Assembly (NCBI GenBank): GCA_963695435.1
Contig: OY968788.1
Span: 477,456 to 541,455 of the forward strand
Reading direction: 5' to 3'
From: an uncultured bacterium
GTDB lineage: Bacteria; Patescibacteriota; Kazan-3B-28
Length of the DNA stretch: 64,000 bases
Shown here: one piece after another, positions 1 through 64,000 of the stretch
Layout: every line of letters begins with the position of its first letter
Position numbering within the stretch: the first letter of the stretch is position 1
Program-made: the position numbers and the translations under genes
The notes under the pieces: generated by a model
The model's database searches: none
What the model saw: the letters and a program-made list of their open reading frames with translations, nothing else
Told to the model about the DNA's origin: nothing

Positions 1-303
1 TTCCCAAATAATGTTGTGAAGAAATATTCCGGTGGAAGTGAAATTCCGTTTGAGCTGAAACCAGTGCCGGATCCATATCCGAAACTTGGCAATGCCACTC
101 AAATCTTCATTGATGCTGACACCAAGCTGTATGTATTGGATGTCGCGAACAATCGTGTGGTGGTTTTTGACCGAGAGGGATATTATGTCGGGCAATACAT
201 ATATTCTGGCATCAATAATCCGACCAACTTGGTGGTAGATGAGCCGAGCGGATTCATTTATATGACGGCGGGAACGGCAATCTACCGCCTGCCAATGAAG
301 TAG
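1..303 (+). CDS. NHL-repeat beta-propeller protein, C-terminal fragment (5' end outside window; frame 1 is open from nt 1)
   Basis: Frame open from position 1. The repeat signature YVLDVANNRVVVFDREGYYVGQ is NHL-type. Confidence 0.5.
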   Translation, partial: FPNNVVKKYSGGSEIPFELKPVPDPYPKLGNATQIFIDADTKLYVLDVANNRVVVFDREGYYVGQYIYSGINNPTNLVVDEPSGFIYMTAGTAIYRLPMK

Positions 304-644
304 CCCTCTTTTGTTTTGTCATGCTTGAGCGGAGCGAAGCATCTATAAGGATGTTTCTTTTTTGTTTCAAGGGTCTGCGCGACCCTTGTACCGCGGTTAC
401 TTTGTCTTGCCAAAGTAACCAAAGCGTCCCGCCAGTCGTCGGGCTTATTCATTGGCTAAATTGTCTTTCTTCGCTATCGGCAAACTCGCTACGCTCAAAC
501 AGTGCCTACGCCAGCGCCAATTTAGCTCAATTCAGTACAGCCCTCCTCCAATGGCGGAAGAGAAAGATGCTCTCACCTCCACCTTTAAAAATCCGTCATT
601 CTGAACTTGTTTCAGAATCTTTTTATCTATAGGATGATAGGACT

Positions 645-1085
645 ATGGTTATTCTCAATCGGCAGGCAGGATTCAATTACACCCTACTCGAGACATTCGA
701 GGCGGGTTTGGTTTTGACTGGCGGTGAAGTAAAGTCCATTCGTGCTGGTCAGGCAAACTTGGGAGATGCTTATGCGCGAATAAAAGATGGTGAGATTTGG
801 TTGAACAATCTCCATATTGCCCCCTACTCTCAAGCTAAGCAGGACGGTTATGAGCCGACTCATTCGCGTAAACTTTTATTGCACAAAAAAGAATTGGTTC
901 AGCTAACCAGCAAATTGCAGGAACAAGGATTGAGTTTGGTTCCGACAAAAATTTACAGCACCCACAACCACATCAAAGTTGAGTTGGCGCTGGCGAGAGG
1001 AAAAAAGAAATACGACAAGCGGGCAAGTATCAAACGCAAAGAAAGCGAACGGGAAATTTCCCGTAAGTTGCGGGTGAAACAATAG
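645..1085 (+). CDS. smpB: SsrA-binding protein SmpB
   Basis: 146 aa with typical SmpB sequence (GEVKSIRAGQANL...IYSTHNHIKVELALARGKKKYDKR basic tail). The tmRNA gene lies immediately downstream. Confidence 0.9.
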   Translation: MVILNRQAGFNYTLLETFEAGLVLTGGEVKSIRAGQANLGDAYARIKDGEIWLNNLHIAPYSQAKQDGYEPTHSRKLLLHKKELVQLTSKLQEQGLSLVPTKIYSTHNHIKVELALARGKKKYDKRASIKRKESEREISRKLRVKQ

Positions 1086-1192
1086 CTAGACTAATAGACG
1101 ATGGACTTATGGACGAATAGTCGCAAGTAATGGGTTGTGATAAATTTGGGTATAAAAAATCCCCTTAACCCCGGGGCGGGAACAGTAAGATG

Positions 1193-1498
1193 TCAGCTGG
1201 TGGCGACAGGAGAGCCCAGCAAGATATCGAGGCCTTCCCCCTCTACGGCCGCCCGAACAACCTGTCGAGTTGTCTCGTTTGGCTGTCCGTTGTCTTCGAT
1301 GAGGCCACGAGAGGCGAGGTAAGCTCTGTATTCATCCGACAACTGGTGCTTAGGGTTGCGGCATACAGCCACAAGCTCGCCGAATGACACTAAGTCCTTA
1401 ACGTCACCATCCATCAACGTATTCAGCGATGACATTATGGCGGCAACGACAGTTACGGGTAGCTCCTCTCCGGTCTTCAATTTTACCATATCTACCAT
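1193..1498 (-). CDS. Hypothetical small acidic protein (101 aa) between smpB and the tmRNA 3' end
   Basis: Longest and most protein-like ORF in the smpB-ssrA gap. GGGGG RBS-like run 7 nt upstream of the ATG. Two overlapping plus-strand ORFs (1137-1322, 1190-1387) are alternatives. Confidence 0.35.
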   Translation of the reverse strand: MVDMVKLKTGEELPVTVVAAIMSSLNTLMDGDVKDLVSFGELVAVCRNPKHQLSDEYRAYLASRGLIEDNGQPNETTRQVVRAAVEGEGLDILLGSPVATS

Positions 1499-1594
1499 AC
1501 GAACCCCCTTGAGTGAGATAGAAAGGTACTGGCTAATGGTATCTCAAAATATCTTTTCTGTCAAGCAAAAATCCGCTCTGGGAGCGGTTTTGTC

Positions 1595-1958
1595 TGGTGG
1601 AGCTGGGGGGATTCGCACCCCCGTCCAGAAAACAATTTTTGAGCGTTACTACATGCGTATTCGGTTTGATTTGGGTCCCTCACCATCCTCAAGCCGACAA
1701 AGCAATGACAAGGCAAGTTACTAAGTCTTAGGCGACAACAGTAACCGTTGCCGCAGCGGCTCAACTAATATTACACCGCTGACCTGCGCGGTTGAGCGCG
1801 CTCAGAAGCGATGGCATCCGCAATTAGGCGAATGCATTTGCGGTACGAAGACCGCCAAATGCGTTGGCATTTGTAGTTTTGTCTGGTTTTGCGTTACAAG
1901 ACATCAACGGCACGCAACTCTCAAAAATTAAGGTTCCCTGTCGAAGCTAGACAGCCCC
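1595..1958 (-). ncRNA. ssrA: tmRNA (ssrA), about 364 nt
   Basis: Minus strand reads 5'-GGGGCUGUCUAGCUUCGACAGGGAACC...GGACGGGGGUGCGAAUCCCCCCAGCUCCACCA-3'. Canonical tRNA-like 5'/3' ends with CCA. In-frame tag-like reading frame ...GCC AAC GCA UUU GGC GGU CUU CGU ACC GCA AAU GCA UUC GCC UAA (ANAFGGLRTANAFA-stop, possibly longer upstream) around 1824-1890. Adjacent to smpB. Confidence 0.85.
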
Positions 1959-2005
1959 ACAAGTTGTGCCAGTAGTCTAGAGCGTTATCTAATAAAAATC
2001 AAGGG

Positions 2006-4660
2006 CTACAACGGGACGACGAATTTTTGTCGTTTGCGTTTGATTACTCCCAGCAGATATGCGAGCGGAAGGCCGAGCAGGAGTTGTGCTAGTTGGAGAT
2101 ACAGGAGCCACAGCCAAGCGTAGCTGCTGCTAATGAGCCTCTCGGCGGTCAGTTGAGCTATGGGCAGCTGCCGACCAGTATCGGCAAGTCGGTAGGTTCC
2201 GATAACTGAAGTGTCTAGAATCTGTCCGATTATCGCATTACTGCCGTTGCGGATTTCATCCTGCTCGGCTCCGAGACTTATCAGCTCGTTCTCCAGTCGG
2301 GCGGTTTTGTCAGCGGTGCCCAGCCCGCGCAAAGTTGGTTGGCCAGTCGGGTAACTAACACCATTCTGCCAGTCCAATACTTCGGCGCCGGAATAAACAC
2401 CAGAATCACCAATGTAAATATGTCCGTTAGGCATCATAAATGTCTGGAAGCCATGGGTATCGTGCCGGAACATCAATACATTTTCATAAAGCTTCGACTC
2501 TCCCGTTTTTAGGTCGAAAATTTCATAAGTTGAGGAGGTGTGAGTGACGCTTTGGAAGTTTCCTCGGCTGTCTTTGACGATAATTGGTTGTTCGTCTCCA
2601 CCGATTATCGCTATTTTATCATCAGGCAAAATTACCACTTGATGTCCACTTCGACCGATTTTCAATTTGCCGATTTCTTCACTTTTGTTTGTCTTCGGAT
2701 TATAAATTTCGACACTCTTGGTGAATCCCAGTTTCACATTAAGTTTTTGTAAATCTGCCGCGCTCATTCCCAGTCCGCTGTAATACAATACTGGATCCAC
2801 CTTGCCGAATGTTTTGCCATAAAGAGTGATCGTGCCTGCCATCCAGTTTTGAGTATAGCGTCCATTATCAAGTGGTTCTTCTGCTGGTTGGCTCCCGACA
2901 TTTGCTATCCCGCCGACGATTACTACTTTCCCATCAAGGAGAGCGGTGACGGACTCGTCTTTTCTTGCGACAGCCAACTTACTATTTTTTGCTTCCGACC
3001 ATTTCTTGGTAGCAGCATTATATCGTTCGATATTATACGAGGGGTTGGTGTCGCGGCAGTTGCCCTGTTTTGGTGGCACGGCATCACAGGCGGGAATACC
3101 GGTCTGGGGAAGACCAATGCGATAAGTCGCGCCCCGAACTTCGACAATGTACCGCGCCTGCTCCTCCGCCAAATTGGCTTCATAGTTTTTTTGCAGAGCT
3201 GAAGTTTTCTTGGCTGTAGCCCAGACGCCTTGGGTCTTGAAATCGGTGCTAGGCCAGTCGGGCAAATTTGTTTTTGATTGGCTAATCGCTTCTTGTCCGG
3301 GAGTGCGTTCACTAGCGGGAGTATAAAGCACAGTTCGAGCCCCCAAGTACAGCACTCGTCCATCTGCCAGAGTGATGTCATTGTCGAACCCGATCCATTG
3401 GTCTTGGAGACTAGTGGATAATCTTGCTCTTGTAGTTTGATTCGCTGGCTGAAGCATTTTGTAGCCGTTCAAATCAATCAGCCAATGATACTGGGCTATA
3501 TCGTAAAAATTATTAGCGGCGAGTAAAACTGTTCCGTCAGCAAGAACCGAAACTCTATACTGCAATTTGAGCGGCGCTAGTGCTGCGGTTGTATTTTCGT
3601 CTGTAAATTCGGTGATCCCGGTCAGCAATTGTTCGCGAATTGGGAGAGCGGTTGCGAGCGTGATTGGTAATGATTGAAGATTTTCGGGATTGAATAAATA
3701 AATTTCATTGCCGAGCGAATTGCCGCCTGTTTCCCAATCGCTCCAGTTGATAGAACGCTCCCAACAAGCCAGCAACAGACCGTTGGGCAAACGCTCGATT
3801 GTTGTCGCTTTGGTAGTGTTGGAAACTGGCGTGAAAGTGAGTTTGGTTTTATCAAAAATAGCCAAACGATCGCTAAAAATCAAGACATCATCCCCCCTAT
3901 CGTAAGTGTTGGTAGTGGTAGTCGTAGGAATAGCATAGCCGTCTGTGCCAGTAAGCTCTTTCGACTCAATTTCTTTACCAACGAGGTCAAAAGTTTTGAT
4001 TATCCCAGTCGGCAGTTTGTCATAGTCGGGGTCGGTGATGAGCATATCTCTATGAGCCTTGCCTTTGATGCCGGCAATGGCGAATTTTTGGTCGTTGAGT
4101 TCTGCCAAAACACGAATTTCGCCGATTTGTTCTTGCCCTACGATGTCAATTACCTCACCACTATCCAAATTGATAATTTTCCCGTAAGCCCAGGTAGATT
4201 CTTCTCCCCCGCCGGAGAGTAGTTCTTCCGCTCCGCCAAAAATTATCACCACGGTGCTGTCGTTGATGAGAAGTGCTTGGCTTATTTCGCCTGACCCAAC
4301 ATTTTTTCTGAATACGATAGACTCGTGGCGCGGTGTAAAAGTGGTTGTGGTGGGATCAAAAATAATCGGCTCAATTTCTGTCGCAGATTTGTAGAGAATA
4401 TTGATTCTCCCGTCGCCCATTGTGCCGGATACCAAAAAATTCCTGGATGACTTGAAATCCAGAATGCTAAATGTGCCGTAATTAGCGGAAACTACCCGAC
4501 TAGTTGTTTCGGTCTGGGGAATTAGCGTTGGTTTGACTGCACAGCTCATCCTCCCGAACAGCAACCATAAGATTAGCCCAATCAGCATTACCCAAGGGAG
4601 CCAAGGCCATTTTGGCAGACGGTCGGATTCAGATTGTGGTGAGATAGAGTTTTCTAACAT
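2006..4660 (-). CDS. Membrane-anchored Kelch-like beta-propeller repeat protein (884 aa)
   Basis: N-terminal TM (WPWLPWVMLIGLILWLLF). Repeated GG-containing blade motifs (VVIIFGGAEE, KIAIIGGDEQ, GKVVIVGGIAN). Hydrophobic C-terminal segment followed by KRKRQK. Confidence 0.7.
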   Translation of the reverse strand: MLENSISPQSESDRLPKWPWLPWVMLIGLILWLLFGRMSCAVKPTLIPQTETTSRVVSANYGTFSILDFKSSRNFLVSGTMGDGRINILYKSATEIEPIIFDPTTTTFTPRHESIVFRKNVGSGEISQALLINDSTVVIIFGGAEELLSGGGEESTWAYGKIINLDSGEVIDIVGQEQIGEIRVLAELNDQKFAIAGIKGKAHRDMLITDPDYDKLPTGIIKTFDLVGKEIESKELTGTDGYAIPTTTTTNTYDRGDDVLIFSDRLAIFDKTKLTFTPVSNTTKATTIERLPNGLLLACWERSINWSDWETGGNSLGNEIYLFNPENLQSLPITLATALPIREQLLTGITEFTDENTTAALAPLKLQYRVSVLADGTVLLAANNFYDIAQYHWLIDLNGYKMLQPANQTTRARLSTSLQDQWIGFDNDITLADGRVLYLGARTVLYTPASERTPGQEAISQSKTNLPDWPSTDFKTQGVWATAKKTSALQKNYEANLAEEQARYIVEVRGATYRIGLPQTGIPACDAVPPKQGNCRDTNPSYNIERYNAATKKWSEAKNSKLAVARKDESVTALLDGKVVIVGGIANVGSQPAEEPLDNGRYTQNWMAGTITLYGKTFGKVDPVLYYSGLGMSAADLQKLNVKLGFTKSVEIYNPKTNKSEEIGKLKIGRSGHQVVILPDDKIAIIGGDEQPIIVKDSRGNFQSVTHTSSTYEIFDLKTGESKLYENVLMFRHDTHGFQTFMMPNGHIYIGDSGVYSGAEVLDWQNGVSYPTGQPTLRGLGTADKTARLENELISLGAEQDEIRNGSNAIIGQILDTSVIGTYRLADTGRQLPIAQLTAERLISSSYAWLWLLYLQLAQLLLGLPLAYLLGVIKRKRQKFVVPL

Positions 4661-4810
4661 TCCCCCGATTTGCTTACATCTCTTATATTACAGCATGGAG
4701 AGCCGCGGGTAATGAGTTATGAGTAATGAGGGGAAAAGGGCAGGGCCTGTCCCGTACCAGCCAACCGTAGAAAAATCGGCTTAGAGTTTTCCGGCTGGCT
4801 TGGTGCGGGA

Positions 4811-4839
4811 TTGACAAAAACGGAAAAATAAGATATAAT
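4811..4839 (+). promoter_or_regulatory. Sigma70-type promoter TTGACA-17-TATAAT for the 4904 gene
   Basis: Exact TTGACA (4811-4816), 17-nt spacer, TATAAT (4834-4839), 65 nt upstream of the ATG. Confidence 0.6.
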
Positions 4840-4903
4840 AATACAATAGTTTGGAAGGGCGTATATCTGTTGCCAAAAACGAAAAATAAACACCAATAGC
4901 CAA

Positions 4904-7900
4904 ATGTTCAAGCGACTCTTTGGACAACGTAAATACTTATCAGCCATTACGGCTGGGATTTTAGTTATCCAAACCTTCCTCCCCTCTGCTTGGGGTGTGC
5001 CAAAAGTGTTTGCCGAAGATGGTTTGACTTATACTTTGAGTTTTGATGATGCCGCCGATTACACAACCGATAGTAATATTGCCATTGGTCAGGATTTGAT
5101 GTATTTCAAAACCACTTGGAATCCAACGACCGATGGAACAGAGTTGGGCGGAGCTAATGATCCCGTAATAGATCTCGTTCCTGACTCGAGTGGCACAATT
5201 TGGGCAGTATTGAATGGCGGAGATGTTTATTATTCTGAAGATTCTGGAGCCACTTGGACTATAAAGGCAATCACGGGGATAACTAATACTCTTGAAATCG
5301 CGGAGGTAACATATGCTACAACTCCGGGAGTGGATTTGGTCGCGGTTGGCGAAACAGTTTCTTACTCTAGTGATGGAGGTGCGAACTGGACTGGGGCAAC
5401 GCTTCCCGTTATGGCACCGACTACATATGTAGCGGTTTCAGCATCTTCAGCGAACGGAGTAGCATATGTTGTAACATCAGATAATCCTGCGAAGGTTCTC
5501 GTAACAAGTGACGGCGGAGCTAACTGGGCGCTGACCGGCCAACAGCCAGGTACAATTGCCTCGGCTATTGATATCGCTTGGATTAGCTCCAATATTGTGG
5601 TGCTTGTAGGAAATGATGGCGGAACGGGTGGTGTTTTGGAATATTCAATGAACCCTGCCTTGATACCATGGGCCACTAAAGATTTGCCTGACACCGAACC
5701 ACTTCTGACTGAGGTGGATTATATCAACGGGAAAATTTATGTAGCGGGTGCTTCGGGAGCATTGGATGGTGTGTACATTGCCGTAAGTACTGACTTCAAC
5801 CCTAGCGGAGCTTGGACTAATCAGTCATCTGATTTGGTGGCGGATTATGACTTGGTTTATATATCCGATCTTTTAGGCAACAGCAACATTCCATTTTTTG
5901 TTGGTGCTGGGGGAGATAGAAAATCCGCCGTGTTCTGTAGTTTCGATAGTGGAGCCACTTGGCTCGAACAAAGCAACACTGCGCATGATGATTTAGGAAT
6001 TGCCCAATGGAGCGCGTTGGCAATTCAACCAACCACCAACTGGCTACTGATGGGAGGTGCTTTGGGCGGCAAGACCGATATTTTCTTAGGCAAGTATAGC
6101 TTGGCCAGTTCTTCAATCGTTGCCACAACTCCAATTTACAATGCTGTAAAAATTACGGCCCTTTCTGTTACAGAACATTCGCTAAGCAACGGCGAAGCTA
6201 AGTTTGCGTTTAGTCGGCAAAGTACTGATGCCGGCGAATGGTATTACTACGACACGGGCGCTAGTGCTTGGACGGCGGACGCCTCGGCGGATGATTCATC
6301 GAAAGCCAACACAATGGCGGAATTGACCGAAGTAGTTTTGGGCACAATGTTGGACACTATCCCCGCCACCGATTCGGCGCTTTATGTAAAAATCTATTCC
6401 CAAAATGCTACTGGGCAAATGTTGATTGCGGATAGTGTAACTATTACATATAACACTGCCGTTCTTGGGGGTGGTGGAGGCGGGACTGATGAAACTCGTC
6501 CAACTTCCAATATCAATCCTCTCCCCCGCTACACTACAGTGGCAGACGCTTGCAACCCCACCTTACATGTCACTGCTACTGCTACCGATGACAGCAGCGG
6601 AGTAAAACGGGTAACCTTGTATGTCGCTACAGATGACGACAAAATGCCTACTAGTTCTTTTGGTACTCTTTATTACGGGGAAGGTGTCGATCCGGAGTGG
6701 GAAACGGTAGGTTGGGAAGTCCCTGTAGATGATGGAAAAACTTATTATTTTGGAACTGCCGCAGCAGACAACGCGGGAAATTACGAACTTAAGTTCACTA
6801 GCAAGCAGGATAGCTATGGAAATTGGATAATAAGTGGTTGGAGTCCTCCCACCACGGTTTATGTTTATTCTCCTTACTTGGTAGAGTCTAAACCAGCCGA
6901 GGGAGAAGGAAGTTGGCCGACTGGTCAACCGGTGTCTCTCGAGTTTTCCGAATATATGGATCCCGGTAGCCTCACTTACAACTTTTATTCAGCAGAGGGC
7001 GAAGTGCCCAGTTCTGTTGTATGGAGCGATAAGAATGAAGATGAGACTGGTGCCAAAATCGCAACCATCACTCCCACTTCGAATGACGGCATACTGCTAG
7101 AACTGACTCGTTATAATTTCAGAATTAAAACCGCGACTGATTTGGCGGGCAATCGGATAGTGGATGTGGACACCCACTATACTTGTGAGCTCCAAGACGA
7201 AATCCGTTCTCCCCTACTCTTCTCATTCACTACTGCCAAGGAACCGCATCCGAACCTAACAAGTTCTAAACTGCAAGTGGCGCTTGGTTCTCACAACGGC
7301 AAGTACGCAGTGGGAGAAGAAGTGGAATATACCCTATATTTGCACAACACAGATAAAACAGTTGATGCTCCTAGCGTTACCGTCACTATTATTTTCGTAG
7401 ATGGGATTTCTTATGTTAGCGACAACAGTAAGGGTGGACTCTTCAGAAAATTAGAAAATAAAGGAAAAATAATTGGGCTGGAGTGGACAGGAAGTGTACT
7501 AAGAGACAGTGTCGTTGAGCCAAAATTCACGATGAGGGTAGGGGTGGATGGCTATGCCGCTCAATTGACTGTTGAACAGAACATGACCCTCAACGATGGT
7601 ATTAACGGCGACTTCACGCCAAGCCAACCTGCTATTTTCAATATAGTGCCTGATTCTCTTTTTACTACTTCCGAAAAAGAGTCTAACCGAACTGAAACTG
7701 TCGCGCCTGGCGCCGTTGTTACCTACACCGTAACCATTTACAACACAGGTTCTACGGTTGGTGATGTTGCCATTAGCGACCTTGTGCCGAGACATTATGA
7801 CAGTGCCTATGATACGCCAGAGTTTTATTATTCAGATCCTTCAATAGATACTGATGATAAACGCTGGTTAGACGAGTCCCCGTCATGGGACAAGGATACC

Positions 7901-9745
7901 GAAACCATCACAGGATTTGCGCAAGGCATTCAGAAAAATGACCCTCCCCTAGTCTTCACTTTCAAGGCGGTAATTCGTGATGTAACCGAAAAAAAAGATG
8001 TGACAAATACCGCTTATGTTTGGGATCCGAATATTGGTTCCGATGAACAAACTTCGCTTACTTCAAGCATCCATGTCTCGCCAACTGCGGAAAAAGATCC
8101 GTTGCAGGTTGTTTCTCAAAGCCCTGCACCAAATAGTGAAAATAACGGCTTCAAACAAAGTATCATAGTTGGCTTCAACTATCCTGTGGATCCCGAACAA
8201 TTCGAGTTTTCGTTATCCAACGAATTAGGGAGCGACACCACAACCTGGGGTCAGGCTTGGGACGAGACTAATACGATATTTACACTAACCGCACCTACGG
8301 ACGATCCCCTTTATGACGGGTTCCCTGGCGAACTAGCGGTTGGTTCAACTTATACAGTCACTATTATTTCGGCTGTTTCTTCAGAGGAAACTGTCGAGCC
8401 GTTGGAGAACCCCGTCACTTGGCAATTCACCACCGCTGACCCGTGGGTCAGAATTACTTATCCTTTTAGCAAAACAAATGAAATAAGAACCAACACTCTT
8501 AGCGACCTTTATACTGTCACTTTATGGGATACCATCTCCGACCGACCGTATATCGCGGAAGAGGATATTACATTAAATGTTTCTGCCAGTTTCGGCATTC
8601 ATTCACGCGACAGCGGGAAGTTTTGGAAACGAGACAATAACAACAATCTTGTCACTTTCAATGCTGGCAATCCGTTAGTGGTCCCCGAAGGAGCCAATGA
8701 GGCTGCTTTCTACTACAAGGATTCTGAAATTACTCCCATCCCTCTCATCCCTTCTGATCCTTGGTGCGTTACGATTCTTGTCGCCGATAGTTGGCCTGTT
8801 AACCAAGATCGGGGTTGGTCTGACGACCAAACATTTGTAACCGTGGTCGATACTGAACAGCCATTGCAGTCGCTGGTAATCAATCTGCCAAGTACGCCAA
8901 TCAATGTTAATAAGTTCAGCGCCCCAATCAGAATCACTGCCAAAGATGCCGAAGACCGCTCTGAATTCTTGCCCAAAGGAAACATATACTTCTATAGCGG
9001 TAGAATTACGGGAGCATTCTATGATGCCTCACAGCGCAAACTCCCCTACTTGATAACCGCCCAAGAAGAGAGTACCGAAGTTGTGCCGCAATATATTTTG
9101 AGTGACGGAAGCAAGTCGAGCATTACTGTGTATTATCTCGATTCCCAGTCGGGTAAGAATATTATGGTGGTCGCGGATAACTCCATATATGAGCCCGATA
9201 CTGGATTCAACGATGCTGTTGCATTCTTGAATGTCGAAGAAAAACTCGAAGAAGAAGAGCTGCTTGAAGAATTGGAAGAAGTGATTGATGACACAGGTCG
9301 GGTAATTGACAAGATGGTTATCAAGCCCGTTGAAGCCCAAATGTTGCCGGGCAAAACTCAACTCTTCAAAGCAACTGCGTACGATACCGAAGGTAAACCA
9401 ATTGATAACGCCAAGTTCAAGTGGTTCGTACTAATCGACCAAAGCGGAACCATCAAGAAGGATGGTGACGATAAGACTACCCATCGGAGTACCTTTACTG
9501 CTGGCGAAGAATTGGGTACCTATTACGATACGATTCTGGTTGCTACTTTATACAACGGCAAAATCGGTTATGCGACTGCTAGTGTGGCAGTGGTAGATGT
9601 AGTTGATTACAAAGGACCACAGAGATTACCTGTCACGGGTATGAATGGACTACAATTAGTATTGATGGGTTTGACCTTGCTGGCAGCTGTCGCTCTGGCT
9701 TGGGTAGAACATTACGATAAGACACATTTTAAGGCCACAAAGTAA
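4904..9745 (+). CDS. Giant secreted BNR/Asp-box repeat surface protein with C-terminal LPXTG sorting signal (1613 aa)
   Basis: Signal peptide. At least 4 SxDxGxTW Asp-box motifs (SEDSGATWT, SSDGGANWT, TSDGGANWA, SFDSGATWL). Ends LPVTG + hydrophobic stretch + HYDKTHFKATK. Confidence 0.8.
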   Translation: MFKRLFGQRKYLSAITAGILVIQTFLPSAWGVPKVFAEDGLTYTLSFDDAADYTTDSNIAIGQDLMYFKTTWNPTTDGTELGGANDPVIDLVPDSSGTIWAVLNGGDVYYSEDSGATWTIKAITGITNTLEIAEVTYATTPGVDLVAVGETVSYSSDGGANWTGATLPVMAPTTYVAVSASSANGVAYVVTSDNPAKVLVTSDGGANWALTGQQPGTIASAIDIAWISSNIVVLVGNDGGTGGVLEYSMNPALIPWATKDLPDTEPLLTEVDYINGKIYVAGASGALDGVYIAVSTDFNPSGAWTNQSSDLVADYDLVYISDLLGNSNIPFFVGAGGDRKSAVFCSFDSGATWLEQSNTAHDDLGIAQWSALAIQPTTNWLLMGGALGGKTDIFLGKYSLASSSIVATTPIYNAVKITALSVTEHSLSNGEAKFAFSRQSTDAGEWYYYDTGASAWTADASADDSSKANTMAELTEVVLGTMLDTIPATDSALYVKIYSQNATGQMLIADSVTITYNTAVLGGGGGGTDETRPTSNINPLPRYTTVADACNPTLHVTATATDDSSGVKRVTLYVATDDDKMPTSSFGTLYYGEGVDPEWETVGWEVPVDDGKTYYFGTAAADNAGNYELKFTSKQDSYGNWIISGWSPPTTVYVYSPYLVESKPAEGEGSWPTGQPVSLEFSEYMDPGSLTYNFYSAEGEVPSSVVWSDKNEDETGAKIATITPTSNDGILLELTRYNFRIKTATDLAGNRIVDVDTHYTCELQDEIRSPLLFSFTTAKEPHPNLTSSKLQVALGSHNGKYAVGEEVEYTLYLHNTDKTVDAPSVTVTIIFVDGISYVSDNSKGGLFRKLENKGKIIGLEWTGSVLRDSVVEPKFTMRVGVDGYAAQLTVEQNMTLNDGINGDFTPSQPAIFNIVPDSLFTTSEKESNRTETVAPGAVVTYTVTIYNTGSTVGDVAISDLVPRHYDSAYDTPEFYYSDPSIDTDDKRWLDESPSWDKDTETITGFAQGIQKNDPPLVFTFKAVIRDVTEKKDVTNTAYVWDPNIGSDEQTSLTSSIHVSPTAEKDPLQVVSQSPAPNSENNGFKQSIIVGFNYPVDPEQFEFSLSNELGSDTTTWGQAWDETNTIFTLTAPTDDPLYDGFPGELAVGSTYTVTIISAVSSEETVEPLENPVTWQFTTADPWVRITYPFSKTNEIRTNTLSDLYTVTLWDTISDRPYIAEEDITLNVSASFGIHSRDSGKFWKRDNNNNLVTFNAGNPLVVPEGANEAAFYYKDSEITPIPLIPSDPWCVTILVADSWPVNQDRGWSDDQTFVTVVDTEQPLQSLVINLPSTPINVNKFSAPIRITAKDAEDRSEFLPKGNIYFYSGRITGAFYDASQRKLPYLITAQEESTEVVPQYILSDGSKSSITVYYLDSQSGKNIMVVADNSIYEPDTGFNDAVAFLNVEEKLEEEELLEELEEVIDDTGRVIDKMVIKPVEAQMLPGKTQLFKATAYDTEGKPIDNAKFKWFVLIDQSGTIKKDGDDKTTHRSTFTAGEELGTYYDTILVATLYNGKIGYATASVAVVDVVDYKGPQRLPVTGMNGLQLVLMGLTLLAAVALAWVEHYDKTHFKATK

Positions 9746-9769
9746 TGAGTATTGGGTAATGAGTTATGA

Positions 9770-10372
9770 GTGATGGGTAATAAAAAGCCCGCAGGGCTAC
9801 CGACACTCACAACGCACAACGCATTACTCTCTGTCCCTTACTCACAACGCACAACTACTTCTATGAACAAGGTAATGTATCATTTACGGAGGAACCGAAA
9901 CTACAGCTCACATGAACGGTGGGGTGTGTTTGCCGGACTTTTTATATTGACCTTAGCTGTCACGGCTGGCGGATGGTTGCTCTTAGGTAAACCCGCTTCT
10001 TCAGCCGCATCAGTGACGGTGACAGACATCAAACTATCACAGAATACTCTACCGATTGGGATTGATTCCGAAGGCACTGTCACACTGACTTTGGCAAACA
10101 AGGAAACAACCGAGCCAGCAGAAGGTGTTTGGGTTGGGTTGCGCGTTCCCCTATCCGAACTGCGTACTCCACAATTTTCTTATTACGATTGGTACAGTCC
10201 TGAAAGTGAGAGAGCGTTTTACCAAACTGATACAGTAGGAAAAGTTGTTTTTCCGCTAGCATCTTTGGTGACGGGAACGATTGAATACGAAATCTATACC
10301 GCCAATCCAGAACTGGCAAATGATGCGAAATACCAATCGCTGAATCAGAAATTTACAGTAAGTTATGAATAA
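9770..10372 (+). CDS. Hypothetical membrane protein (true start probably internal, near 9863 or 9875)
   Basis: One predicted TM (VFAGLFILTLAVTAGGWLLLG). The annotated start lies inside a heptamer-repeat tract. Confidence 0.45.
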   Translation: MMGNKKPAGLPTLTTHNALLSVPYSQRTTTSMNKVMYHLRRNRNYSSHERWGVFAGLFILTLAVTAGGWLLLGKPASSAASVTVTDIKLSQNTLPIGIDSEGTVTLTLANKETTEPAEGVWVGLRVPLSELRTPQFSYYDWYSPESERAFYQTDTVGKVVFPLASLVTGTIEYEIYTANPELANDAKYQSLNQKFTVSYE

Positions 10373-10913
10373 TAAGTTTGTAGAGAGTAATAAGTAGTTG
10401 GTAGTTGTCATGCTCGAACCCGACTTGTCGGGGGAAGCATCTATTATAGATTCTTCCTAGCGTCAGAATGACAAAAGTGGTGTGGATAACGAAAAAATCT
10501 TTTCGCTTCCAGACCGCACTTTTAACCCAAAACACCTCTTATCTATTGCCAAAGGCAATGTTTTAGAGTATATTGATATAATTTGGTGGTGACATTGACA
10601 ACTTGAACGGAGAGTAACGGAAATTGTCGCGATATCTTTGGTCTATAAGTCTATCGTCTATTAGTCCATTGTCTATTGCTCCAATTCCCGCTACTGTCCC
10701 GCGGGGCGCATAGTAAAAGTCTAGGTTCGAAAGATTCTAGGCACAAAACTAAAACAAAAAATGCCCCATACGTTTTTCTTCCTTCGGGGGGAATGCGGCG
10801 GAATGGTCTCTGGGGTTGTACCTCAAAGCCGGCCTAGGGCGCTTCATATTTTATATAAGCGACCAAAATAGGTCGGCTTTCTTTTTGTGTATAAGTCCTT
10901 TGTGGTAGAACTA

Positions 10914-10946
10914 TGAAAAATCCCGCCAGATGTTGGGCGGGATTTT
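10914..10946. terminator. Bidirectional rho-independent terminator hairpin (aaaaatcccgccagatgttgggcgggatttttc)
   Basis: 8-bp GC-rich stem flanked by an A-run and a T-run, just downstream of the 10969-11865 minus-strand gene. Confidence 0.6.
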
Positions 10947-10968
10947 TCGAAGTAATTTCCATGAATAT

Positions 10969-11865
10969 TTAGGAGCCGTCTGTGAGCCATAACCCATTAT
11001 GGATTACCGTGCGAGCTCCATTGATAGTTGCGACTATGATGTCATATGCCGTGTAGGTTTTAATCGGTAGATATGGCATCTCAAAGATGGCTCTACTCGA
11101 TAAAGGGGTGTAACTCATCAAGGTCGCTTGATAGACGTTATCAGTGTCATGTTCGCGGATAGAGACAGTCAGCCCAGATTGTTGGTTTGGCCAGTTTGTA
11201 CCGGTAAGAATGATTAGTCCAGTGACTTCGTAATTGCTAATAGTTGGAGATAGTGCAGAATCTTGCTTTATTTCTACTGCCGGTCTCTCTGGAACAGGCA
11301 AAGAAGGTGTCTCAATAACAGTACTTCCACCAACAGGGGCTTCGAGAACTTCCAATGCTCCCTTAAGATTAGTTGAAATACCGGGAGCACTTACGATTAG
11401 GTCGTATGTTCCAATTTGATCAGTGGTCCAGGTGGGATATTCGATGATCAGTCGATCCCCTTGTGGTCCGAAGGCTCCTGGAATATACCTTGTAATTGAG
11501 AAATTGACTCGGTCGCCGGTTTTTGAATTTTTCAAAAACATTTCCATCCCTAAACCAGAGGCCAAGAAGTCATCTGGTCGAATCTCTCCTCGGCGACTAT
11601 CTACGTAGTATGCCCAGTATGATTCTGGGAAATTTACGAGATATAGAGCCGCCTGATGGCTTACGCCTTCTCCAATAAAGGTGGTCTTTGGCACTATACT
11701 TATTGGAGTTGGTGCAATAAATGGCGGGGCGTCAGAACCAAAAACATAAGCCCAATCGCCAGATGATCCTGTTATGGCTGCTTGTGCGACATTTCCAGTT
11801 TTTGGCCAGAGAACAATCGCTAATCCAGCTAGCAGAATAACGCCTATATATACGATTTGTTTCAT
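10969..11865 (-). CDS. Secreted hypothetical protein (298 aa)
   Basis: N-terminal signal/TM segment (IVYIGVILLAGLAIVLW). No recognisable catalytic motif. Confidence 0.6.
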   Translation of the reverse strand: MKQIVYIGVILLAGLAIVLWPKTGNVAQAAITGSSGDWAYVFGSDAPPFIAPTPISIVPKTTFIGEGVSHQAALYLVNFPESYWAYYVDSRRGEIRPDDFLASGLGMEMFLKNSKTGDRVNFSITRYIPGAFGPQGDRLIIEYPTWTTDQIGTYDLIVSAPGISTNLKGALEVLEAPVGGSTVIETPSLPVPERPAVEIKQDSALSPTISNYEVTGLIILTGTNWPNQQSGLTVSIREHDTDNVYQATLMSYTPLSSRAIFEMPYLPIKTYTAYDIIVATINGARTVIHNGLWLTDGS

Positions 11866-12167
11866 AATATCGCTTATTTACCAGATATAATTTTCAAGAT
11901 GCGCCATAGCTGGATGCCATAGCTTTAATCCCCCAACGACCATTTTAAGCAATAGGAATCATAGTATTGAACCATAATCCCGCCTAACGGTTGATTATAT
12001 CATAGTGAATGTTGGTCAATCTGACACCATCAAAAACAGCCCCGACAAGTCGGAGAATGACAAAAAGATGGAGTCTCCTCCATAACCCATGATTCCTAAT
12101 TCATGATTCTAGCCAGATTTTTCCCCCTCCCATAATCCATAATTCGTGATTCATGATTCTAGCCCCC

Positions 12168-12524
12168 TTACTGTGGGAGCTGATTTAGCAAATCAGTCGC
12201 AGCCTCTTTGGCGGAGGGGTCGGCATCGCGCACTTTTTCTAGCTGTTGTCTAGCTGCATCAAACCGACCCAACCCAGCCAGTACTTCAGCACGATACAAT
12301 CCAACAGTCGAATCATATTTGCCCCAAGCAATGGCTCGGTCAATCAGGTCGAGGGCTTCAGCGTACTTAGAAATGTCATCATTGTCACGACCAATTAAAA
12401 AGGCGTCTGTGGATTCAACAACCAGTTGGTTGGCTACACGGGGTCTCCACCAATAATATCCGCCGGCAGCAAGCCCGCCGACAATGATAATTAGCCCAGC
12501 TAGTCCAATTAGTTTCTTGTTCAT
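12168..12524 (-). CDS. Small membrane-anchored TPR-like protein (118 aa)
   Basis: N-terminal TM followed by helical repeat sequence (AEALDLIDRAIAWGKYDSTVGLYRAEVLAGLGRFDAARQQLEKV). Confidence 0.55.
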   Translation of the reverse strand: MNKKLIGLAGLIIIVGGLAAGGYYWWRPRVANQLVVESTDAFLIGRDNDDISKYAEALDLIDRAIAWGKYDSTVGLYRAEVLAGLGRFDAARQQLEKVRDADPSAKEAATDLLNQLPQ

Positions 12525-12578
12525 AGAAAAAAATGAATTATGAATAGTGAATTATGAATTATGGTTAGAAGTAACGCA

Positions 12579-12968
12579 TTACGGACGGACGAATGATTTG
12601 GAGCTTTTGATGAGACCGCTGATTAACTTGTGTACTGTGACGGCTTGATTGGCTAGTGGGTCAAACTGGGACTGGACAACATGTCCGATGTCTCGTGCAA
12701 CCAGCAGTTGATTTTGCAATTCCGTCACAGAGCCTTGAGAGATGGAGTAGAACTGGACTTTTTCCCGATACGATTGTCGACTAAATCCTTCAGCTAGATT
12801 GGAGGTAATGGATACTGCACACCGTTGCATTTGGCTGATAAGCCCATAAGTCTCGTTGGCAGGAAAGGTTTTGGTCAGGGCATAAACCATAATAACCAAC
12901 TTGTGCCCCTCTTGCCAAGCATTCAGGTCCGTAAAGCTCTTTATCCTCCTCTCCCCCTCTTGATTCAT
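12579..12968 (-). CDS. Four-helix-bundle protein (TIGR02436 / 23S rRNA IVS protein family; Avd-like)
   Basis: Characteristic NAWQEGHKL...EGFSRQSYREKVQFYSISQGSVTELQNQLLVARDIG sequence of this family. Confidence 0.8.
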   Translation of the reverse strand: MNQEGERRIKSFTDLNAWQEGHKLVIMVYALTKTFPANETYGLISQMQRCAVSITSNLAEGFSRQSYREKVQFYSISQGSVTELQNQLLVARDIGHVVQSQFDPLANQAVTVHKLISGLIKSSKSFVRP

Positions 12969-13013
12969 GATTCCCTCCCCTTGCCCATGATTCTTGATTC
13001 GTGATTCATGATT

Positions 13014-14213
13014 CTAGCTGACAACAACGTTCCAGAAAATTCCAGTAGGTCCAAACCACTTCACATACTCGGCTACGGGGCGGACATAGAATTTGTAGAC
13101 AGTACCAGAAACGGCAGTGGTAGGAATAGTGATTTTGAACTTGAAGGTATGGGACAAACTGGTTCCTGTGACGGAGTCTATTTGGACAATTCGGTTCGAA
13201 GTGAGCCAAGATGCGTCTTTAAGCGGAGATGCGTTATCTTGAGGCATCCAAGTGCCTAATTTGATGATGTGGGCGGCATCGGGAGTGGTGGGATACCACC
13301 ATGCTTTGCCGATGTTTTTGAGCGTTAGTTCTAAATCAACGGTAGAGCCGGCTGTACCATGAATTTCGTGGGCTGTTTTGTCTGCTGACAAAGTACCGCT
13401 TTGGCTTACCCATTGGGCGCGATAATCAAATGTCCACGGGTTTATTACTACTGGCGGAGTTGCTGGAGTAGGTTCCACCACGGGTGGGGTCACAACTGGT
13501 GACGGAACAATCGGAGCTTTCAAAGTTTTGCCTGAAATAATTATCGGGTCTCCGAGATTACCAACTACGTCTTCGGGCACTAAACGATAAAAATAAGTTG
13601 TATCTGAAGATAAACTTGTGTTTGTAAATGTTTGTGTTAGACCAGAACCCCCTACTATCTGGCCAATTGGTGTAGTGGCAGAGTTGAATGCATCCTGCGA
13701 TGTACCGCGATAAATATTCACTCGATAGAAATCATCAGCGACTGGGTTAATCCAGTATAAACCCAACGAACTACTAGTAGCAGATTTGACGCTAGCGTTG
13801 TCCACTGGCACGGGCGCGGAAAGATCATGGGGTTGAGCGGGATACCCCTGGGTGAGAACTGTGGGGGAGCTTTCGTTCCCCGCCGTATCAACGGCGGTGA
13901 GTTTGACCCAGTAGATTGTGTTATAAACAAGTTGATCGATGATGTACTCCCCTTTTTCATTGGGATGGAGTTGTGCAGAGTCGGTGACTACACGTTTACC
14001 AAAAGAAATTGGCGGATCGGCAGAGAAATAAATATTGATACCAGCCAGAGCAGAGTCGTTGGGATTCACCCAATAAATTGGTAACTGATACATACCATCC
14101 GCACGGTTGATTCTGACACTGCAAGGAGCAGTAATAGAAGCATGAACGGATGTTGGTGTGGTGAGGCTAACAATTGCACAAGCGATAATGATGGGAAAGT
14201 ATGAGAGTTTCAT
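13014..14213 (-). CDS. Secreted FN3-domain protein with conserved C-terminal ~85-aa module (399 aa)
   Basis: Signal peptide. Two FN3-like segments (YWVKLTAVDTAGNES; YFYRLVPEDVVGNLG). Pro/Thr/Val linker. C-terminal LGTWMPQD...SWLTSNR...YVRPVAEYVKWFGPTGIFWNVVVS module shared with the S8 protease. Confidence 0.7.
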   Translation of the reverse strand: MKLSYFPIIIACAIVSLTTPTSVHASITAPCSVRINRADGMYQLPIYWVNPNDSALAGINIYFSADPPISFGKRVVTDSAQLHPNEKGEYIIDQLVYNTIYWVKLTAVDTAGNESSPTVLTQGYPAQPHDLSAPVPVDNASVKSATSSSLGLYWINPVADDFYRVNIYRGTSQDAFNSATTPIGQIVGGSGLTQTFTNTSLSSDTTYFYRLVPEDVVGNLGDPIIISGKTLKAPIVPSPVVTPPVVEPTPATPPVVINPWTFDYRAQWVSQSGTLSADKTAHEIHGTAGSTVDLELTLKNIGKAWWYPTTPDAAHIIKLGTWMPQDNASPLKDASWLTSNRIVQIDSVTGTSLSHTFKFKITIPTTAVSGTVYKFYVRPVAEYVKWFGPTGIFWNVVVS

Positions 14214-14405
14214 AAGTTCATTATCTCACAATTGAAAATGCCAACGAGATATGAATCATTAGAGTATTTCCTTAGTGTATTGGAGAACTGAAATACAGTA
14301 AGTGCTTCGATATCAATACCCCGCCTTGCGTCCAAAGCGGGGTATTGATGTACGGTTTTGCTATTAGGAAGCCGCCAACCTTTTACACTAAAGAATTAAA
14401 TCAGA

Positions 14406-17400
14406 CTAAAGATAGCTGATACTACTCTGAAGTGTACCACCTGGACTATCTACCCAGAAGATGTAAGTAGAAGACGAATTGTCGTTCCACCATACGCTAC
14501 CGCTTGTAGCTTGAGCTCCAGCCGTGGTGGCTGCCCCCAAAACAAGCTGAGTAGTTAGAGTCTTTGTTCCAGTAATCAGAACTGATGTATCTGCTGAGAA
14601 CACAAATGTCTTGCCAGAGGCAGGAATACTAATATCCGTTGTTGGGAAGAAGTATGCCGTACCATAGCTAGTGGAAACTTGAGTCGCAGCAGTACCAGTT
14701 GAGTTACCGTAAGCTAATACATTGTCCGAGCTATCAGCCAGAGTAATTCTGGAACCAAGCAAGGAAGCAGTAGTGTTAGCAATCAAACCAGCGTTGGAGA
14801 CTAGGTTCAACGAGACGTAGTCTCTGTAGAAGACTAATCCATCGACGTTGAGTGTGTCAGCCGCAGTGTAGGCTGTGTTGGAAATAATCTTGAAGGCCGT
14901 GACTGCAGTACGCGTGGTCCAATAGGTGGCTGCGAACGGAATATTCACGAATTGCCATTGACTGTTGACACCTGGAGTGAGCTGGTAGGTGGTAGTACCA
15001 CCAGAAGCTCCTGTCAGGGTAATATCCAGCACAATGGAAGCCCGAGAAGCCCGAACCCAGAAACCTAACCCAGCATAAGTCGACAAGTCGCGTGCTGCGA
15101 ATGTCTGAGTCATACCGTTACCAGCGGCTGGAGTGGTAGCACCTTGGGTCATTGCCTGGGAACCAGTGCCATCAACATAGTTAGTGGAATCGTCAGCCAA
15201 GGTTGACCCATCGTCACCAGCGGAGACAACGGCCCAAGTACCAGCAGCCGTGCTCGCACCAGTCCAAGCAGTAGCAGCAGCATCGGCTGTGTTTACTTGG
15301 GCAGAACGAATTACAGCATCGGTAGTCGCATTGGAGTTAGTCGCATTGACTGTAAAGAACTTGTCACCTGCGCGACGAACAATGTTACTACCAGATTCGG
15401 TAGAGCTACTAAGAGCCAAGCCTAGTTTGGTTTTAACAACATATACAGCTTTGCCCTTCAAGATAGCGGTAGCGCCATCATCGTTGGCGTCGGTAATAAC
15501 AGTGCCCGAAGAAACACCAGTAGCACGAATGTTTAGCTTGTTGTTGTACGTGTTCCCTGTTGTGTACCAGATACTACCAGCCTGTTCGTTATCGGAGTCG
15601 ATACCAAGATATGGAACCTCACCAGAATCAGCTCCGTTAGTTATAGAGTTGAGAACTGCTGTTAGCGTCAGGTATTCACTCCCCCCAACAGGAATAGTTA
15701 CTGGAGTGGTAAAGATGATATTGGCTGCCGCATCAGAACCACTAACTGGCTGTAATGTACCGGTAGCGACTAATGTTCCTCCCGACAAGACATTGCCTAC
15801 CATCGTGCCACCCTTGTAGACATAGACTGTACCGGCAAAGTTGTCATCTTCGGTACCGCTTCCTTGATCGGTGACCTTGGCTCTAATGGCATCAATTACG
15901 ATGTCTTCATTGGCAGCTGCCAATTTTGCCCTAAAGAATGTAGGCGTCATTGTAGTTGTGTCATAACTGGCAGTCACCTGCTGGACAGTTGGAGTATCCG
16001 TTGCGACAGTAACTGTTAGTGTTCCGTTAGCGGACATCGTCAACAACGGAGCGTACCAGACTGTGTTGTAGGCAGTACCGTCATAGTCGTAAATTGTTGC
16101 AGCAGTACCAGAACTGACACCAGAACCCACCACGTTAGTGGCAGAGGTTGTCATACCAAAGTATGCAGTACCAGTGTCAATGATATCACCGCGAATTTCG
16201 ACAATTAGGCTTCCGCCCTTTGGAATCACCCACTCAGTTGGCTCTAAGAAATCAGAACCGGTGTAGGTGATGGAGTCTGGGGTGCCAGAAACTAGATTTT
16301 CGGTATTGGTCTTACGCCATGTACCGTTGTCGTCAAACTGCAGATAGATGTTGTTGATATCTCCGTCAATACCTGGAGTGGCTGTATCTAGAGTGTTGGC
16401 TGTGTCGGCATATATCTTCAGCGTGCTGACTTTGATGTCTTCAACGCTACTCGCAGACAAGAAGAACTTCGCCAATAAGACGTCGTTTCCATTCTTGATT
16501 ACCGTACGAGCTGCTGGAACGTCAGACTTGGCCACGGTAATAATCGGAACTGCCTTGGTAAATAGATTACCATCGCCACTGCCAGTTTCAACGATTGTTG
16601 CACTAGACGAGACACCTGTAGCAGAGATGTCATCAGCGATTGTTCCGCCACCTGGCAAGGTTGCATACAGATAAGTGTCACTGGAAGTTGTCGGAATATC
16701 TACGACGAACTTGAATGTATGCGTGGTGTTCTTGGGAATGGTGTGGTCAAAGTTGTATGAAGCAACACCAGAAGATGGGCTAGCAACTGTGCTACCCAAC
16801 TGGACCCAAGCAGTTCCATTCCAAGCATAGAGCTTGGCATTGGAAGTGGCGCCAGTGTCGGAAGCGTCTGTGTCGGTCCCTGCCGTGTTATCCTCATACA
16901 TCCTGACAATAAGTGAGGTTACCCGCATTGCTTCACTGCTGGCCTGCATTCTGAATTGGAAAATTTCCAAGTTAGTTTGGCCAAGAGCAAAGTTGGCGGC
17001 CACAGGAGTACTGGGGCCGTTTGAGACCACCAAGGCTCCATATGGATCAATCTCGTGAACATTCATCCCATCAGCGTGTACTCCCGTAAGAGTATAGCTG
17101 GTAGTTGGGACTTTGTCTCCCGAGGAAACACCATAAATGGTGAGGTTAGTGACATCAACTGCTGTCGTACCAAGACCAAACTCGAGGGTATCGGCAGTTA
17201 CAGCGGAAGTTGAAATATCAACCTTTAGCGTAACCACCGTGTTGCCGCTAACAGGTACCTCAAAGAGGCCGTTTCCGTCCTCAAAAGTAACTGTTGCGCT
17301 AGCAATGGAACCGCTAGTTGCGATTGGTGTAGCAGAATCATTGATGTACAACCGAGCGTTTTGGTAGTCGGTGGAAGACGCATCCTCGTTTTCGTCAAAG

Positions 17401-19082
17401 ATGATCTTGGTAACCTTGAGTGCTTCGGTGGAGCTAGCACTAAACTTGAATTTGCCCACCTCAACTTGTTCCTCTCCTACGATGTAGGTTTGAGTTTCAA
17501 GGTTGGTCGGATCTTCAACAACGGTCATAGCACCTTGAACAATGGTGAAAGTGCCCGCTGCGGAAGTGGCGGTAAATGGATTAGTAATGGGACCGCCTGT
17601 GGTAGCAGAAATTGTAACAATCCCGCTAGAGTTTTGTCCGTAAGCCACCACATCGGTAATATCTTCAATTTGGAAGATGATGGTTCTGGTAGATGTAACA
17701 GCGGAAGCAATGTTGCCTACAACGTAGACAACTTTGTTTTGCCCAGCTGGAACATTGAATAATGGACTACCAGTAAAGGTCACTGATCCATTAGTAAGAT
17801 TAGCGACTGTTGAACCAATTTGAACGCCAAGAATCTCGAGCTTCATGTTGGAAACATCAGAATCAACAGATGTACCAACCTCTGTGAGGGTAATCGAGTT
17901 AACGTTAAACCCTTCTGTCGAGGTTGCTTCAAATTTGAAGGCTCCCAAATCTTGATCAGTACTTCCAGATACTACATTGGCACTAGCAGGACTAGTTGGA
18001 GCGGTAACGGCTAATATACCGACAGAAACGCCGGCAATTGTGACGCCATTACCATAAGCTGGGAATGTACCCGCTACTACGCCACCACCACTTAAGGTAA
18101 TGTCGGCAGCAGATGCAACTCCCATTTGTATAATAGCTCCTACACCAGTACCACCAGAAGATGCGACCGTACCTTTGATGGTCAGTGTCTTGCTAGTCCC
18201 AGCTGGGATTAACCAAGACAGACCCGTGAAGGTGGCTTTATGGCTGGTCGTATTAATTCCTTGAGTGGAACCAATTTTGGTTGCACCATCATAAAGCTTG
18301 ATGTCGCTGATGTCGGCATCGGCAGACAAACCAGACCGTGCAATAGCAATGCTTGATATTAAAGCGTTGTTAGTTGACCCAGCGCCAAAAGTAATTTGTG
18401 CCATGGTCACATCAACCGCGCCCTTAGCAGCATTGCTGGCAGGTGGAGTGGTGCTGGCTGTAGCTACATTCAAGTCACCACCACCAACTGGAACTGATGT
18501 ACCAACAAAGAAACGGGTGAAGATGTCGGACTTATCTTTGTCCAACACTCTACCGTTCCATGCTACCTGACGAGTCCAGGCTTCGTAATCGAAGACTGGC
18601 TTGTAGTAAAGGTTGTAGGTGCCATTGGCGGCAGTGCTAGCAACTTTTACGGTGAAGGTCATGGTGATGTTGGCGTTTGGCGCCACATCAGCACCTTCGT
18701 AGTAGACCAACCGGTTGCCGTTCAAGACAAAGCTTGAAGCGTCAAGCCAAGGAGTTTGGAGATCGCCGCGAACGCCGATACCAAATGACCCGACTTGAGT
18801 TTGCTTACCAGCTGGAATTGCTCCCAAAGCTGACCGCCCCTTAATGGTTTTGCCAGAAAGGTTTTGGACAGTTACCGACAAAGTCACAGAATTGCCTTGG
18901 GTCACGCTCACATAGTGAGCAGTACCATCAGCAGTGACAGTGGCCGGAGTTTGGGAAATCCATTTGAATCTGTAAACAGGCGTCTGCGCGGCGGCTGTAG
19001 GAACGGCCAACCACCCTGCGGTGGCAATGGTCATAACCCAAGCAGTTACGCGAGTTGCCTTAGTCATTAAAGAATTTCTCAT
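14406..19082 (-). CDS. Giant secreted Thr/Ser/Gly-rich repetitive surface protein (1558 aa)
   Basis: Signal peptide. Long beta-rich repetitive sequence. N-terminal region carries the same LQTPWLDASSFVLNGNR...YKPVFDYEAW module. Immediately downstream of the ECF sigma/anti-sigma pair. Confidence 0.8.
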   Translation of the reverse strand: MRNSLMTKATRVTAWVMTIATAGWLAVPTAAAQTPVYRFKWISQTPATVTADGTAHYVSVTQGNSVTLSVTVQNLSGKTIKGRSALGAIPAGKQTQVGSFGIGVRGDLQTPWLDASSFVLNGNRLVYYEGADVAPNANITMTFTVKVASTAANGTYNLYYKPVFDYEAWTRQVAWNGRVLDKDKSDIFTRFFVGTSVPVGGGDLNVATASTTPPASNAAKGAVDVTMAQITFGAGSTNNALISSIAIARSGLSADADISDIKLYDGATKIGSTQGINTTSHKATFTGLSWLIPAGTSKTLTIKGTVASSGGTGVGAIIQMGVASAADITLSGGGVVAGTFPAYGNGVTIAGVSVGILAVTAPTSPASANVVSGSTDQDLGAFKFEATSTEGFNVNSITLTEVGTSVDSDVSNMKLEILGVQIGSTVANLTNGSVTFTGSPLFNVPAGQNKVVYVVGNIASAVTSTRTIIFQIEDITDVVAYGQNSSGIVTISATTGGPITNPFTATSAAGTFTIVQGAMTVVEDPTNLETQTYIVGEEQVEVGKFKFSASSTEALKVTKIIFDENEDASSTDYQNARLYINDSATPIATSGSIASATVTFEDGNGLFEVPVSGNTVVTLKVDISTSAVTADTLEFGLGTTAVDVTNLTIYGVSSGDKVPTTSYTLTGVHADGMNVHEIDPYGALVVSNGPSTPVAANFALGQTNLEIFQFRMQASSEAMRVTSLIVRMYEDNTAGTDTDASDTGATSNAKLYAWNGTAWVQLGSTVASPSSGVASYNFDHTIPKNTTHTFKFVVDIPTTSSDTYLYATLPGGGTIADDISATGVSSSATIVETGSGDGNLFTKAVPIITVAKSDVPAARTVIKNGNDVLLAKFFLSASSVEDIKVSTLKIYADTANTLDTATPGIDGDINNIYLQFDDNGTWRKTNTENLVSGTPDSITYTGSDFLEPTEWVIPKGGSLIVEIRGDIIDTGTAYFGMTTSATNVVGSGVSSGTAATIYDYDGTAYNTVWYAPLLTMSANGTLTVTVATDTPTVQQVTASYDTTTMTPTFFRAKLAAANEDIVIDAIRAKVTDQGSGTEDDNFAGTVYVYKGGTMVGNVLSGGTLVATGTLQPVSGSDAAANIIFTTPVTIPVGGSEYLTLTAVLNSITNGADSGEVPYLGIDSDNEQAGSIWYTTGNTYNNKLNIRATGVSSGTVITDANDDGATAILKGKAVYVVKTKLGLALSSSTESGSNIVRRAGDKFFTVNATNSNATTDAVIRSAQVNTADAAATAWTGASTAAGTWAVVSAGDDGSTLADDSTNYVDGTGSQAMTQGATTPAAGNGMTQTFAARDLSTYAGLGFWVRASRASIVLDITLTGASGGTTTYQLTPGVNSQWQFVNIPFAATYWTTRTAVTAFKIISNTAYTAADTLNVDGLVFYRDYVSLNLVSNAGLIANTTASLLGSRITLADSSDNVLAYGNSTGTAATQVSTSYGTAYFFPTTDISIPASGKTFVFSADTSVLITGTKTLTTQLVLGAATTAGAQATSGSVWWNDNSSSTYIFWVDSPGGTLQSSISYL

Positions 19083-19137
19083 TATTTAGTTATGTGTAGA
19101 TTATTTCTATACTTATTTATTTGAATATTGTTGGGAT

Positions 19138-20130
19138 CTATCTAAGCGATGAATTTTGGTCGCCTTCGACCCAAGATAGATTGTTATCAACGGAATTGCT
19201 ATCTAAGTTATTGGCTTCCCAAATCAGCTGACCAGCAATGGTCAGTTTGGTAAGCGAGATGGTGTCGCCATTGAGAATTCCCGAAACAACAGCGCGAGTG
19301 GAACCCATATAAGAAATAAGATTGATAGTGGAGCCGACTAGGAAGTAGCGTTTTTCGCCGACCATCAAGGTTGGTTTGGCAGTGAAGCTGCCGATGGAGC
19401 CCGATAGTGTGACAAAACCGCTAGTAGGAGTGGCGACGATAGGATTGGTGTCAGCTGGTTTGTCGGTAGGCAGAATCAATTTGTCTAGCTCATCTCGCAT
19501 TGCCAGTACTGTTTTCTTCACTTCGTCGTTACTGATAGTTCCTTTGGCAATAGTGGAAAGGGCTGTCTTTTGGGATTCGATAACAGCCTTCAATTTAGTA
19601 TTCAAATCTTTGTCATTGGGCAGAGAAGAAAGGCTGGCTTGGGCACTCGCCAAAGCCTTTTTAGATTCATTCAAAGCAACCGATAATGTCCCGCTGCCAG
19701 CATTTTCTAACGCCTTGATACGATCATTTACAATATTCAACTTGAGAGTCGCCCGATTGGCTGGGTCTGTGGTCAAGGCAATCTGGACGGTCTCAAGCGC
19801 CTTGCGAACGCCGAACAATGGATCCCCCGGTTTGGCTGACTGTGCAAAAGCACCTGTAGCAAATGTAACAACAAAAATCGCTAGCACCATACCGGCTGTG
19901 GCGGGAATGCCAAAGGAAATACTCTTCGGACGGAAAAGTCTTTGGAGTGTGGAAAGTGGCATTACTAAATCCTCTGCCTCGGTCTGGGTGGCAACGGCAT
20001 CAATCAAATTGACCTGTCCCATTTTCTTAAAAAGCTGGTCGCGGATTTTCTGCCTCTGTGTAATAGATAAACGAGCATCCTTGCCTAGAATGCTTAGTTC
20101 TTTGATCAAATTGTCGTGATTAGTGGACAT
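19138..20130 (-). CDS. Putative anti-sigma factor (cytoplasmic N-domain, single TM, extracytoplasmic domain)
   Basis: Architecture and position directly downstream of the ECF sigma gene. TM segment GMVLAIFVVTFATGAFA. Confidence 0.5.
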   Translation of the reverse strand: MSTNHDNLIKELSILGKDARLSITQRQKIRDQLFKKMGQVNLIDAVATQTEAEDLVMPLSTLQRLFRPKSISFGIPATAGMVLAIFVVTFATGAFAQSAKPGDPLFGVRKALETVQIALTTDPANRATLKLNIVNDRIKALENAGSGTLSVALNESKKALASAQASLSSLPNDKDLNTKLKAVIESQKTALSTIAKGTISNDEVKKTVLAMRDELDKLILPTDKPADTNPIVATPTSGFVTLSGSIGSFTAKPTLMVGEKRYFLVGSTINLISYMGSTRAVVSGILNGDTISLTKLTIAGQLIWEANNLDSNSVDNNLSWVEGDQNSSLR

Positions 20131-20392
20131 AGAGTGTAGAGAGTAGAGCGTAGAGAGTAGAGGGCAGAGATTAGAGTATAGAGAGTGGAGAACAGGGATA
20201 AGACAATAGTTATAAAAAATTCCGCAAATACTTTTAAGAAAATAGAGATGTTCCCCATTTTCCCAAAAGCTCTTGCGGAACCCTTAGGAGGTATTTAAAG
20301 TTGTGTTTGTTTTTTCTGGATTCCCGGGTCAAGCCCGAGGATGACGGAGAGAGGTGGATCCTGAATCGAGTTCGGGATGACGAAAGAAAACT

Positions 20393-21013
20393 CTATTCTC
20401 TATTCTCTATTCTCTCGTCTCTGCTCAAGGTATCCTTGAGTTTTTTGAGGGCGCGCGAAGTAAGAGCTCGGATGTTATCCTCCTTCTTCTTCATTGCCTG
20501 CGCGACCTTTGCGATGGACAGCTGTTCCACGAACCGAAGCCGTAATACTTTTTCGTATTCTTCCGGCAAACTCTTTAGTGCGTTTTCAATTTCGCTCGCC
20601 TCGCGGTAGAGCTCTGGTCCTTCAAGGTCCGCCATTTCCGGCAAGTCCTCGAAAGAAAGTTCTGACCGCTGATTCAAGCGATAGTAATCAACGACACCGT
20701 TTCGGGCAATGGCGTAAAGCCAACTGCTGAAACCAATTCCCGTTCGTGGTTTGTATTGATGAAGTTTCTGCCAAGCTTTTAGAAAAATATCAGCGGTGAT
20801 GTCCTCGGCCACCGGAACCGATTTTACTTTGGTGTAAACGAAGCGATAAACCTTGCCAGCCCAAATGTCGTAGAGCTCGCCAAATGCTTGTTCATCGCCA
20901 CCCAAAGCTTTTGAAATCAGTTGTTGGTCGATAGGAGAAACCGACTGTTCGATTGGGGTCGAAAGTTCGTCGGCAGAAAGATCTTGTTGTGAGTCAAATT
21001 GCAGGTCAGGCAT
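20393..21013 (-). CDS. ECF-type sigma-70 family RNA polymerase sigma factor
   Basis: Region 2 (GDEQAFGELYDIWAGKVYRFVYTKV...DIFLKAWQKLHQYKP) and region 4 HTH (SIAKVAQAMKKKEDNIRALTSRALKKLK). Confidence 0.85.
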   Translation of the reverse strand: MPDLQFDSQQDLSADELSTPIEQSVSPIDQQLISKALGGDEQAFGELYDIWAGKVYRFVYTKVKSVPVAEDITADIFLKAWQKLHQYKPRTGIGFSSWLYAIARNGVVDYYRLNQRSELSFEDLPEMADLEGPELYREASEIENALKSLPEEYEKVLRLRFVEQLSIAKVAQAMKKKEDNIRALTSRALKKLKDTLSRDERIENRE

Positions 21014-21180
21014 TTTGCCCTACATAACTTATAACGGATTCGACCTGTTTTTTGTGACACATTGTGCCAAAAACCAGCTCTGGGAGCATATAATCAGTAG
21101 TTGACTTGTGAGTATTATTCACCGTCAGTTTTACCTCAAATTTTACCTATGGATTATACCCTGATTCCCCCGAGAAAAGC

Positions 21181-21217
21181 AATACCCCGCCGAGAGGGGC
21201 GGGGTATTTGATTTTGC
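21181..21217. terminator. Bidirectional terminator hairpin (ataccccgccgagaggggcggggtatttgatttt)
   Basis: GC stem ccccgcc/ggcgggg with a T-run on the plus strand and an A-run on the other. Downstream of the 21377-22846 operon. Confidence 0.55.
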
Positions 21218-21376
21218 TTGTAATTACATCGTATGGATTGGCCAGTTGGGCATAGGGTCATCTTTGTCGGGAATACCGTCGTGGTCAGAATCGGTCAAGC
21301 TAGGATTAGCATCACCATTGGAGTCCCGAGGAATGATGAACTCCAAAGCAAGTTTGATTGGTGCCGAGCTATTTAG

Positions 21377-22225
21377 TCATTCAGTGACGGTGTTGGCCTG
21401 ACCATTGCGATTCTGGGTTTGGGTCTCGGTTTGGGTTTGAACTCCCGTACCTTGACCGGCACCACTTGGGCTAAGCGCACCTTCGCCGAATTCATTTCTG
21501 ATTTCATTGCGAATCTGCTCCATTTCTTGCTGGTTTTCCTGTGTCCACTGTTGAATACGTTGGCGGATTGGATTGCCAGTACCAGAATATGGCTGGGATT
21601 CGACTGTTTCCAGCCGAGCTTGCCGACGTGCTTCCACCGTTTCAAGGTGAGTAATCACTTTTTGATAAGCGGTCTTTTGGGCTTCTTCGGTAGCAGTACC
21701 AAGCTTTTCTTCAAAACGAGCTTGAACCTCGTTTATCTTGGCGATGCTTTCGCTCAACCGAGTGATTGCTTCCTGATGACGCTCTTCCCAACGCTCTTTA
21801 AGTTTGGCTTCGAGCTGGGCGGGGTCGGTTTGGCGAATTTTTGCTAATTCCGCTAACCGCTCTTCGGAAAAACGAGCCATAAGACGGGCTTTTCCTTCGG
21901 TGTTACTGGTCATTCTTTCCTGTACCCGCTCCATCCATTGGTCAACTGCATAAAGCGAGTCGCCGGGAGCAGCGGTGTTGGCCATTGCGGCTGTTCCGCC
22001 ACCAAGGGCAAGAACTGCAGCAATGATGATTGGTATGATTGGCATTGCGAACCTCCTAGGATAAAAAATATGACTGATACGATGATTATTGTTCCGATAT
22101 GCTCTGGATTTTATTACATCTAAAAGTTCAAACCGCAAGGCGGTTTTTTCGCCTGCGGATAGAGTAAAACGCTCCCCCGCTTCGCGGATTAGCTCTTGAA
22201 TCTGTTTATCGGATAATCTGGTCAT
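21377..22225 (-). CDS. Putative anti-sigma factor / membrane protein with coiled-coil, Q/E/R-rich extracytoplasmic domain
   Basis: N-terminal cytoplasmic segment, TM (IIPIIIAAVLALGGGTAAMA), downstream of the second ECF sigma gene. Confidence 0.5.
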   Translation of the reverse strand: MTRLSDKQIQELIREAGERFTLSAGEKTALRFELLDVIKSRAYRNNNHRISHIFYPRRFAMPIIPIIIAAVLALGGGTAAMANTAAPGDSLYAVDQWMERVQERMTSNTEGKARLMARFSEERLAELAKIRQTDPAQLEAKLKERWEERHQEAITRLSESIAKINEVQARFEEKLGTATEEAQKTAYQKVITHLETVEARRQARLETVESQPYSGTGNPIRQRIQQWTQENQQEMEQIRNEIRNEFGEGALSPSGAGQGTGVQTQTETQTQNRNGQANTVTE

Positions 22226-22315
22226 GGAAGTGAATTGTGAATTATGAATAACGAATTATGGAGAGGGATATAAGGGGAACCAGTTGATTGTCGCGCCCTG
22301 TCATACAGCCATGAT

Positions 22316-22846
22316 TCATGATTCTCCATTCATGATTCTCCTCATTTTGTCTAATCCTCTTTTGACGATTACTCGGACGGAATTTTCGGTTTTTCCGGTC
22401 AATTCGGCGATTTCAGAATATTCCAGCTCGTCGAGAAAACGGAATTTGAGAATCGTTTGGTACAGCTCGGGGAGGCGGTTTAGCTCGGCAACAACGATAT
22501 CCATATCTGATTTTGTCTCCGCTTCTGCCTGTATGTCCGTTTTTCCAGCCAAATCTGTTACAGCATCCAAACTGGCGGTAGTTTTGTGAGAGCGGTAAAA
22601 ATCTATGAGGGTGTAGCGGGCAATCGAGAAAATCCAAGTTTTGAAGCTCCTTTTGCCGTCGTATCTCTTAATCCCCTCCCACGCCTCAAGAAAAACTTGG
22701 CTGGTCAAATCTTGGGCGTCTTCTTTACTCTGCAATCTGAAAGCGAGGAATTTGTAGATGGAGTCGGCGAGAATATCAAAAATCTGGGCATACGCCTCCG
22801 CATCTCCGTTTTTCGCCTTGATTGCTAAATTATTTAGAATAATCAT
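22316..22846 (-). CDS. ECF-type sigma-70 family sigma factor (second copy)
   Basis: Region 2 (GDAEAYAQIFDILADSIYKFLAFRL...DLTSQVFLEAWEGIKRYD) and region 4 (SEIAELTGKTENSVRVIVKRGLDKMRR). Confidence 0.85.
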   Translation of the reverse strand: MIILNNLAIKAKNGDAEAYAQIFDILADSIYKFLAFRLQSKEDAQDLTSQVFLEAWEGIKRYDGKRSFKTWIFSIARYTLIDFYRSHKTTASLDAVTDLAGKTDIQAEAETKSDMDIVVAELNRLPELYQTILKFRFLDELEYSEIAELTGKTENSVRVIVKRGLDKMRRIMNGES

Positions 22847-22957
22847 CCCGTTAGAAATAAGAAACCTAGCGTTTCTGTACCGAAATTAGTTGTATAAGTG
22901 TTATTTTCATTGATTATTGTTGATTTACTCTCTGATGGAGATGTCGTTAGGTGATTT

Positions 22958-24163
22958 CTAACGGGATAAATTCTTTATAGCCCCTTTTATGACTCCCCCG
23001 CCCAAACAAGTTTGCTTATCATAAATAACCAAAGATTGGCCCGGAGTCAAGGCGCGTTGAGGTTTGTCGAAGATGAATTGCCAATATTTATTCTTCTGAA
23101 TCAGCTTCCCAGAGTAGATATCAGGACCATAACGGGGCTTGGCACTTAGGGATTTAGCGGGTAAGCGGGTAAGCGGGTTAGCCGAAGGTGTTATTTTTTT
23201 GTTTTTTGTTTTACTGACCTGCTGACCTGCTGACCTGCTGACCTGCTGGATAAGGTGGAGATTTTCTAGAATTACTCCTTTGGCGTAGGTAGCGGAATCA
23301 GGCCCGACAATGACCAGATTTTTCTTTATATCCGTAGCGACAACATAAAGCGGTTCGGGCTGACCCGCTAAACCAGCGATTCGGCGCTGACCGATAGTGT
23401 AAAACCAAGAACCTTCATGTTCGCCCAGTATTTTCCCTTTTTGGTTGACAATTTTACCTTTTTTGGGCTTGATGACGGTTTTCAGAAATTTTTTTACATC
23501 AATTTGACCGATAAAACATATTCCCTGACTGTCTTTTTTGGTAGCAGTTGGGAGTTTAAACTTTTTGGCGAGTGCTCTGACCTTTGATTTTGGATACTGA
23601 CCGACAGGAAAAAGAGTTTTCGAAAGCTGTTCTTGGGTTAGGTTATAGAGAAAATAGGTCTGGTCCTTGATGGGGTCGTTGCCCTTCAGGAGTCGATAAT
23701 TGACTGTACCGCCCTTCGCTAAAGCTACGGAGCGGTCTTCAGGGTTTCGCTTTGATGGAAGCTCAACCCTTCGAGCATAATGGCCGGTAGCGATAAAATC
23801 CGCTCCCAGAGCTAAACATTTTTTCAAAAATAGGTCGAATTTAACTTCTTTGTTGCACATCACATCGGGATTTGGCGTTCGACCTGCTTTGTATTCGGCA
23901 AAAAAGTAATCTAGAACTCGTTTTTTGTATTCTTTTTCAAAATTGAAGGTGTAATAGGGGATGTCTAGGCGTTGGCAGACAGCGCGAACATCCGCAAAAT
24001 CCTCTTCGGAAGTGCAAAATCCGCCCGGAACATCATCTGACCAGTTTTTCATGAAAACACCGACTATGTTGTAGCCTTCTTTCTTCAGTAATGCGGCAGC
24101 AACAGAGGAGTCCACTCCCCCGCTCATCGCCACAAAAACAGTTGGTTTTTCGCTTTTTGTCAT
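22958..24163 (-). CDS. mnmA: tRNA-specific 2-thiouridylase MnmA, with ~40-aa low-complexity insertion encoded by octamer tandem repeats
   Basis: PP-loop SGGVDSSV, catalytic Cys motifs. In-frame tandem (ctgacctg)x4 and (gggtaagc)x3 at 23154-23250 encoding QQVSRSAGQQVSKTKNKKITPSANPLTRLPAKSLSAKP. Confidence 0.9.
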   Translation of the reverse strand: MTKSEKPTVFVAMSGGVDSSVAAALLKKEGYNIVGVFMKNWSDDVPGGFCTSEEDFADVRAVCQRLDIPYYTFNFEKEYKKRVLDYFFAEYKAGRTPNPDVMCNKEVKFDLFLKKCLALGADFIATGHYARRVELPSKRNPEDRSVALAKGGTVNYRLLKGNDPIKDQTYFLYNLTQEQLSKTLFPVGQYPKSKVRALAKKFKLPTATKKDSQGICFIGQIDVKKFLKTVIKPKKGKIVNQKGKILGEHEGSWFYTIGQRRIAGLAGQPEPLYVVATDIKKNLVIVGPDSATYAKGVILENLHLIQQVSRSAGQQVSKTKNKKITPSANPLTRLPAKSLSAKPRYGPDIYSGKLIQKNKYWQFIFDKPQRALTPGQSLVIYDKQTCLGGGVIKGAIKNLSR

Positions 24164-24237
24164 TCTGAACGTAGTGAAGAATCTATGAAGATATTATAGA
24201 TCCTTCGTCCTGCTGTACAGCAGGACTCGAGGATGAC
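24159..24237. repeat. GTCATTCTG-family modular hairpin element (MITE-like); its terminal GTCAT supplies the mnmA ATG on the minus strand
   Basis: Near-identical inverted copy at 27715-27792. Related copies at 595-618, 10407-10472, 33419-33508, 34711-34825, 39701-39758. Confidence 0.7.
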
Positions 24238-24341
24238 CCTCCTTCGCTTCACTACGGACGGGCAGGCAGAAACGAGAAGGCGGTCGTCCGAAAATCGGAC
24301 GACCGCCAAGATGGAATTCTACTTAGAATCTTGAAGGTGGC

Positions 24342-24641
24342 TCAAAGGGGCTGGTGTTTGACACCTCTGCGCAAACAGGCCTTACCGTCCAGAACTGGTA
24401 GACCATCGGTAGAAATTTGCAACCTTTGATGCACGGCTGCTAACTCTCTACAACGCCAGCATAAGGGGATTTCTCGACGAAGACCAGTCTTGCCGTACAG
24501 GTAGCTGTGATTTAGTTCAACCACATCAACCGTCACAAGACTGATTTGATCGGTACTGGGACAGCATGAACAAAGCACTTCTTCAAGACTATGACAAGGT
24601 TCGCGGCCGTCCTCAGTTCGGCCAGTAGTAGAATTACCCAT
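24342..24641 (-). CDS. Cys-rich small protein (99 aa; CxxC-containing, possible Zn-binding)
   Basis: 7 Cys including CSCC and CWRC motifs. Directly downstream of the MerR-like gene. Confidence 0.4.
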   Translation of the reverse strand: MGNSTTGRTEDGREPCHSLEEVLCSCCPSTDQISLVTVDVVELNHSYLYGKTGLRREIPLCWRCRELAAVHQRLQISTDGLPVLDGKACLRRGVKHQPL

Positions 24642-24759
24642 TGGTATCCTCCTTTACAGCAAGGTACTAGCCGGCTTGAGAATTACCGGTATCAAAGCTC
24701 AAATCTGGAACGCAATAATGCAGTCCCCCACTAGATTTTGAGGCCTGACACCGAAAATT

Positions 24760-25314
24760 CTACCACCATTTCCACCAAGAGGATTTCTTGGGTTGTTCGG
24801 GTGGGAAAAGGAGAAGTTTTAAGTGATCTAACTCGGCTTTCAGACTTCCCCGCAGGTCTTCTCTGACCTCGCGGCGAAGTGAATGGAGTTCAGAACCTAG
24901 AGAGTTGAGAGCAAAAATCAGCTTTTGCTTGTATTCTTCGTCTGCTTCCTTCTCCTGTTGAGTCATTATTGCTTTTGTGGCGACACTCTCCCCTGCCATT
25001 CCGCCGATTTCACCTTTGTTGGCAAGCATGTGTTTGACCCCATCCACAGTGAACATTCCCGACTCCAACAGGTATTTGATGCGTTCCAACACGGTAACAT
25101 CCGCCTCGGTAAAGAGACGGTGATTGTACTGATTCCGATAATTGGAGAGGAATTCGCCAAACCGCTTCTCCCAGTTCCGCATCGTGCTCTCGTTCACATT
25201 CAGGAACTTGGCTACTTCGGTCAGAGAATAAGATTGAACCGAAGAAGCGGGTGTGGACAAATCGGCTGGGTTAGCCGAGGTTGTTGGTTCTGCTTGAGCG
25301 GTTTCGATGTCCAT
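24760..25314 (-). CDS. MerR-family HTH transcriptional regulator (MerR/excisionase-like), coiled-coil C-terminus ending KKSSWWKWW
   Basis: MerR-type HTH LTEVAKFLNVNESTMRNWEKRFG...FTEADVTVLERIKYL. No metal-binding Cys. Confidence 0.7.
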   Translation of the reverse strand: MDIETAQAEPTTSANPADLSTPASSVQSYSLTEVAKFLNVNESTMRNWEKRFGEFLSNYRNQYNHRLFTEADVTVLERIKYLLESGMFTVDGVKHMLANKGEIGGMAGESVATKAIMTQQEKEADEEYKQKLIFALNSLGSELHSLRREVREDLRGSLKAELDHLKLLLFPPEQPKKSSWWKWW

Positions 25315-25338
25315 AAATTGATTCTAGTATATTTTTAC

Positions 25339-25895
25339 GACCGCAACAACGTTGAGGCGGAGCGCAACGACGTTGTAGGTCCCCCACTTTTTTTCGCCGT
25401 AGTGGCGAAAAGCTTGGGCGCAACGACATTGCGGTCGGCACTTACGCGGTGGCGTAAAAAAAAATAAAAATTGCGATGATGATTGCTAGTGTAAGCATAT
25501 AACAGTCCCCTACCGCAACGTTGCGGCGGAGCGCAACAACGTTGCAGGTGTGTTATAACAACATTGTACCAGCGACCGCAACGACGTTGCAACCCCCTTC
25601 TTTTTTGGTGTGTCAATTTTGTGCCGTTCGAGACGCCTATATATAAATATATAATATAGTAGCTGGTTTCTTGGAGTGGCTCGACCGCAACAACATTGTT
25701 GCGGTAGGTGGGTACGACCGCAACGGTGTTGCGGTTGACCGCAACCGTCATGTTGCGGCGGAGTGTTTTGACATGGCGGTGATAAAAATGTTGTAATAGC
25801 GGTTTTTTAATGTGGATAAAAATAAAGTTGGCTCTGCTACTATATTATTAACCTACCGCAACGTTGCGGTAGGTGACCGCAACAACGTTGTAACA
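25339..25895. repeat. Array of at least 11 degenerate palindromes of consensus (A/G)CCGCAAC-N0-4-GTTGCGG(T/C), often as pairs ccgcaacNNgttgNggcggagcgcaacNNcgttgNagg
   Basis: Read directly at 25339-25378, 25417-25436, 25511-25548, 25572-25590, 25682-25760, 25852-25895. Three more copies at 27611-27705. Confidence 0.75.
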
Positions 25896-25976
25896 TCTTG
25901 AAGGATGGTATTTTTTATGGTGTAGTGGAATTTGTGCTAATTTTTTGTTATTTTGTTTAGTTTTTTATTCTTTTTT

Positions 25977-26290
25977 GTCATGCTCGAGCCTGTCTGCCGG
26001 TAGGCGGGCAGAGCGAAGCATCTATAACGATGTTTCTTTTTATGTTTCCGAGCGCCGAATCACGCTCGACCGATTGTTACTTTGTCTTGCCAAAGTAACC
26101 AAAGCGTCCCGCCAGTCGTCCTCGCTACTCATCTGATAAAATTGGCTTTCTGCCTATCGCTGAATTCGCTTCGCTCAAACAGCAGCTTCGGCAGCGCCAA
26201 TTTTATTGATTCGGAACACTCGGACTCCAATGGCGGAGAGAAGAAAGGACGCAATTTGCTCGATGGGTGTTGAAGATAGGGGAAGAGGGA
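25977..26290. repeat. Second copy of ~280-300 bp conserved noncoding element (first copy 318-618)
   Basis: Shared blocks gtcatgctcgagc...gaagcatctata..gatgtttcttttt...ttactttgtcttgccaaagtaaccaaagcgtcccgccagtcgtc (40-nt identical core)...cgctcaaacag...cagcgccaatt...ctccaatggcggag. Confidence 0.7.
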
Positions 26291-26294
26291 GTTC

Positions 26295-26323
26295 CTTGAC
26301 AGCAAGTAGTTTTCAGCTTAAAT
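26295..26323 (+). promoter_or_regulatory. Sigma70-type promoter TTGACA-17-TAAATA for the Cys-rich small protein gene
   Basis: Exact -35, 17-nt spacer. GGGGG RBS at 26358-26365 precedes ATG 26371. Confidence 0.55.
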
Positions 26324-26370
26324 AGGAGATGTCCGTGATAGGTAAGTATCTTAATTTTAGGGGGTGCAAG

Positions 26371-26694
26371 ATGCCCGAAGAACCCGAGCATCCTAAGTGT
26401 CCTTTTTACGGCTTCGGTCTATTCAGCTCACCGAGTGGTACCGACGGGATACTGATGAACACTCAGGGAAATCAGTGCGCTGTCGTCGTCTCTTCGCTTC
26501 ACCCTTGCGACATGGAGATGTCTGGATTAAAACCAGATTGGCATAGCTGTCCTGTCAATGCCAAATGTGGGGAGTCTATACTCGAGAGAATGAAGAGCTT
26601 CCGCGTTATCCCGCCAGATTATGGCAGTCCTCAAGGACTCTACGTCGGCATTTCATTCGAGAGCTGGAAGCAGATAGTGCTCGATCTCGACTAA
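26371..26694 (+). CDS. Cys-rich small cytoplasmic protein (107 aa), function unknown
   Basis: Own promoter, strong RBS (agggggtgcaagATG) and tandem-hairpin terminator. 5 Cys (CPFYGFG, QC, HPC, HSC, KC). Confidence 0.55.
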   Translation: MPEEPEHPKCPFYGFGLFSSPSGTDGILMNTQGNQCAVVVSSLHPCDMEMSGLKPDWHSCPVNAKCGESILERMKSFRVIPPDYGSPQGLYVGISFESWKQIVLDLD

Positions 26695-26727
26695 ATTCTA
26701 TCCTCATGTCGGTTGGATGCCGACCGT

Positions 26728-26758
26728 CAGACCCACGATACGGGTCGTTTTTTATTTT
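26728..26758 (+). terminator. Rho-independent terminator (gacccacgatacgggtc + gttttttattttt)
   Basis: Perfect 5-bp GC stem with 7-nt loop followed by a T-run, 34 nt after the stop of the 26371 gene. Confidence 0.65.
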
Positions 26759-26985
26759 TCAATGCTCCAATGGCGGACAGGGGAGACCGAGATTTTACTC
26801 CCTGGCCGGGCAGGCAATTGATTGCATTCCTCCTCCTATGGCAGGAAGAAGAGACAACGCTATCCATACCGGTCAATTTTGCGACCAACAATCCCTATTT
26901 GCTCAATGGGTGCAGAAAACAGGGTAAAGAGGGGATTTTTAGATGCTAGTCGCTGGGTACTAGATGCTAAATCGTGGGGGATTTG

Positions 26986-27021
26986 GGTATAAAAAGAGCG
27001 CTCACCCCGAAGGATGAGCGC
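26986..27021 (-). terminator. Strong rho-independent terminator on minus strand (gcgcucaucc-UUCG-gggugagcgc + UCUUUUUAUAC)
   Basis: 10-bp stem with UUCG tetraloop followed by a U-run when read on the minus strand. Confidence 0.6.
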
Positions 27022-27400
27022 AACGAACCGGTCACGAATGCGTGTGAGCTTATTGTGAGGAAGGCCACACGCCGACTGAAAAGAAGCAAGACGGGTCGGA
27101 ATGAAGCTTCAGGGATGGGCACAAGACCGATAGAAGGTATCGGCTGAAGCTGTTTCCGGAAGCCCGTATAGGTACAACACCCAGACAGACAATGCTCTGG
27201 CGAATGGATGGGTGTTGTGGCGGTAAAGTAAGAGCTCCACAGCGAACGAGGCGAGTGTAGCTGGGACGAAAGGGTAGCTTACTAAGGCCTACATCGCCTC
27301 GTTCGCTGCTGCTCCGGGGGAAACATCCACCGAAGCCTAAACGAAACATAGCGACAACCCACGTAACGTAACCTTCTGTATCCCTGGCGGCTGGTCAGAC
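27022..27400 (-). ncRNA. Candidate structured RNA (~380-420 nt, class unassigned) ending at the 26986-27021 terminator
   Basis: No credible ORF. Multiple long perfect or near-perfect stems visible (27237-27308 cagcgaacgaggcg-gtgtag...ctacatcgcctcgttcgctg; acaacaccc/gggtgttgt; gcttcag/ctgaagc; ccgatagaaggtatcgg). 5' end not determined. Confidence 0.35.
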
Positions 27401-27610
27401 CAGCCTGCATATATTGAAAACTGTCTCGTCCTCTTCTGGAAGCTGGGAGAGAAACTCGATCCCGTAAATCGAACTCTCCCTCCTTTGTTAAAGGAACAAA
27501 AAAGGGATTATCAAAGTTCTCGGGAACGCTGGCTGCTCGTAGATTTATTACAACACAGAAAAGATGAATTATGAATAATGAATTATGAATTACGGGCGAA
27601 ATAGGGGATA

Positions 27611-27705
27611 CCGTAATGTTGCGGTGGAGCGCAACACCGTTGCGGTACTCGATTGTTTTTCTGCTTCCAGAGCCAAAAGTACGACCGCAACATCGTTGCG
27701 GTCGG
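27611..27705. repeat. Three further CGCAAC..GTTGCG palindromes (second arm of the array)
   Basis: ccgtaatgttgcggtggagcgcaacaccgttgcggtac and acgaccgcaacatcgttgcggtcgg. Confidence 0.7.
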
Positions 27706-27714
27706 GTTTTTGAT

Positions 27715-27792
27715 GTCATCCTCGAGGTCGCCATGGCGACTGAAGGATCTATGGAAAAATCTTCATAGATTCTTCACTTCGTTCAGAATGAC
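27715..27792. repeat. GTCATTCTG-family hairpin element, inverted copy of 24159-24237
   Basis: Reverse complement is about 85% identical to the 24159 copy over about 80 nt. Confidence 0.7.
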
Positions 27793-27800
27793 TGGCTAAT

Positions 27801-28259
27801 TTATTCGCCAGCTAGCTCTGGGAACCAGAGTTTTATTTCGGCGGCAGCGGTTTCCGGTGCATCGGATGCATGGATTAGATTTTTTACCGCTCTATCAGTG
27901 CTGTCTGCTTTTTCGTAAGTTTCTTCCTTATCACCCAGATCGTAGCGGATTGTCCCTACTTCGGCTTGGGAGGGGATGGTAACACCAACGATACGACGAA
28001 CTTCTGCAATAGCATTTTCCCCCTCGATTATCATTGCTAACACCGGGCCAGTTGAAAGATATCTAACCATTCGGTTCTTGATGGCTTCTCCTTTTCGGAT
28101 GCCAAGATCAGCGTAGTGGTCGCTGGCAAAGACTTCGTCCACTTCCATCTCTTTCTCTGCAACAATTTTCAGACCGGTCGCAGTTAGACGATTTTTGATT
28201 TCATCTTGCAACCCTCGCTCAACAGCATCGGGCTTCAGCACGACTAAAGTTTTTTCCAT
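27801..28259 (-). CDS. ndk: Nucleoside diphosphate kinase
   Basis: TLVVLKPDAVERG...NLIHASD active-site motif. Start placed at internal Met (MEKTL), 10 nt after the upstream gene's stop. Confidence 0.9.
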   Translation of the reverse strand: MEKTLVVLKPDAVERGLQDEIKNRLTATGLKIVAEKEMEVDEVFASDHYADLGIRKGEAIKNRMVRYLSTGPVLAMIIEGENAIAEVRRIVGVTIPSQAEVGTIRYDLGDKEETYEKADSTDRAVKNLIHASDAPETAAAEIKLWFPELAGE

Positions 28260-28269
28260 AAGATTCTCC

Positions 28270-29541
28270 TTATAGCTGATATGCCTTTTTGATTTTGGCG
28301 TCAGATTGGTAGGGACCAATTATTGTGAGGCAGAGTCGTTCGTCTTTGAAAATTTTCTTAGCCAAAGACATGATTTGCTTGGCGGTCACTTTTCTGATTT
28401 TTTGGCGGATAGAATCAATCGTTTCGGTTTTATCGTGCAAAAGCTCCTGAACACCAAAGGAATAGGCGACTTCATCGGAATCTTCCATCTCAAGCACTAG
28501 CCCGCCGGTCAGGTATTCTTTTGCTTTAGCTAGTTCTTTGGCAGGAACTAGTTTCTGGGAAATCTCCCGAAATTCTCCAAGAATAGTCTTGATAGCCAAA
28601 TCAATTCGTTTTACATCAACACCTGCACTTGCAACAAAGTATCCTGCATCAATGTAGTTTGAAGACGAGGCGCGGACATAATATGCCAACCCAAGCTGTT
28701 CGCGAACAGAAGTGAACAGGCGTGAGCTCATTCCGCCGCCCAGAATCGACGCCAGCACTTTGCCGACATATTTATCAGGGTGATTGGCGCCAAAAGTCGG
28801 AACACCGACAATCAAATGCGCTTGTTCGGTTTTTTTGTAAGAAACTAATATTTTTTTCTTCGGGGTAGATTGCCGGTAGGGGAGCGGTTGGTTCTTTTTG
28901 GTGTTCCTAGGATACGGCAAATATTTTTTTACCAATTGCTCGACTTTTGCCGTGGTGGTATTACCCGCTACCGATACGACAATGTTTGAAGGAGTGTAAA
29001 GCCGTTTGCGGTAATCGAAAAAGTCGGACTGCTTTGCCTTCTTGATAACTGTCGGCAAACCAATTGTGGACCAGCCCAATGGGTGGTCGCCTAAAAGTTG
29101 TCTTTCAAACACATCCCAGATTTTGCGCTGGGGGCTGTCTTCGTACATGTTGTATTCTTCCAAGATTACGCCTCGTTCACGCTCCAGCCCTTCGGCATCA
29201 AATTTGGCATTGAGAAGCATATCTGACAAAACATCAAAGGCGACTTCAATCTTATTTTTCTCGACTTTTACGAAATAACCGACATATTCGTCGCTGGTAA
29301 AAGCGTTGAAAATTCCGCCGATGGCATCAATAGCTTCCGCCACTGAATGGGAGGTGGGATAGCGTTCGCCACCCTTGAAAAACATATGTTCAAGGAAGTG
29401 AGCGAGTCCGTTGATATCCCGAGTTTCGTAGCGGGAACCAGCGCGTACCAAAATCATTACCGTAACAGCTTCGGTGGATTTCATCGGCATCACAAGGATG
29501 CGAAGTTTGTTAGCTAGAGTAGTTTTTTTGATATCAATCAT
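28270..29541 (-). CDS. M16-family (pitrilysin-like) zinc peptidase
   Basis: Inverted zinc motif HFLEH...E. 423 aa, typical M16 length. Confidence 0.85.
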   Translation of the reverse strand: MIDIKKTTLANKLRILVMPMKSTEAVTVMILVRAGSRYETRDINGLAHFLEHMFFKGGERYPTSHSVAEAIDAIGGIFNAFTSDEYVGYFVKVEKNKIEVAFDVLSDMLLNAKFDAEGLERERGVILEEYNMYEDSPQRKIWDVFERQLLGDHPLGWSTIGLPTVIKKAKQSDFFDYRKRLYTPSNIVVSVAGNTTTAKVEQLVKKYLPYPRNTKKNQPLPYRQSTPKKKILVSYKKTEQAHLIVGVPTFGANHPDKYVGKVLASILGGGMSSRLFTSVREQLGLAYYVRASSSNYIDAGYFVASAGVDVKRIDLAIKTILGEFREISQKLVPAKELAKAKEYLTGGLVLEMEDSDEVAYSFGVQELLHDKTETIDSIRQKIRKVTAKQIMSLAKKIFKDERLCLTIIGPYQSDAKIKKAYQL

Positions 29542-29619
29542 GGGGGTAGAGTTTAGAGATGAGAGATGAGAGATGAGAGCGAAAAAGACTCTACTCTCTA
29601 TTCTCTACTCTCTGTTTAC

Positions 29620-31164
29620 TTACTTGGCCACATCCTCCGAGCGGACTTCGCGAATGACCATAACTTTAACCTGACCGGGGTAGGTCATTTCTTTTTCGAT
29701 TTGACGAGCGACATTGTGCGCTAACTTAGCGGCGGCGAGGTCGTCGATTTTGTCAGGCTGAACCATAATGCGAACTTCACGGCCGGCTTGAATCGCGTAC
29801 GCTTTCCCGACACCTTCGTATGAAGTTGCGATGCGCTCCAAGTCTTCTAACCGTTTCACAAAGTTTTCCGCAGATTCTCTGCGCGCACCCGGACGGGAAG
29901 CGGAGATGGCATCAGCGGCCATAACTATGAAGTCTAATGCTGTTTTGGGGCCACCAAAGCCCTCGTGAGACACTTCTAACGCTTGGATGACCTCTGCAGG
30001 CATACCGTACTTCACGGCAATGTCACGGGACAATTCAATGTGGCTTCCTTCATACTCGTGGTCGAGCGCTTTCCCGATGTCGTGCATCAATGTTGCAAGT
30101 TTGGTTAGACGAACATCCATCCCAAGTTGAGCGGCCATCATTGCTGCCAAATGAGCGGCTTCGATAGAGTGCCGCAAAATGTTCTGACCGTAGCTAGTAC
30201 GAAATTGCAAGCGACCAATAATTTTAACAAGGTCAGGATGCAAACCGGTCAGTCCTAATTCAAGCACAGCGTCCTCACCTGCCTTTTTCATTTCGGCATT
30301 GATTTCCTTGTCCGCTTTTTCAACAACTTCCTCAATGCGAGATGGTTGAATTCTGCCGTCTTTTACCAATCTTTCCAGCGCCCTTTTGGCGATATGGCGA
30401 CGGATTGGATCGAAACCGGAAATAACAACTGTGTCTGGTGTGTCGTCGATAATCAGATCAACGCCGGTGGCTTTTTCGAAAGCGTGAATGTTGCGACCTT
30501 CTTTACCGATGATTCTACCTTTCAAATCATCACTTGGGATCTGCACAGAAAAGACCGTGCTTTCGGTAGCGGTATCAGCGGCATAGCGTTGAATTGCTTC
30601 GGAAATAATTTCGCGGGCTTTGTCTTCGGCTTGGTCGTTAGCTTCCTGCTCGACTCGGCGAATAATGCCCAAAACATCGTCTTTGTATTCTTTCTCTACT
30701 CGCGCGAACAATTGTTCTTTCGCTTCATCGCGGGTGAGACGGGCGACATCCTCCAACTTCTTCAGCTGGTTGTCGCGAATCTTCAGAATCTCTTCTTTAA
30801 CTTCCTGAATCTCTTTATCTTTGTTTAGAATCGCTTCCTTCTGCTTGTCCAAATCTTCCAGCTTGCGTTCTAATTGTTCGTCTTTGGAAATGATTCTTTT
30901 TTCCAAATCCAAGATTTCGGAGCGGCGCTCCCTCTCTTCTTTTTCTGACTTGTCGCGAAGCTTAGAAGCTTCTTCCTTGCCCTCTAGAACGATTTCTTTT
31001 GCCTGTTGTTCGGCGGCGGTCAATTTCTCTTTGGCCTTACCTAAAATCTTGTCAGCATCCTGCTCGGCCTTTTCAATTTTCTGACGAGCAACAATGATGC
31101 GAACATAATAACCAACCAGCGCCCCGACAACTCCGGCGATAATCCAGTAAATTACTGATGACAT
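29620..31164 (-). CDS. rny: Ribonuclease Y
   Basis: N-terminal TM, long coiled-coil, KH domain (IGKEGRNI), HD domain (LMHDIGK). Confidence 0.9.
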   Translation of the reverse strand: MSSVIYWIIAGVVGALVGYYVRIIVARQKIEKAEQDADKILGKAKEKLTAAEQQAKEIVLEGKEEASKLRDKSEKEERERRSEILDLEKRIISKDEQLERKLEDLDKQKEAILNKDKEIQEVKEEILKIRDNQLKKLEDVARLTRDEAKEQLFARVEKEYKDDVLGIIRRVEQEANDQAEDKAREIISEAIQRYAADTATESTVFSVQIPSDDLKGRIIGKEGRNIHAFEKATGVDLIIDDTPDTVVISGFDPIRRHIAKRALERLVKDGRIQPSRIEEVVEKADKEINAEMKKAGEDAVLELGLTGLHPDLVKIIGRLQFRTSYGQNILRHSIEAAHLAAMMAAQLGMDVRLTKLATLMHDIGKALDHEYEGSHIELSRDIAVKYGMPAEVIQALEVSHEGFGGPKTALDFIVMAADAISASRPGARRESAENFVKRLEDLERIATSYEGVGKAYAIQAGREVRIMVQPDKIDDLAAAKLAHNVARQIEKEMTYPGQVKVMVIREVRSEDVAK

Positions 31165-31477
31165 AGCGAACCTCCGGTTACACTAGGCCAATAAGCCCTG
31201 CGCGAATAAGCGCATTGCCCCCGTCAAACTTTCGGTTGGCTAAAAGAAAAAGCTGAAACCCATCACCTGCAAAACAGGCTTGAGAACAGACGCGAAAGTG
31301 ACAATTTGGATTCCCAGTAGGGGAAGTAAAAGGCTCATTATCCTAAGTGGAATTTTAAGTGATATACAGGACTAGAGCGGAAAATCTGAATTAGTCCTAC
31401 TGATACTTTACCCTAAAAATGTATGGCGGTCAAATTGTTCTTGTATACTGGAGCTAGCGTCAAAAAGGCGCGAAAAT

Positions 31478-33409
31478 ATGAAACAAGGGGGTAAATTTGG
31501 TGCTTTAACCGCCGCGACAATCGCGGCGGTAGTGTTGGCGCCAATAGTTTTTACAATGGCGGAAGGAGAAACCCCGTCAGTAATTATTAACGAGGTGGCG
31601 TGGGCGGGAAGTACGAAGTCGAGCAGTGATGAATGGATTGAATTGAAAAATACCACCAGCGAAATCGTTGATGTGAGCGGTTGGCAATTAACCAAAAACA
31701 CTGGCGAGGAAGCGCTGATGCTCACAATCCCAGCCGACAAGACGATTGATGCTGATGGTTATTTTTTGATTTCCAATTTTGATGAAGCGAATTCAGTTTT
31801 GACAATTGTGCCCAATGTGGTGGACTCGGCAATCACACTTTCCAATGACAAATTGCAAATCAAATTGTACAAAGGCGATTGGAAGTTGCCTGAAAATTTG
31901 ATTGATACGGCGGGTGATGGGGGAGTCCCGCTCGCAGGAAACAATACAGCAAAAAGTTCGATGGAAAGAGACGATGATTTGAACGGATGGCATGATGCGT
32001 TGGCGGGAGTGAATTTGGATGCGGATGTGACGGACCTCGGAACACCCTCCGCTGAAAATTCTAAATTGATTGAACCTCCGACCGTTGAAAGTATTTCGCC
32101 AAACACCGCCGAGGCGGGGAAGACTCTACAAATCGAAAGTATTATCGGAACGAATTTCAGTACTGATTCGCCTCCAACTGTGCAGTTGAAATTAGCTGAA
32201 CGCACTATTACCGCCGACAATACTCACACCGCAAATTCCACTTTGATTGATAGTGGGCAATTCGGTTTGGAGGGAGCGGAGGCGGGGAAGTGGGATTTGG
32301 TAATTACTAATCCTGATGGAACAACGGCGACATTACCTCAAGCGGTGGAGATAACCGAACCGCCACCTGAATATGATTTGACCACCACGGTGCGGTTGAA
32401 CGAAATCTATCCTCAACCCAATACCACCAGCAATGATGAATTCATTGAGTTATATAATTCCGGTGACAAGACGGTGAATTTGAGTGATTGGATTTTGGAT
32501 GATGTTCGCAACGGCGGATCCAGTCCGTTTACTTTTGGCGCGCAAAATATTTTGCCCAAAAGCTACTTAGTGCTTTACAAAAGTGAAACAAAAATCACGC
32601 TCAACGACAGCGGGGATGATGTTTATTTGCTCCAGCCAAATGGTTTTGAATTGGACCACACAACATACACGGAGGCACCGCGCGGACAAACCCATGCGCG
32701 GTTTGATGACGGTTGGAAATGGACTAACTCACCAACGCCCAATGGCAAAAATGTGTTGAGCACTCCGCCTCCGCCAGACACGGAATCGTCTCCCGTGGAT
32801 GAACCAGACGACACGCCAGTTGAATTACTGGCATTTCAAAAAAGCGATATTTTGATTACCGAATTATTACCCAACCCAGTGGAAGATGAGGAATTTATTG
32901 AACTGCAAAATAATTCTTCCAAGCCGATAGATTTGAAGAACTGGGTATTGCAAGACAAGTCGAAACACAAATATAAAATCGCTGACTTTGCCGTCAGTAT
33001 CCAAACCGCCAGTGGTCTTATTATTCAGCCCCAGCAGTATGTGGTGATAACGGAAATAATGTCATCCATTGCGTTGAATAACACGGGCGGGGAGACGGTG
33101 ACATTGTTTGATCTTAGCGGAAATATCATTTCAACTGTGAGCTATTTGGATAAAGCACCGGCTGGCGCAGTGTACGCGTGGGATGGGAAGGTTTGGACTT
33201 GGAGCAAATACGCCACACCGGGACAAGTGAATATTTTAGGTTTGGACGAAGCGGATGAGCCACCTCCCGCGGTAGATATTGTTTTGCCCGCTTCACTACC
33301 CGTGACAGGAGAATCGAGTCGGCGTTGGATAGGGATTTTACTTATCGGTCTCGCGCTAGGTGCTATAGTGATTTGGAGAAAGTTACGAGTGATGAGTTGT
33401 GAGTTGTGA
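31478..33409 (+). CDS. Secreted surface protein with three lamin-tail domains (LTD) and C-terminal LPXTG sorting signal (643 aa)
   Basis: Three LTD signatures (INEVAWAGS...EWIELKNTT; LNEIYPQPN...EFIELYNSG; ITELLPNPV...EFIELQNNS). Ends LPVTG + hydrophobic stretch + WRKLRVMSCEL. Confidence 0.8.
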   Translation: MKQGGKFGALTAATIAAVVLAPIVFTMAEGETPSVIINEVAWAGSTKSSSDEWIELKNTTSEIVDVSGWQLTKNTGEEALMLTIPADKTIDADGYFLISNFDEANSVLTIVPNVVDSAITLSNDKLQIKLYKGDWKLPENLIDTAGDGGVPLAGNNTAKSSMERDDDLNGWHDALAGVNLDADVTDLGTPSAENSKLIEPPTVESISPNTAEAGKTLQIESIIGTNFSTDSPPTVQLKLAERTITADNTHTANSTLIDSGQFGLEGAEAGKWDLVITNPDGTTATLPQAVEITEPPPEYDLTTTVRLNEIYPQPNTTSNDEFIELYNSGDKTVNLSDWILDDVRNGGSSPFTFGAQNILPKSYLVLYKSETKITLNDSGDDVYLLQPNGFELDHTTYTEAPRGQTHARFDDGWKWTNSPTPNGKNVLSTPPPPDTESSPVDEPDDTPVELLAFQKSDILITELLPNPVEDEEFIELQNNSSKPIDLKNWVLQDKSKHKYKIADFAVSIQTASGLIIQPQQYVVITEIMSSIALNNTGGETVTLFDLSGNIISTVSYLDKAPAGAVYAWDGKVWTWSKYATPGQVNILGLDEADEPPPAVDIVLPASLPVTGESSRRWIGILLIGLALGAIVIWRKLRVMSCEL

Positions 33410-33418
33410 GTGAGACTC

Positions 33419-33508
33419 GTCATTCTGGTAAGGTCGCCGTGGCGACCGCATCCAGAATCTTATAAGATCCTGGACAAGCCCGCCTACCGGCAGGCAGGCC
33501 AGGATGAC
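33419..33508. repeat. GTCATTCTG-family hairpin element carrying the cccgcctaccggcaggc sub-hairpin
   Basis: gtcattctgg...ccagaat...ccaggatgac architecture. The same ggtaggcggg sub-hairpin occurs inverted inside the 25977 element. Confidence 0.6.
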
Positions 33509-33511
33509 GAA

Positions 33512-33982
33512 ATGGAGGATAAAATGATAACAGTTCAGACACATAATTTGGGTGAGACACAGACGCTCGGGGAGAGCATGGGTCGTCAGTTGAAAGGCGA
33601 TGAAACTTTTGCGTTGGTAAGTCCCTTGGGCGGAGGAAAGACGAGCTTCACGCAAGGACTGGCGAAGGGGATCGGCGCAAAAGCGCGGGTGACTAGCCCC
33701 ACATTTGTATTGGAAAAAATTTACACGGGAGATAAATTGGTCCTCCATCATTTTGATACCTACCGCATTGAGGTAGGGGATATTGAATCGACCGGACTGC
33801 TGGATATTTTGGGGGAAACCGTTGTGGTGGTGGAATGGGCGGATAAAATCAAACCACTCTTACCTCTTGATGCGATTTGGGTGACAATAAAAATCGGGAA
33901 GGGAGACGAGCGGATGTTTGAATTTATTTATCCAGAAAGTAGAGCTTATATTTTTAAGGTAGTCCCTCCCTCCTGCGTTTAA
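33512..33982 (+). CDS. tsaE: tRNA threonylcarbamoyladenosine biosynthesis protein TsaE
   Basis: P-loop LVSPLGGGKTSF and typical TsaE/YjeE sequence. Start moved to internal Met downstream of the repeat element. Confidence 0.8.
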   Translation: MEDKMITVQTHNLGETQTLGESMGRQLKGDETFALVSPLGGGKTSFTQGLAKGIGAKARVTSPTFVLEKIYTGDKLVLHHFDTYRIEVGDIESTGLLDILGETVVVVEWADKIKPLLPLDAIWVTIKIGKGDERMFEFIYPESRAYIFKVVPPSCV

Positions 33983-34054
33983 TCTCATCGCAAATAGGTC
34001 ATTAGCCTCTTGCGATATAGATTTCACTACGGGCGGGCAGGCGGCAAAATCGGG

Positions 34055-34681
34055 ATGATAAATAAATTGTCAAATAATGTACTGGGGATAGATACTGCGC
34101 AGGCTGAAACTGTCATCGGGCTCAATGATGATGTAGTGAGTTGGGTGTCTGACCGCAACCAATCCAAAGAACTTTTACCCGCAATCGATAAACTGATTCG
34201 GTCACAAAAACTAACTCCACAGAAACTTCGCGGGGTGGTGGTGAATATCGGGCCCGGTTCTTTTACGGGACTTCGGGTGGGGCTGACTGTCGCCAATGGT
34301 TTTGGATACGGACTAAAAATTCCGTTGGTCGGGATGAGCGAATTTGATGTAATTCGTTTGTTTTTCCCGAAAGTCGATTTGATAATTTTGGATGCGAAGC
34401 GGGATGAGCTTTTTGTGGAAGTAAAAAATCAGACGCCAAAATTGATACCCATCGCAAAACTTGGAAGGCTAATCAAGCGGGGAGTGAGTGTGTATGTTGA
34501 GCCTAGTTTAGCGCTGGCACTTCACCCGCAACTCTCCAAGGCAGGAACTATTTATTTGGGTGAGATTCCGCGGGTACAAAAAATGGCGGGAATGCTTTCC
34601 GCCACTAAACTTCCGAAAAAATTTGTTCCTGTAATGCCTCTCTATTTGCGCGGAGCGAATATCACAAAGGCTAGACGATAG
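34055..34681 (+). CDS. tsaB: tRNA threonylcarbamoyladenosine biosynthesis protein TsaB (YeaZ-like)
   Basis: LGIDTAQAETVIGL... Kae1/YeaZ N-terminal fold. Start at internal Met after the repeat sequence. Confidence 0.8.
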   Translation: MINKLSNNVLGIDTAQAETVIGLNDDVVSWVSDRNQSKELLPAIDKLIRSQKLTPQKLRGVVVNIGPGSFTGLRVGLTVANGFGYGLKIPLVGMSEFDVIRLFFPKVDLIILDAKRDELFVEVKNQTPKLIPIAKLGRLIKRGVSVYVEPSLALALHPQLSKAGTIYLGEIPRVQKMAGMLSATKLPKKFVPVMPLYLRGANITKARR

Positions 34682-34710
34682 ACTAATAGACTTATAGACG
34701 AATAGAGTTT

Positions 34711-34825
34711 GTCATTCTGAACTTGTTTCAGAATTTTTTTCTATTGTCATCCTCGAGGTCTGCTGTACAGCAGGCCGAAGGATCTAGAAGAATAATTCAT
34801 AGATTCTTCGCTCCGCTCAGAATGA
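34711..34825. repeat. Complete GTCATTCTG-family element (two-hairpin form, termini gtcattctgaac / gctcagaatgac)
   Basis: Contains both the gtcattctgaacttgtttcagaat hairpin and the gtcatcctcgagg...cctgctgtacagcagg module. Confidence 0.7.
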
Positions 34826-35411
34826 CAAAATAAAAGAGTAGCCCGCCATTGCTGGCCGGGCTACTGGTTGATGACGTGGGTAAACCACAATTACTGTGTC
34901 GCTTTACCCGCCGCCGTCCGTAGATGATTGCGCGAAGAATACATACATAGGCGTCGTTCCTCCAGCAATCTTAGAAATGTTGGTGCACTGTAGTTCAGTT
35001 CAATGTTGCCGGATAAACCGGCAGGCAGTCACGGGAATCGAGGTTAAGAGACTGTCCGAAGACAATGTCCCTTTAGGGGCCTCCATCGCCACTATCGACG
35101 GAGGGTGCCTTCTCGACTTTTTTCATAAGTCCTCCCTACAGTATGTGGTACACCTACTTTAATGTAGGTAATTTGATTATATCATCAAGGCAGAAGTGAA
35201 AAGTAGTGAGTGACGAGTCGTGAGTCCTCCTCTGCCCAAGGGCTACGGAAGGATCTACGATCGCGAGTGAAAGACAAGTGACCTAGTTTCCTAGTAAAGA
35301 AAAAATAACCCAGCAATCTGGGTTATCTGTCTGCGAATCTGTGTAATCTGTGCTGTTCTGCCCTTTTTACAAATCTGTGCAATCCGTGGTCCTATCTGTG
35401 TAATCTGTGGT

Positions 35412-35741
35412 CTAGAAGCCCAAGAGGAATTTGGTAGTTTTTCCTTCAAGGATAGCTTGCCCCGGCATGATGTCTTTTGGCACTACGCGGTAATTGCGCG
35501 GGTCGTTGATGTTGATAATAGTATCGATATTTTCGTCAGGAACGCTAGCGATTGGAGCAGAGGTTGTGCTGGTGGCGATCGGTGCAGCTTGAATTGGCAT
35601 TGCTTCGGCAATGGTCGGCTGGCTAATTGGGATCAACTCGTTGATGGTTTCGCTCCACAGTATTACCCCGAGCATCAAAAGAATGCCCACCAGACAAAAG
35701 GCGGTTTCGACAGAAATTATTTTTTGCTGAAGGTTCTTCAT
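35412..35741 (-). CDS. Small membrane protein (109 aa), translationally coupled (ATGA overlap) to the upstream giant gene
   Basis: One TM (AFCLVGILLMLGVILW). 4-nt start/stop overlap with the 35738-39670 gene. Confidence 0.5.
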   Translation of the reverse strand: MKNLQQKIISVETAFCLVGILLMLGVILWSETINELIPISQPTIAEAMPIQAAPIATSTTSAPIASVPDENIDTIININDPRNYRVVPKDIMPGQAILEGKTTKFLLGF

Positions 35742-38700
35742 TGCATTGGAACTGTTTTGGTATATGTGTAACCATCACTTTGGCGAACGCATCGGAATGT
35801 ATTTCCCAGAAGATGAGTACATACTTCTATAACCCCGTCTCCTCCGTTATCACCCGTACTGGTATTCTGACCATCGGGAGTAGAGGGGAGGGGCTGGATT
35901 CCGGTAGTTATTTGTTTTTCTTCGCCGGTGATAACTTTGGGTTCAACCAGAAAAGCGTCAAAGTAAGCACTACCACTAGAGTTAGAACGGCTATGGCTAG
36001 TCTCCCAACTAGCTAACTCATTCCCGCTATAAATTCCGTCGTATTCTTTGGCTGCCTCACTAGTAAATGAGCTGATATTGGAATCATAGTATTTTATGCG
36101 GACTGGCGGACGAAGCTGAGCAAATAGAGTATTAGCCTTTGCTATCAATTGTTGTAACCCCGTGATTTGAGAATCGGGTTGATTATAGATAGCTGATGTG
36201 GTTTGAAAAGGATAAACCGTGTGGTCAAATTGACCGCCGTAAATAAGTACCGTACCATCTCCTAAACCGATAGCTTGATGGAAGACGGGGAGCTCGCTAT
36301 CCGCCATATTAATCAAGTCACTCTGGGTAGTCGAATCTGTGTATACAGGCAACTGCCAATCCGTCATTGGTTGGGCAACATTGGTGTCTAAATCATAGAC
36401 AAAAGAAAGGGCACTAGCTGAACTAGTGGTGAGCAGATATTGATTTCCTGACAAATGAGCAACTTGTTCGATGTTCCCAAAAGCTGATTTAGGATCGGCA
36501 AGTGAATATGCCGCCTGTTGCCTAGAGCTATGAATGCTAGTCAAAATAGCCGCTCCTACCTTTCCAAAAGACGCGATAAATTTTTCCAACCAGCCAGAAG
36601 GTTCGATGGAGGTATTTAGCTGCTGAATTTTTGTTGCAGTATTTTGATCTACTGCAATTTCGGGCGCAACCATGTCGCTACTCCCGTCACTAATATTAAT
36701 CGTCTGAATGGTTTCGGTTGTTTGAGAGCCAAAGAGATAAATAACTACCGGAGCACCACCGGTATCCCGTTGGACTGCGCAGGATATTTCACCCTTTACG
36801 GATAAATTCGCCAATTTTACCAACGAAGCCGTCCCGATATCGTAGAGCAACACCCCTTTGTATCCTTCGCCAGCGAGCATCAATGTGCTTTTATCTAAAG
36901 CAATCGCGACTTGTCCCAAACTTTGAGGCAAGGCAATTGGCAAGGGTTTGAATGTTACTTCTGATAACCAATGAAAGTCAAAATATTCGCCACCATATTC
37001 GTATGTGGTGTTGTCAAATTTGGCGGCAGTTAAGTTTTTTACCAAACGGACGAGAGGGTTAACATTGTCACCCAGCACCCGAGTGGAAACAGCCATTGGT
37101 TTATTGTCTTCTGCTACAAGATAGTCATTGTTAGTTAGAATATCAAAAGTAGAAGTGGCTGGCGTAGCACCAGCTAATGCGGAAGCTGATAAAGAAGTCT
37201 CGGCAGGTGGCGTAAGAGCGTTTGCCACATCCTCTACTTCGCCTTCGTCTGTTGGCATACGAGATATCGTCAGCGACTTTTGGTAGATTTTGTCGTCATA
37301 GCTAACTGTGCTAGTAAGAATGATCGGTTCGTTCTCGTCGGGAGCGGTATTTTCCGAAACAAGTTTCGCCTTTACTTTCCAGTAATAAAATCCTGGCTGC
37401 AAGGTGGTGGTAATTTCTTTTGTTGACTTACCGCGCCACACAAGATGCGCATCACCCTTGATGGAGATGGTTGCAGGAGCGTCTCCGCCTCGTTCTGTGT
37501 GATTACTGTTACGAAAAATCATTTCAACATCAGTACTTTCAGCCGGCAATAGGTTATTAGTTCCCGCACCTAGCGAATACTGGATGGACGACATATCCGA
37601 AGTTTTAGTGTTTTTACTGATAGCCCTTACTTTAAATTGGAATGTTTTTGGAGAACTTGGATACAAATTACCGTCATAGCTAATTTGTACGCTGACCAAA
37701 CCTTCCAATCCTGTGCTATTTGCATCCCCAGTAATTCCCACTGACACTGTACGAGGAGTAAGACGGGGATAAATTGGGATACTCAAGTCCTTACTGATAA
37801 CTTCTTCTGAGCCAGATATCCACAACCCGTGAAATTCTTTTGGCTTGGAATAACGAATACTGATGCCTCCTTGGGTTTGGATTTTTACATTAGCGACCGT
37901 GGCAATATTAGGAAGTTTGCCAAAGTCACGATTGTCATCCATTCGAATGGTAAGTCTAGCGTCCTCTCCTTGGGTAATATTTGTTTGGCTAACATTTATT
38001 TTGTATTCAATTGATTTTTTAAGTTGAGCACTCTCTTCTTCGCTTAGAGGTGCTGCTGACTGTTTGTAATCTCGTTGGATTACGATTGACTTCCAGTAAG
38101 TAGTGCCTCCGTAGCCAACGGCTAGTTCTAAAGTGATAGGACCCAAGTCTTTATTCTGGTATGAAGAGAGTACGCGCAATTTTGGTATGTCTCCGTTTGG
38201 AGCACGATGCACACCCATTTGAGGTAAAAGGGCAAATTTAATTTTTTGAATATTATTAGCTAAATCCGTATCAGTTCTCCAAAACTTGGCGGGGCCAGTA
38301 ACAGTAAGCGTACATTGAGCTTCTGTTGTGGAGGAAGGTCGTTCAGATTTTGGTCTATTGTCATATGCTGTCACTGAAATATTGGCTACTTCACCTCGTC
38401 CCACCTTTGTTTTGTCAGCACTAAGAGTAATAACAAAAGAATTCTGTGCCCGCTCAGCAGCGATTTCGTCAGCCGTTTTAACTGGCGGAGAGATTTTGTA
38501 GTCGCGCTTAATCGTCAAATTACGATTATAAGTTTTGTCCATAAAGGTAGCAACAGCAGTAATTTTGATATCTCCCAAATCCTGATTTTTTATGGATGAG
38601 ATAATTCGAGCGGTATATTTATATGGCGTACTGCCGGGGTAGAGTGTGAAGCTAACTGTTTGGATATTTTGAGTTAGCCCAGCATCCGTTTTTTGTTTAC

Positions 38701-39670
38701 CGCTTGCATCAAGATCTTGGAAACGAGCGGGACCAGTAATAGTCAATGTCACATTAGCTTTATTTGTCCACTTGTTTATAGAAGATGTTTTGTGACGCAT
38801 GGAGAAGGAGACTAGTGTGCTTATGGAACGTCCTATTACGCTGTCGGCGGAAACGAGTTCGGTAGTCACATTGGGGTCTTCACCGGGTTGCTGGATGATT
38901 TCAGTCCCAGAGACGCCGGAGGAGTCGATAACGCCACCCGTAATTACAACTCGGTCTCCCATCAGGATAGCGGTGTGCTTCATCCTGCCCACCCGCATCA
39001 TCGGTTCTGTGTCTGTTTGGTAGTATTCCTTGAGAGTAACGAAACGATTAGCACTAGCGTCATATACTTCACCTGTGCGTAACAAACCAGAGTCATTCCA
39101 CCCGTCTATTATTTTTTTCCATTCGGCTAGGTTGTATTCGTCTTTCGCGGACAAATCAAATGATAGAAAGTTTGCTGGAATCTTGGTTAATCCTCCTAGT
39201 ATTAATACATCACCATCTGGTAGCAAGGTAGAGGACTGCCAAGCCCGAGGGCTGTTCATCTCCCCAGCGAGAGTGAAGTTGCGATTTTTTGGGTCATATA
39301 GAACTGCTGTTTGTAAAATAGTTTTGCCGTTGGTACCACCGGCAACCAAAACCATACCGTTTTTCAATAGAGTCATAGTGTGGCCATAACGGGGGAAAGT
39401 TCCACCAACATATTGGAGAACATTTTCACCTTCGCCATTGTTTTCTTGGTAGCTAACTTTAAATTGTCCATATTTTGTTCTATCCGCACCGCCACCAACT
39501 GTTGTAAAAACGAACTTTTCCTGCAAAGCATTGTTGACCTCTGTTGTTAAATCTGATGGAACTTCATTGCTGGTGGTGGTTTGGGCGAGGGCGGGGAGAT
39601 TGCCAAAAACGCCTGTCACTAGAGACAGGGCGAGCAGAAAGGCAGTGGTTTTTTGGAATCTATTTTTCAT
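35738..39670 (-). CDS. Giant secreted Kelch-like beta-propeller / Ig-like repeat protein (1310 aa)
   Basis: Signal peptide. Kelch-like blades (GHTMTLLKNGMVLVAGGTNG; MKHTAILMGDRVVITGGV). Long beta-rich repeats. Confidence 0.8.
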   Translation of the reverse strand: MKNRFQKTTAFLLALSLVTGVFGNLPALAQTTTSNEVPSDLTTEVNNALQEKFVFTTVGGGADRTKYGQFKVSYQENNGEGENVLQYVGGTFPRYGHTMTLLKNGMVLVAGGTNGKTILQTAVLYDPKNRNFTLAGEMNSPRAWQSSTLLPDGDVLILGGLTKIPANFLSFDLSAKDEYNLAEWKKIIDGWNDSGLLRTGEVYDASANRFVTLKEYYQTDTEPMMRVGRMKHTAILMGDRVVITGGVIDSSGVSGTEIIQQPGEDPNVTTELVSADSVIGRSISTLVSFSMRHKTSSINKWTNKANVTLTITGPARFQDLDASGKQKTDAGLTQNIQTVSFTLYPGSTPYKYTARIISSIKNQDLGDIKITAVATFMDKTYNRNLTIKRDYKISPPVKTADEIAAERAQNSFVITLSADKTKVGRGEVANISVTAYDNRPKSERPSSTTEAQCTLTVTGPAKFWRTDTDLANNIQKIKFALLPQMGVHRAPNGDIPKLRVLSSYQNKDLGPITLELAVGYGGTTYWKSIVIQRDYKQSAAPLSEEESAQLKKSIEYKINVSQTNITQGEDARLTIRMDDNRDFGKLPNIATVANVKIQTQGGISIRYSKPKEFHGLWISGSEEVISKDLSIPIYPRLTPRTVSVGITGDANSTGLEGLVSVQISYDGNLYPSSPKTFQFKVRAISKNTKTSDMSSIQYSLGAGTNNLLPAESTDVEMIFRNSNHTERGGDAPATISIKGDAHLVWRGKSTKEITTTLQPGFYYWKVKAKLVSENTAPDENEPIILTSTVSYDDKIYQKSLTISRMPTDEGEVEDVANALTPPAETSLSASALAGATPATSTFDILTNNDYLVAEDNKPMAVSTRVLGDNVNPLVRLVKNLTAAKFDNTTYEYGGEYFDFHWLSEVTFKPLPIALPQSLGQVAIALDKSTLMLAGEGYKGVLLYDIGTASLVKLANLSVKGEISCAVQRDTGGAPVVIYLFGSQTTETIQTINISDGSSDMVAPEIAVDQNTATKIQQLNTSIEPSGWLEKFIASFGKVGAAILTSIHSSRQQAAYSLADPKSAFGNIEQVAHLSGNQYLLTTSSASALSFVYDLDTNVAQPMTDWQLPVYTDSTTQSDLINMADSELPVFHQAIGLGDGTVLIYGGQFDHTVYPFQTTSAIYNQPDSQITGLQQLIAKANTLFAQLRPPVRIKYYDSNISSFTSEAAKEYDGIYSGNELASWETSHSRSNSSGSAYFDAFLVEPKVITGEEKQITTGIQPLPSTPDGQNTSTGDNGGDGVIEVCTHLLGNTFRCVRQSDGYTYTKTVPMQ

Positions 39671-39767
39671 TTTTTATTTTAGCTTTTCTTTTTCTTTTTT
39701 GTCATTCTCTGGCTCGACCAGAGAATCCATGGATCCTCCGATCAAGTCGGAGGATGACAAAGGGGGA

Positions 39768-42700
39768 TTAGGGTAGGGGAGCGCCCGAGCCGAAGTTGCG
39801 GATTAGGAACCCAAGATCAAAATTATTGATCCATGTGTCTTGGTTAATATCAGCAATCAGACCGGCATGACCAGGACCCCAGTTGCCAATCGGCAACCAG
39901 AAGTCCCCTATGTTGATTTTGTTGTCTTGAAAGACTGAAAGCCATTTGTCCGGAGCCCCCCAGAAGTCACCGACGAGCAGACCTCCACCAAGCGGATTGG
40001 CTATCATGTCCGTAAAGTTTATCGAAATCGTACCGTTAGTAGTGCCCGCGGTAAATTCTTTTACCCGTGCCAGGTGGTAGCGTCCCTTTGCCCACGCGCC
40101 GTAGGCTTTGCCTGGGTGAAGATAAATAGTCGGCAAATCAAGGATTTTATCAGCATTGTCAGTAAAGTAAACTTCATCCACAACCGGAGCTATGCCGGTA
40201 GTTTTTTCACGAACATAAAGTTTGATTTGTCGGTCGTAAGCGTTGGCTTGGAGAGGGACTGTGATGTCCAGCGTGGCGGAGACCAGGCTGTTTGGATCTT
40301 CAAATTCGATCTTAGTAGGCCCGAGCTTAGTGTTACTTAGACTAACCGTGCCGGTTATGTTGCTTGTCCCGATAACATTGGCACGCACCTTGAATCTTGC
40401 CCGACCCTTTTCGTCAGTAAGGGTAAATTCCTGATTTTCATTAGAATAAGTGGTAATAACATCACCCAAGCGATCACTTGCAATCGATACTTCCCACCCT
40501 GATAGTGGGATGAAGCCTTTGGACCGAAGAGTAACGGTAACAACCGAATAAGCCGAACCATCCGCGGGTACAAATCGCGGTACAGCGGAAATAGTAGAGA
40601 GGGTAGTGTCGATGGCATCAACAACAATAAAGTCATCGTTCCCGTCTTTGTTAGCAACTTCGCTGCCTGTGGTAACGGTTACATTCCAACCGCCCAAAGT
40701 AGCGTTGTCTTTGACATTGATTATCAAAGAAATCTTTTGAGTAGCTGAATGGACTGTAGTAGATATGATTTCTATCCCAGTACCGTTAGACGCTGGCGGT
40801 GTAAAACTAACTACCGAAGTTCCCTGAACAAAATGGGTATCGGCACCAGTAATTTCTACCAGCACTAGCGACTTGTTGCGGAAGCTGGAGTTAGGAGAAA
40901 TCGTGGTGAGCCGCGGCCCCTCTAACCAAAATTCAAAATTGGCTGTCGTAGGAATTTGAATCGGGTTGTTCGTAAGCTGATCTGTGTCCTTACCGTAATA
41001 GCCAGTGATTGTCACTTGCCCAATCGTGTCTGAACGAACTTCAAATGTTGCCTTGCCTTCTGAATTGGTGACACCTCCGTTGAGAGCCGTAATGCTGTCA
41101 ACTATCGTAGTACCGTCATTACGACTGGAAGTAACTTTTACATAATAACCAGCAACGGGGTGGAGTTGATTCCCCCATGTACCGTTCAGCGTGACAGTTA
41201 CAGTCGCTTTGTCGAGTGTCTTATGAGCAATCACTTTGGGCTTGTCGACAGTAACAATACTTTGGCTTGGGATTGGCACACCTTCGTTAGTAAAGGTAAC
41301 TTGTGCGGGCCCGATATTGCCAAGCGAGCTGTTCGGTTGATCGGTCCATGACGCAAATACATTAACCGGAAGGGGACTCTCGACTGGTGAAGAAATCAGT
41401 TTGAAAGTGACCGTTCCATCGACTCTAGTTTTGAGGTATCCAGGAAATCTTGGGTCGGGCGGCACATCTTGGTCGCCTTCGAAAGGCGTGACTGTTACTT
41501 TGCCTGTACTGTCATCGGTAGTTACCGTAGTGTACATCCCGACTACTGTGTCTCCGTAACTGTCTTTGAGCGTAACCGTAGCAATGGCGTAAGACACGCC
41601 ATCAGCCGCGACTGTCGCTGGCACTACCGTAAGAGATGAGCGATTTACATCGGGCATGCCGCGTTTTCCATACGCCCCCAACACTCGGAGGTTGTCGGCA
41701 AATATTTTGTCCCCAGCATCAATACCACCGAAGCGATAAACGGCTTTTAGAGGTGTCTCGGTAGCGCCAGTCACAGAGAGATTTTGTGCGCTGAAATAGT
41801 CTGCGTCTCCCGCTTCTATTTCTGCCATCGTTTTCCAGCGATTTGTGAAGGAATCGGATGCAGGAATATACATTGCTGTATGCGAAGAAAAGTCATTGAA
41901 AGTCATATCCGGCACATGCGGATCGTGACCAATAAAGTCTGGGGTGTACATCTGATAACCTGTGGGGATGTCGTACTGGAACTCTTTTTGACCACCGTAA
42001 ACCACAACCCCACCATCCAATCCGAAAGCTTGAATATCGTAAATTGGTATATTGATAGGAATATCAGAACCTAGTTCGAGGTAGGAGTAGGACTGTTCCT
42101 GTTGCCAGCCACCGCTATCCATTCGTTCTACTTGTTCAGTCGCTGTTACCGGTATGCGATAGTATTGTGTGCCAGAGTATGTGTACAAATCGTATCTTCC
42201 CTCACTGCCTGTTTGGTCAATAAGACCACCTACGGTAATGGGGTCAGACGGGTTGGGGGAGGCCATACCGAAGAAGGCTCGTCCTTCTTTTGCGTCCAAA
42301 GCATTTTTGAATGTAAAGATGTCTAGACCGCGATCGATGTTTGAACCGGTCCAATTGGTCCCGCTAACAAGGCGGTAGGCAATGTTACCTTTGAATGTAT
42401 AGTTGATTTTGCCAAAGTTGAATGGGTGGTTTGGATTGGCAGGGATTTCATAAAACGGATGCACTACATCTTCGATTACCCAAAAACTTTTGAATGACCG
42501 GTAAGTAAGCACGGCCGCGCTGCTCGGTTTGTTGCCGATTGTAATTTCTTTAGCCCAGCTAGCTCCGCCGAAGACATAGAGTGTATTCCCGACTGACAGT
42601 AATTTGTGACCATAGCGACCTTGGGGGACCGGTACTACTTTGTAAGTCTTGACTGGCTTCGGGTCACTACCTCCTGTGTAACTTAGAATTTCCTCGGCTA

Positions 42701-44915
42701 CGACAAAGCGCAGGTGACCCAAATGCGAGACTTTATTAACCTCCCAATTTTCGGAAAAAGTACCATCGTAGTCACTGCCAAGTTCGCCCGATTCAGAGGC
42801 GTTAGCGTTATCTGCGTGGATAACGATGTGTTCGCTTACGGTAGTAACAAAGCTACCGTCGATGAGACCTTTTGACAAGAGGGGCGAGAGCTCAACGCTG
42901 CTCTTGATGCTAAAGATATTACTGGTTGCCGTAACCTCCTTGTATGTGCCATCGCCTTGAAGAGCATAAGTTTTGATTGTAATTCTGGCATGCTCGCTAA
43001 ATATGTTATTGGGGATTTGCCACGATAATGAGTCTCCGTTGGTTTGACCGATATATGCCAAGTTGTCGGTGTCATTTAGAGTGTAATAAATATATACTTT
43101 TTGACCGTAACCCGTCTTAGCATTCCAATAAATGACGTGGGTGCTACCAGGTTCCCAAACTTCGCCTCCCGATGGGTTGGTAATTTCTACCCAATCATCT
43201 CCTCTGTCATGTACAAGATAATCTTTTTCGCTGACACCCGAAGTACCGGGAAGATATTCAACAGAACGCCATTCAGGGGGGATAATAGTTGCTCTAATGC
43301 GAATATTGTGATCACCGGTAAAGTTGGGCGTGAGCCATTTATACGATCTTTCGGCAGCTGATACGGTGCTGATTGGGTGCCATTCGTTCTCGGTCAGGTA
43401 TTCTAACTTAACCGTGGCATTAGTCCCGTGATAGTCCCAGACTATATTAACTGGGCGATTGTTATCTTCGAGTAAACTTCCCTCTACTGGTCCATTGATG
43501 GTAACCCAAAATTCTTGATCGATACTGAATGTACCGTCCATCCCCATCTCAAAGTAATTACAGTCTATCTGCTCTGCCTGCCCCAGAGAAGGTGGTGCTA
43601 TCATGGCACATACCTTGACCTCGGCCGACGAAACACTCGGCCCGTAATAAGGAGTGCCAGCGGGTCCAGAAATGTAACCCACCTTCCAAATGTATCTGTG
43701 ATTATTGCTTGAAAGATTGATTGGTCCGCCAGCTATTTTCCACTTTGCAGTAGAATTTTCACGGAAATATAATCTGCCAAGAGGAACAAAAGTGGGGATT
43801 TGCCCTTCCCATTGAATGTTGTAGTAGTCGCCTGCCTGTAATTTCCCTCCGTTGCCTGGACCGATGATTTTGGGGTCACCGGACGCAGCCATAGCTTGCG
43901 GGACTGTGGTTTTATATTTTCCCACCAATGCTGATACTGATTTGATAAAAGCGACCGTACGATTCATTACAGTTTTCAATCCTGTCGTTGTGGGGGTTGT
44001 TGGAACAGTAATGACATCATCAGGCGGGGTAACAACTGGTCCTGGATCTACCGGAGTGGGGGTGGGGGTAGCACCGTGTTCGACACTTGAATAGAGCACC
44101 CCATAAGGTAAACTGATGCCGACATTGCCAAGTACTGGTTTGTGGATTAAGTCTAATTCATCCCAGAGGCTGCTGCCCTCGTCCAACATATCTTTGGCCT
44201 GATCTTCGGCAACCATGTTGGGGAATGGAGAGAATGGATTCCCGTAAATACCGCCAACAACATGGATCCTGTTGTTGTTGCTGGTTGAAACTTTCACTTC
44301 GGGATAGAAGTTGACACCAGACAGAAGCGCAAATACTTCCCATCTTGCTTCTGGATCATTCCATCTAAGACGCTCCACCGTGGAGTAGAGAAGTGGTACC
44401 TTGCCTTCCGCTTCCGGAGGAGTATGTAAGTCGCCGGAAACTACATAGAGATAATCACCACTTTCAACAAACCCAAATTCGGCATGACCAAAGTTCGTTG
44501 ATGGTACATTTTCCCAAGTGGTAACACCGCTCTTTACTAACCCGGTCTGGGGGTCAAGCTCGATGCGCTGAACCGAATTGACCATTATGGTTTGATAGCG
44601 TTCTGCAATTAGATTACGCTGAACATCAATACCTCCTGCTACATATAGCCAGGCCTTGCCGTCCTTTTGAACTGTAATAAGTTTGGCGTGGGCTCTCTTC
44701 TCGCCTCCAGTTAGTTCAACCTGTTCCCATAATTTACTAAGGTCTCCTTCCGAGATGCCAGCCTTGCTCCCGAACAGAGATAGGAGATTACCAATTTGGT
44801 TGGAAAATAAAACTACTCCGACTAATACAAAAACACCGACGGTACCGGCAATGAACCGAGATCGGTTACGGGGCTCCTGTAACCAGATTAGAAATTTTTG
44901 TTTCAAGGAGAGCAT
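39768..44915 (-). CDS. Giant membrane-anchored surface protein (1715 aa) with Kelch-like and Ig-like repeats and a dockerin-like C-terminal segment
   Basis: N-terminal signal-anchor TM. Repeats. C-terminal DINQDTWINNFDLGFLIRNFG resembles a Ca-binding dockerin/EF-hand-like repeat. Confidence 0.8.
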   Translation of the reverse strand: MLSLKQKFLIWLQEPRNRSRFIAGTVGVFVLVGVVLFSNQIGNLLSLFGSKAGISEGDLSKLWEQVELTGGEKRAHAKLITVQKDGKAWLYVAGGIDVQRNLIAERYQTIMVNSVQRIELDPQTGLVKSGVTTWENVPSTNFGHAEFGFVESGDYLYVVSGDLHTPPEAEGKVPLLYSTVERLRWNDPEARWEVFALLSGVNFYPEVKVSTSNNNRIHVVGGIYGNPFSPFPNMVAEDQAKDMLDEGSSLWDELDLIHKPVLGNVGISLPYGVLYSSVEHGATPTPTPVDPGPVVTPPDDVITVPTTPTTTGLKTVMNRTVAFIKSVSALVGKYKTTVPQAMAASGDPKIIGPGNGGKLQAGDYYNIQWEGQIPTFVPLGRLYFRENSTAKWKIAGGPINLSSNNHRYIWKVGYISGPAGTPYYGPSVSSAEVKVCAMIAPPSLGQAEQIDCNYFEMGMDGTFSIDQEFWVTINGPVEGSLLEDNNRPVNIVWDYHGTNATVKLEYLTENEWHPISTVSAAERSYKWLTPNFTGDHNIRIRATIIPPEWRSVEYLPGTSGVSEKDYLVHDRGDDWVEITNPSGGEVWEPGSTHVIYWNAKTGYGQKVYIYYTLNDTDNLAYIGQTNGDSLSWQIPNNIFSEHARITIKTYALQGDGTYKEVTATSNIFSIKSSVELSPLLSKGLIDGSFVTTVSEHIVIHADNANASESGELGSDYDGTFSENWEVNKVSHLGHLRFVVAEEILSYTGGSDPKPVKTYKVVPVPQGRYGHKLLSVGNTLYVFGGASWAKEITIGNKPSSAAVLTYRSFKSFWVIEDVVHPFYEIPANPNHPFNFGKINYTFKGNIAYRLVSGTNWTGSNIDRGLDIFTFKNALDAKEGRAFFGMASPNPSDPITVGGLIDQTGSEGRYDLYTYSGTQYYRIPVTATEQVERMDSGGWQQEQSYSYLELGSDIPINIPIYDIQAFGLDGGVVVYGGQKEFQYDIPTGYQMYTPDFIGHDPHVPDMTFNDFSSHTAMYIPASDSFTNRWKTMAEIEAGDADYFSAQNLSVTGATETPLKAVYRFGGIDAGDKIFADNLRVLGAYGKRGMPDVNRSSLTVVPATVAADGVSYAIATVTLKDSYGDTVVGMYTTVTTDDSTGKVTVTPFEGDQDVPPDPRFPGYLKTRVDGTVTFKLISSPVESPLPVNVFASWTDQPNSSLGNIGPAQVTFTNEGVPIPSQSIVTVDKPKVIAHKTLDKATVTVTLNGTWGNQLHPVAGYYVKVTSSRNDGTTIVDSITALNGGVTNSEGKATFEVRSDTIGQVTITGYYGKDTDQLTNNPIQIPTTANFEFWLEGPRLTTISPNSSFRNKSLVLVEITGADTHFVQGTSVVSFTPPASNGTGIEIISTTVHSATQKISLIINVKDNATLGGWNVTVTTGSEVANKDGNDDFIVVDAIDTTLSTISAVPRFVPADGSAYSVVTVTLRSKGFIPLSGWEVSIASDRLGDVITTYSNENQEFTLTDEKGRARFKVRANVIGTSNITGTVSLSNTKLGPTKIEFEDPNSLVSATLDITVPLQANAYDRQIKLYVREKTTGIAPVVDEVYFTDNADKILDLPTIYLHPGKAYGAWAKGRYHLARVKEFTAGTTNGTISINFTDMIANPLGGGLLVGDFWGAPDKWLSVFQDNKINIGDFWLPIGNWGPGHAGLIADINQDTWINNFDLGFLIRNFGSGAPLP

Positions 44916-44963
44916 ATTTTTATTTTGCTTTTACCCCAGAGTTTTGTCTAATTTACTGTTGTT

Positions 44964-44992
44964 ATTATACTATAAATTCACAAAAAAGTCAA
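44964..44992 (-). promoter_or_regulatory. Sigma70-type promoter TTGACT-17-TATAAT for the 39768-44915 gene
   Basis: Read on minus strand: cTTGACTtttttgtgaatttatagTATAATaac, about 50 nt upstream of the ATG. Confidence 0.55.
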
Positions 44993-45040
44993 GACTATGG
45001 CCTCGACTGCGAACTGTGACCAAAAACGGCGTATTGGGCT

Positions 45041-45643
45041 CTATTTGATATCCGAAAAACTGCCGAATGCGTCAGGGGGAGGAGACGAAGATGTTGGTGG
45101 GTTGATATCGGCGGGTGGAGATTGCGGCATTTGCTGACTAGCAGATGCCCATTCCTTGATGAGATCGGAAACCGCTTTGGCGTTGATAATGGAATGCATT
45201 TTGAATATGCCTTCTTTGCCTGCTGACTGAATTACAATATTGCCATAACCAAAAAGGGTCGACAATATTCCCTCGGTCGATTCCCGCACATCCTGTACTT
45301 GATTCCACCCAAGCTGGGCAACTCTCCGATTGAAAAATGAAATTAGTTGAATATCCATCAGCCCCTCCGGAGCAAGGATCCATGCGTCCATATACCAGAA
45401 AATAACATTTGTCATGAAGTAGCTTATGACAAATACCAAATACAATCCGCCAAATAGCCACTCTCCGACCTGCAGCGTATGTCCATCAATCAACCCCATG
45501 GCATTGACGGCCAAGATAATCAGCAGAGCGGGAAGGAGCATAAGTAGTGACCAAAGCGTTGGAACCAGTAACTCGACAACATGGGGTCGATAAATTTGAA
45601 GTGGTTGGTTGGGGTTAGTAGATGTTTCGGGTGTCTCCGTCAT
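45041..45643 (-). CDS. Membrane protein, bacterial PH-domain (DUF304-like) architecture
   Basis: Two TM helices followed by a ~100-aa soluble domain. Pro/Ser-rich tail. Confidence 0.5.
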   Translation of the reverse strand: MTETPETSTNPNQPLQIYRPHVVELLVPTLWSLLMLLPALLIILAVNAMGLIDGHTLQVGEWLFGGLYLVFVISYFMTNVIFWYMDAWILAPEGLMDIQLISFFNRRVAQLGWNQVQDVRESTEGILSTLFGYGNIVIQSAGKEGIFKMHSIINAKAVSDLIKEWASASQQMPQSPPADINPPTSSSPPPDAFGSFSDIK

Positions 45644-45645
45644 AA

Positions 45646-45846
45646 CTAAATGTCGTAGGCAATTATGGCAAGAAAAATCGAACCGACTATCAGACTGGCG
45701 ACCACCAACAAATAAAAACTAAGTAGCGTAACAGAATGATCGCCCGGAACCGATAGCCGAAATTTAATTAGATGGAAGCAATTGACTCCCACATAACCGA
45801 GGGTCAGCAAAAGCAGCAGAATATAAAGGACGATCATCACGGTCAT
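45646..45846 (-). CDS. Tiny two-TM membrane protein (66 aa), ATGA-coupled to ruvB
   Basis: Almost entirely hydrophobic. 4-nt overlap with ruvB stop, 2-nt gap to the next gene. Confidence 0.45.
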
Positions 45847-46862
45847 AGTAGGGGAGATGTCTTATTGGCAGGAAGTGGTATACCCAAATGTTTGTAGGCG
45901 AGTTCGGTTGCAATGCGCCCTTGGGCAGTACGGTGAAGAAAACCTGCCTGCAGCAAATATGGTTCATATACATCTTCAATGGTTTGAGTTTCTTCCGAAA
46001 TAGAAGCCGCGATGGAATTCACCCCCACCGGTCCGCCTTTGAATTGATTAATAATAGTGGAAAGGATTTTGCGATCCACTTCATCCAGACCCGCTTCATC
46101 AATAGTCAGCATCTCCAAAGTTGCGCGAACAATATCCAAAGTGACTTTTCCGCCATTTTTGACCAGTGCATATTCGCGAACTCGTTTTAGGATGCGGTTG
46201 GCGGTGCGGGGAGTGCGACGGGAACATTGGGCGATAAGCCCCGCACAGTCGGCGGGTAAATCGACTTTCAAAATCCGAGCGGAGCGTTGAAGAATTTTTT
46301 CGATTTCTGCTTCAGTATAAAAATCCAGTCGGTAAGTTGCGCCAAAGCGATCACGCAGGGGAGAGGACAAAGCGCCGGCACGAGTGGTAGCACCGATCAA
46401 AGTAAAACGAGGCAAAGTGAGTTTCAATGAGCGAGCGGACGGACCTTTGCCGACCATAATATCAAAACAAAAATCTTCCATTGCCGAATAGAGAACTTCT
46501 TCCACCGCTCGGCTTAGTGCGTGGATTTCGTCAATAAACAAAATATCGCCTTCCTGTAAATTGGTGAGAATGGCGGCGAGGTCGCCGGCGCGTTCAACTG
46601 CGGGACCGGAAGTTGGGCGAAGACTTACACCCGTTTCGTTGGCAATGATGGTGGCAAGAGTGGTTTTGCCCAGCCCCGGCGGCCCGAACAATAGGACATG
46701 GTCAAGCGGCTCGCCAGTCTGTTTGGCGGCGGCAATTGCTATCCCGAGACCAGCTTTGGCTTGTTCCTGCCCAATATACCCGTCAAAGTTGCGGGGGCGC
46801 AGGTGAGTGTCCAGCTCGGTATCCTCCGATTGGATTTTGGCATCCACAATCCGATTTTCCAT
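45843..46862 (-). CDS. ruvB: Holliday junction branch migration ATPase RuvB
   Basis: Walker [15 protein letters not shown], Walker B, sensor motifs. Start chosen at MENRIV to avoid overlap with uppP (the ORF could extend to 46904). Confidence 0.9.
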
Positions 46863-46869
46863 GGCTCTA

Positions 46870-47700
46870 TTATAGCTGGAAAAGCGGAAGCCCAATATGG
46901 GCAAGTTTGAGCACTAATAAGGCGATTCCGACTACTATCAGGTATCCAGCAAAGACATATAATTTATTATGTTTCAGGAACCGCATCATTATCGCGATGG
47001 CAGCGAAACTGCTGATCAACGACACTCCAGAACCAACCCCAAGCATTGTCCAATTGACTGCGGTGTTCCCTAAGTCTATTTGAAGAAGCGCGTAACCGCC
47101 CGCCAATATCAGCGCGGGAACACCAAGCAAGAAAGCGTACCTTGCGGCTTCTTCCCGTTTGAGCCCAATGTACAAACCGCTCGCGATTGTTGCGCCTGAA
47201 CGGGAAATGCCAGGCAACATTGCGCCGAGTTGAGCGATACCGATACTTAGCGCATCAAAGAAAGTCAGTTTGCTCAAATTTTTTCTGCCATGGGCAATGC
47301 GTTCAACTAGAATAAACATCAAGCCAGCGAAAATCATCAGGCCGGCAATAATCATGAGATTACGACCATCTTCGGTAAAAAGTTGAGGGAAGAGAAGACC
47401 GCCAGCAATTACCGGAACAGTTGAGATTATAAGCAGCCAAAGAAGTCTGCGGGATTGAACAACAGAATGACTGGTAGATTTTGGGTTTAGGCTCGCTAAA
47501 ATGCCTAGCCAGTCGGCGCGGAAGTAAATCAAAATCGCGATTACGGTTGCCAAATGTAGAACCGCGTCAAACAAAGCGCCTTGATCCGCCCAGCCAAATA
47601 ATTCCCGAACAATAACCAAGTGCCCCGACGAGCTGATGGGAAGAAATTCGGTGAGTCCTTGGACCAAACCAAGAATGGCGGGTTGAATGAAATCTAGCAT
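46870..47700 (-). CDS. uppP: Undecaprenyl-diphosphatase (UppP/BacA)
   Basis: N-terminal [19 protein letters not shown] signature and multi-TM body. Confidence 0.9.
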
Positions 47701-47709
47701 CTCTATTTA

Positions 47710-49926
47710 TTATTTCACAGTAATCGTCCAGCCGAATACCGGCCCGAACCAACCAACATATTCAGAAACTAATTGGAAGTTCTCTTGGTAGACATCCGCC
47801 TTGGCGGGAGCTTTAACGGAAAAGTACCATTCTACTGTGCCATTGGGCGATACCATCTTGCCTGGGCTCATTACCCGATTGGGCGAAAGCCATGATGATG
47901 AATAAAATGAGCTAACCCGATCGTGGGGGGTAGCGGTTCCTAGCCGAACTGCGCCAGTATTTTTTAAATCAGTGCCGGCTGGCATCCACGCGGCGGAACC
48001 AGTGTTAACCAAATCTATCCAAAATCCCGCGCTTTGGTTGGGGGCAAGAGTGATGTTGTTCGTTTTCCCACGAATATCGGCTGAATATTCGGACAGATTC
48101 GTGCTGGTATAGGGATTAAATACATTATTGATATCAAAGATATTCGGGTTGGTAACGGTTACATCCCAGTATATGCCTAGGTCGTTCAACCAAGTAATAT
48201 ATTCAACCACGGGGCGGAAATATTCGCGGAATTTTCCATTTTGGTTGGCGCGAAGAGTGATTTCGAACCGAGCAATTTCACCAGGGCGTACTACGCTTGG
48301 AGTCATTGCGGCAGAACGGTTTTTCGAGATCCAGGAATTTACATCATAGAAGCTACTGTCTCGATTTGCGGGGCGATCGGTGCCGAGACGCATTTGTCCT
48401 TTGGCGCTGCTTGCCGATTTATCGCTAACCCACGCCACATTGCCAGTGTTTTTTACCTCTACCCAAACTTTTGCAGTGTCGCCAAGATACATCGTGGGGT
48501 AAGGACTCTGGCGCACCCAGCTCATCGAATGTTTCATCCCGCGCGTAACATTGAAAATCAAACTGCCGGACGAGGATAGAGCGATTGAATTTGCTCCGCT
48601 GAAAAATTCCAGCCGCTTTGTTTCTGCCACATTAGAGGTAAGAGTAAAAATAAGTTGCCCTTGAATATTGGTGACTCCCAAATTGATATCGCCGCTGGCA
48701 AGAACACCGTTGATCAAATTGTTATTTCCGCTTACTCGAACATTAACCGGCAAATTGAATTGGGGTTGATTGAATTCGTCACTGACCGTGAGAGTGATGG
48801 TGGCCGAGGTCAGACCATCGGCAGGAACGGTTGAACGATTGAAGTTTGCTTTCCCGACTAGGTTGCGAGGTTGATAGTTAATTGCCTGGCTGGCATCCAC
48901 TCGGCCAGCGCCGAAATAAATATCGTTTGGGTCGCTAGACAGGGGGACTGCTGTGGCTTTTAAAATTGAATTGATCTGGGCGGGAGAGAGTGTGGGATAG
49001 CGAGCTAACAATAGAGAAGCAACACCTGTTACTTCGGCAGCGGCAAACGAAGAACCTGAACCGCGAACATAACTGCTATCCGTAGCCAGTCCTGCCATCA
49101 AAATATTTTCACCGGGAGCGGTTAGATCAACTCCGACACCGTAGTTGCTAAAGCTGGAAAATTTTCCGCTATCACTAATCGAACTTACCGCGATAACACG
49201 ATCGTATGCGGCAGGATAAAAAACCCCCTGACCGTGATTGTTACCAACGGCGGCAACAATCGTGACCCCCTTATCGAGAGCATAGTTGATGGCACTGGAC
49301 AAATCGGTATAGTCATCCATCGCGCCGAAGCTCATGTTGATCAGCCTGGCTCCGTTGTCAGCGGCGTATCGCGTGGCTCGGGCAACTGTTTCAAAGTCTC
49401 CGCCGCCGGCAGAGTTGAGCGCTTTCAGCACCATAATTGGCGCTTGCCAATTCATCCCTGCCATACCTTTGCCGTTGTTGGTTTGAGCAGCAATAATGCT
49501 GGCAATGCCGGTGCCATGACCGTGAGTGTCCTGCAAATCGACATTGTTGTTCAAAAAATTGTAGCCGTTGTAATCATCAACATAGCCGTTGCGGTCATCA
49601 TCAACCCCGTTGCCCGGGATTTCATCGGAGTTTACCCAAAGTTTGTTCGCTAGATCCTCGTGGGGAAGATCTATGCCAGTGTCGATTACCGCGATGGGAA
49701 TATTGCTGCCAGTTGTAACACTCCACGCCGATGACGCGTTGATGATCGAAAGGCCTGATTGCGATGAGAACAGTGGATCGTTGGGCGTAACTTGTTGGAC
49801 GCTGATGGGCAAACTGGCATCACCCAAAATTACCCCAGCGATTTGCAAGGGCGCGGCTGCCGAAACGGAGGGCATCCACTGGGTGAGATAAATTACGCTT
49901 AAACAAGCTAAGAGCCACTTCCGCAT
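47710..49926 (-). CDS. Secreted subtilisin-like S8 serine protease with two C-terminal copies of the ~85-aa LGT..SW..NR...PVxEYxxW module
   Basis: Signal peptide. Asp (AVIDTGID), His (HGHGTGIASII), Ser (GSGSSFAAAEVTG) catalytic regions. Tandem C-terminal domains. Confidence 0.85.
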   Translation of the reverse strand: MRKWLLACLSVIYLTQWMPSVSAAAPLQIAGVILGDASLPISVQQVTPNDPLFSSQSGLSIINASSAWSVTTGSNIPIAVIDTGIDLPHEDLANKLWVNSDEIPGNGVDDDRNGYVDDYNGYNFLNNNVDLQDTHGHGTGIASIIAAQTNNGKGMAGMNWQAPIMVLKALNSAGGGDFETVARATRYAADNGARLINMSFGAMDDYTDLSSAINYALDKGVTIVAAVGNNHGQGVFYPAAYDRVIAVSSISDSGKFSSFSNYGVGVDLTAPGENILMAGLATDSSYVRGSGSSFAAAEVTGVASLLLARYPTLSPAQINSILKATAVPLSSDPNDIYFGAGRVDASQAINYQPRNLVGKANFNRSTVPADGLTSATITLTVSDEFNQPQFNLPVNVRVSGNNNLINGVLASGDINLGVTNIQGQLIFTLTSNVAETKRLEFFSGANSIALSSSGSLIFNVTRGMKHSMSWVRQSPYPTMYLGDTAKVWVEVKNTGNVAWVSDKSASSAKGQMRLGTDRPANRDSSFYDVNSWISKNRSAAMTPSVVRPGEIARFEITLRANQNGKFREYFRPVVEYITWLNDLGIYWDVTVTNPNIFDINNVFNPYTSTNLSEYSADIRGKTNNITLAPNQSAGFWIDLVNTGSAAWMPAGTDLKNTGAVRLGTATPHDRVSSFYSSSWLSPNRVMSPGKMVSPNGTVEWYFSVKAPAKADVYQENFQLVSEYVGWFGPVFGWTITVK

Positions 49927-50008
49927 ATCTTGTATTTTATCACAGCGTCTGGTTTGCCTGATTTGACAGGAAGAAATCTGTTAGACTAGAATCTGTAAGT
50001 TGTTCGTT

Positions 50009-50082
50009 GGGTCCGTAGCTTAGTGGTAAAGCAGTTGCCTTTTAAGCAATTGATGCAGGTCCGATTCCTGCCGGACCCACCA
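50009..50082 (+). tRNA. tRNA-Lys (anticodon UUU)
   Basis: GGGTCCG acceptor pairs with CGGACCC, D-loop AGTGGTAA, anticodon loop CTTTTAA, T-loop, encoded CCA. Confidence 0.9.
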
Positions 50083-50095
50083 GAAAACCAACTGA

Positions 50096-51001
50096 TTATA
50101 ACGGCAGTCGTTTAATCCACTGTTCTGGATTAAGCTCCTCTGACTCTGTCGGCGGGGCGATAGTTAGTTTTTCGTTTTGATGAGAAAGCCCGAGGGTCAA
50201 ATCGAAATCGGTGGGGACTCCGTCGGTTTGATATAACCCTGCTAGCTTGAATTGGGATAGCTGAAAAGTGCGTTTGTTAATCCACAGTTCCGGCTGATAG
50301 TCGGATAGGTTGTTTAGATTTTCCTCGGTTACAGGAACCCCTAAAAGAGTGCCGATTTGCTTACTCAAATCTGCGACAGCTTCCGCTTTGAATTTGGCGC
50401 GATAATGGTATGACCTTTGGCCGCTGACCGTCGCATCGGGCAAAACTTCTGTTACTTCAAATAACGAGGTATCCGCAATAAGTTGGCGTAACTGTCCAAT
50501 TTGTTCGGGAGTAAAAGCAGTTTTTTCGAGGACACCTAGTTTGCTTTCGTTGGGGTTAGACACGGCAATATGACGAACTTTGTACCATCGACTACTTGCT
50601 CCCAGCGATACCGGAGAGAGTGTGGGGAGAGACAAATTAGTCATCCGAAAATAAGTGTAATCGCCGACACTCACCAAATCACCGTTAATAGCAAACCCTC
50701 CCGCCGAAGCCGTGCCAGAAAGAATTGCCTGCAGAGTGAATTGCGGGTTGCTAGGATCTTGGTTGTTAGTACTGCCAGTCAGTTTGACGGATGCATTGCT
50801 TACCCCCTCAACGATAGCGATGGGCAGGCGACCGGCGAGGGTCAAATCGACAGAATATTCAAAGGTGGTCAAGGCAGCGGAAGCTTGGGCAAATTTGGCG
50901 ATAACCTCGTCCGGCATTGGATGCGAGAAAATACAACCGCTCAAAGATAGCGCCAGAGGAAGCCATGCCCAAACAAGATAACGACTGATGGTTCGCATCA
51001 T
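50096..51001 (-). CDS. Putative lipoprotein (301 aa)
   Basis: Lipobox LSLSGC after signal peptide. Confidence 0.6.
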   Translation of the reverse strand: MMRTISRYLVWAWLPLALSLSGCIFSHPMPDEVIAKFAQASAALTTFEYSVDLTLAGRLPIAIVEGVSNASVKLTGSTNNQDPSNPQFTLQAILSGTASAGGFAINGDLVSVGDYTYFRMTNLSLPTLSPVSLGASSRWYKVRHIAVSNPNESKLGVLEKTAFTPEQIGQLRQLIADTSLFEVTEVLPDATVSGQRSYHYRAKFKAEAVADLSKQIGTLLGVPVTEENLNNLSDYQPELWINKRTFQLSQFKLAGLYQTDGVPTDFDLTLGLSHQNEKLTIAPPTESEELNPEQWIKRLPL

Positions 51002-51064
51002 ACAGTCCGTATTATACCAGCCTTGAATTCGTGGGTTGGCATTATAATAGTGGGGGAGGAGGGG

Positions 51065-51598
51065 ATGAATCTACGACAGATAACTGACATCCATCAACTA
51101 CCCGTGCTTGATCTAGAAACTGGTGAAATGCTCGGGGAGGTTGTTAGTTGGCTGATTAACCCCGTTCAGCAAAAGCTGGTCGCGTTTACGCTGACCAAGT
51201 TTGGCGCGTGGCAAAAAATGAAAGTGGTCGTTCCGTCCGACATCGTAGAGTACGCTCCAAAAATGATAGTGGTGCAGACTCAAAGCGCGATAATCACTCC
51301 GGATGAAATCGCGGGGTTATTGGAATTGATAGACAACCGCATGGAGCTAACTGGATTTCGGGCGGAAACTGAAAACGGCAAGTTGATTGGCACGGTGTCT
51401 GATTTTGTGTTTGATGTCATAGGCTCAACCATTCAGCAATACTATATTCAGCCGCCAACTGTTTTGGGGGCGCTTAGTAGTGACTGGATTTTGCCGGCGG
51501 ATCGGGTAACGCGAATTGAAAAAAATCGGCTGGTGTTCCCAGACGATATTTTAATGGTAACGAGACCTGTAACCCAACACCAAACTCAAACAACTTGA
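51065..51598 (+). CDS. PRC-barrel domain protein (two PRC-like halves)
   Basis: Start at Met preceded by gggggaggagggg RBS and a TATAAT -10 box at 51043-51048. The upstream ATG at 51023 lies before the -10 box. Confidence 0.65.
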   Translation: MNLRQITDIHQLPVLDLETGEMLGEVVSWLINPVQQKLVAFTLTKFGAWQKMKVVVPSDIVEYAPKMIVVQTQSAIITPDEIAGLLELIDNRMELTGFRAETENGKLIGTVSDFVFDVIGSTIQQYYIQPPTVLGALSSDWILPADRVTRIEKNRLVFPDDILMVTRPVTQHQTQTT

Positions 51599-51599
51599 T

Positions 51600-52325
51600 T
51601 TAGGCTACTTTTACGATACCCAATTTTACCAGCTCGGCACGAGCCACGCGGTAGCGGGGGATAGTCTGAAGTTTTTGAAGTTCCTTTTTCACGACATTGG
51701 GAGAAACTTTTTTAAGAAGCCCTCCGCTGATTTGAATAGCCGCCCAGGTCGCATTGTCGTATTTGAACCCAAGTAAATGACGAAATCGAATTGCCCTAAG
51801 AATTCGGATAGGGTCTTCCTGGAAACGAATCATCGGGTCACCGATAATGCGAATTCGTTTTTTCTTGATATCCTCCATACCTCCCACATAGTCTAAGTAC
51901 TTCCCAGTTTTGGGGTTCAAGTAAATGGCGTTGACGGTGAGGTCTCGGCGGGGTGCGTCTTGGGCGGCGACTGACACAAATTTAATTTCATCGGGGTAGC
52001 GTTTGACCAGCTCTAATTCCTGACGATAAATATCATGACGAAAAGTAGTAATTTCAAAATGAAGTTGGGCATAGGTGAAAGACACCACACCAAATTTCTC
52101 ATCGACAATAGTGGGGGTAATATTGTTGCGCTCTAATACTTTTACCACTTGGTTTGGACGAGCACTGGTGGCAATATCAACATCGGCTCGGTCTGATTCA
52201 ATGCCAAGCAAACGATCGCGGACTTGGTTACCCACCAAGTATGAAGAGTGACCGGCATCCTGTAGCCAAAAAACTGGAGTGTTGATATCTGGTTTACGCA
52301 TTGAGGTTGAATAGAGTTCGGGCAT
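51600..52325 (-). CDS. tRNA nucleotidyltransferase / poly(A) polymerase family protein, head+neck only (241 aa)
   Basis: Pol-beta-type nucleotidyltransferase motif GNQVRDRLLG...DVDIAT. Lacks the long C-terminal body and tail domains. Confidence 0.75.
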   Translation of the reverse strand: MPELYSTSMRKPDINTPVFWLQDAGHSSYLVGNQVRDRLLGIESDRADVDIATSARPNQVVKVLERNNITPTIVDEKFGVVSFTYAQLHFEITTFRHDIYRQELELVKRYPDEIKFVSVAAQDAPRRDLTVNAIYLNPKTGKYLDYVGGMEDIKKKRIRIIGDPMIRFQEDPIRILRAIRFRHLLGFKYDNATWAAIQISGGLLKKVSPNVVKKELQKLQTIPRYRVARAELVKLGIVKVA

Positions 52326-53076
52326 TGCGGGTGGTAATTTCCTCCACCTCGCTTATAGGCACATCTTTAATTTCGGCTATTTTGCGGGCAACATCAACCA
52401 CATTGATAGGTTCTGACCGTTCTCCCTTGAGGTGGAGAGGGGGGAGGAAGGGGCAATCGGTCTCCAGAACCATCCTATCTAAACTGATAATTTTTACCGC
52501 TTCTACCAGAGAAGCGTTTTGGGGATAAGTTACTAAATTATTTATTCCGATGAAAAAACCAAGCTTCAGGAATTGCTGGGCGTAGGCAGGGCCGGCAGCA
52601 AAAGAATGAATGACACCGGGGATGCGACCCCCAAGACGCGGGATGTATTCGCTTTCGAGTAGCGCCAACATTTCGGTGTAGGCATCTCGGCAGTGTAAGA
52701 TCACTGGTTTACCGACTTGCAGAGCCAAATCTAGCTGGGCGGTGAAGGCGGCAACTTGCTGATCGTGAGCAGAAAGATTGCGAAAGTAGTCCAGACCAAT
52801 TTCGCCGATAGCCACAACCTTGGGTTGGCGAGCAAGCTGTTTGAGTCCGCCTAGTTCTTGTTCCCATCGGTCAGCGTAGTGAGGGTGCAGACCAGCCGTA
52901 GCGTATATATTAGTGTAACGGGATGCTAAATTGATTGACTCATTTGAGGTAGCGAGGTCGGTACCGACATTGATAATCGTTGTTAGCCCTTCGTCCCATG
53001 CTCGGTCAATTACCACCTCAAGGTCGGGATGGAATTGGGAGAAGTTGAGGTGGGCGTGGGTATCGATAATATCCAT
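52294..53076 (-). CDS. tatD: TatD-family metal-dependent hydrolase
   Basis: N-terminal IDTHAHL motif and TIM-barrel length. Confidence 0.85.
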   Translation of the reverse strand: MDIIDTHAHLNFSQFHPDLEVVIDRAWDEGLTTIINVGTDLATSNESINLASRYTNIYATAGLHPHYADRWEQELGGLKQLARQPKVVAIGEIGLDYFRNLSAHDQQVAAFTAQLDLALQVGKPVILHCRDAYTEMLALLESEYIPRLGGRIPGVIHSFAAGPAYAQQFLKLGFFIGINNLVTYPQNASLVEAVKIISLDRMVLETDCPFLPPLHLKGERSEPINVVDVARKIAEIKDVPISEVEEITTRNARTLFNLNA

Positions 53077-53082
53077 AGCTCT

Positions 53083-53931
53083 TTATTTTAGCAGGGTAAT
53101 CCAAACTACCAAGCCGATGATTATCGTACTTGCAATGATGGTTTTTGAATGCAATTTTTCTTTTAGAAAAACTGCCGAGAGCCAATAAACCAGAATAGGG
53201 GAGAGAGTAAAGACAAATAAGGTCTCTGACAGCCCCCGCAATTTGAAGGCGGAATAAGTTGCCCATACCGAAACCACTATTAAGCCTCCGATCGCGCCGA
53301 ACCATTTCAAATGATGTGGTTTGATAACGGAAAGACGCGGTTTAATTACAATAGCCAGAATAATCAGTATAAACACACATCGGACAAAGTAGAGAGTTAG
53401 CGGGTCCCAAACTCCCAGTAAACGCTTCAAGAAGACTAACTCTAGACCGCTAAGAACTATATAGGCTAATATCGCAAGTAATCCATCGCTTAGGGCAACT
53501 TGATGGCGTCTGTAATGACTCCACAGAAGAACTACACTAGCGATTGCTATGGCGATATAAACTTGTATAAACCGCTCGCTGGGGTAAAAAATTCCTGCAA
53601 TCAGAATACCCGCCAAAGGACCGAACAACAGAAATGGTTCAATCTCGGAGATTTTTTCGCGTTCCAACCCCCAATAAAACAAAGTGTTGTGAAGACAGGC
53701 TAAAATTACTGCTCCCAGAAGCCATGGCGCGGTGCGCACAACTTCTGACCAAACCGGCAATTCACCAATGAACGGCATCAGCACAGCCAGTATTACAACG
53801 ATGGACGCGAACATGAACCAGTTGAACTCGCGACTGCTAAACCGACCAAAGCGTCGTAAAAAGGCTTTGGTAATAGTTAGATAAATAGCGTCAGTAACGA
53901 CCCCTATCAGTGGCAAGAGCACAACTGGCAT
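53083..53931 (-). CDS. EamA/DMT-superfamily membrane transporter
   Basis: About 10 TM helices in two EamA-like halves. Confidence 0.7.
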   Translation of the reverse strand: MPVVLLPLIGVVTDAIYLTITKAFLRRFGRFSSREFNWFMFASIVVILAVLMPFIGELPVWSEVVRTAPWLLGAVILACLHNTLFYWGLEREKISEIEPFLLFGPLAGILIAGIFYPSERFIQVYIAIAIASVVLLWSHYRRHQVALSDGLLAILAYIVLSGLELVFLKRLLGVWDPLTLYFVRCVFILIILAIVIKPRLSVIKPHHLKWFGAIGGLIVVSVWATYSAFKLRGLSETLFVFTLSPILVYWLSAVFLKEKLHSKTIIASTIIIGLVVWITLLK

Positions 53932-55439
53932 TATTTATCCTCCTGTTTGGGAAAAAGGATTTCGGACTGTCCTAGCTTGTGTCCTTCCGGCAATCCGCCC
54001 CATTGAATTTCTTTTTCAAAATCGAAATTGTCGGGATCAATTGGGCCGAGGCCGAGTTGCTTTCTAATTCGATCAGAAGTTTCGGGCAGGAAGGGATAAA
54101 GCATAATACTAATATGACGTAACCCTTCCAGAAGATTGTAGATGGCGTTTTCCGCCTGAACAGCATCGGTTTTAATCGTTACCCACGGTTTCCGACAATC
54201 AACATAGCCATTGAGTCCGCTAATGTACAGCCAGATTTCGTATATACACTGCTGGAGATCTAGACTGTCCCAAAATCTTCTGTAGTGTCCCCAAATTTTT
54301 TTCGTTACGACCTCATCTTCAAAGATTTTCGGCACTTGATTACTAGTAATAGTTGACGCCAATTTCAGAACTCGGCTCAACAGATTGCCAAGATCATTGG
54401 CTAGCGCAGAATTGTACGATTCAACAAATCGAGAGGACGAATAATCACCATCATCATCGGTGGGGATTTCCCCCAGTAGGTAATACCGCACCGCGTCGGC
54501 TCCCCATTTGTCGATGAGTTCAATTGGGTCAATTACGTTACCCACCGACTTGCTCATTTTTTGCCCACCAGAAAGAATGTGGCCGTGCACCAGAATTTTT
54601 TTGGGTAAATCGATCCCCGCACCAAGCAGCATTGCCGGCCAATAGATAGTGTGAAATTTTAGGATATCTTTGCCAATAATATGGAGATCGGCAGGCCAGT
54701 ATTTTTTGTACTTATCGTCTGGATATCCCAACGCGCTAATGTAATTGGTTAGGGCGTCACACCATACATACATTACTTGCGAGTCGTCGCTTGGCACCGG
54801 AATGCCCCACGGCATTTTGTCTTTGGGGCGAGAAAAGCTGATGTCGGTAAGACCGGCATCAATAAAGTTGAGGGTTTCTTTGGCGCGATGTTCGGGAACA
54901 ATTACCAGACTTTTGCCAACTGCCTTTTTTAGGCCTTCAGTATATTTACCAAGCTTAAAAAGATAATTGTCTTCTTCCAGCTCGATTACTTTTTTGTCGG
55001 CGTACGCGCCTGACTCGTAATCGGTCTTGGTAATGTAGGATTCGTCGTTGACGGAGTAGTACCCTTTGTAGTGACCTTTTTCGATATCACCGTTGGCTGA
55101 TAATTTTTCCCACAAAGCTTGAGCCGCCGGCCAGTGACGCTTTTCGTCAGTTGTACGAATAAAATCGGTGTAAGAAATGTTGAGGCGGTGAGCAAGATCT
55201 TTGACGCTTCCCGTTATCTCATCTACGAACTGCTGGGGCTCCTTGCCCTCTTCCTGTGCCTTCTGATAGATTTTGACGCCGTGTTCGTCTGTGCCAGTCA
55301 GAAAATAGACATCACGCCCCTGAAGTCTCTGCCAGCGGGCAATGGCATCTGCCTGTGCCAACTCCAAAGCGAAGCCAATATGAGGCTTGGCGTTGGTATA
55401 GACGAGTGAGGTGGTGAGGTAGAACTTGTCTTTAGGCAT
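53931..55439 (-). CDS. metG: Methionine--tRNA ligase (short form, no C-terminal tRNA-binding domain)
   Basis: HIGH-class motif (NAKPHIGFALE) and KMSKS present. Confidence 0.9.
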   Translation of the reverse strand: MPKDKFYLTTSLVYTNAKPHIGFALELAQADAIARWQRLQGRDVYFLTGTDEHGVKIYQKAQEEGKEPQQFVDEITGSVKDLAHRLNISYTDFIRTTDEKRHWPAAQALWEKLSANGDIEKGHYKGYYSVNDESYITKTDYESGAYADKKVIELEEDNYLFKLGKYTEGLKKAVGKSLVIVPEHRAKETLNFIDAGLTDISFSRPKDKMPWGIPVPSDDSQVMYVWCDALTNYISALGYPDDKYKKYWPADLHIIGKDILKFHTIYWPAMLLGAGIDLPKKILVHGHILSGGQKMSKSVGNVIDPIELIDKWGADAVRYYLLGEIPTDDDGDYSSSRFVESYNSALANDLGNLLSRVLKLASTITSNQVPKIFEDEVVTKKIWGHYRRFWDSLDLQQCIYEIWLYISGLNGYVDCRKPWVTIKTDAVQAENAIYNLLEGLRHISIMLYPFLPETSDRIRKQLGLGPIDPDNFDFEKEIQWGGLPEGHKLGQSEILFPKQEDK

Positions 55440-55493
55440 GGTAGGTCAGCACAGCCTTTATTATAAGGGGTTTGAGGATACAATAAAAACGGT

Positions 55494-56120
55494 ATGGAAA
55501 TCACCAAAATCAGCGTCCAGGCGCGCAACCCCGAGCGGGTCAACCTGTATGTGGATGGTAAATTTTATCGCGGGTTAGACCGGCTGGTGGCTTTGAAGTT
55601 GGGACTGAAGTCCGGGCTGACCCTCAACCCCCAATTAATCGATAGACTCGAAACTACTCAAAGCGAAAATAGTGCATGGGAGTGGGCACTGCGCAGCTTG
55701 CAGGTCAGCCCGAAGTCAGTTCGGGATATGCGAATGAAGTTGAAACGCAAATTTGAGCCGGAGCTGGTTGAATCAATAATGAAAAAGCTGGAGGATGCCG
55801 ATTTGCTCAATGACGAAAGATTCGCGGAACGGTTGGTTGGTGATTTGATTCGGCGCGGGACGAAAAGCAAAAAGGAAATTGCGTTGAAGCTAAGGCAGAA
55901 GGGGATAGCGGATAATGTTACCAAGCAAGCTTTGGATCAAGTTGAGTCTGACGCGGACGCGGCACTGAAGCTGGCTCTTATTAAAAATCGGAGCCTAAAG
56001 GAAGACTTGTCGTGGCGAGAACGATATGAAAAAATTGCGAGCTACTTAGCCCGCAAAGGATTCCCCTATGCCGATATCCGCAAAACGGTCACCAAAGAAA
56101 ATCTAGACCTAAACGCCTAG
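55494..56120 (+). CDS. recX: Regulatory protein RecX
   Basis: Three helical RecX repeats. Typical N-terminal ...NLYVDGKFYRGLD. Confidence 0.8.
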   Translation: MEITKISVQARNPERVNLYVDGKFYRGLDRLVALKLGLKSGLTLNPQLIDRLETTQSENSAWEWALRSLQVSPKSVRDMRMKLKRKFEPELVESIMKKLEDADLLNDERFAERLVGDLIRRGTKSKKEIALKLRQKGIADNVTKQALDQVESDADAALKLALIKNRSLKEDLSWRERYEKIASYLARKGFPYADIRKTVTKENLDLNA

Positions 56121-56378
56121 TATTTTTTCTATTTGCGTTTGGTCAAACCCCACTACCACTCGTTCTAGTTTCTGACCAGCGCCATTTTGTAATTCAATAA
56201 TACTTACCGGAACATGCATCTGCTGGCTTTTTTCAACCATGGTCCGGCGAGCATCCAAATCACTCATGATATCGCGTTCCTCAAAACTAATGTTGCGTTG
56301 AGTTAGCCAGTCCATCAAAGCATGGCAGTAGTGGCAAGTGGGGGAGGAGAACACAGTATATTTGGCGAGTTGGTTCAT
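56109..56378 (-). CDS. Glutaredoxin-like (NrdH-type) small redoxin
   Basis: CHYC active site in thioredoxin fold. Adjacent to trxB. Confidence 0.75.
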   Translation of the reverse strand: MNQLAKYTVFSSPTCHYCHALMDWLTQRNISFEERDIMSDLDARRTMVEKSQQMHVPVSIIELQNGAGQKLERVVVGFDQTQIEKILGV

Positions 56379-56381
56379 GGT

Positions 56382-57290
56382 TTAGAGTTTGGCTTGAATA
56401 TAGTCGTAGGCTGACAATGCCGCCTTTGCTCCTTCGCCGGCGGCGATAATCATTTGCTTATAAGGAACTGTGGTGGCGTCGCCAGCGGCAAAAATGCCTG
56501 CGCAGGATGTTTTGCCGAATTGGTCAGCAACAATTTCACCTGTCGGGCTAAGGTTTACCAGCCCCTTAAGAAATTCTGATTTAACTGTATGGCCGATGGC
56601 GATGAATATGCCCTCGACCGGTAGTTTCTTTTCTCCCTCGGGAGTATCAATAGTAATTCCCTCGACAAATTTATCACCGACAATCTCCTTGACCGTAGCG
56701 TTCATGACTATCTCAACTTTCGGACTTTGTTTTACCTTCTCGACAAGCATCGGCTCGGCAGAGAACTTATCACCACGATGAACCAAATAAATTTTATTGG
56801 CAACCGGTATTAGTACGGTTGTGGAATACATTGCTCCGTTGCCCCCACCAATTACTGCTACTGGCTTTCCCTCAAAGAACGGGGCATCACAAGTGGCGCA
56901 GTAAACTACACCTTTATTCAAAAATTCTTTTTCTCCTGGCACATCCAAATGACGGTGCTCACTGCCGAACGCCAAAATGATCGCTTTGGCTTGGTAAGTA
57001 TTACTGGGAGTTTGGACAGAAAACCCTTCGGCGGTTTTGGTGACTGAAGTAATTTCATCGGCAACAATTTGAGCGCCAAATTTTTTCGCTTGTGCGGTAA
57101 ATTGGTTCATCAACTCTGGTCCGGTGATTGAATCTACACCCGGATAATTTTCTATGCTCAATGTGGTACTGGCTTGCCCGCCAATTTCTTTGCCAATGAC
57201 CAGTGCTGATAATTTACGGCGACCGGCATAAAGCGCGGCAGTCAGACCTGCGGCGCCAGCGCCGACAACGATTATGTCGTAGCTATTCAT
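56382..57290 (-). CDS. trxB: Thioredoxin-disulfide reductase
   Basis: FAD motif IVVGAGAAG, redox CATC, NADPH motif. Confidence 0.9.
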   Translation of the reverse strand: MNSYDIIVVGAGAAGLTAALYAGRRKLSALVIGKEIGGQASTTLSIENYPGVDSITGPELMNQFTAQAKKFGAQIVADEITSVTKTAEGFSVQTPSNTYQAKAIILAFGSEHRHLDVPGEKEFLNKGVVYCATCDAPFFEGKPVAVIGGGNGAMYSTTVLIPVANKIYLVHRGDKFSAEPMLVEKVKQSPKVEIVMNATVKEIVGDKFVEGITIDTPEGEKKLPVEGIFIAIGHTVKSEFLKGLVNLSPTGEIVADQFGKTSCAGIFAAGDATTVPYKQMIIAAGEGAKAALSAYDYIQAKL

Positions 57291-57367
57291 ATGAAGCCAT
57301 TATAGCAGGATCGCAAAACCCCGCCGACTGGCGGGGTTTTGGCTAATAGTTGGTTTAAGTCTTGAGA

Positions 57368-57670
57368 CTAAAATTCTTCTTCTTCATCCTCTTCTTCATC
57401 TACAAGGTTGGAGGACGCGATAATATTGTCTCCCTCTCCTTCTTCGCCAATGACCTTTGAAATTGGCACAGCGGTGTCTTCTTCCTCACCAATTGTTTCT
57501 TCGGCATCATCGTGAATGGTTGGAGCGGAAGTGTTGTCGGTATAGTCACTGTCGCCAGGGTTACCCATAGGCTTCTGGTCGGCAGTAATTGGATTCAAAT
57601 CTTCATCCATAAGTTTGTTCTTTTTGATTAGATATTTAACTAGTTGTCTCGACCCTCGAGCACACGCCAA
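57368..57670 (-). CDS. Hypothetical highly acidic, probably disordered protein
   Basis: Ends DEEEDEEEEF. True start probably at internal Met (MDEDLNPI). Confidence 0.35.
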   Translation of the reverse strand: MACARGSRQLVKYLIKKNKLMDEDLNPITADQKPMGNPGDSDYTDNTSAPTIHDDAEETIGEEEDTAVPISKVIGEEGEGDNIIASSNLVDEEEDEEEEF

Positions 57671-57922
57671 AAAGTTCAGCCGTGTGCAAATTACTTTTTA
57701 CATACAATGCCGAGTTTATAGATACCCCTAGGGGGTGTCAATAGTGATTTTTCGTTGGTAGCCCGACGGGACATGTTTCCCCATTGCTATGGGGCCCCGC
57801 CGTTCGCCGCATTAGGGTAAACCCAACAAATTTATAGAGCGGTCTCACGCACGAACCCATGCTTCGCAGGGTTCGACTCTTGGTTGACCACCAAAAAACT
57901 CCGATGAATCGGAGTTTTTCGC

Positions 57923-57997
57923 TGGTAGCCCCAACGGGAGTCGAACCCGTCTTTTCAGATTGAAAATCTGACGTCCTAACCGATAGACGATGGGGCC
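57923..57997 (-). tRNA. tRNA-Glu (UUC)
   Basis: Cloverleaf with anticodon loop TTTTCAA. Encoded CCA. Followed by bidirectional terminator hairpin at 57893-57919. Confidence 0.85.
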
Positions 57998-58177
57998 TCG
58001 TCGCAACAGTGTCGCTCTGACGGTCAGCTCGGCAAGTTCGCTGACCTATTGAAGCTTCACGTTGCTCCTCTCGAATTCACAAACAGCCTACGGCTTGGTT
58101 TGTGAATTCGGATTTTTTGCTCAAACCTAAAATAACAAGTTTGAACAATCGCGAGGAATTCTCTGAATGTTAAGTTC

Positions 58178-58252
58178 TGGTGGGCGCAGGAGGATTCGGA
58201 CCTCCAACCAACTGCTTAAGAGGCAGCTGCTCTACCATTGAGCTATGCACCC
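58178..58252 (-). tRNA. tRNA-Lys (CUU)
   Basis: Anticodon loop CTCTTAA, T-arm GGAGGTCCGAATCCTCC, CCA encoded. Confidence 0.85.
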
Positions 58253-58448
58253 TCGTCAGAATGGACTCGACCTTACGCTAACACCTTCGACAAGCTCAGG
58301 GTTGCTTTTAGCCTCGTCATTCCTCCTTTCAAAATCACAAACAGTCGCTTCGCTCCTTGGTTTGTGATTTTGTGTTTGGGTTTTCAAACTAATCCCGATC
58401 CCGAATCTAGCTGGTCTGCAAATCGTCTGCGACGATTCTCGTTCCAAC

Positions 58449-58525
58449 TGGCGCCCCGGGCAGGGATCGGACCTGCGACCTACTGCTTAGAAGGCAGTCG
58501 CTCTAATCCACTGAGCTACCGGGGC
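58449..58525 (-). tRNA. tRNA-Arg (UCU)
   Basis: Anticodon loop CTTCTAA. Acceptor GCCCCGG/CCGGGGC. CCA encoded. Confidence 0.85.
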
Positions 58526-58557
58526 AAATTATATCAACTTATCAATGTTGTCTGCAG

Positions 58558-58633
58558 TGGGGTGAGCGACGCGGATCGAACGCGCGACCGCCTGGACCAC
58601 AACCAGGAGCTCTACCACTGAGCTACGCTCACC
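58558..58633 (-). tRNA. tRNA-His (GUG) with encoded G-1
   Basis: Anticodon loop TTGTGGT. Extra 5' G opposite discriminator C. CCA encoded. Confidence 0.85.
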
Positions 58634-58717
58634 CCACTAAAGACAACTTATTAATTTCCGATGTAGTTTACCTACTTCTTGACCTCACTACAATGCCCTC
58701 AAATTTAACATACTTCA

Positions 58718-58794
58718 TGGTACCCCCGACAGGATTTGAACCTGTGGCCTTTGGAACCGGAATCCAACGCTCTAATCCACTGAGCTACGGGGGC
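58718..58794 (-). tRNA. tRNA-Arg (CCG)
   Basis: Anticodon loop TTCCGGT. CCA encoded. Confidence 0.85.
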
Positions 58795-58890
58795 TAAGAC
58801 ATACGCAAATACATTATCAGTCTAGCACAGCAATTTCAATAAAAATTCCGCCGTGAAGCGGAAAAGTAGGTTGGCAACTATTTGGATATG

Positions 58891-59274
58891 TTAGCAAATG
58901 GGGGAGTGAGTTTCCAGTTGCTTCAATGCGGATTGCATTTCAGCTTTGGTCATTACAAAAAACTGGAGAAAACCTAGTTGCGAAACTTTTAGCCCACGGA
59001 AGATACTTTTACATTCTCTCTCAACCCTTCTTTCCGTCCACTGGGGATAGAGCTCATGCAGGAGCTCATGAATCAGGGTGATAACGCGGTCGTTGATGCC
59101 AATAGCCTTATTAATGTAGATTTTCAATTCATCCGGAACGATGTACCCTTTCGCCCCTCGAGACCGAGCTTGGCTTTTTTTGGGGAGAAGTTTATTTACC
59201 AATATCACCCGATAGCCCGACTGGACTAGGGTACTTTTTAATTTGTTAAAGATAGTTTTTGTGTTGGTTTTCAT
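58891..59274 (-). CDS. Small HExxH-motif protein (putative minimal zinc metallopeptidase; SprT/DUF45/ImmA-like)
   Basis: LIHELLHELYP...E...ECK motif. Own canonical promoter at 59320-59348. Confidence 0.5.
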   Translation of the reverse strand: MKTNTKTIFNKLKSTLVQSGYRVILVNKLLPKKSQARSRGAKGYIVPDELKIYINKAIGINDRVITLIHELLHELYPQWTERRVERECKSIFRGLKVSQLGFLQFFVMTKAEMQSALKQLETHSPIC

Positions 59275-59319
59275 TTTTACTTCAAGGAAGTGGCCCCCGA
59301 AGGTTTTAACTATTATTTG

Positions 59320-59348
59320 ATTATATCATAAAAACCTCACTCCGTCAA
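59320..59348 (-). promoter_or_regulatory. Sigma70-type promoter TTGACG-17-TATAAT for the HExxH gene
   Basis: Minus strand reads cccTTGACGgagtgaggtttttatgaTATAATcaaa. Confidence 0.55.
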
Positions 59349-59570
59349 GGGTAGGAATACTGGCTCTGGGAGTGTTATCCACACAAATTTGATTCTGGAG
59401 CGGGTAGGGGGAAATGTATCCCCATTGCTATGGGGCCCCGCCGTTCGCCGCATTAGGGTAAACCCAACAAATTTATAGAGCAGTCTCACGCACGAACCCA
59501 TGCCTTCGGCAGAATGCGACTGCGCACTACATTCTCCAACGCAAAAATCGGGGCAAGCCCGATTTCGCGT

Positions 59571-59645
59571 TGGAGCGGGTAGGGGGAGTCGAACCCCCGT
59601 CGCCAGTTTGGAAAACTGGAATAATAACCGTTATACGACACCCGC
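59571..59645 (-). tRNA. tRNA-Gly (UCC)
   Basis: Anticodon arm CCAGT-TTTCCAA-ACTGG, T-arm GGGGGTTCGACTCCCCC, CCA encoded, followed by terminator hairpin at 59547-59563. Confidence 0.85.
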
Positions 59646-59702
59646 ACTTCGTTGGATTCTTGCAGGAACCCCCATTAGAATACCAAACACATTGCACAAC
59701 AT

Positions 59703-59731
59703 AAAACTCTTGCCTCTACAGGCAAGAGTTT
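59703..59731 (-). terminator. Terminator hairpin downstream of hup (ctcttgcc-tctaca-ggcaagag flanked by A/T runs)
   Basis: 8-bp stem. U-run on minus strand. Confidence 0.55.
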
Positions 59732-59755
59732 CGCTTTATTCAAAAATTCCTAGAT

Positions 59756-60028
59756 TTAGCCAATCAGCTTGCGTAGGTCCTTACCTGCCTTGAAGCGGGG
59801 GACTTTGCTAGCTGGGATTTTGATAGCCTTACCAGTCTGCGGGTTGACCCCATTGCGTGAAGCCCTAGAGCTCACGGAAAAAGTCCCGAAACCGGTGATG
59901 GTGACCTTCTTGCCTTTGACCAAATTGTCCTTGATGCTGTCGACGAAAAGGTCTACAGCGCGAGTAGCTGACTTCTTGGACAAATTAGCCTTGCTGGCAA
60001 TCAGTTCGATTAATTGCGACTTATTCAT
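59756..60028 (-). CDS. hup: DNA-binding protein HU
   Basis: 90-aa HU/IHF fold with conserved GFGTF...R..RNP..G arm. Start at internal Met MNKSQL. Confidence 0.9.
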   Translation of the reverse strand: MNKSQLIELIASKANLSKKSATRAVDLFVDSIKDNLVKGKKVTITGFGTFSVSSRASRNGVNPQTGKAIKIPASKVPRFKAGKDLRKLIG

Positions 60029-60108
60029 TCCACCTCCCGATGGGTCAAAACCAATATCGACCCCATTGTAGAAAGCCACGCCCAATCTGTCAAATACTTT
60101 TTTTGGGC

Positions 60109-60510
60109 CTAGATTTTCCCCAGCCACCCCTCCAAAATAAACTGGGCAGAAATAGCATCAATACTGGCCGTACTTTCTGGGTGTTTTTGCAAATATTTGG
60201 CCGCCGATTGGGTGGTAAATCGCTCATCTTCTAAAATAATTTCTGTTGCTATTGCGTCGCGTAGCGTTTCTACTAATTCTTTTACTTTGTGCGCTTGAGT
60301 ACCATGCTGGCCAGTGACAGTAATCGGCAGACCAATAACGATTTTAGAAAAATTATATTGCTGCTGCAGCAATAGCAATTGTTCAACCAACGAATGATTA
60401 TTGGGTAAGTCGGACAGGGGAGTAGCAGTGCGGGTAATCGTGTTGCCGATTGCTGTACCAATGTGGCGGTCCCCAATATCCAAACCTAAAACGATAGTTG
60501 GATCTATCAT
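60109..60510 (-). CDS. ruvX: Putative pre-16S rRNA nuclease / Holliday junction resolvase-like YqgF (RuvX)
   Basis: N-terminal VLGLDIGDRHIGTAIG RNase H-like motif. Confidence 0.8.
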   Translation of the reverse strand: MIDPTIVLGLDIGDRHIGTAIGNTITRTATPLSDLPNNHSLVEQLLLLQQQYNFSKIVIGLPITVTGQHGTQAHKVKELVETLRDAIATEIILEDERFTTQSAAKYLQKHPESTASIDAISAQFILEGWLGKI

Positions 60511-60545
60511 TAGTTCAGTTAAGCTGACCCGCGAGCGAAAGTCAA

Positions 60546-62147
60546 TCACTCGCCGAGATAGACAACATTTAGTTTTATATTGCTAGAAAGAAGTGGGATC
60601 CGAGAAATAAACCGCGGCCAGATAACAATTTCGCTGGAGGCGACATTGGTCAGGCTTTGAAGATAATTTTTGCCAGCGGCTAATGGTTGGTTGACCAAGT
60701 GGTTAGTAATATCTTTCAATTCTAGGCTTGGGCCGATCCTGCCATTTAGCGTTATCGACAGGTTAACCCGGTGGGTCAGGAAGTTTCCTTCCACTACATC
60801 GACTTTGGCGGTATCTACAGTCTGCTTGGTAATTTGTTTTCCTTCCGGCACTTCAAAAGCAGCGGCATTGGCGATCGCTTCCTGAAGTTTATTTTTGATA
60901 ATTGCAATTGTCCAACTTCGCGATTGCACTCGAATTTCAAATTGTGCATTAGTGGCACCTGCGCTTACATTGGGCATTGAATCAATGACATCATTCTGGA
61001 TAAAAGCTGGAACTAATTCTTCGTTCCGTTTCAGTTGTTTTTGGAGCTCGGCTTCGGCTTCAACAAATACATTTTTGGCGGCTGCTTCTTTCGCTTTATC
61101 AATATCTTCCTGCGACACTACTTTAGTAATAATATCGGTGCCGCCAGAAAAAGTGTTAGCTGTTTCACCATAGACCAGTGCTTGCGCGGTAGCGTTTAGG
61201 CCGGGGATAGAAAGTTTGAGCCCGGAAGCAACATTGTATTTGGTGCCTCCCTCATCGGCAGTAGCGTCAACGGTTGCCCGACCGGGAGTTTTGTTGCGGG
61301 CTGGCGGAACTAGAATTTCGCTTTTCAGACGAAAGACTAAGCCATTGGTGGCTTGGAATCGGGTGTTGGCTAGCAGCCCCTCAATACTCCCTGTGTGGTT
61401 AAAGATAGTAATTTTGCCTTCCGCCTTGTTCCCATCATTCTTTTCGCCGGTAGCAGAAAAGGTTGAAACGCTTTCACGAGTGATTTCGAGGAACCGACCG
61501 GTAAGGATGTTCGGCCCGGCCGCTTGCAAATCTTGTTCGTCGGCTAGCACCAGGCTAAGTTGCTTTTTGAATTCTTCTGACTGAACTTCTAGGGTTGCCG
61601 TGGCGCGGGGAATAATAAAGTACCCAACGCTAACAAGCACCACCAATCCTAGCAACACCAGCCCTAAGGTAATTTGATGTTGGCGAGAAAATCGCAATTG
61701 TAGTTTGGTAGCGCTGGTTGATCGGATAAATGAACCAAGGCCGGGCGCGGATAGTCTGCGAGCAGAATAGGAAGGGGAGGGGTTTAGATCGGGCAAAGGT
61801 TCTTCCTCGGCTTCATCATCGGTCATCATTTCGATGTTTTCTCCTACTGAAATTTCCGGCAAGTCGGACTCTACTGTGGCAGTATCTTCGGGCGCAGCAA
61901 TTGCAGTTAGTTCAAAGCCAGCCAGTTCAGCCAGAGTGCTACCGACTTTGTCGGTAACGCTTATACGCGCACTTCGATTGGTTTCATCCAAATACCGTTT
62001 GAGGATTTTCAAATTAAGGGCGCTATGCATCAGTGCTGATCCGACTGGAATCGCTAAGATAAAGTCGGTCGCTTTGATGCGATTTATTTTTGTTAGGACC
62101 TCATTCAGATTGTCCGCGACTTCTAAATAGATAATTGGTTCTGTCAT
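60546..62147 (-). CDS. Hypothetical bitopic membrane protein (533 aa) encoded immediately downstream of ftsA
   Basis: About 150-aa cytoplasmic N-domain, one TM (ITLGLVLLGLVVLVSVGYFII), about 350-aa extracytoplasmic domain. No FtsZ GGGTGTG motif. Confidence 0.6.
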   Translation of the reverse strand: MTEPIIYLEVADNLNEVLTKINRIKATDFILAIPVGSALMHSALNLKILKRYLDETNRSARISVTDKVGSTLAELAGFELTAIAAPEDTATVESDLPEISVGENIEMMTDDEAEEEPLPDLNPSPSYSARRLSAPGLGSFIRSTSATKLQLRFSRQHQITLGLVLLGLVVLVSVGYFIIPRATATLEVQSEEFKKQLSLVLADEQDLQAAGPNILTGRFLEITRESVSTFSATGEKNDGNKAEGKITIFNHTGSIEGLLANTRFQATNGLVFRLKSEILVPPARNKTPGRATVDATADEGGTKYNVASGLKLSIPGLNATAQALVYGETANTFSGGTDIITKVVSQEDIDKAKEAAAKNVFVEAEAELQKQLKRNEELVPAFIQNDVIDSMPNVSAGATNAQFEIRVQSRSWTIAIIKNKLQEAIANAAAFEVPEGKQITKQTVDTAKVDVVEGNFLTHRVNLSITLNGRIGPSLELKDITNHLVNQPLAAGKNYLQSLTNVASSEIVIWPRFISRIPLLSSNIKLNVVYLGE

Positions 62148-63400
62148 CCTAGTCCTTTCATTGACCGAACAATGTTTTGCAACATTTCAGTTACCATGTC
62201 CTCCGGTGGGTTTAGATCGAGCAGTAATTTAGCTAGCCCCAAAGTAGGTAAGTCTGCTGGACTCCAATCGAGCCCGACTTCATCAATGACATTGTCGATA
62301 TCATCGGCGGGAATGACTTCGGGATAGGGTTTATTGGTGAAGGCTAAGTTTTGCGCCCAGTCTTTAGTCAACAAAACCCGACGAAGTTCCGGCAAAGGCG
62401 CACTGCCTCCGGTGAGATAAATTCTAGATGGCAAGGTTTTGAGATCGGAAAATTCTTTTAGAGCAAGTTCGATGCCCGAAAGCCAAACGCGGGCATCCGG
62501 CATAATCATTTCGCTAATTTTATCAGCCGACCGTTTATTCAGTTTGCCTGACCCATGTTCAAGTTTAATTTTTTCCGCCCGATCGGGAGTAGTCTTCAGC
62601 CCTTTTTGAATGCTATGAGTAAACAATTGTCCTCCGAGAGAAAAACTTTGCATTCCTTCAACATTGCCCGCGCGCACCACTACAACATCCGTGGAAGTGA
62701 AACCCACATCTACAAACACACCGCTGTAATCGCGGAGATTGTCGGACTTGGCTAATAACTTGGAGATGCCGTAGGGTTCAGCTGCAATACTCACAAGCTG
62801 AAGATTGAGTTGCCGAGCGAGCCCTTGCAACATACTGGCATAAATAAGCGGGATGTAGGCATTGAATATAGTAAGGGTCAGTCGTTTCCCCTGAAAACCA
62901 ATCGGGTTATTCAGCGTATAACCATCAAATTGCATGTCTACGACTGCCGCGTGGATTAGCTCCACATTGGGATGAGCATCAGCAAACTTTTCCCTTAGCA
63001 CTCCCTTCAGCCGCTCACTAGAGCGTTGCTGAACTTTGTAAATAATGTTTTTTAGCTCGGAAGCGTCTAGTGATTGTTCGGGGTGAGCACGGTCGTAGTG
63101 AACAGTGGTGGTAACGCTTTCTACTAGTTGACCACCCACGCCAAAAATAACGGATTGAGGCTGATAGTCAGCTTGAGCGGCGGCCAGTGTAATCGCTTCT
63201 CGACAAGCACCTGCTACCGCGTCCAAATCTACAATCACCCCGCCCTGTACGCTTTTGGGTGGATACTTCACATAAGCCCGGCCTGCAATATGAAGTTCGT
63301 TATCTTCAACAAAAATAATAACAGCCTTGACTGTCCCTGTTCCCAAATCCAGAATAAGCTGTCTCTGGGGTCCCGAATTTGTTTTACGCCCCCACACCAT
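62144..63400 (-). CDS. ftsA: Cell division protein FtsA-like actin-family ATPase
   Basis: LDLGTGTVKAVI phosphate-1, SHS2-like insert, IYLTGGSAPLPEL adenosine motif, C-terminal amphipathic tail. Confidence 0.75.
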   Translation of the reverse strand: MVWGRKTNSGPQRQLILDLGTGTVKAVIIFVEDNELHIAGRAYVKYPPKSVQGGVIVDLDAVAGACREAITLAAAQADYQPQSVIFGVGGQLVESVTTTVHYDRAHPEQSLDASELKNIIYKVQQRSSERLKGVLREKFADAHPNVELIHAAVVDMQFDGYTLNNPIGFQGKRLTLTIFNAYIPLIYASMLQGLARQLNLQLVSIAAEPYGISKLLAKSDNLRDYSGVFVDVGFTSTDVVVVRAGNVEGMQSFSLGGQLFTHSIQKGLKTTPDRAEKIKLEHGSGKLNKRSADKISEMIMPDARVWLSGIELALKEFSDLKTLPSRIYLTGGSAPLPELRRVLLTKDWAQNLAFTNKPYPEVIPADDIDNVIDEVGLDWSPADLPTLGLAKLLLDLNPPEDMVTEMLQNIVRSMKGLG

Positions 63401-63528
63401 CGTCCAAATCCTTTCGCGTTAACGACGAGTCGCATTCACTTCTCGTCTTTTGGGGCTCAAGGATTTCTCCTCTCCCCAAAATGTTCGCTTCGCTGGAACA
63501 TTTCGGGGGCCCCATAAACACTTTTAGT

Positions 63529-63993
63529 TTACTCTAAAATAGCTTTAATTCGGCGAACACCGGCGCTGCTACTTTCTTCTTTGGTAATGCGGAAATGTCC
63601 GAGCTCTTTACTTGATTTGATATGCGGCCCGCTGCAGAGTTCCCGACTAATAACTTTTCCGTCGTCAGCGGTGATTGTGTACACATCAACCATCTCGGGA
63701 TATTTTTCTTTGAAGAATGCTATTGCCCCCGTCATAACAGCTTGATTGAAGGGGAGGATTTGTTTATCGACCGTAAATCCATTTTGGATAAATTGATTGA
63801 CACTGTTTTCAATTTTGCTGACTTCTTCTGGGGTTAGTTTGCGGGGAAAAGAGAAGTCAAATCTCGCTCGCTCGGGATTGATGTCCGAACCCGCTTGATG
63901 AACTTGTTCGCCCAAGGTTTCCCGCAACGCTTCGTGCAGTAAATGGGAGACTGTGTGCAGACGAGTAATTTTTTGTTTATCTTCTTCGCTCAC
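63529..63993 (-). CDS. AlaX-like alanyl-tRNA editing protein (may extend beyond window end)
   Basis: HxxxH (HTVSHLLH) and CxxxH (CSGPH) zinc motifs of the AlaRS editing / second-additional domain. Confidence 0.7.
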   Translation of the reverse strand: MSEEDKQKITRLHTVSHLLHEALRETLGEQVHQAGSDINPERARFDFSFPRKLTPEEVSKIENSVNQFIQNGFTVDKQILPFNQAVMTGAIAFFKEKYPEMVDVYTITADDGKVISRELCSGPHIKSSKELGHFRITKEESSSAGVRRIKAILE

Positions 63994-64000
63994 TACCGCA

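Follow-up and report, generated by a model that had tools for sequence, protein, structure and literature searches.

The junction between a sigma-factor gene and a DUF5667 gene at positions 20131-20420 of the DNA analysed here carries tracts of tandem 7-base units at both of its ends, which raises the question of what such tracts are and whether they stand at gene boundaries to stop translation. The DNA, referred to below as the window, is a 64-kb stretch (64,000 nucleotides) from an uncultured groundwater-type bacterium of the candidate division Kazan lineage (Patescibacteria/CPR). The junction and its counterpart at 22226-22343, where a second pair of the same genes meets, are laid out as follows.

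20131-20200, minus strand: pre-start arm of about ten AGAGnnn units on the plus strand, that is, G-poor and of CTCTnnn type on the sense strand, abutting the ATG of the DUF5667 gene (19138-20130).
20209-20289, minus strand: native spacer, predating the arms and enclosed by them, CCTAAGGGTTC...TTTTGGGGA...GGAATTTTTTAT plus a hairpin of about 33 bp.
20318-20345 (GTCATCCTCGGGCTTGACCCGGGAATCC) and 20356-20381 (GTCATCCCGAACTCGATTCAGGATCC), minus strand: two REP-like palindromic units.
20391-20422, minus strand: post-stop arm, AGAGACG AGAGAAT x3 on the sense strand, after the sigma-factor gene (20393-21013).
22230-22262, minus strand: G-poor arm before the second DUF5667 gene (21377-22225).
22309-22343, minus strand: C-poor arm that includes the final codons of the second sigma-factor gene (22316-22846) and its TGA stop.

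At the first junction, the pre-start arm contains no ATG, GTG, or TTG on its sense strand, and the post-stop arm encodes the final residues of the sigma factor together with its TAG stop (20393-20395), with stops in three sense frames and zero on the antisense strand; the C-terminus of this protein is unlike that in a relative free of the array (L002). The insert at 20131-20420 has no ORF. The motif of the native spacer is conserved in the relatives L002, L004, L005, and L008, whether arrays are present or not, and its hairpin is seen in the minimum-free-energy fold of the window sequence. As an observation in its own right, the arms at 20131-20420 bracket this conserved pre-existing spacer, a configuration that a single cut-and-paste insertion does not explain.

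An autocorrelation scan of the whole window detected 16 period-7 tracts, compared with 0.85 in dinucleotide-preserving shuffles; in the same scan, periods 4, 5, 10, 11, and 13 gave one tract each and periods 6, 8, and 9 five to six, while 14 and 21, the multiples of 7, were likewise elevated. Tandem repeats finding with TRF returned about 20 period-7 arrays of 2.6-8.9 copies each. In the preliminary description, which had spoken of dozens of tracts, every listed tract was found to be in place or a few bases off, with the qualification that the TAGACnA tracts, although present, have a period of 7-8 rather than strictly 7; the total is about 20, none of them beyond the first 35 kb, and the tightly packed operons of the 40-64 kb part are devoid of them. 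The assignment to gene boundaries is borne out, because a merged scan places 13 of its 15 tracts between genes or across the end of one, even though about 90% of the window is ORF (binomial probability of about 1e-11 by our own arithmetic). The two internal tracts are a T-rich run in an in-frame insert of mnmA and a tract in ORF 27282-27734. The latter was considered as a tract-bearing gene and rejected; this ORF is probably no gene, since L002 has stops in all frames in the homologous stretch. The spacer between rny and the M16 peptidase gene is 78 nt long also in a Logan contig from ERR12035938, an independent assembly, indicating that the tracts are not an assembly artefact. The units in the window are of the types GAGTnnn, GAATnnn, and AGAGnnn (array classes partly curated by eye), each a 4-base core plus about three variable bases, and the variable positions are grouped in three adjacent phases in 77% versus about 70%, a significant but modest difference.

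We consider it probable that the tracts are the paired heptanucleotide arms of small inverted-repeat (stem-loop) inserts, similar to the intervening sequences (IVS) of 23S rRNA genes. In their layout, read 5' to 3' on either strand, a C-poor, purine-rich arm (GAGT, GAAT, or AGAG plus about three variable bases) is followed by a core and then by a G-poor arm with complementary cores. The core itself may be near-empty, may consist of REP-like GTCATYC hairpins plus a pre-existing spacer (20131-20420), or may hold an IVP/S23p gene (12533-13016). The further tracts and inserts in the window, apart from those around the IVP gene and in mnmA, are given below.

1087-1120, plus strand: C-poor arm, TAGACnn(n), period 7-8, directly 3' of the smpB stop.
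4709-4731, minus strand: arm, GAGTnAT on the plus strand, about 50 nt upstream of the start of a Kelch-repeat gene (2006-4660) and G-free on the sense strand of that gene.
9741-9860, plus strand: complete insert with a C-free GAGTnnT arm (stop 9743-9745), a GCCCGCAGGGC hairpin, and a G-poor arm CACAACG / CATTACTC, which ends 2 nt short of the ATG at 9863.
10360-10406, plus strand: degenerate C-free period-7 arm holding the stop 10370-10372, then GTCAT units.
10641-10678, plus strand: G-poor arm, GTCTATn, the right-hand partner of the 10360 island.
12080-12164, minus strand: two C-poor arms, sense GGCTAGAATCATGAAT...ATGG, following the stop of a TPR gene (12168-12524).
27559-27595, minus strand: G-free arm, sense ATAATTCAT..., in a stretch that is probably non-coding.
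29547-29613, minus strand: minimal insert separating rny from the M16 peptidase gene, sense (AGAGnnT)3, 9 nt, (CTCTCAT)3.
33381-33412, plus strand: C-poor arm, GAGTnnT, holding the TGA stop of an LTD protein gene, then a GTCAT-unit doublet (33419-33508).
34672-34706, plus strand: C-poor arm, TAGACnnn, at the tsaB stop, then GTCAT units.

After the LTD gene, the next gene, tsaE (ATG 33524), has its own Shine-Dalgarno (SD) sequence and no G-poor arm. When neighbouring tracts are counted automatically under strict criteria, a C-poor tract is followed by a G-poor one seven times, and the reverse order occurs once, where two inserts are adjacent. The same pairing is seen outside the window: in IMG/VR contigs with five GAATNNN units, complementary ATTC arrays lie downstream in 11 and upstream in 1 among the matches listed, with 0-1 inverted partners in the period-6 and period-8 controls, also among the matches listed. 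Only this inverted-partner analysis is informative, the raw counts of the period-6, -7, and -8 viral-contig scans being uninformative as to a preference for period 7. A common inner end, ...GAATYATGG, is moreover found in GAAT-type arms both where the insert consists of arrays only and in the IVP cassette.

The comparison with related genomes, which had been suggested in the preliminary description, shows the tracts to be absent or replaced by different 7-mers at the same junctions. At the rny/M16 junction, the insert is absent in L002, L003, and L005, is 75 nt long in the window, and reaches 190 nt in L001, in which rny is 98% identical to that of the window and yet the insert is made of other 7-mers. 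The same pattern of turnover is found at the two sigma/DUF5667 junctions, at LTD/tsaE, at M16/ndk, and at the tsaB 3' end, and in both L002 and L003 the genes that flank the tract junctions directly adjoin or overlap one another. In place of the arm at 20131-20200, L002 has no tract and L004 a different 7-mer (ATTCACn) at the same point; at the second junction, the genes overlap in L002 (ATGAATAA), and L005 has a GAATCAT/ATAATTC insert. In L001, a 207-nt composite copy is present twice at 98% identity. The inserts are gained, lost, and replaced rapidly, and we infer that they are selfish or nearly neutral. Comparison of filled with empty sites revealed no target-site duplication, no IVP gene was found in the rny loci of the relatives, and a Pfam search of the window yielded no transposase, integrase, RAYT, or reverse transcriptase.

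If the paired arms were instead functional RNA stem-loops in operon transcripts, they might act as RNase III or RNase Y sites, stabilisers, or attenuators; we regard this as unlikely. The arms do form interrupted helices (z of -4.0 for rny/M16, -2.7 for 9738-9863, and -6.2 for the whole 298-nt sigma/DUF5667 spacer), IVP genes sit in the loop, and IVS with S23p ORFs are bordered by inverted repeats that are cleaved by RNase III (PMC4990558). However, one fold has a z of only -1.3, and the hairpin is weaker on the sense than on the antisense strand in 12 of 15 inserts, including all nine of the intergenic ones, as would be expected if the pre-start arm had been depleted of G on the sense strand. 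Mismatches fall systematically on the variable positions and show no compensatory pattern, so that 2x2 loops interrupt the stem between helices of 5 bp. In some islands (e.g., in L001) the arms are not complementary, and relatives do without the inserts. A promoter scan of 9-23 kb gave no excess of promoters, and in a terminator scan of the same region, the sole insert-linked terminator-like site was the core hairpin 9786-9798, on the antisense strand; Rfam, searched over 9-40 kb at gathering thresholds and at E<=1, returned only tRNAs, tmRNA, and chance matches to microRNA hairpins.

One insert in the window, and only one, contains a gene.

12533-12563, minus strand: G-free arm, sense ATAATTCAT..., between the IVP gene, which it follows, and the ATG of the TPR gene, which it immediately precedes.
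12579-12968, minus strand: cargo gene for a four-helix-bundle IVP/S23p protein (PF05635, TIGR02436), its ATG lying within the upstream arm.
12958-13016, minus strand: C-poor arm, sense GCTAGAATCATGAATCAC..., comprising the TAG stop of an fn3 gene (13014-13016), an SD-like GGAGG, and the ATG of the IVP gene.

The encoded protein matches PF05635 (2e-34), TIGR02436 (5e-32), and PDB 2GSC (7e-20), and the two arms are complementary at their cores and at the ATGG end, as in the inverted-repeat stem of IVS. The link between such genes and heptamer arrays extends well beyond this genome. At 62 distinct metagenomic loci, a period-7 tract lies within 60 nt of 81 of 114 IVP gene ends (71%), compared with 30 of 180 other ORF ends (17%), a 12-fold enrichment (p=6e-21). 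Upstream of the IVP gene the tract is C-poor in 36 of these loci and G-poor in 6, downstream it is G-poor in 42 and C-poor in 1, and both the C-poor upstream and the G-poor downstream tract are found together in 24 of the 62; this arm order is the reverse of that around host genes. Copies on cyanobacterial plasmids have the same layout as the IVP cassette in 8 of 12 cases. Arm identity is 0.60 within one IVP cassette and 0.52 between cassettes, a weak difference since most cassettes share the GAAT core. In the reverse direction, no IVP-like ORF was detected in 1.1 Mb around 134 GAATNNN arrays of viral contigs, among the matches listed, indicating that an array need not have an IVP gene close to it. 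For the IVP gene of the window, a place in a diversity-generating retroelement was considered and rejected, no reverse transcriptase being present. The literature searched contained no paper that ties heptamer repeats to CPR bacteria or to IVP genes.

The association with IVP genes also invites the proposal that the arrays are periodic protein-binding sites, with one 4-base core per 7 bases, for the pentameric IVP/S23p protein or for a translation factor as proposed for TAACTGA repeats, and that they are kept or even made through this binding. The conserved core within each unit, the homology of IVP to Avd, which in diversity-generating retroelements associates with nucleic acid and polymerase (PMC10053308), and the location of pre-start arrays at the ribosome-binding-site position, as in Beggiatoaceae (PMC4679880), are in line with such sites. 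We nevertheless consider binding distinctly doubtful as the explanation, because several unrelated cores occur in one genome, the viral-contig arrays have no IVP gene near them, the window holds one IVP gene per about 20 arrays, and most genes of the window lack an SD sequence whether or not they have an array.

The polarity of the paired arms bears directly on the initial question of translational stops. None of the three stop codons contains C, and ATG, GTG, TTG, and the SD sequence all need G. Of the 22 tracts located behind a stop codon, 21 are C-poor, with more G than C on the sense strand. Fourteen of the 22 have sense stops in every frame, compared with 5.6 in shuffled sequence (P<0.0005), and none has them in fewer than two frames; these tracts hold 86 stop trinucleotides where 71 are expected from composition. 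Tracts that precede a start codon are G-poor (C>G in 16 of 16), contain no start codon where 5.1 are expected (P=0.003), and have all-frame sense stops in only 2 of 16. Both properties follow from the succession of a C-poor and a G-poor arm, which makes post-stop tracts rich in stops and pre-start tracts free of start codons. A ribosome entering the insert from either side would meet the C-poor arm first, where period 7 would offer a stop in every frame, and the arm leading into the next gene would present no start codon.

Copies lying within genes would have lost their stops and be translated, as is observed in mnmA.

23144-23250, minus strand: in-frame, stop-free hairpin insert in mnmA, a period-8 variant, (CAGCAGGT)4, A-rich loop, (TACCCGCT)3.

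In the relatives, the exceptions to the exclusion of tracts from coding sequence are likewise in-frame, stop-free inserts. There are three insertion sites in mnmA, which add 10-60 residues while the ORFs remain open; the arms are altered to stop-free units, with GAGTCGC instead of GAGTGAC, and are translated as VASRESRV...SLVTRHSSL. GTCATYC units of relatives also occur in frame inside mnmA. We suppose that the arms have been shaped by selection on translation, and that their composition renders the inserts translationally harmless in a compact genome, and hence tolerated.

That the tracts exist as frame-independent stops, catching read-through or frameshifted ribosomes at gene ends, is in our estimation very unlikely. 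This role had been put forward on the grounds that 7 is coprime to 3, which is correct arithmetic, and that each unit brings a stop codon, be it on one strand or on both. The stop property is genuine but confined to a single strand; a stop on either strand is in itself weak evidence, since random perfect heptamer arrays have all-frame stops on one strand or the other in 54-69% of cases and on a given strand in 35-46%. An excess of arrays with a stop in every frame is a feature of the post-stop tracts, in which it supports the role, as does the fact that at least seven genes draw their real stop codon from a tract (9743, 10370, 13014, 20393, 22316, 33407, and 34679); it is not a feature of the pre-start arms, which make up half of the tracts. 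Moreover, L002 and L003 are tract-free at the same junctions, the same arms are stop-free in mnmA, and the stop-bearing tracts are arms of inverted-repeat inserts. The stop codons are most likely a filter of tolerance, or survival, at gene ends and not the purpose of the tracts. Ordinary simple-sequence repeats, produced by replication slippage in place and confined to non-coding DNA by purifying selection, are a highly improbable explanation, because, although heptanucleotides are the commonest long simple-sequence repeats in many prokaryotes and are ascribed to polymerase slippage (Mrazek et al. 2007, as far as summarised in PMC4679880), and although a unit length that is not a multiple of 3 would exclude them from genes, slippage predicts neither inverted complementary arms of fixed polarity with shared inner ends, nor near-identical copies far apart (12528-12564 and 27559-27595, 92% identical) or the 207-nt duplicate of L001, nor the enrichment at IVP gene ends, and the units within an array differ at three positions, unlike fresh slippage products.

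It is worth comparing the paired-arm inserts with the classes of repeats already described. They resemble long simple-sequence repeats with units of 5-11 nt (LSSR), head-to-tail copies that are longer than chance allows and are kept out of coding sequence when not a multiple of 3, in the excess over shuffled sequence and in the placement outside or at the edge of ORFs, and they share with LSSR and STRR the tandem 7-base units, the occurrence of several unrelated units per genome, the almost wholly intergenic location, and the variability among strains. STRR are heptanucleotide repeats of (heterocystous) cyanobacteria, reportedly described by Mazel et al. in 1990, and to our knowledge their origin has never been explained. 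The host here is, in contrast, a Kazan/Patescibacteria member of the CPR, the units differ from those of STRR, and inverted pairs of fixed polarity that wrap IVP genes, REP-like units, or spacers were not found in descriptions of STRR or LSSR. TAACTGA repeats of Beggiatoaceae, Cyanobacteria, and Bacteroidetes lie a few bases upstream of start codons at the SD position, and relatives lack them in the same neighbourhood (PMC4679880), much as in the present case. However, TRF detected no TAACTGA arrays in the window, the pre-start arms are G-poor and of other sequences, and whereas the repeats stand before starts in their stop-bearing orientation, the arm at this position in the window is stop-poor; only one inverted pair has been reported for them, and their forward-orientation stops are treated as a factor that limits where the repeats can be placed (PMC4679880).

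The GTCATYC units, about 15 in the window and all intergenic, are similar to REP/REPIN sequences in being short imperfect palindromes with a conserved 5' tetranucleotide (PMC3116915), several of them arranged as inverted doublets (33419-33508, 39701-39758, and 24159-24237); they differ in that no RAYT gene was seen in the window and that the heptamer arms have no REP counterpart. In L008, near-identical palindromes of the CCCGGGTCAAGCCCG type, which end in GGACC/GTCC and not in GTCATCC, lie on either side of a GIY-YIG nuclease gene. Rickettsia palindromic elements (RPE) and MITE-like repeats are also small palindromes that occupy intergenic DNA and, in frame and translated, housekeeping genes (PMC10969869), and the imperfect inverted arms of the window inserts correspond to the terminal inverted repeats of MITEs. 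The likeness to RPE, seen in mnmA, is one of behaviour only, without sequence relation, and the present arms differ in being tandem 7-mers with no target-site duplication or cognate transposase seen. A further parallel is provided by the 23S rRNA IVS of Leptospira and Coxiella, in which a PF05635 four-helix-bundle ORF occupies the loop of a terminal-inverted-repeat stem and which are regarded as selfish with a sporadic distribution (PMC4990558). Unlike these, the window elements lie between or inside protein genes, with no rRNA gene in the window, most copies are ORF-less, and their stems are heptamer arrays with periodic mismatches instead of a 28-bp near-perfect stem (PMC4990558).

Heptanucleotide repeats and IVS-type elements are both known kinds, and the inserts in the window are a variant of both. 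We tentatively speculate, as a possibility short of an even chance, that bacterial heptanucleotide arrays, including STRR, constitute one unrecognised class of stem-loop cassette, whose full-length form carries an IVP/S23p gene, with the pentameric, Avd-like IVP recognising or helping to build the arms and with ORF-less pairs as non-autonomous derivatives that would be translationally silent in either orientation. The fixed polarity of the arms, with a C-free arm that suits stop codons and a G-free arm that excludes starts and SD sequences, supplies a testable rule for how selfish DNA can be harmless between tightly packed or overlapping genes. In practical terms, the arms extend or truncate ORF calls, since it is often the repeat that contributes the stop and the apparent start, and repeat-derived peptides such as VASRESRV and VIPASEPESRQK are added to conserved enzymes in metagenome-assembled genomes. 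The strong link between IVP genes and arrays, which crosses phyla from CPR to cyanobacteria, provides a candidate nucleic-acid partner, the first for the IVP family. Altogether, the dominance of 7-base repeats in some bacteria, the function of IVP/S23p proteins, and the tolerance of tiny CPR genomes towards invasion by repeats may be a single topic.

Every period-7 tract listed in the preliminary description, which read them as stop-codon arrays at gene boundaries, is present in the window; an autocorrelation scan detected 16 such tracts, compared with 0.85 in dinucleotide-preserving shuffles and with 0 to 7 for each other period, multiples of 7 excluded. The location at gene boundaries is likewise borne out, with 13 of 15 tracts lying outside ORFs or at ORF edges in a window that is ~90% ORF. 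No tract lies beyond the first 35 kb, and the spacer between the rny and M16 genes has an identical length of 78 nt in an independent assembly.

Read on the sense strand of the neighboring genes, a tract that follows a stop codon is C-poor and rich in purines, with G>C in 21 of 22, and one that precedes a start codon is G-poor, with C>G in 16 of 16. The heptamer units consist of a 4-base core followed by ~3 variable bases, and the cores of the two kinds are mutual reverse complements (GAGT/ACTC, GAAT/ATTC, and AGAG/CTCT). From this polarity and complementarity it follows that an intergenic island reads C-poor arm, core, and G-poor arm on either strand, a single structural polarity that gives the gene-boundary rule in every gene arrangement. 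In a strict automatic count, neighboring tracts are ordered C-poor to G-poor in seven cases and the reverse in one, the latter being two adjacent inserts. The core comprises 9 nt in the rny/M16 insert, a small hairpin in another, and, in some inserts, REP-like GTCATYC units (~15 in the window). The hairpin of the sense strand is weaker than that of the antisense strand in 12 of 15 inserts, because G is removed from the sense pre-start arm (e.g., ATGATTC to ATAATTC), which argues against an mRNA hairpin as the selected feature. No target-site duplication was seen, and no transposase, integrase, or reverse transcriptase was found within the window.

Small hairpin core and GTCATYC palindromic units in the window
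9782-9803, small hairpin core
595-620, GTCATYC units
10448-10472, GTCATYC units
20318-20381, GTCATYC units
24159-24237, GTCATYC units
27715-27792, GTCATYC units
33419-33508, GTCATYC units
34746-34826, GTCATYC units
39701-39758, GTCATYC units

The GTCATYC units form a second dispersed repeat family (25-45-nt palindromes, GTCATYC...GRATC(C/T)), often followed by AGAMAAAAA and frequently arranged as inverted doublets. Also observed for this family, GTCATTCCCGCGAAGGCGGGAATCC is carried by the relative's locus L001 (12985-13130) and by the viral contig L085.

The window's RNase Y shares 98%, 93%, 93%, and 89% identity with proteins from four uncultured Patescibacteria genomes and 75-79% with those from candidate division Kazan genomes, among them the complete CP011216. 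Because gene order is conserved with the relatives (loci L001-L005, L007, and L008), orthologous junctions can be compared. Between rny and M16, the stop-to-start distance is 2-10 nt in L002, L003, and L005; the window has a 75-nt insert, and L001 a 190-nt insert with quite different 7-mers and GTCATYC-type units. At the second sigma-factor/DUF5667 junction, the genes overlap in L002 (ATGAATAA), GAATCAT/ATAATTC inserts are present in the window and in the much more distant L005, and L007 has another insert type. Nearly all inserts are missing from L002 and L003, and a 207-nt composite occurs in L001 as two copies with 98% identity. In L008, a GIY-YIG nuclease gene (18049-18396; Pfam 1e-12) is inserted at this second sigma/DUF5667 junction; since it is enclosed by palindromic units whose core is nearly identical to window 20318-20345, the nuclease is a candidate mobilizing enzyme for GTCATYC-type units.

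Genes flanking 20131-20420
19138-20130, minus strand, DUF5667 gene
20393-21013, minus strand, ECF-type sigma-factor gene

At this junction, ~10 AGAGnnn units at the plus-strand start abut the DUF5667 start codon, and CTCTATT x3.6 at the plus-strand end contains the last codons and TAG stop of the sigma factor. The core comprises two REP-like GTCATYC units and a spacer conserved in relatives with or without arrays. The G-poor arm (20131-20200) lies between the conserved TTTTTTAT and ATG, a point occupied by a different 7-mer in L004 and by none in L002. The spacer (20209-20289; CCTAAGGGTTC...TTTTGGGGA), whose motif is found also in L002, L004, L005, and L008, folds in the window into a hairpin of ~33 bp and is a possible regulatory RNA or operator of the sigma/anti-sigma-like pair. 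The arms wrap a pre-existing spacer, an arrangement unexplained by simple insertion.

Arm-core-arm structures also occur in frame at three sites of mnmA (L004, L005, L007, L008, and, as a period-8 form, the window), adding 10-60 residues; their units are stop-free (GAGTCGC instead of GAGTGAC) and translated (VASRESRV..., VIPASEPESRQKN..., SLVTRHSSL). This behavior is similar to that of Rickettsia palindromic elements (PMC10969869).

Insert in mnmA of the window
23144-23250, period-8 form of the arm-core-arm insert

A second in-frame mnmA insert (23693-23773, residues 131-157) includes, in reverse complement, a palindromic unit of the CCCTTCGCTAAAGCTACGG type; in L001, L004, and L007, this unit lies between genes.

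One island encloses a gene of the four-helix-bundle IVP/S23p family.

Gene inside an island
12579-12968, PF05635/TIGR02436 four-helix-bundle protein gene

Its ATG and SD-like GGAGG are both within the C-poor arm, and its TAA stop is followed ~15 nt further on by the G-poor arm. A scan of metagenome contigs for relatives yielded 62 distinct loci, which contain 143 period-7 tracts, versus 10-23 for periods 5, 6, 8, 9, and 10. Within 200 nt upstream of the IVP gene, the tract is C-poor in 36 loci and G-poor in 6; downstream, it is G-poor in 42 and C-poor in 1. Most tracts are 0-40 nt from the gene ends, and one lies within 60 nt of 81 of 114 IVP gene ends, compared with 30 of the 180 ends of other ORFs at these loci (p=6e-21). 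This polarity is opposite to that at host genes, which makes the IVP gene a cargo carried within the insert. In a plasmid collection, cyanobacteria account for 24 of the 27 records that include an IVP relative, and 8 of 12 plasmid copies examined are flanked on each side by complementary heptamer arrays (e.g., GGGAGTA/CCCTACT in Nostoc edaphicum), some being wedged into CRISPR-cas or ribonucleotide reductase operons.

Heptamer-flanked four-helix-bundle genes on plasmids
L455 (Picosynechococcus), 692-1048, between cas10 and cmr3
L462 (Pseudanabaena), 407-766, between cas6 and cas4
L456 (Nostoc edaphicum), 395-763, between the two ribonucleotide reductase subunit genes

A minority of IVP loci (L439, L441, L442, and L462) have long arrays on both sides in direct, not inverted, orientation (e.g., CCAACAG or AAAGCYA on either side), and the gene looks as if it sat inside one long array. 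The reverse test failed: among the matches listed, none of 134 GAATNNN arrays in viral contigs has an IVP-like ORF around it; a complementary array lies downstream in 11 cases versus upstream in 1, and in period-6 and period-8 controls the number is zero or one. S23p/IVP ORFs have been described in intervening sequences of 23S rRNA, whose bordering inverted repeats are cleaved by RNase III (PMC4990558), and a relative of this protein family is Avd, found in diversity-generating retroelements (PMC10053308).

Other features of the window were observed. Palindromes of a third repeat family (ACCGCAAC-N3-6-GTTGCGGT, at least eight copies; 25338-25896 and 27605-27712) fall within two ORFs, 25335-25751 and 27282-27734, both without Pfam match, the latter probably not a gene; L001 and L002 also carry the repeats downstream of ndk. 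A non-coding stretch of ~600 nt (26950-27560), whose DNA sequence is conserved in L001 and L002, is a possible structured RNA gene; in L002, the ORF that was called over part of this stretch is interrupted, and the stretch has no Rfam match at E<=1. Two stretches 25.7 kb apart (396-523/26076-26203, 128 nt at 78% identity; 309-362/25968-26041, 34 nt at 94%) both start with GTCATGCTYGAGC units, near small ORFs without Pfam match. A 95-nt direct repeat (57768-57862 and 59409-59503, 97% identity) occurs next to tRNA-Glu and tRNA-Gly, which are members of a six-gene tRNA cluster (57923-59645). The tmRNA gene (1595-1958, minus strand; Rfam 140 bits), ~500 nt downstream of the plus-strand gene smpB (645-1085), has an unusual tag peptide predicted by ARAGORN (ANAFGGLRTANAFA). 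Many genes have a TATAAT-like box, sometimes TG-extended, just 7-20 nt before ATG and no Shine-Dalgarno motif, which suggests leaderless or very short-leader mRNAs; only ~1/4 of genes have an SD-like motif.

Genes with an upstream TATAAT-like box
46870-47700
47710-49926
50096-51001
52294-53076
53931-55439
56382-57290

Earlier work has described heptanucleotide repeats that lie between genes and are excluded from them, with their stop codons as a limiting factor (PMC4679880), and polymerase slippage, proposed by Mrazek et al. (cited in PMC4679880), is the default explanation for the period of 7. In the literature searched, we found no description of heptamer repeats in a CPR lineage, of the inverted-pair structure with fixed polarity, of in-frame heptamer-arm copies, or of a strong cross-phylum association of heptamer arrays with IVP genes.

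The finding of the preliminary description is real and its interpretation partly right. Stops are a true property of the post-stop arms, all of which (22/22) have sense stops in at least two frames and 14 of 22 in all three, versus 5.6 after shuffling; no fewer than seven of the window's genes terminate within an arm, and the C-termini of the sigma factors differ from those of array-free orthologues. Against the stop-array reading, only 2 of 16 pre-start arms have all-frame sense stops, their distinctive property being the lack of start codons (0 versus 5.1 expected, P=0.003), and among random heptamer arrays 54-69% already carry stops in all frames on one or other strand. All three stop codons lack C, and ATG, GTG, TTG, and the Shine-Dalgarno motif require G; for this reason, the arm composition is as expected for an insert that would have to end the upstream ORF at once and create no false starts, in either orientation.

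Follow-up and report, generated by a model that had tools for sequence, protein, structure and literature searches.

Small structured units adjoining the 3' ends of tRNA genes in Patescibacteria

The window, by which we mean the whole 64,000-nucleotide stretch of DNA that was analysed, is a chromosomal segment of a Patescibacteria (CPR) bacterium carrying housekeeping genes for MetRS, RecX, TrxB, HU, RuvX, an FtsA-like protein, RuvB, RNase Y and MnmA, as well as a tmRNA gene. On its minus strand lies a cluster composed, in order, of tRNA-Gly, an open reading frame termed ORF127, and tRNA-Arg, tRNA-His, tRNA-Arg, tRNA-Lys and tRNA-Glu. Two genes of this cluster host the units described here: tRNA-Glu(UUC) at 57923-57997 on the minus strand, which is intact with an encoded CCA (ARAGORN; Rfam tRNA model, 62.9 bits), is followed by copy 1, and tRNA-Gly(UCC) at 59571-59645 on the minus strand (ARAGORN and Rfam) is followed by copy 2. 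Syntenic loci of relatives, numbered with an L below, were retrieved via homologues of HU and ORF127, and an identical HU protein is encoded on contigs of MAGs labelled either Kazan-3B-28 or "uncultured Ca. Saccharibacteria". ORF127 (58891-59274), which adjoins copy 2, encodes a conserved HExxH protein with a weak DUF6782 match and an IrrE-like name in one source; as it is present in unit-carrying and unit-free genomes alike, it was rejected as a part of the element. The tRNA-Gly gene is also a hotspot for other insertions in L021-L024. Between tRNA-Gly and ORF127, L021-L023 carry a gene of 301-313 aa for which no Pfam match is on record, and no recombinase motif was noticed in its DNA when read by eye.

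Each unit measures about 175 nt and lies downstream of its tRNA gene. Read on the tRNA strand, the intact tRNA (positions 1-76) is followed by a terminator-like palindrome (T) with complementary A- and T-rich arms, an inverted partial tRNA copy (A'), a hairpin of 3-5 bp whose loop is often GAA (C2), 1-5 nt matching the 5' strand of the local T-stem, the motif GGTTCG, a conserved core of about 80-85 nt, and a second copy of tRNA positions 58/60-76, after which come 0-8 nt of trailer and then the ancestral downstream flank. In copy 1, T occupies 57894-57922 (inverted repeat I4) and is a bidirectional terminator-like palindrome by its predicted folds, with an A-tract (57894-98), a stem ctccga/tcggag (57899-57904 and 57909-57914) and a T-tract (57915-19); the lower part of the stem continues into A' and the 3' end of the tRNA. 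A' itself (57869-57893; gggttcgactcttggttgaccacca on the plus strand, in tRNA sense) is a degenerate inverted copy of tRNA-Glu positions ~50-76 and aligns best to tRNA-Glu among nine tRNA 3' halves. The small hairpin C2 (tgc-ttc-gca, 57860-57868) links A' to the core, which lies on the minus strand at 57774-57857, reads GGTTCG...GGGGAAACA and scored 107.8 bits (E 2e-23) with our covariance model R1. The distal duplicate of tRNA-Glu 60-76 plus 8 nt of trailer (57748-57771, minus strand, repeat family D15) reads tttttcg-ttggtagcccgacggga, and the proximal copy at 57915-57939 reads tttttcg-ctggtagccccaacggga (tttttcgctggtagccccaacggga on the plus strand). The two copies of this direct repeat, 24 versus 25 nt long, differ by one indel and two substitutions and span TGG (the CCA complement) and cgaaaaa, with bases 57772-57773 at the junction standing in for A58/C59.

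In copy 2, the left part (59501-59570) comprises C2 (tgcc-ttc-ggca, 59501-59511), A' (59512-59538) and the T palindrome (59539-59570, inverted repeat I6), whose stem likewise runs into the tRNA end in the predicted fold. The core at 59415-59498 (minus strand) scored 104.6 bits with R1, and a perfect 17-nt duplicate of tRNA-Gly 60-76 follows on the same strand (59396-59412 = 59571-59587; chance expectation 0.01). The cores of both copies fall within a 95-nt repeat, D1 (57768-57862 = 59409-59503), at 97% identity, and the window contains exactly two occurrences of a 30-mer taken from it, against 0 expected in shuffles. C2 is homologous between units, its stems showing compensatory changes when read directly from the sequences (tgc/gca, tgcc/ggca, acc/ggt, ttggc/gccaa). 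A first-pass annotation, made from the sequence alone, had described four things, all of which are present, its coordinates being off by 1-11 nt. The duplicate of the tRNA-Glu 3' end, placed at 57758-57774, is real; the block shared with the tRNA-Gly locus, given as 57779-57862 and about 95% identical, has the wider bounds and higher identity of D1; and the inverted segment resembling a tRNA 3' half, given as 57858-57892, corresponds to A'. In the Lys-CTT units of two relatives (L017 and L024), T, A' and C2 are absent and a spacer of 21-23 nt stands in their place.

The window was compared with loci lacking the insertion, as the first-pass annotation had proposed for defining attB and attP. 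In L017 and L019 the Glu site is empty, and ...GGGGCTGCCA runs straight into aacaaaaatcactattgacaccccc, which in a base-for-base alignment is also what follows the distal Glu duplicate in the window. In L007 the Gly site is empty and the flank ...tatccacataaattcgactg adjoins tRNA-Gly itself; in the window, the same flank adjoins the distal 17-mer. The tRNA-Gly genes of L019 and L036 have no unit either, the Arg-TCT site is empty in L019 and filled in L026 with the same MGMT-like gene downstream in both, and the Lys-CTT and Lys-UUU genes are unit-free in some relatives. As related genomes have empty Gly, Glu and Arg-TCT sites by flank alignment, the ~175 nt are an insertion or deletion polymorphism, and as the distal duplicate abuts the ancestral flank, it occupies the former place of the ancestral tRNA 3' end. 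The tRNA-Glu gene of L024 is followed by a terminator hairpin T like that of the window, with no unit at all.

The real junction is not at the end of the tRNA but inside the T-loop. There the core follows GGTTCG and interrupts the partial tRNA copy at its G57/A58 bond or no more than 2 nt away, and the complete tRNA gene is kept beside this interrupted copy. Two copies have a clean G57/A58 junction, namely the Ile copy of L009 (GGTTCG/...GGGGAAACA/ATTCCAGG, slashes marking the edges of the core) and the Gly copy of L026 (GGTTCG/core ending ...GGGGATACA/ACTCCCCC). In the remaining copies 2-3 junction bases are mutated, and positions 58-60 beside the core are often changed (TG, TT, GC, CTG). Direct repeats of the tRNA 3' portion, 17-25 nt long, bound the insertion at Glu, Gly, Ile, Lys-CTT, Lys-UUU and Arg-TCT genes; their inner edge is constant at the T-loop and their outer edge variable, giving duplications of 17 nt (Gly in the window, Lys-CTT in L017), 19 nt (L021), 22 nt (Ile) and 24/25 nt (Glu). 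The cores at Glu and Gly in the window and at Ile in another genome (L009) are 97-98% identical; T and A' cannot be aligned among these three, and each duplication matches its own tRNA. In L017, a twin hairpin of 20 nt breaks into the tRNA-like 3' segment. Conserved terminal inverted repeats were not found in the units, whose sole inverted repeats, between A' and the tRNA end, derive from the tRNA.

The distribution of the family was surveyed with nhmmer and R1 over about 260-380 kb, comprising the window and the fetched loci. R1 gave 14 matches in 260 kb, and all 14 lie directly downstream of a tRNA gene, at six tRNA species (Glu, Gly, Ile, Lys-CTT, Lys-UUU and Arg-TCT) in at least six genomes; these matches include the same pair of copies twice (overlapping contigs L026 and L028) and three partial or truncated ones, the evidence base being about 11 distinct copies from one clade. 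The recurrence next to other tRNA genes that the first-pass annotation had suggested looking for is thus borne out, and no copy was found at any non-tRNA site, many of which would have spoken against its proposal. Besides Glu and Gly in the window, units follow Ile in L009, Gly in L021 and L033, Gly and Arg-TCT in L026, and Lys-CTT in L024, which also has a degenerate Gly remnant; L017 has a Lys-CTT unit, three tandem units after Lys-UUU and a degenerate Gly remnant. The tRNA-Lys(UUU) gene is inverted in L017. Neither nhmmer nor R1 detected units in the fetched loci of the more distant relatives L029-L032 or of some close relatives (L019, L007, L035-37). When GTDB species genomes, JGI metagenomes and IMG/VR were scanned with degenerate motifs, a true match came only from the MAG of L001/L009, and the sample is small because these scans found the family in only that one other MAG; seven other loci from the scans were dismissed as chance matches with neither tRNA nor block. 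A blastn search of the unit against phage and plasmid collections gave no match, an Rfam cmscan of 57000-60200 on both strands (E<=1) returned tRNAs and chance matches only, and no description of such an element was found in the literature searched. We tentatively regard the family as lineage-restricted, made up of small non-coding units of ~175 nt on the 3' side of tRNA genes in one Patescibacteria clade.

With RNAalifold run on eight copies and pairs counted on a covariance-model alignment of 12 distinct rows, the core resolves into three helices in which eight pairs are changed on both sides (24 cells), a value reached by 0/500 shuffles, with slid controls giving 0-1. The compensatory changes include CGU/ACG, CAU/AUG, UGC/GCA, CGC/GCG and CAC/GUG; CCGC/GCGG, CUGC/GCAG and CCAC/GUGG; and CCCCAU/AUGGGG, CCCCAC/GUGGGG, CCCCGU/ACGGGG and CCCCGC/GCGGGG. 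Conservation extends to the loop motif CTATAAATTTGTTG, a hairpin is found 5 nt before the core end, and extra hairpins that differ between L021 and L017b are inserted at one shared, tolerated position. A helix GUUCG/CGAAC that was proposed initially was replaced by the covarying CGU/ACG helix in the RNAalifold analysis. The core is thus a structured nucleic acid and not a mere spacer between att sites. The tRNA-sense strand folds better in 8/8 copies, by 1.4-7.4 kcal/mol, and the Gly copy of the window has a U.G intermediate on the path from CCGC/GCGG to CUGC/GCAG among copies at the same tRNA-Gly site. These predicted folds lean towards, and are not proof of, a core that acts on the tRNA-sense strand, as Watson-Crick covariation does not distinguish the strands and would be just as compatible with single-stranded DNA. 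A tRNA-like (tmRNA-like) fold of a plus-strand transcript was rejected on inspection for poor acceptor pairing. Pairing of the loop motif UUUGUUGG with the CCA and trailer is suggestive in Glu and in Gly of L021 and L026, and is AU-rich and inconsistent. A promoter scan found none inside the units on either strand, and the only good promoters nearby are those of downstream genes, in the ancestral flank.

One alternative is that the units are by-products of replication or repair, in which snap-back template switching at highly transcribed tRNA genes would have produced the direct-inverted-direct copies of the tRNA 3' part and left the block as functionless templated filler. A tRNA 3' part followed by an inverted and then a direct copy, with two small palindromic centres (T and C2), is the pattern expected of tandem inversion duplications as described by Kugelberg and Roth. 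The lineage also has many small hairpin insertions (the optional hairpins, the twin mini-hairpins, a repeat termed rep2 that is described below, and T alone in L024), and the inverted tRNA-Lys(UUU) of L017 points the same way. Yet the same core of ~85 nt, with its conserved structure and covariation, recurs at six tRNAs, no partial tRNA duplication lacking a core was found among ~40 tRNA loci, and C2 is homologous between units instead of being derived from each tRNA. As a full explanation, this account is refuted by the covariation, and we consider it very improbable.

A search for an enzyme was made with Pfam on 20 ORFs of the window, among which no integrase, transposase, TnpA, TnpB, reverse transcriptase, RNA-guided nuclease or Cas1 was found. 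Precomputed Pfam assignments for the genes around the related loci contained no integrase or other recombinase, transposase, TnpA or TnpB, reverse transcriptase or RNA-guided nuclease, and listed housekeeping genes only. We know of no autonomous relative of the core. These results weigh on the possibility that the units are classical site-specific integrative elements or their scars, for which a tyrosine recombinase encoded elsewhere would recombine the tRNA T-arm with a small circle whose attP bears the tRNA 3' end; the conserved block would then serve as the arm region, and the units would descend, in miniature or by deletion, from islands that integrate at tRNAs. The direct repeats of the tRNA 3' end flanking the insertion would be expected, the inner boundary falls in the T-loop, a known integrase crossover sublocation (Williams 2002), and the tRNA-Gly gene is the hotspot for other insertions in L021-L024 noted above. 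In addition, the tandem units resemble the successive integrations of tycheposons, an integrase-based analogue in which older units are pushed outward (bioRxiv 10.1101/2020.12.28.424599).

The missing integrase among the window ORFs and related-locus genes is, however, one of several difficulties for such an origin. One core type is found at three tRNAs with cognate repeats, and near-identical cores at several tRNAs, each with its own duplication of 17-25 nt, argue against a fixed attP. A fixed attP inserted in different tRNAs would produce chimeric tRNAs. Repeats are anywhere between 17 and 25 nt long, the partial tRNA on the distal side is broken inside the T-loop and has no intact overlap region, and the block shows base-pair covariation, which arm-type protein sites in double-stranded DNA do not need. 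We therefore regard a classical integrative origin as unlikely. Of the "miniature integrative element" put forward by the first-pass annotation, the insertion relative to empty sites, the recurrence at tRNA genes only and the tandem array hold up, while the fixed attP, the position of the junction and the cognate tyrosine integrase, which was not found among the 20 window ORFs scanned or the genes of related loci, are unsupported or need revision.

The 17-19 nt that are complementary, on the plus strand, to the tRNA 3' end might also be taken for a primer-binding site of a retroelement; alternatively, target-primed reverse transcription might insert the unit, the first nick being fixed in the T-loop and the second variable. 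A retroviral primer-binding site spans a tRNA from its CCA back to position 58-60, which is the span of the segment here, and the combination of a fixed inner edge, a variable outer edge and a messy 5' side (T and A') resembles a target-primed insertion. Nevertheless, neither a long terminal repeat nor a reverse transcriptase gene was found to accompany this segment, the 20 ORFs scanned in the window and the related loci yielding no reverse transcriptase. Because the segment runs directly into the ancestral flank, it is the target itself and not a primer-binding site brought by the element. Folding moreover favours the tRNA-sense strand, and the cognate A' is left unexplained, so that we give a retroelement-type origin very little weight.

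The histories of individual units are varied. A' is cognate to the local tRNA in the Glu copy of the window, the Gly copies of L026 and L021 and the third Lys-UUU unit of L017, and weakly so in the Gly copy of the window; it is non-cognate in the Ile copy of L009, the Arg copy of L026 and the first two Lys-UUU units of L017. As only around one unit in two has a cognate A', and A' has in every case diverged much further than the direct duplicate, a single insertion followed by neutral decay is insufficient to account for it. The A' segments of the L009 Ile unit and the second Lys-UUU unit of L017 look alike by eye. Adenine-specific differences of the DGR type were not seen between A' and tRNA. 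The Gly units of L021 and L026 have T in common, and some units are therefore old and vertically inherited. In the Lys-CTT units, the partial copy carries the T-stem variant of its own tRNA (GAAGG/CCTTC in L017, GGAGG/CCTCC in L024), and in the Gly units the corresponding bases are CCCGC (L021) and CCCCC (window and L026). In the Gly remnants of L017 and L024, a different repeat, rep2, is inserted between tRNA and unit, and the core is decayed in both. The shared T and the co-evolving Lys-CTT copies fit a functional RNA retained by the host as well as they fit a selfish element, and the high core identity within one genome may be due to gene conversion and need not point to recent transposition.

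A structured small RNA linked to the tRNA and retained by the host, either a gene of its own or a product of the tRNA 3' trailer, is the alternative that we take most seriously, although we consider it on the whole improbable. Such an RNA would consist of the conserved scaffold, a hairpin, an AAACA linker and the 17-19 nt tRNA 3' end, and might by analogy with TnpB omega-RNA or Cas12 crRNA be guide- or decoy-like, recognising the tRNA gene with GGTTCG as a TAM or mimicking the tRNA 3' end; presence and absence would reflect vertical inheritance with easy loss between the direct repeats. It is favoured by the compensatory changes among Gly units at the same locus (window, L026, L021, L033), with the U.G intermediate on the sense strand, by partial tRNA copies that track their own tRNA (the T-stems of the Lys-CTT and Gly units), and by the contrast of fast-evolving T, A' and spacers with a conserved core and 3' tRNA segment. 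The decay of the core where rep2 parts it from the tRNA, and the layout of 3' hairpin, linker and 19 nt, which is read directly from the sequences, also speak for it. On the other hand, no partner protein and no promoter were found in the searches described above, and a terminator lies between tRNA and unit. The frequent mutations at positions 58-60 beside the core would strike a guide seed, and the 20-nt twin hairpin of L017 sits inside the tRNA-like 3' segment. Cores that are 97-98% identical at different tRNAs, together with an array of three units, look like proliferation, and the closely related genome L019 is entirely free of units. An RNA kept in place by selection and a selfish element that is repeatedly renewed are non-exclusive readings.

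Building on the anatomy, the insertion polymorphism, the exclusive tRNA linkage, the covarying structure and the tandem array established above, we tentatively favour the hypothesis that the core and C2 form a non-autonomous mobile module, acting as folded RNA or single-stranded DNA, that targets the near-universal T-loop sequence. The acting strand is more likely the tRNA-sense strand, and the core may move on its own. In this proposal the mobile module would comprise C2, GGTTCG and the core, and its target would be the T-loop. A first break would occur at the fixed T-loop position G57/A58 and a second at a variable position just beyond the tRNA 3' end, and fill-in would duplicate positions 58-76 and 0-8 further nt (17-25 nt), leaving the tRNA functional. 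A trans-acting enzyme would be required, for which the ORFs scanned offer no candidate, and loss through recombination between the two direct repeats would regenerate empty sites. The precise 3' junction, ragged 5' side and variable duplication resemble target-primed or staggered-cut insertion, the layout of hairpin, linker and 19 nt is like that of an omega-RNA or crRNA guide for which GGTTCG would take the place of the TAM, and the direct-inverted-direct arrangement resembles snap-back repair; the tandem array is as expected for repeated insertions at one site. Confidence in the mechanism is moderate to low because it is drawn from about 11 copies of one clade and involves a putative enzyme and putative expression. 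We class the unit as a small mobile or repeat element targeting tRNA genes, with no described match in Rfam, the collections or the literature searched.

A more specific version of this mobile module, which we consider doubtful, is that the core is the RNA or single-stranded DNA component of an undescribed nucleic-acid-guided mobile system of CPR bacteria. A scaffold of ~85-105 nt and the 17-19-nt tRNA 3' copy, sometimes preceded by an antisense tRNA-like arm, would direct insertion into the T-loop, and the tRNA gene would be rebuilt by duplication of its 3' end, making the unit a programmable tRNA-homing element with a scaffold class of its own. The chance that the unit represents either a new nucleic-acid-guided system or a new class of tRNA-linked structured RNA is small but real. 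Should the module be mobile, it would point to a way of targeting and insertion so far undescribed in bacteria, in a phylum whose genomes are reduced; should it instead be a retained RNA, it would belong to a new class of structured RNAs linked to tRNAs, with a 3' end that imitates or addresses the neighbouring tRNA. In both cases, the covariance model and the defined empty and filled sites can be used for tests in metagenomes and metatranscriptomes.

tRNA genes are classic landing sites of mobile DNA, and several known systems share features with the units. Like P4/SaPI-like islands and tycheposons, the units are inserted at the 3' part of a tRNA, flanked by a complete tRNA and, at the far side, by a partial 3' repeat, and as with tRNA-targeting tyrosine-integrase elements, arrays can form by successive integrations and the T-loop is a known crossover region. 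Unlike such elements, the unit is only ~175 nt long with no integrase detected in the ORFs and loci scanned, it occupies several tRNA species with cognate repeats of variable length, its distal partial tRNA is split in the T-loop by a structured module, and it has an inverted tRNA-like arm. It also differs from a MITE, as conserved terminal inverted repeats are lacking and the duplication is 17-25 nt rather than of fixed length. It partly resembles IS200/IS605 PATEs, with a core directly 3' of a short motif (GGTTCG), no duplication at the level of the T-loop and a subterminal hairpin 5 nt from the end, and the TnpB omega-RNA in the order of scaffold, hairpin and then ~19 nt of flanking target. 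In contrast to IS200/IS605, no TnpA or TnpB was found in the genes scanned, the copies all lie at tRNA-derived sites and not at every TTCG, the left end lacks a counterpart of the right-end hairpin, the whole unit sits inside a target duplication of 17-25 nt, and Rfam gives no match.

Type V-K CASTs likewise use the tRNA 3' end, carrying a short tRNA-matching spacer (~17 nt), and casposons duplicate it, with duplications of 14-15 bp; Cas12k, TnsBC, TniQ, Cas1, conserved terminal inverted repeats and a fixed duplication length are all absent here, and the tRNA-matching segment is the original target joined to the flank, not a spacer inside the element as in V-K CASTs. Non-canonical tRNA introns and the split or permuted tRNA genes of Archaea and red algae also interrupt the T-loop region, with complementary or inverted segments flanking the pieces, but the interrupted copy here is a 3' fragment (~50-76) beside an intact gene, has no evident bulge-helix-bulge and is bacterial. 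Tandem inversion duplications have the tRNA 3' part direct, inverted and direct again with short palindromic junctions, and differ from the units in that these always hold a conserved, covarying module of ~85 nt in the distal copy, with C2 homologous between loci. To our knowledge, the cases known at tRNA sites depend either on an integrase with a fixed attP or on targeting by a protein or CRISPR module. The units instead have a very small module, structured and protein-less, that is linked to the T-loop, the most conserved tRNA sequence, and occurs at six tRNAs, each of which has its own 3' end duplicated and its gene surviving.

A second repeat family, rep2, distinct from the ~175-nt unit inserted downstream of tRNA genes, is 60-115 nt long and carries 9-bp terminal inverted repeats (GTCTTCGCT...AGCGAAGAC). 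Its copies are inserted right behind a CCA, either that of a tRNA gene or that of a displaced tRNA 3' end, and a conserved tgccctgcgtagc..gggc comes after them. Among the loci fetched from related MAGs, rep2 was found on the minus strand of L001 (10447-10560, 11541-11650 and 12280-12395), in L022 (8780-8840), in L021 (8717-8808) and twice in L024 (8898-9010 and 11009-11080); it is absent from the window.

In the MAG comprising L001, L017 and L009 there is a 22-nt twin mini-hairpin, NCCCgaaGGGN NCCCtttGGGN. All four copies (L017 11411-11432, 19867-19888 and 20136-20157; L009 2555-2576) fall within tRNA-linked units, where they occupy the core, the loop of the core's 3' hairpin or the duplicated tRNA segment, and none was found elsewhere in ~24 kb, in the window or in the other loci scanned. 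The twin mini-hairpin has the look of a very small insertion module in its own right, or of an expansion segment.

In the NCBI MAG, runs of N (L001 12509-12615 and L018 19972-20100) fall on the tRNA loci Glu and Lys-UUU, which bear units or are prone to them; both are resolved in the ENA contig L017. Evidently the repeats of such loci break short-read assemblies, and the unit family is therefore probably under-represented in MAGs.

The tRNA-Lys(UUU) gene, together with the TTGACA-17-TAAAAT promoter that belongs to it, is inverted in L017 (19628-19701) relative to the window (50009-50082), L019 and L021, and it is at this inverted locus that the three tandem units of L017 sit. Part of the 5' half of tRNA-Lys(CTT) is duplicated a short way upstream of that gene (L017 11200-11240, L024 10780-10826). 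In both loci the gene ends ...GCGCCCAC|CC and does not encode CCA, which is present in the displaced downstream 3' copy.

Downstream of tRNA-Lys(CTT) and tRNA-Arg(TCT) in the window are two related long hairpins (58062-58115 and 58320-58377; gaattcacaaac...gtttgtgaattc and aaatcacaaac...gtttgtgatttt), which make up a further small family of repeated palindromes (repeats D7 and D9) within the tRNA cluster. Around tRNA-His, leader and trailer (58547-58568 / 58626-58647) are complementary over 22 nt (91%), prolonging the acceptor stem in what may be a processing helix. The tag peptide predicted for the tmRNA gene of the window (1595-1958, minus strand), ANAFGGLRTANAFA, is unusual; no unit adjoins this gene.

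At a locus shared by L022 and L023, the usual tRNA-Gly is replaced by a divergent tRNA-Gly (L022 8706-8779), and an HTH-containing ORF (L022 8040-8720, plus strand; 226 aa in the Pfam scan) extends into the 5' end of this tRNA. HTH was the sole domain detected by that scan, and the ORF contains a LAGLIDADG-like motif, LGLGIYIGEGS; it may encode a homing endonuclease that is free-standing and travels with the tRNA gene. In L009, where tRNA-Ile and tRNA-Ala are divergently oriented, two LAGLIDADG-type ORFs upstream of the tRNA-Ile unit (687-1238 and 1436-2014) are probably endonucleases encoded by introns of an rRNA gene.

Follow-up and report, generated by a model that had tools for sequence, protein, structure and literature searches.

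The DNA analysed here, a stretch of 64 kb referred to as the window, carries seven tRNA genes and one tmRNA gene, and its gene content (HU, RuvX, RecX, a short MetRS, SmpB and large surface proteins) points to a Patescibacteria genome; a contig that encodes the identical HU protein bears the class label Kazan-3B-28. Immediately 3′ of tRNA-Gly(tcc), on the tRNA strand, lies a gene-less unit of 175 bases, and a sister unit adjoins tRNA-Glu(ttc). Covariance-model scoring, proposed as a check in the original prediction, gave 57.1 bits for tRNA-Gly and 62.9 bits for tRNA-Glu with Rfam (gathering score 29), so that both genes score as intact. The two loci comprise the following features.

59571..59645, minus strand: tRNA-Gly(tcc), from ARAGORN and Rfam, intact; its last 17 nt (59571-59587) are the proximal repeat
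59543..59565, minus strand: terminator-like hairpin and T-run (AAATCGGGCTTGCCCCGATTTTT) right after CCA, from sequence, fold and inverted repeat
59512..59539, minus strand: degenerate inverted (antisense) copy of tRNA-Gly nt ~76-49 (TTGGAGAATGTAGTGCGCAGTCGCATTC), from local alignment to the reverse complement
59501..59511, minus strand: small hairpin H1 (TGCC-GAA-GGCA), apex of the fold-back, from sequence
59493..59500, minus strand: direct copy of the T-stem 5′ strand plus TTCG (TGGGTTCG), from alignment
59413..59492, minus strand: conserved core of ~80 nt, from RNAalifold and pair counts
59396..59412, minus strand: distal direct copy of tRNA-Gly nt 60-76 (TCCCCCTACCCGCTCCA), from an exact-match scan
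59320..59348, minus strand: promoter-like site TTGACG-17-TATAAT of the next gene (127-aa ORF, 58891-59274), from a promoter scan
57923-57997, minus strand: tRNA-Glu(ttc), adjoined by the sister unit
57756..57922, minus strand: sister unit (copy 1) after tRNA-Glu, from sequence, alignment and fold
57893-57919: resident terminator of the sister unit
57869-57893: its inverted tRNA copy
57860-57868: its H1 hairpin
57852-57859: its copy of TGGGTTCG, followed by the core
57756-57771: its distal copy

The promoter-like site ahead of the 127-aa gene is kept in all relatives; it lies outside the Gly unit and marks the return of native sequence. Syntenic loci of about a dozen lineages were retrieved via the HU protein and homologues of the 127-aa protein encoded downstream of the Gly unit. 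The nine units compared below come from about six lineages, all from a few syntenic loci of one clade.

Elsewhere in the window (51600-52325, minus strand), a protein of the CCA-adding/poly(A)-polymerase family has only 241 aa and consists of the head domain alone; its orthologues in relatives measure 233-243 aa. It may be of interest given the tRNA-end mimics nearby.

Anatomy of the units

Exact matches to TGGAGCGGGTAGGGGGA number two in the window (59396-59412 and 59571-59587), which bears out the claimed duplication of the tRNA-Gly 3′ end; the distal copy had been placed one nucleotide off, at 59395-59411. Even with two mismatches, only 0.01 matches are expected by chance, and two matches occurred in none of 100 dinucleotide shuffles. 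The spacing between the repeats, first given as about 160 bp, measures 158 bp. Also confirmed was the block common to the Glu and Gly loci (57768-57862 and 59409-59503), which is 95 nt long and 97% identical; one 46-nt stretch from it has two occurrences, with 0 expected. The duplicate at the Glu site is inexact, the single identical block being only 9 nt long (GGGCTACCA) when GTCCCGTC-GGGCTACCA is compared with CTCCCGTTGGGGCTACCA. The homologous junction that had been noticed ahead of the tRNA copy at both loci was confirmed; all family members have it, in the form A(A/T)ACA followed by 0–3 variable nucleotides.

Across the family, units are non-coding and 108–199 nt long, which agrees with the proposed miniature element family, and they stand after tRNA-Gly, tRNA-Glu, tRNA-Arg(tct), tRNA-Lys(ctt) and tRNA-Lys(ttt), bearing out the use of different tRNAs. 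The layout seen at Gly, with direct repeats of the tRNA end and an intact tRNA, is found in eight other units. On the tRNA strand, a full unit reads CCA, a terminator made of an A-tract, a hairpin and a T-tract, an inverted copy of nt ~76-49, and H1; after H1 come the T-stem 5′ strand plus TTCG, the core, A(A/T)ACA with 0–3 nucleotides, and the distal copy. Units at tRNA-Lys(ctt) have neither the terminator nor the inverted copy. The terminator hairpin and its flanks form a long palindrome that takes in the CTCCA of the tRNA, and the inverted copy, which begins with TGG, lengthens it further. The consensus scan did not flag the Gly-site terminator because its stem runs into A/T tracts. An inverted tRNA copy is also present in the window's Glu unit, in L020, in L028 and in units K1 and K3 of L016 (L numbers denote relatives' loci). 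Every unit with such a copy has a hairpin at the H1 position, with stems that differ (UGC/GCA, UUGGC/GCCAA, CCUG/CAGG).

In the nine-unit alignment GGTTCG is invariant. The distal copy spans nt 58/61 to 76 (nt 64-76 in one unit type), starting at nt 58-61 in seven of the eight full units and measuring 16–19 nt where intact; repeat blocks across units are 6–19 nt when exact and 12–25 nt when approximate. As the original prediction had proposed, the repeat is target-derived: the terminal segment of every unit matches the 3′ end of the tRNA it follows and tracks the local allele. The distal T-stem strand is CCCCC or CCCGC according to the local tRNA-Gly, the T-stem copies at tRNA-Lys(ctt) match the alleles of L016 (GAAGG..CCTTC) and L024 (GGAGG..CCTCC), and the equivalent of nt 51 is G in the Gly and Glu units and A in the Arg and Lys units, as in their tRNAs. 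Beyond the distal copy, the sequence is that found directly after the tRNA in L007, a relative with an empty site. On this anatomy, the 17-nt repeat is the outermost part of a folded-back tRNA 3′-half copy in which the T-loop has been swapped for the core. What had first been noticed is just the outermost 17 nt of a longer tRNA-derived frame.

Structure and strand of the core

The core structure was obtained with RNAalifold from the alignment of nine units, with shuffles (500) and six slid registers as controls. At the Gly site it consists of the following elements.

59488-59490 with 59442-59444, minus strand: P2 (3 bp), from RNAalifold
59480-59484 with 59447-59451, minus strand: P3 (5 bp), from RNAalifold
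59456-59465, minus strand: H2 hairpin, in the core
59420-59435, minus strand: H3 hairpin (6 bp), from RNAalifold

P2 and P3 are nested, with a GA/GA-type internal loop between them, and enclose a TATAAT-like (TATAAA) box, UUUGUUG and H2. After these follow GGCGGGG, H3 and AUACAUU. The core measures ~80–100 nt in the family and ~80 nt in the window, and two units have different extra hairpins inserted at one common loop position. In helices P2, P3 and H3, 92.5% of cells are paired over the nine units. Changes on both sides were counted at seven pairs and in 16 cells, compared with shuffle values of 3.0 and 5.2; 0–1 of the 500 shuffles equalled these values, and all six slid registers gave 0. 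The P2 triplets alone occur in five Watson–Crick kinds (CGU/ACG, CAU/AUG, UGC/GCA, CGC/GCG and CAC/GUG). We conclude that the core is a conserved folded structure kept by compensatory substitutions, and its compensatory helices exceed those of the shuffled and slid controls, as in a generic structured non-coding RNA.

The sense strand folds more stably than the antisense strand in six of the eight full units; taken by itself, the core shows no unusual stability (z about −0.1 to −2.3). In three units one P3 pair is an A.C mismatch, which on the opposite strand would read G.U, and the strand assignment is therefore tentative, leaning toward the tRNA strand. A promoter scan found no sigma-70 consensus promoter inside the unit, the promoters detected belonging to downstream genes. 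An internal sigma-70 promoter was rejected, the TATAAT-like box being conserved but lacking a −35 element. Since a terminator-like hairpin lies ahead of the unit and no internal promoter was found, transcription has to be assumed.

Several other pairings were considered. GGCGGGG can pair with nt 61-67 of the tRNA copy, with several G.U pairs on the tRNA strand. A further RNAalifold helix, GGUUC/GGGCC, was not adopted, since it never varies and is incompatible with H3. Each of the two window units has a segment farther upstream that is able to pair with the 5′ strand of P3, with a matching change between the units and to the exclusion of P3 (GCAGUC/GACUGC in the Gly unit, 59517-59525 with 59480-59485; GGUGGUC/GACCGCU in the Glu unit, approximately 57880-57890 with 57835-57845). 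This stem, S1, overlaps P3 and is absent from the units of other lineages, and was set aside as a lineage-specific or alternative fold. Neither strand of the core could be read as a cloverleaf or pseudo-tRNA, since one 5′ sequence would need different acceptor-strand partners, and a T-box reading (UGGN against NCCA) was discarded too, having no Rfam match and the wrong location.

The direct–inverted–direct order of the tRNA copies, with a hairpin at each turn (terminator and H1), could also come from repair or replication, the unit being a functionless triplication produced by snap-back template switching at quasi-palindromes (terminator, T-arm) and the core unrelated filler. Tandem-inversion duplications by snap-back switching are said to have been described by Kugelberg and Roth. 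The tRNA loci of this clade are rearrangement hot spots, with 5′ tRNA fragments, an inverted tRNA-Lys and a swapped tRNA-Arg order, and one type of locus has a homing-endonuclease-like ORF and a replaced tRNA-Gly. However, such a by-product leaves unexplained why the same core stands at the T-loop position of five different tRNAs and why its pairing is kept by compensatory changes over ~25% divergence. This reading, already disfavoured, seems to us very unlikely.

Presence, absence and age among relatives

Related genomes were also checked for empty sites, as suggested originally, and these were found at both the Gly and the Glu loci. In L007 and L018/19, the end of tRNA-Gly is joined directly to the sequence that, in the window, lies past the distal copy, and homologous units fill the site in L028-30, L026/27 and L020. 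The same site holds a repeat termed module B together with one unit reduced to a diverged 3′ half and another to a stump in L001/L016, a remnant in L024, a LAGLIDADG-like ORF with a different tRNA-Gly allele in L021-23, and unrelated genes with no repeat in L039 and L042. The Glu site is occupied in the window alone and lacks the unit in L016, L018, L020, L024, L026, L030 and L040; the terminator that precedes the window's Glu unit is already resident in L024 and L026. Units were also found at tRNA-Arg(tct) in L028 and at tRNA-Lys(ctt) in L016 and L024, and tRNA-Lys(ttt) of L016 is followed by three units in tandem, one chimeric and one truncated. In L017, two assembly gaps fall at unit-bearing tRNA sites, one of them within tandem units. 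Further relatives (L039-L043) yielded no new units, and the more distant L031, with 67% identity in the neighbouring protein, has other repeat modules and not this unit. Within this sample, the family appears confined to Kazan-3B-28-like Patescibacteria, directly 3′ of tRNA genes and on the tRNA strand.

Between the window and L028, identity is 80.6% for the Gly core and 77.1% for the neighbouring 127-aa gene. Since the core diverges about as fast as its neighbour, the Gly-site unit is probably old and vertically inherited, with several losses or replacements; unit-bearing lineages are scattered over the clade in a rough tree of the neighbouring gene. The Glu unit, on the other hand, is absent from the closest relative, L016 (92% identical), and its core is 97% identical to that of the Gly unit, which suggests a recent copy made from Gly after the split from that relative. 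The left parts of the two window units are non-homologous (51% identity) while the cores are 97% identical, indicating that the recently shared entity is the core and not a bounded transposon.

The chimera in the L016 tandem combines an alpha-type core with the 3′ half of another type, and the last unit there is truncated just upstream of the next gene's promoter region. In L016/L017, tRNA-Lys(ttt) is inverted (L016 19628-20270) relative to the window (50009-50082), L018, L020 and L026. The spot between tRNA-Gly and the 127-aa gene holds differing cargo genes among relatives (L039 606-3297, L042 1746-2276, L020 8913-9854 and L024 9133-9840), which encode two ice-binding-domain proteins, a histidine phosphatase and a secreted protein of 235–313 aa; none is flanked by tRNA-end repeats. 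The extra gene of 301–313 aa by the Gly locus of L020-L023 was excluded as a component of the unit: its product is secreted and has no Pfam match, it lies outside the repeats, and it is unrelated to the 301-aa ORF of the window.

Searches for enzymes and known families

No integrase, transposase, recombinase or reverse-transcriptase domain was detected in the 30 window ORFs tested, and Pfam annotation of the genes called in the relatives' retrieved loci revealed no integrase, transposase or reverse transcriptase. With Rfam 15, whose scope included tRNA-like RNAs, tmRNA, T-boxes, transposon-associated RNAs, retron msr and ribozymes, the window gave only tRNAs and tmRNA at gathering thresholds, and no family matched the units at E ≤ 10 (window region) or E ≤ 1 (L016, L020 and L028); the units thus match no described RNA family among its covariance models. 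Two scans of viral contigs with degenerate core motifs and blastn searches of phages and plasmids were likewise negative. Scans of genome and metagenome contigs with a gapped motif derived from two variants (TTTGTTGGG..AATNGNGANACATNTCC), which is probably too strict, returned one known relative and chance matches in coding DNA without tRNAs.

A 129-aa protein encoded in the window (12579-12968, minus strand) belongs to Pfam PF05635, the 23S rRNA intervening-sequence protein. This four-helix-bundle family includes the Avd proteins of DGRs; no reverse transcriptase was detected adjoining the gene.

The original prediction attributed the repeats to att-core duplication by an integrase. Each unit would then be a miniature non-autonomous integrative element (attP-only, CIME-like), a ~170-bp circle with a tRNA-end core that a tyrosine integrase encoded elsewhere would insert into, and excise from, tRNA 3′ ends; the repeats would be its attL and attR cores, and repeated integration would have produced the tandem arrays. 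The units do have flanking direct repeats of the tRNA end and a restored, intact tRNA, and empty, filled and tandem sites occur among relatives. Minimal attP lengths cover units of ~170 bp. The repeats are bounded where T-loop and T-stem meet, a sublocation known for integrases in tRNA genes (bioRxiv 10.1101/2020.11.02.365908), and tandem islands with repeated tmRNA ends occur in Dehalococcoides (PMC3146451). Against this stand the absence of a recombinase from the 30 window ORFs and the annotated loci of relatives, of cargo genes between the parts of any unit, and of viral, phage or plasmid matches. Integrases are site-specific, and a single attB core would be expected, yet one core family is combined with at least five tRNA cores. 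An attR would carry a contiguous tRNA-like segment with a pseudo-T-arm, whereas the distal segment of the units is interrupted where the ~80-nt core takes the place of the T-loop. An inverted tRNA copy is present, the left part is unconserved between units with 97% identical cores, and the core's long-range helices covary, which counts against att arms because these are not expected to show compensatory changes. An integrase model would need a trans-acting enzyme elsewhere in the genome, and it leaves the multi-tRNA use, the split T-arm, the inverted copy and the covariation unexplained, and we consider this mechanism unlikely.

Like known tRNA-targeting integrative elements and CIMEs, such as the ssrA islands of Dehalococcoides (PMC3146451), the units follow an intact tRNA on its 3′ side, carry a direct repeat of its 3′ end beginning close to the T-loop, and show the empty/filled/tandem polymorphism. 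They differ in having neither integrase nor cargo, in their length of 108–199 bp, in joining one core to five tRNA ends, and in their T-loop-split tRNA-like segment, inverted tRNA copy and covarying structure.

Alternatively, the units could be remnants or non-autonomous derivatives of a ssDNA transposon (an IS200/IS605-like PATE or a REP-like element), their end hairpins being read as folded ssDNA, possibly with a right-end RNA that uses the flanking tRNA as a 3′ ‘guide’. They are rich in hairpins, have no conserved terminal inverted repeats and keep a single orientation relative to the tRNA, and conservation of structure is compatible with ssDNA. The TnpB right-end RNA consists of a scaffold followed by a site-specific guide segment, and in the units, too, a conserved scaffold precedes a site-specific segment of ~16–19 nt. 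Yet no TnpA, TnpB or IscB was found in the window or flanks, and Rfam gave no match to a transposon RNA. Elements of the IS200/IS605 type make no target duplication, whereas a target-derived one is present here, and the low copy number and diverged paralogues also speak against this origin, which we regard as highly improbable.

Like REP/BIME sequences, MITEs and intergenic hairpin repeats, the units are short, gene-less, hairpin-rich and variably present, and they lie between a gene's end and the next promoter. In contrast to these, they lack both a target duplication of fixed length and conserved terminal inverted repeats, and they combine a much larger multi-helix core with tRNA-specific flanks. 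Membership among the MITEs is further contradicted by left ends that are unconserved (51%) and by repeat blocks of varying length.

Other rearrangements at tRNA loci

Module B (GTCTTCGC ... GCGAAGAC) is a second repeat family, ~60–110 bp long, with a 9-bp terminal inverted repeat and no copy in the window. It was located in L016 (about 9628-9731 and 11461-11567, and a part at 10724-10767), L020 (about 8717-8810), L021 (about 8780-8838) and L024 (about 8898-9005 and 11009-11082). Most copies start right after a CCA, which belongs either to a genuine tRNA or to the tRNA-like terminus of a unit; the partial copy in L016 (10724-10767) lies ~57 nt past a tRNA.

In L021 (8040-8720; also L022 2504-3184, and L023), a 226-aa ORF whose product has an N-terminal HTH and the LAGLIDADG-like motif LGLGIYIGEGS is found directly upstream of, and overlapping, the different tRNA-Gly(tcc) allele. 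L020 has a near-identical neighbouring gene, yet an ordinary tRNA-Gly followed by a unit. These arrangements suggest that the tRNA-Gly gene of L021-type loci was replaced through the action of a homing endonuclease. Just upstream of intact tRNA-Gly and tRNA-Lys(ctt) genes, orphan 5′ fragments of these same tRNAs occur in L024 (about 8709-8740 and 10781-10815) and L031 (about 7377-7400), so 5′ halves have been duplicated as well as 3′ halves.

Repeated hairpin modules with perfect 13-bp stems and ~82–84% identical copies, unrelated to the unit, occur in the tRNA-Glu, tRNA-Lys(ctt) and tRNA-Arg(tct) spacers (window 58062-58115 and 58320-58377). Around tRNA-His, 22-nt complementary leader and trailer segments (window 58547-58568 and 58626-58647) would extend the acceptor stem by about 11–15 bp and may form a processing stem; relatives share this arrangement, and it also surrounds tRNA-Lys(ctt) in L016, L024 and L031. 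The order of tRNA-Arg(ccg) and tRNA-Arg(tct) (window 58449-58794) is swapped in the window and L016 relative to L018, L020, L024, L026 and L028, with the strand kept.

Discussion

The unit behaves like a tRNA-site integrative element in its repeats and intact tRNA but departs from such elements in the features that define them, and no described RNA or mobile-element family matches it. Our preferred explanation, held tentatively and with somewhat less than even confidence, is a clade-specific family of structured RNA or ssDNA modules framed by pieces of the resident tRNA 3′ half. The core would act as a folded single strand, most likely as RNA on the tRNA strand, made by read-through from the tRNA or from the internal TATAAT-like box and having a 3′ end that imitates the T-stem, acceptor strand and CCA of the tRNA. 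Units may be lost by deletion between the direct repeats and occasionally copied to another tRNA locus, here from Gly to Glu, both flanks being re-derived from the new tRNA. For the copying, we prefer template switching or recombination at GGTTCG and CCA, which offer universal microhomology, to a site-specific integrase; the boundary at nt 58-61, the 16–19-nt distal copy and the variable junction nucleotides fit template switching, be it by a reverse transcriptase like that of Neurospora retroplasmids or by replication snap-back, better than site-specific recombination. This step, suggested by anatomy only, is the weakest part of the argument. Candidate roles of the RNA are a tRNA 3′-half mimic or anti-tRNA, a processing or termination module, or a purely selfish existence. 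A stronger version, which we think rather unlikely, would make the unit a new kind of small mobile structured RNA element, placed at the T-loop position of a fold-back tRNA 3′-half copy and spreading through RNA or template switching, with flanks rebuilt for each target tRNA and without an integrase or transposase of its own.

Also to be weighed is retro-insertion by a template-switching reverse transcriptase, in which cDNA starts at or switches to the CCA, copies 16–19 nt as far as the T-loop (where a modified A58 would block it) and joins the element RNA, the hybrid cDNA then entering the tRNA locus by homologous recombination. This mechanism was reportedly described for mitochondrial retroplasmids of Neurospora by Akins in 1986 and by Chiang, Kennell and Lambowitz in 1994; variants of the Mauriceville and Varkud plasmids are said to have tRNA 3′ ends, including CCA, joined to them and to integrate through hybrid cDNAs. 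The start of the distal copy at nt 58-61 would follow from such a process, its length resembles the 18-nt limit of retroviral primer-binding sites, and the 0–3 variable nucleotides between the conserved AAACA and the tRNA copy are as found at template-switch junctions. The antisense copy of the tRNA end is initiated with TGG, the flanks are re-derived for each tRNA without a site-specific enzyme, and the element behaves as a structured RNA. On the other side, no reverse transcriptase was found within the 64-kb window, the m1A58 modification is not known for these bacteria, and the inverted copy extends to nt ~49, past the supposed stop. The CCA is genome-encoded here, so an RNA intermediate would leave no diagnostic mark. 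We know of no bacterial precedent for such a mechanism, and we find it unlikely. The retroplasmids resemble the units in their tRNA-derived repeats, integration at a tRNA gene without an integrase and tRNA-like 3′ end, but they are mitochondrial plasmids of 3.6 kb encoding their own reverse transcriptase, and none was seen for the units within the window.

With tRNA-like RNAs (the tRNA-like domain of tmRNA, YrlA and viral examples), the units have in common a GGUUCG T-loop-type motif and a 3′ end composed of T-stem strand, acceptor strand, discriminator and CCA. They differ from these in that the usual 5′ acceptor strand is missing, the complementary 5′ segment also pairs with the CCA, no Rfam family matches, and the 3′ end is copied from the neighbouring tRNA and is not the element's own. 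Archaea have non-canonical tRNA introns and split tRNA genes, which likewise place an insert in the T-loop region of a tRNA-derived sequence with a complementary leader-like sequence nearby. The units, however, contain only a 3′ half, adjoin an intact tRNA and occur in a bacterial host in which no splicing endonuclease is expected.

The 3′ ends of tRNA genes are classic integrase landing sites, and a short tRNA-end repeat is usually taken for an att scar. The Gly repeat belongs instead to a gene-less module with conserved pairing and with inverted and direct copies of the 3′ half of the neighbouring tRNA. Should the module be an RNA, it would be a mimic of tRNA ends not described before, in a group (the Candidate Phyla Radiation) whose tRNA processing and CCA addition look reduced. 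Should it be mobile, it would move among different tRNA genes with no site-specific recombinase involved; this would represent a novel mode of tRNA-gene targeting and would call for caution with island-finding software that relies on tRNA-end repeats. In these small genomes, tRNA loci are hot spots at which modules are rearranged.
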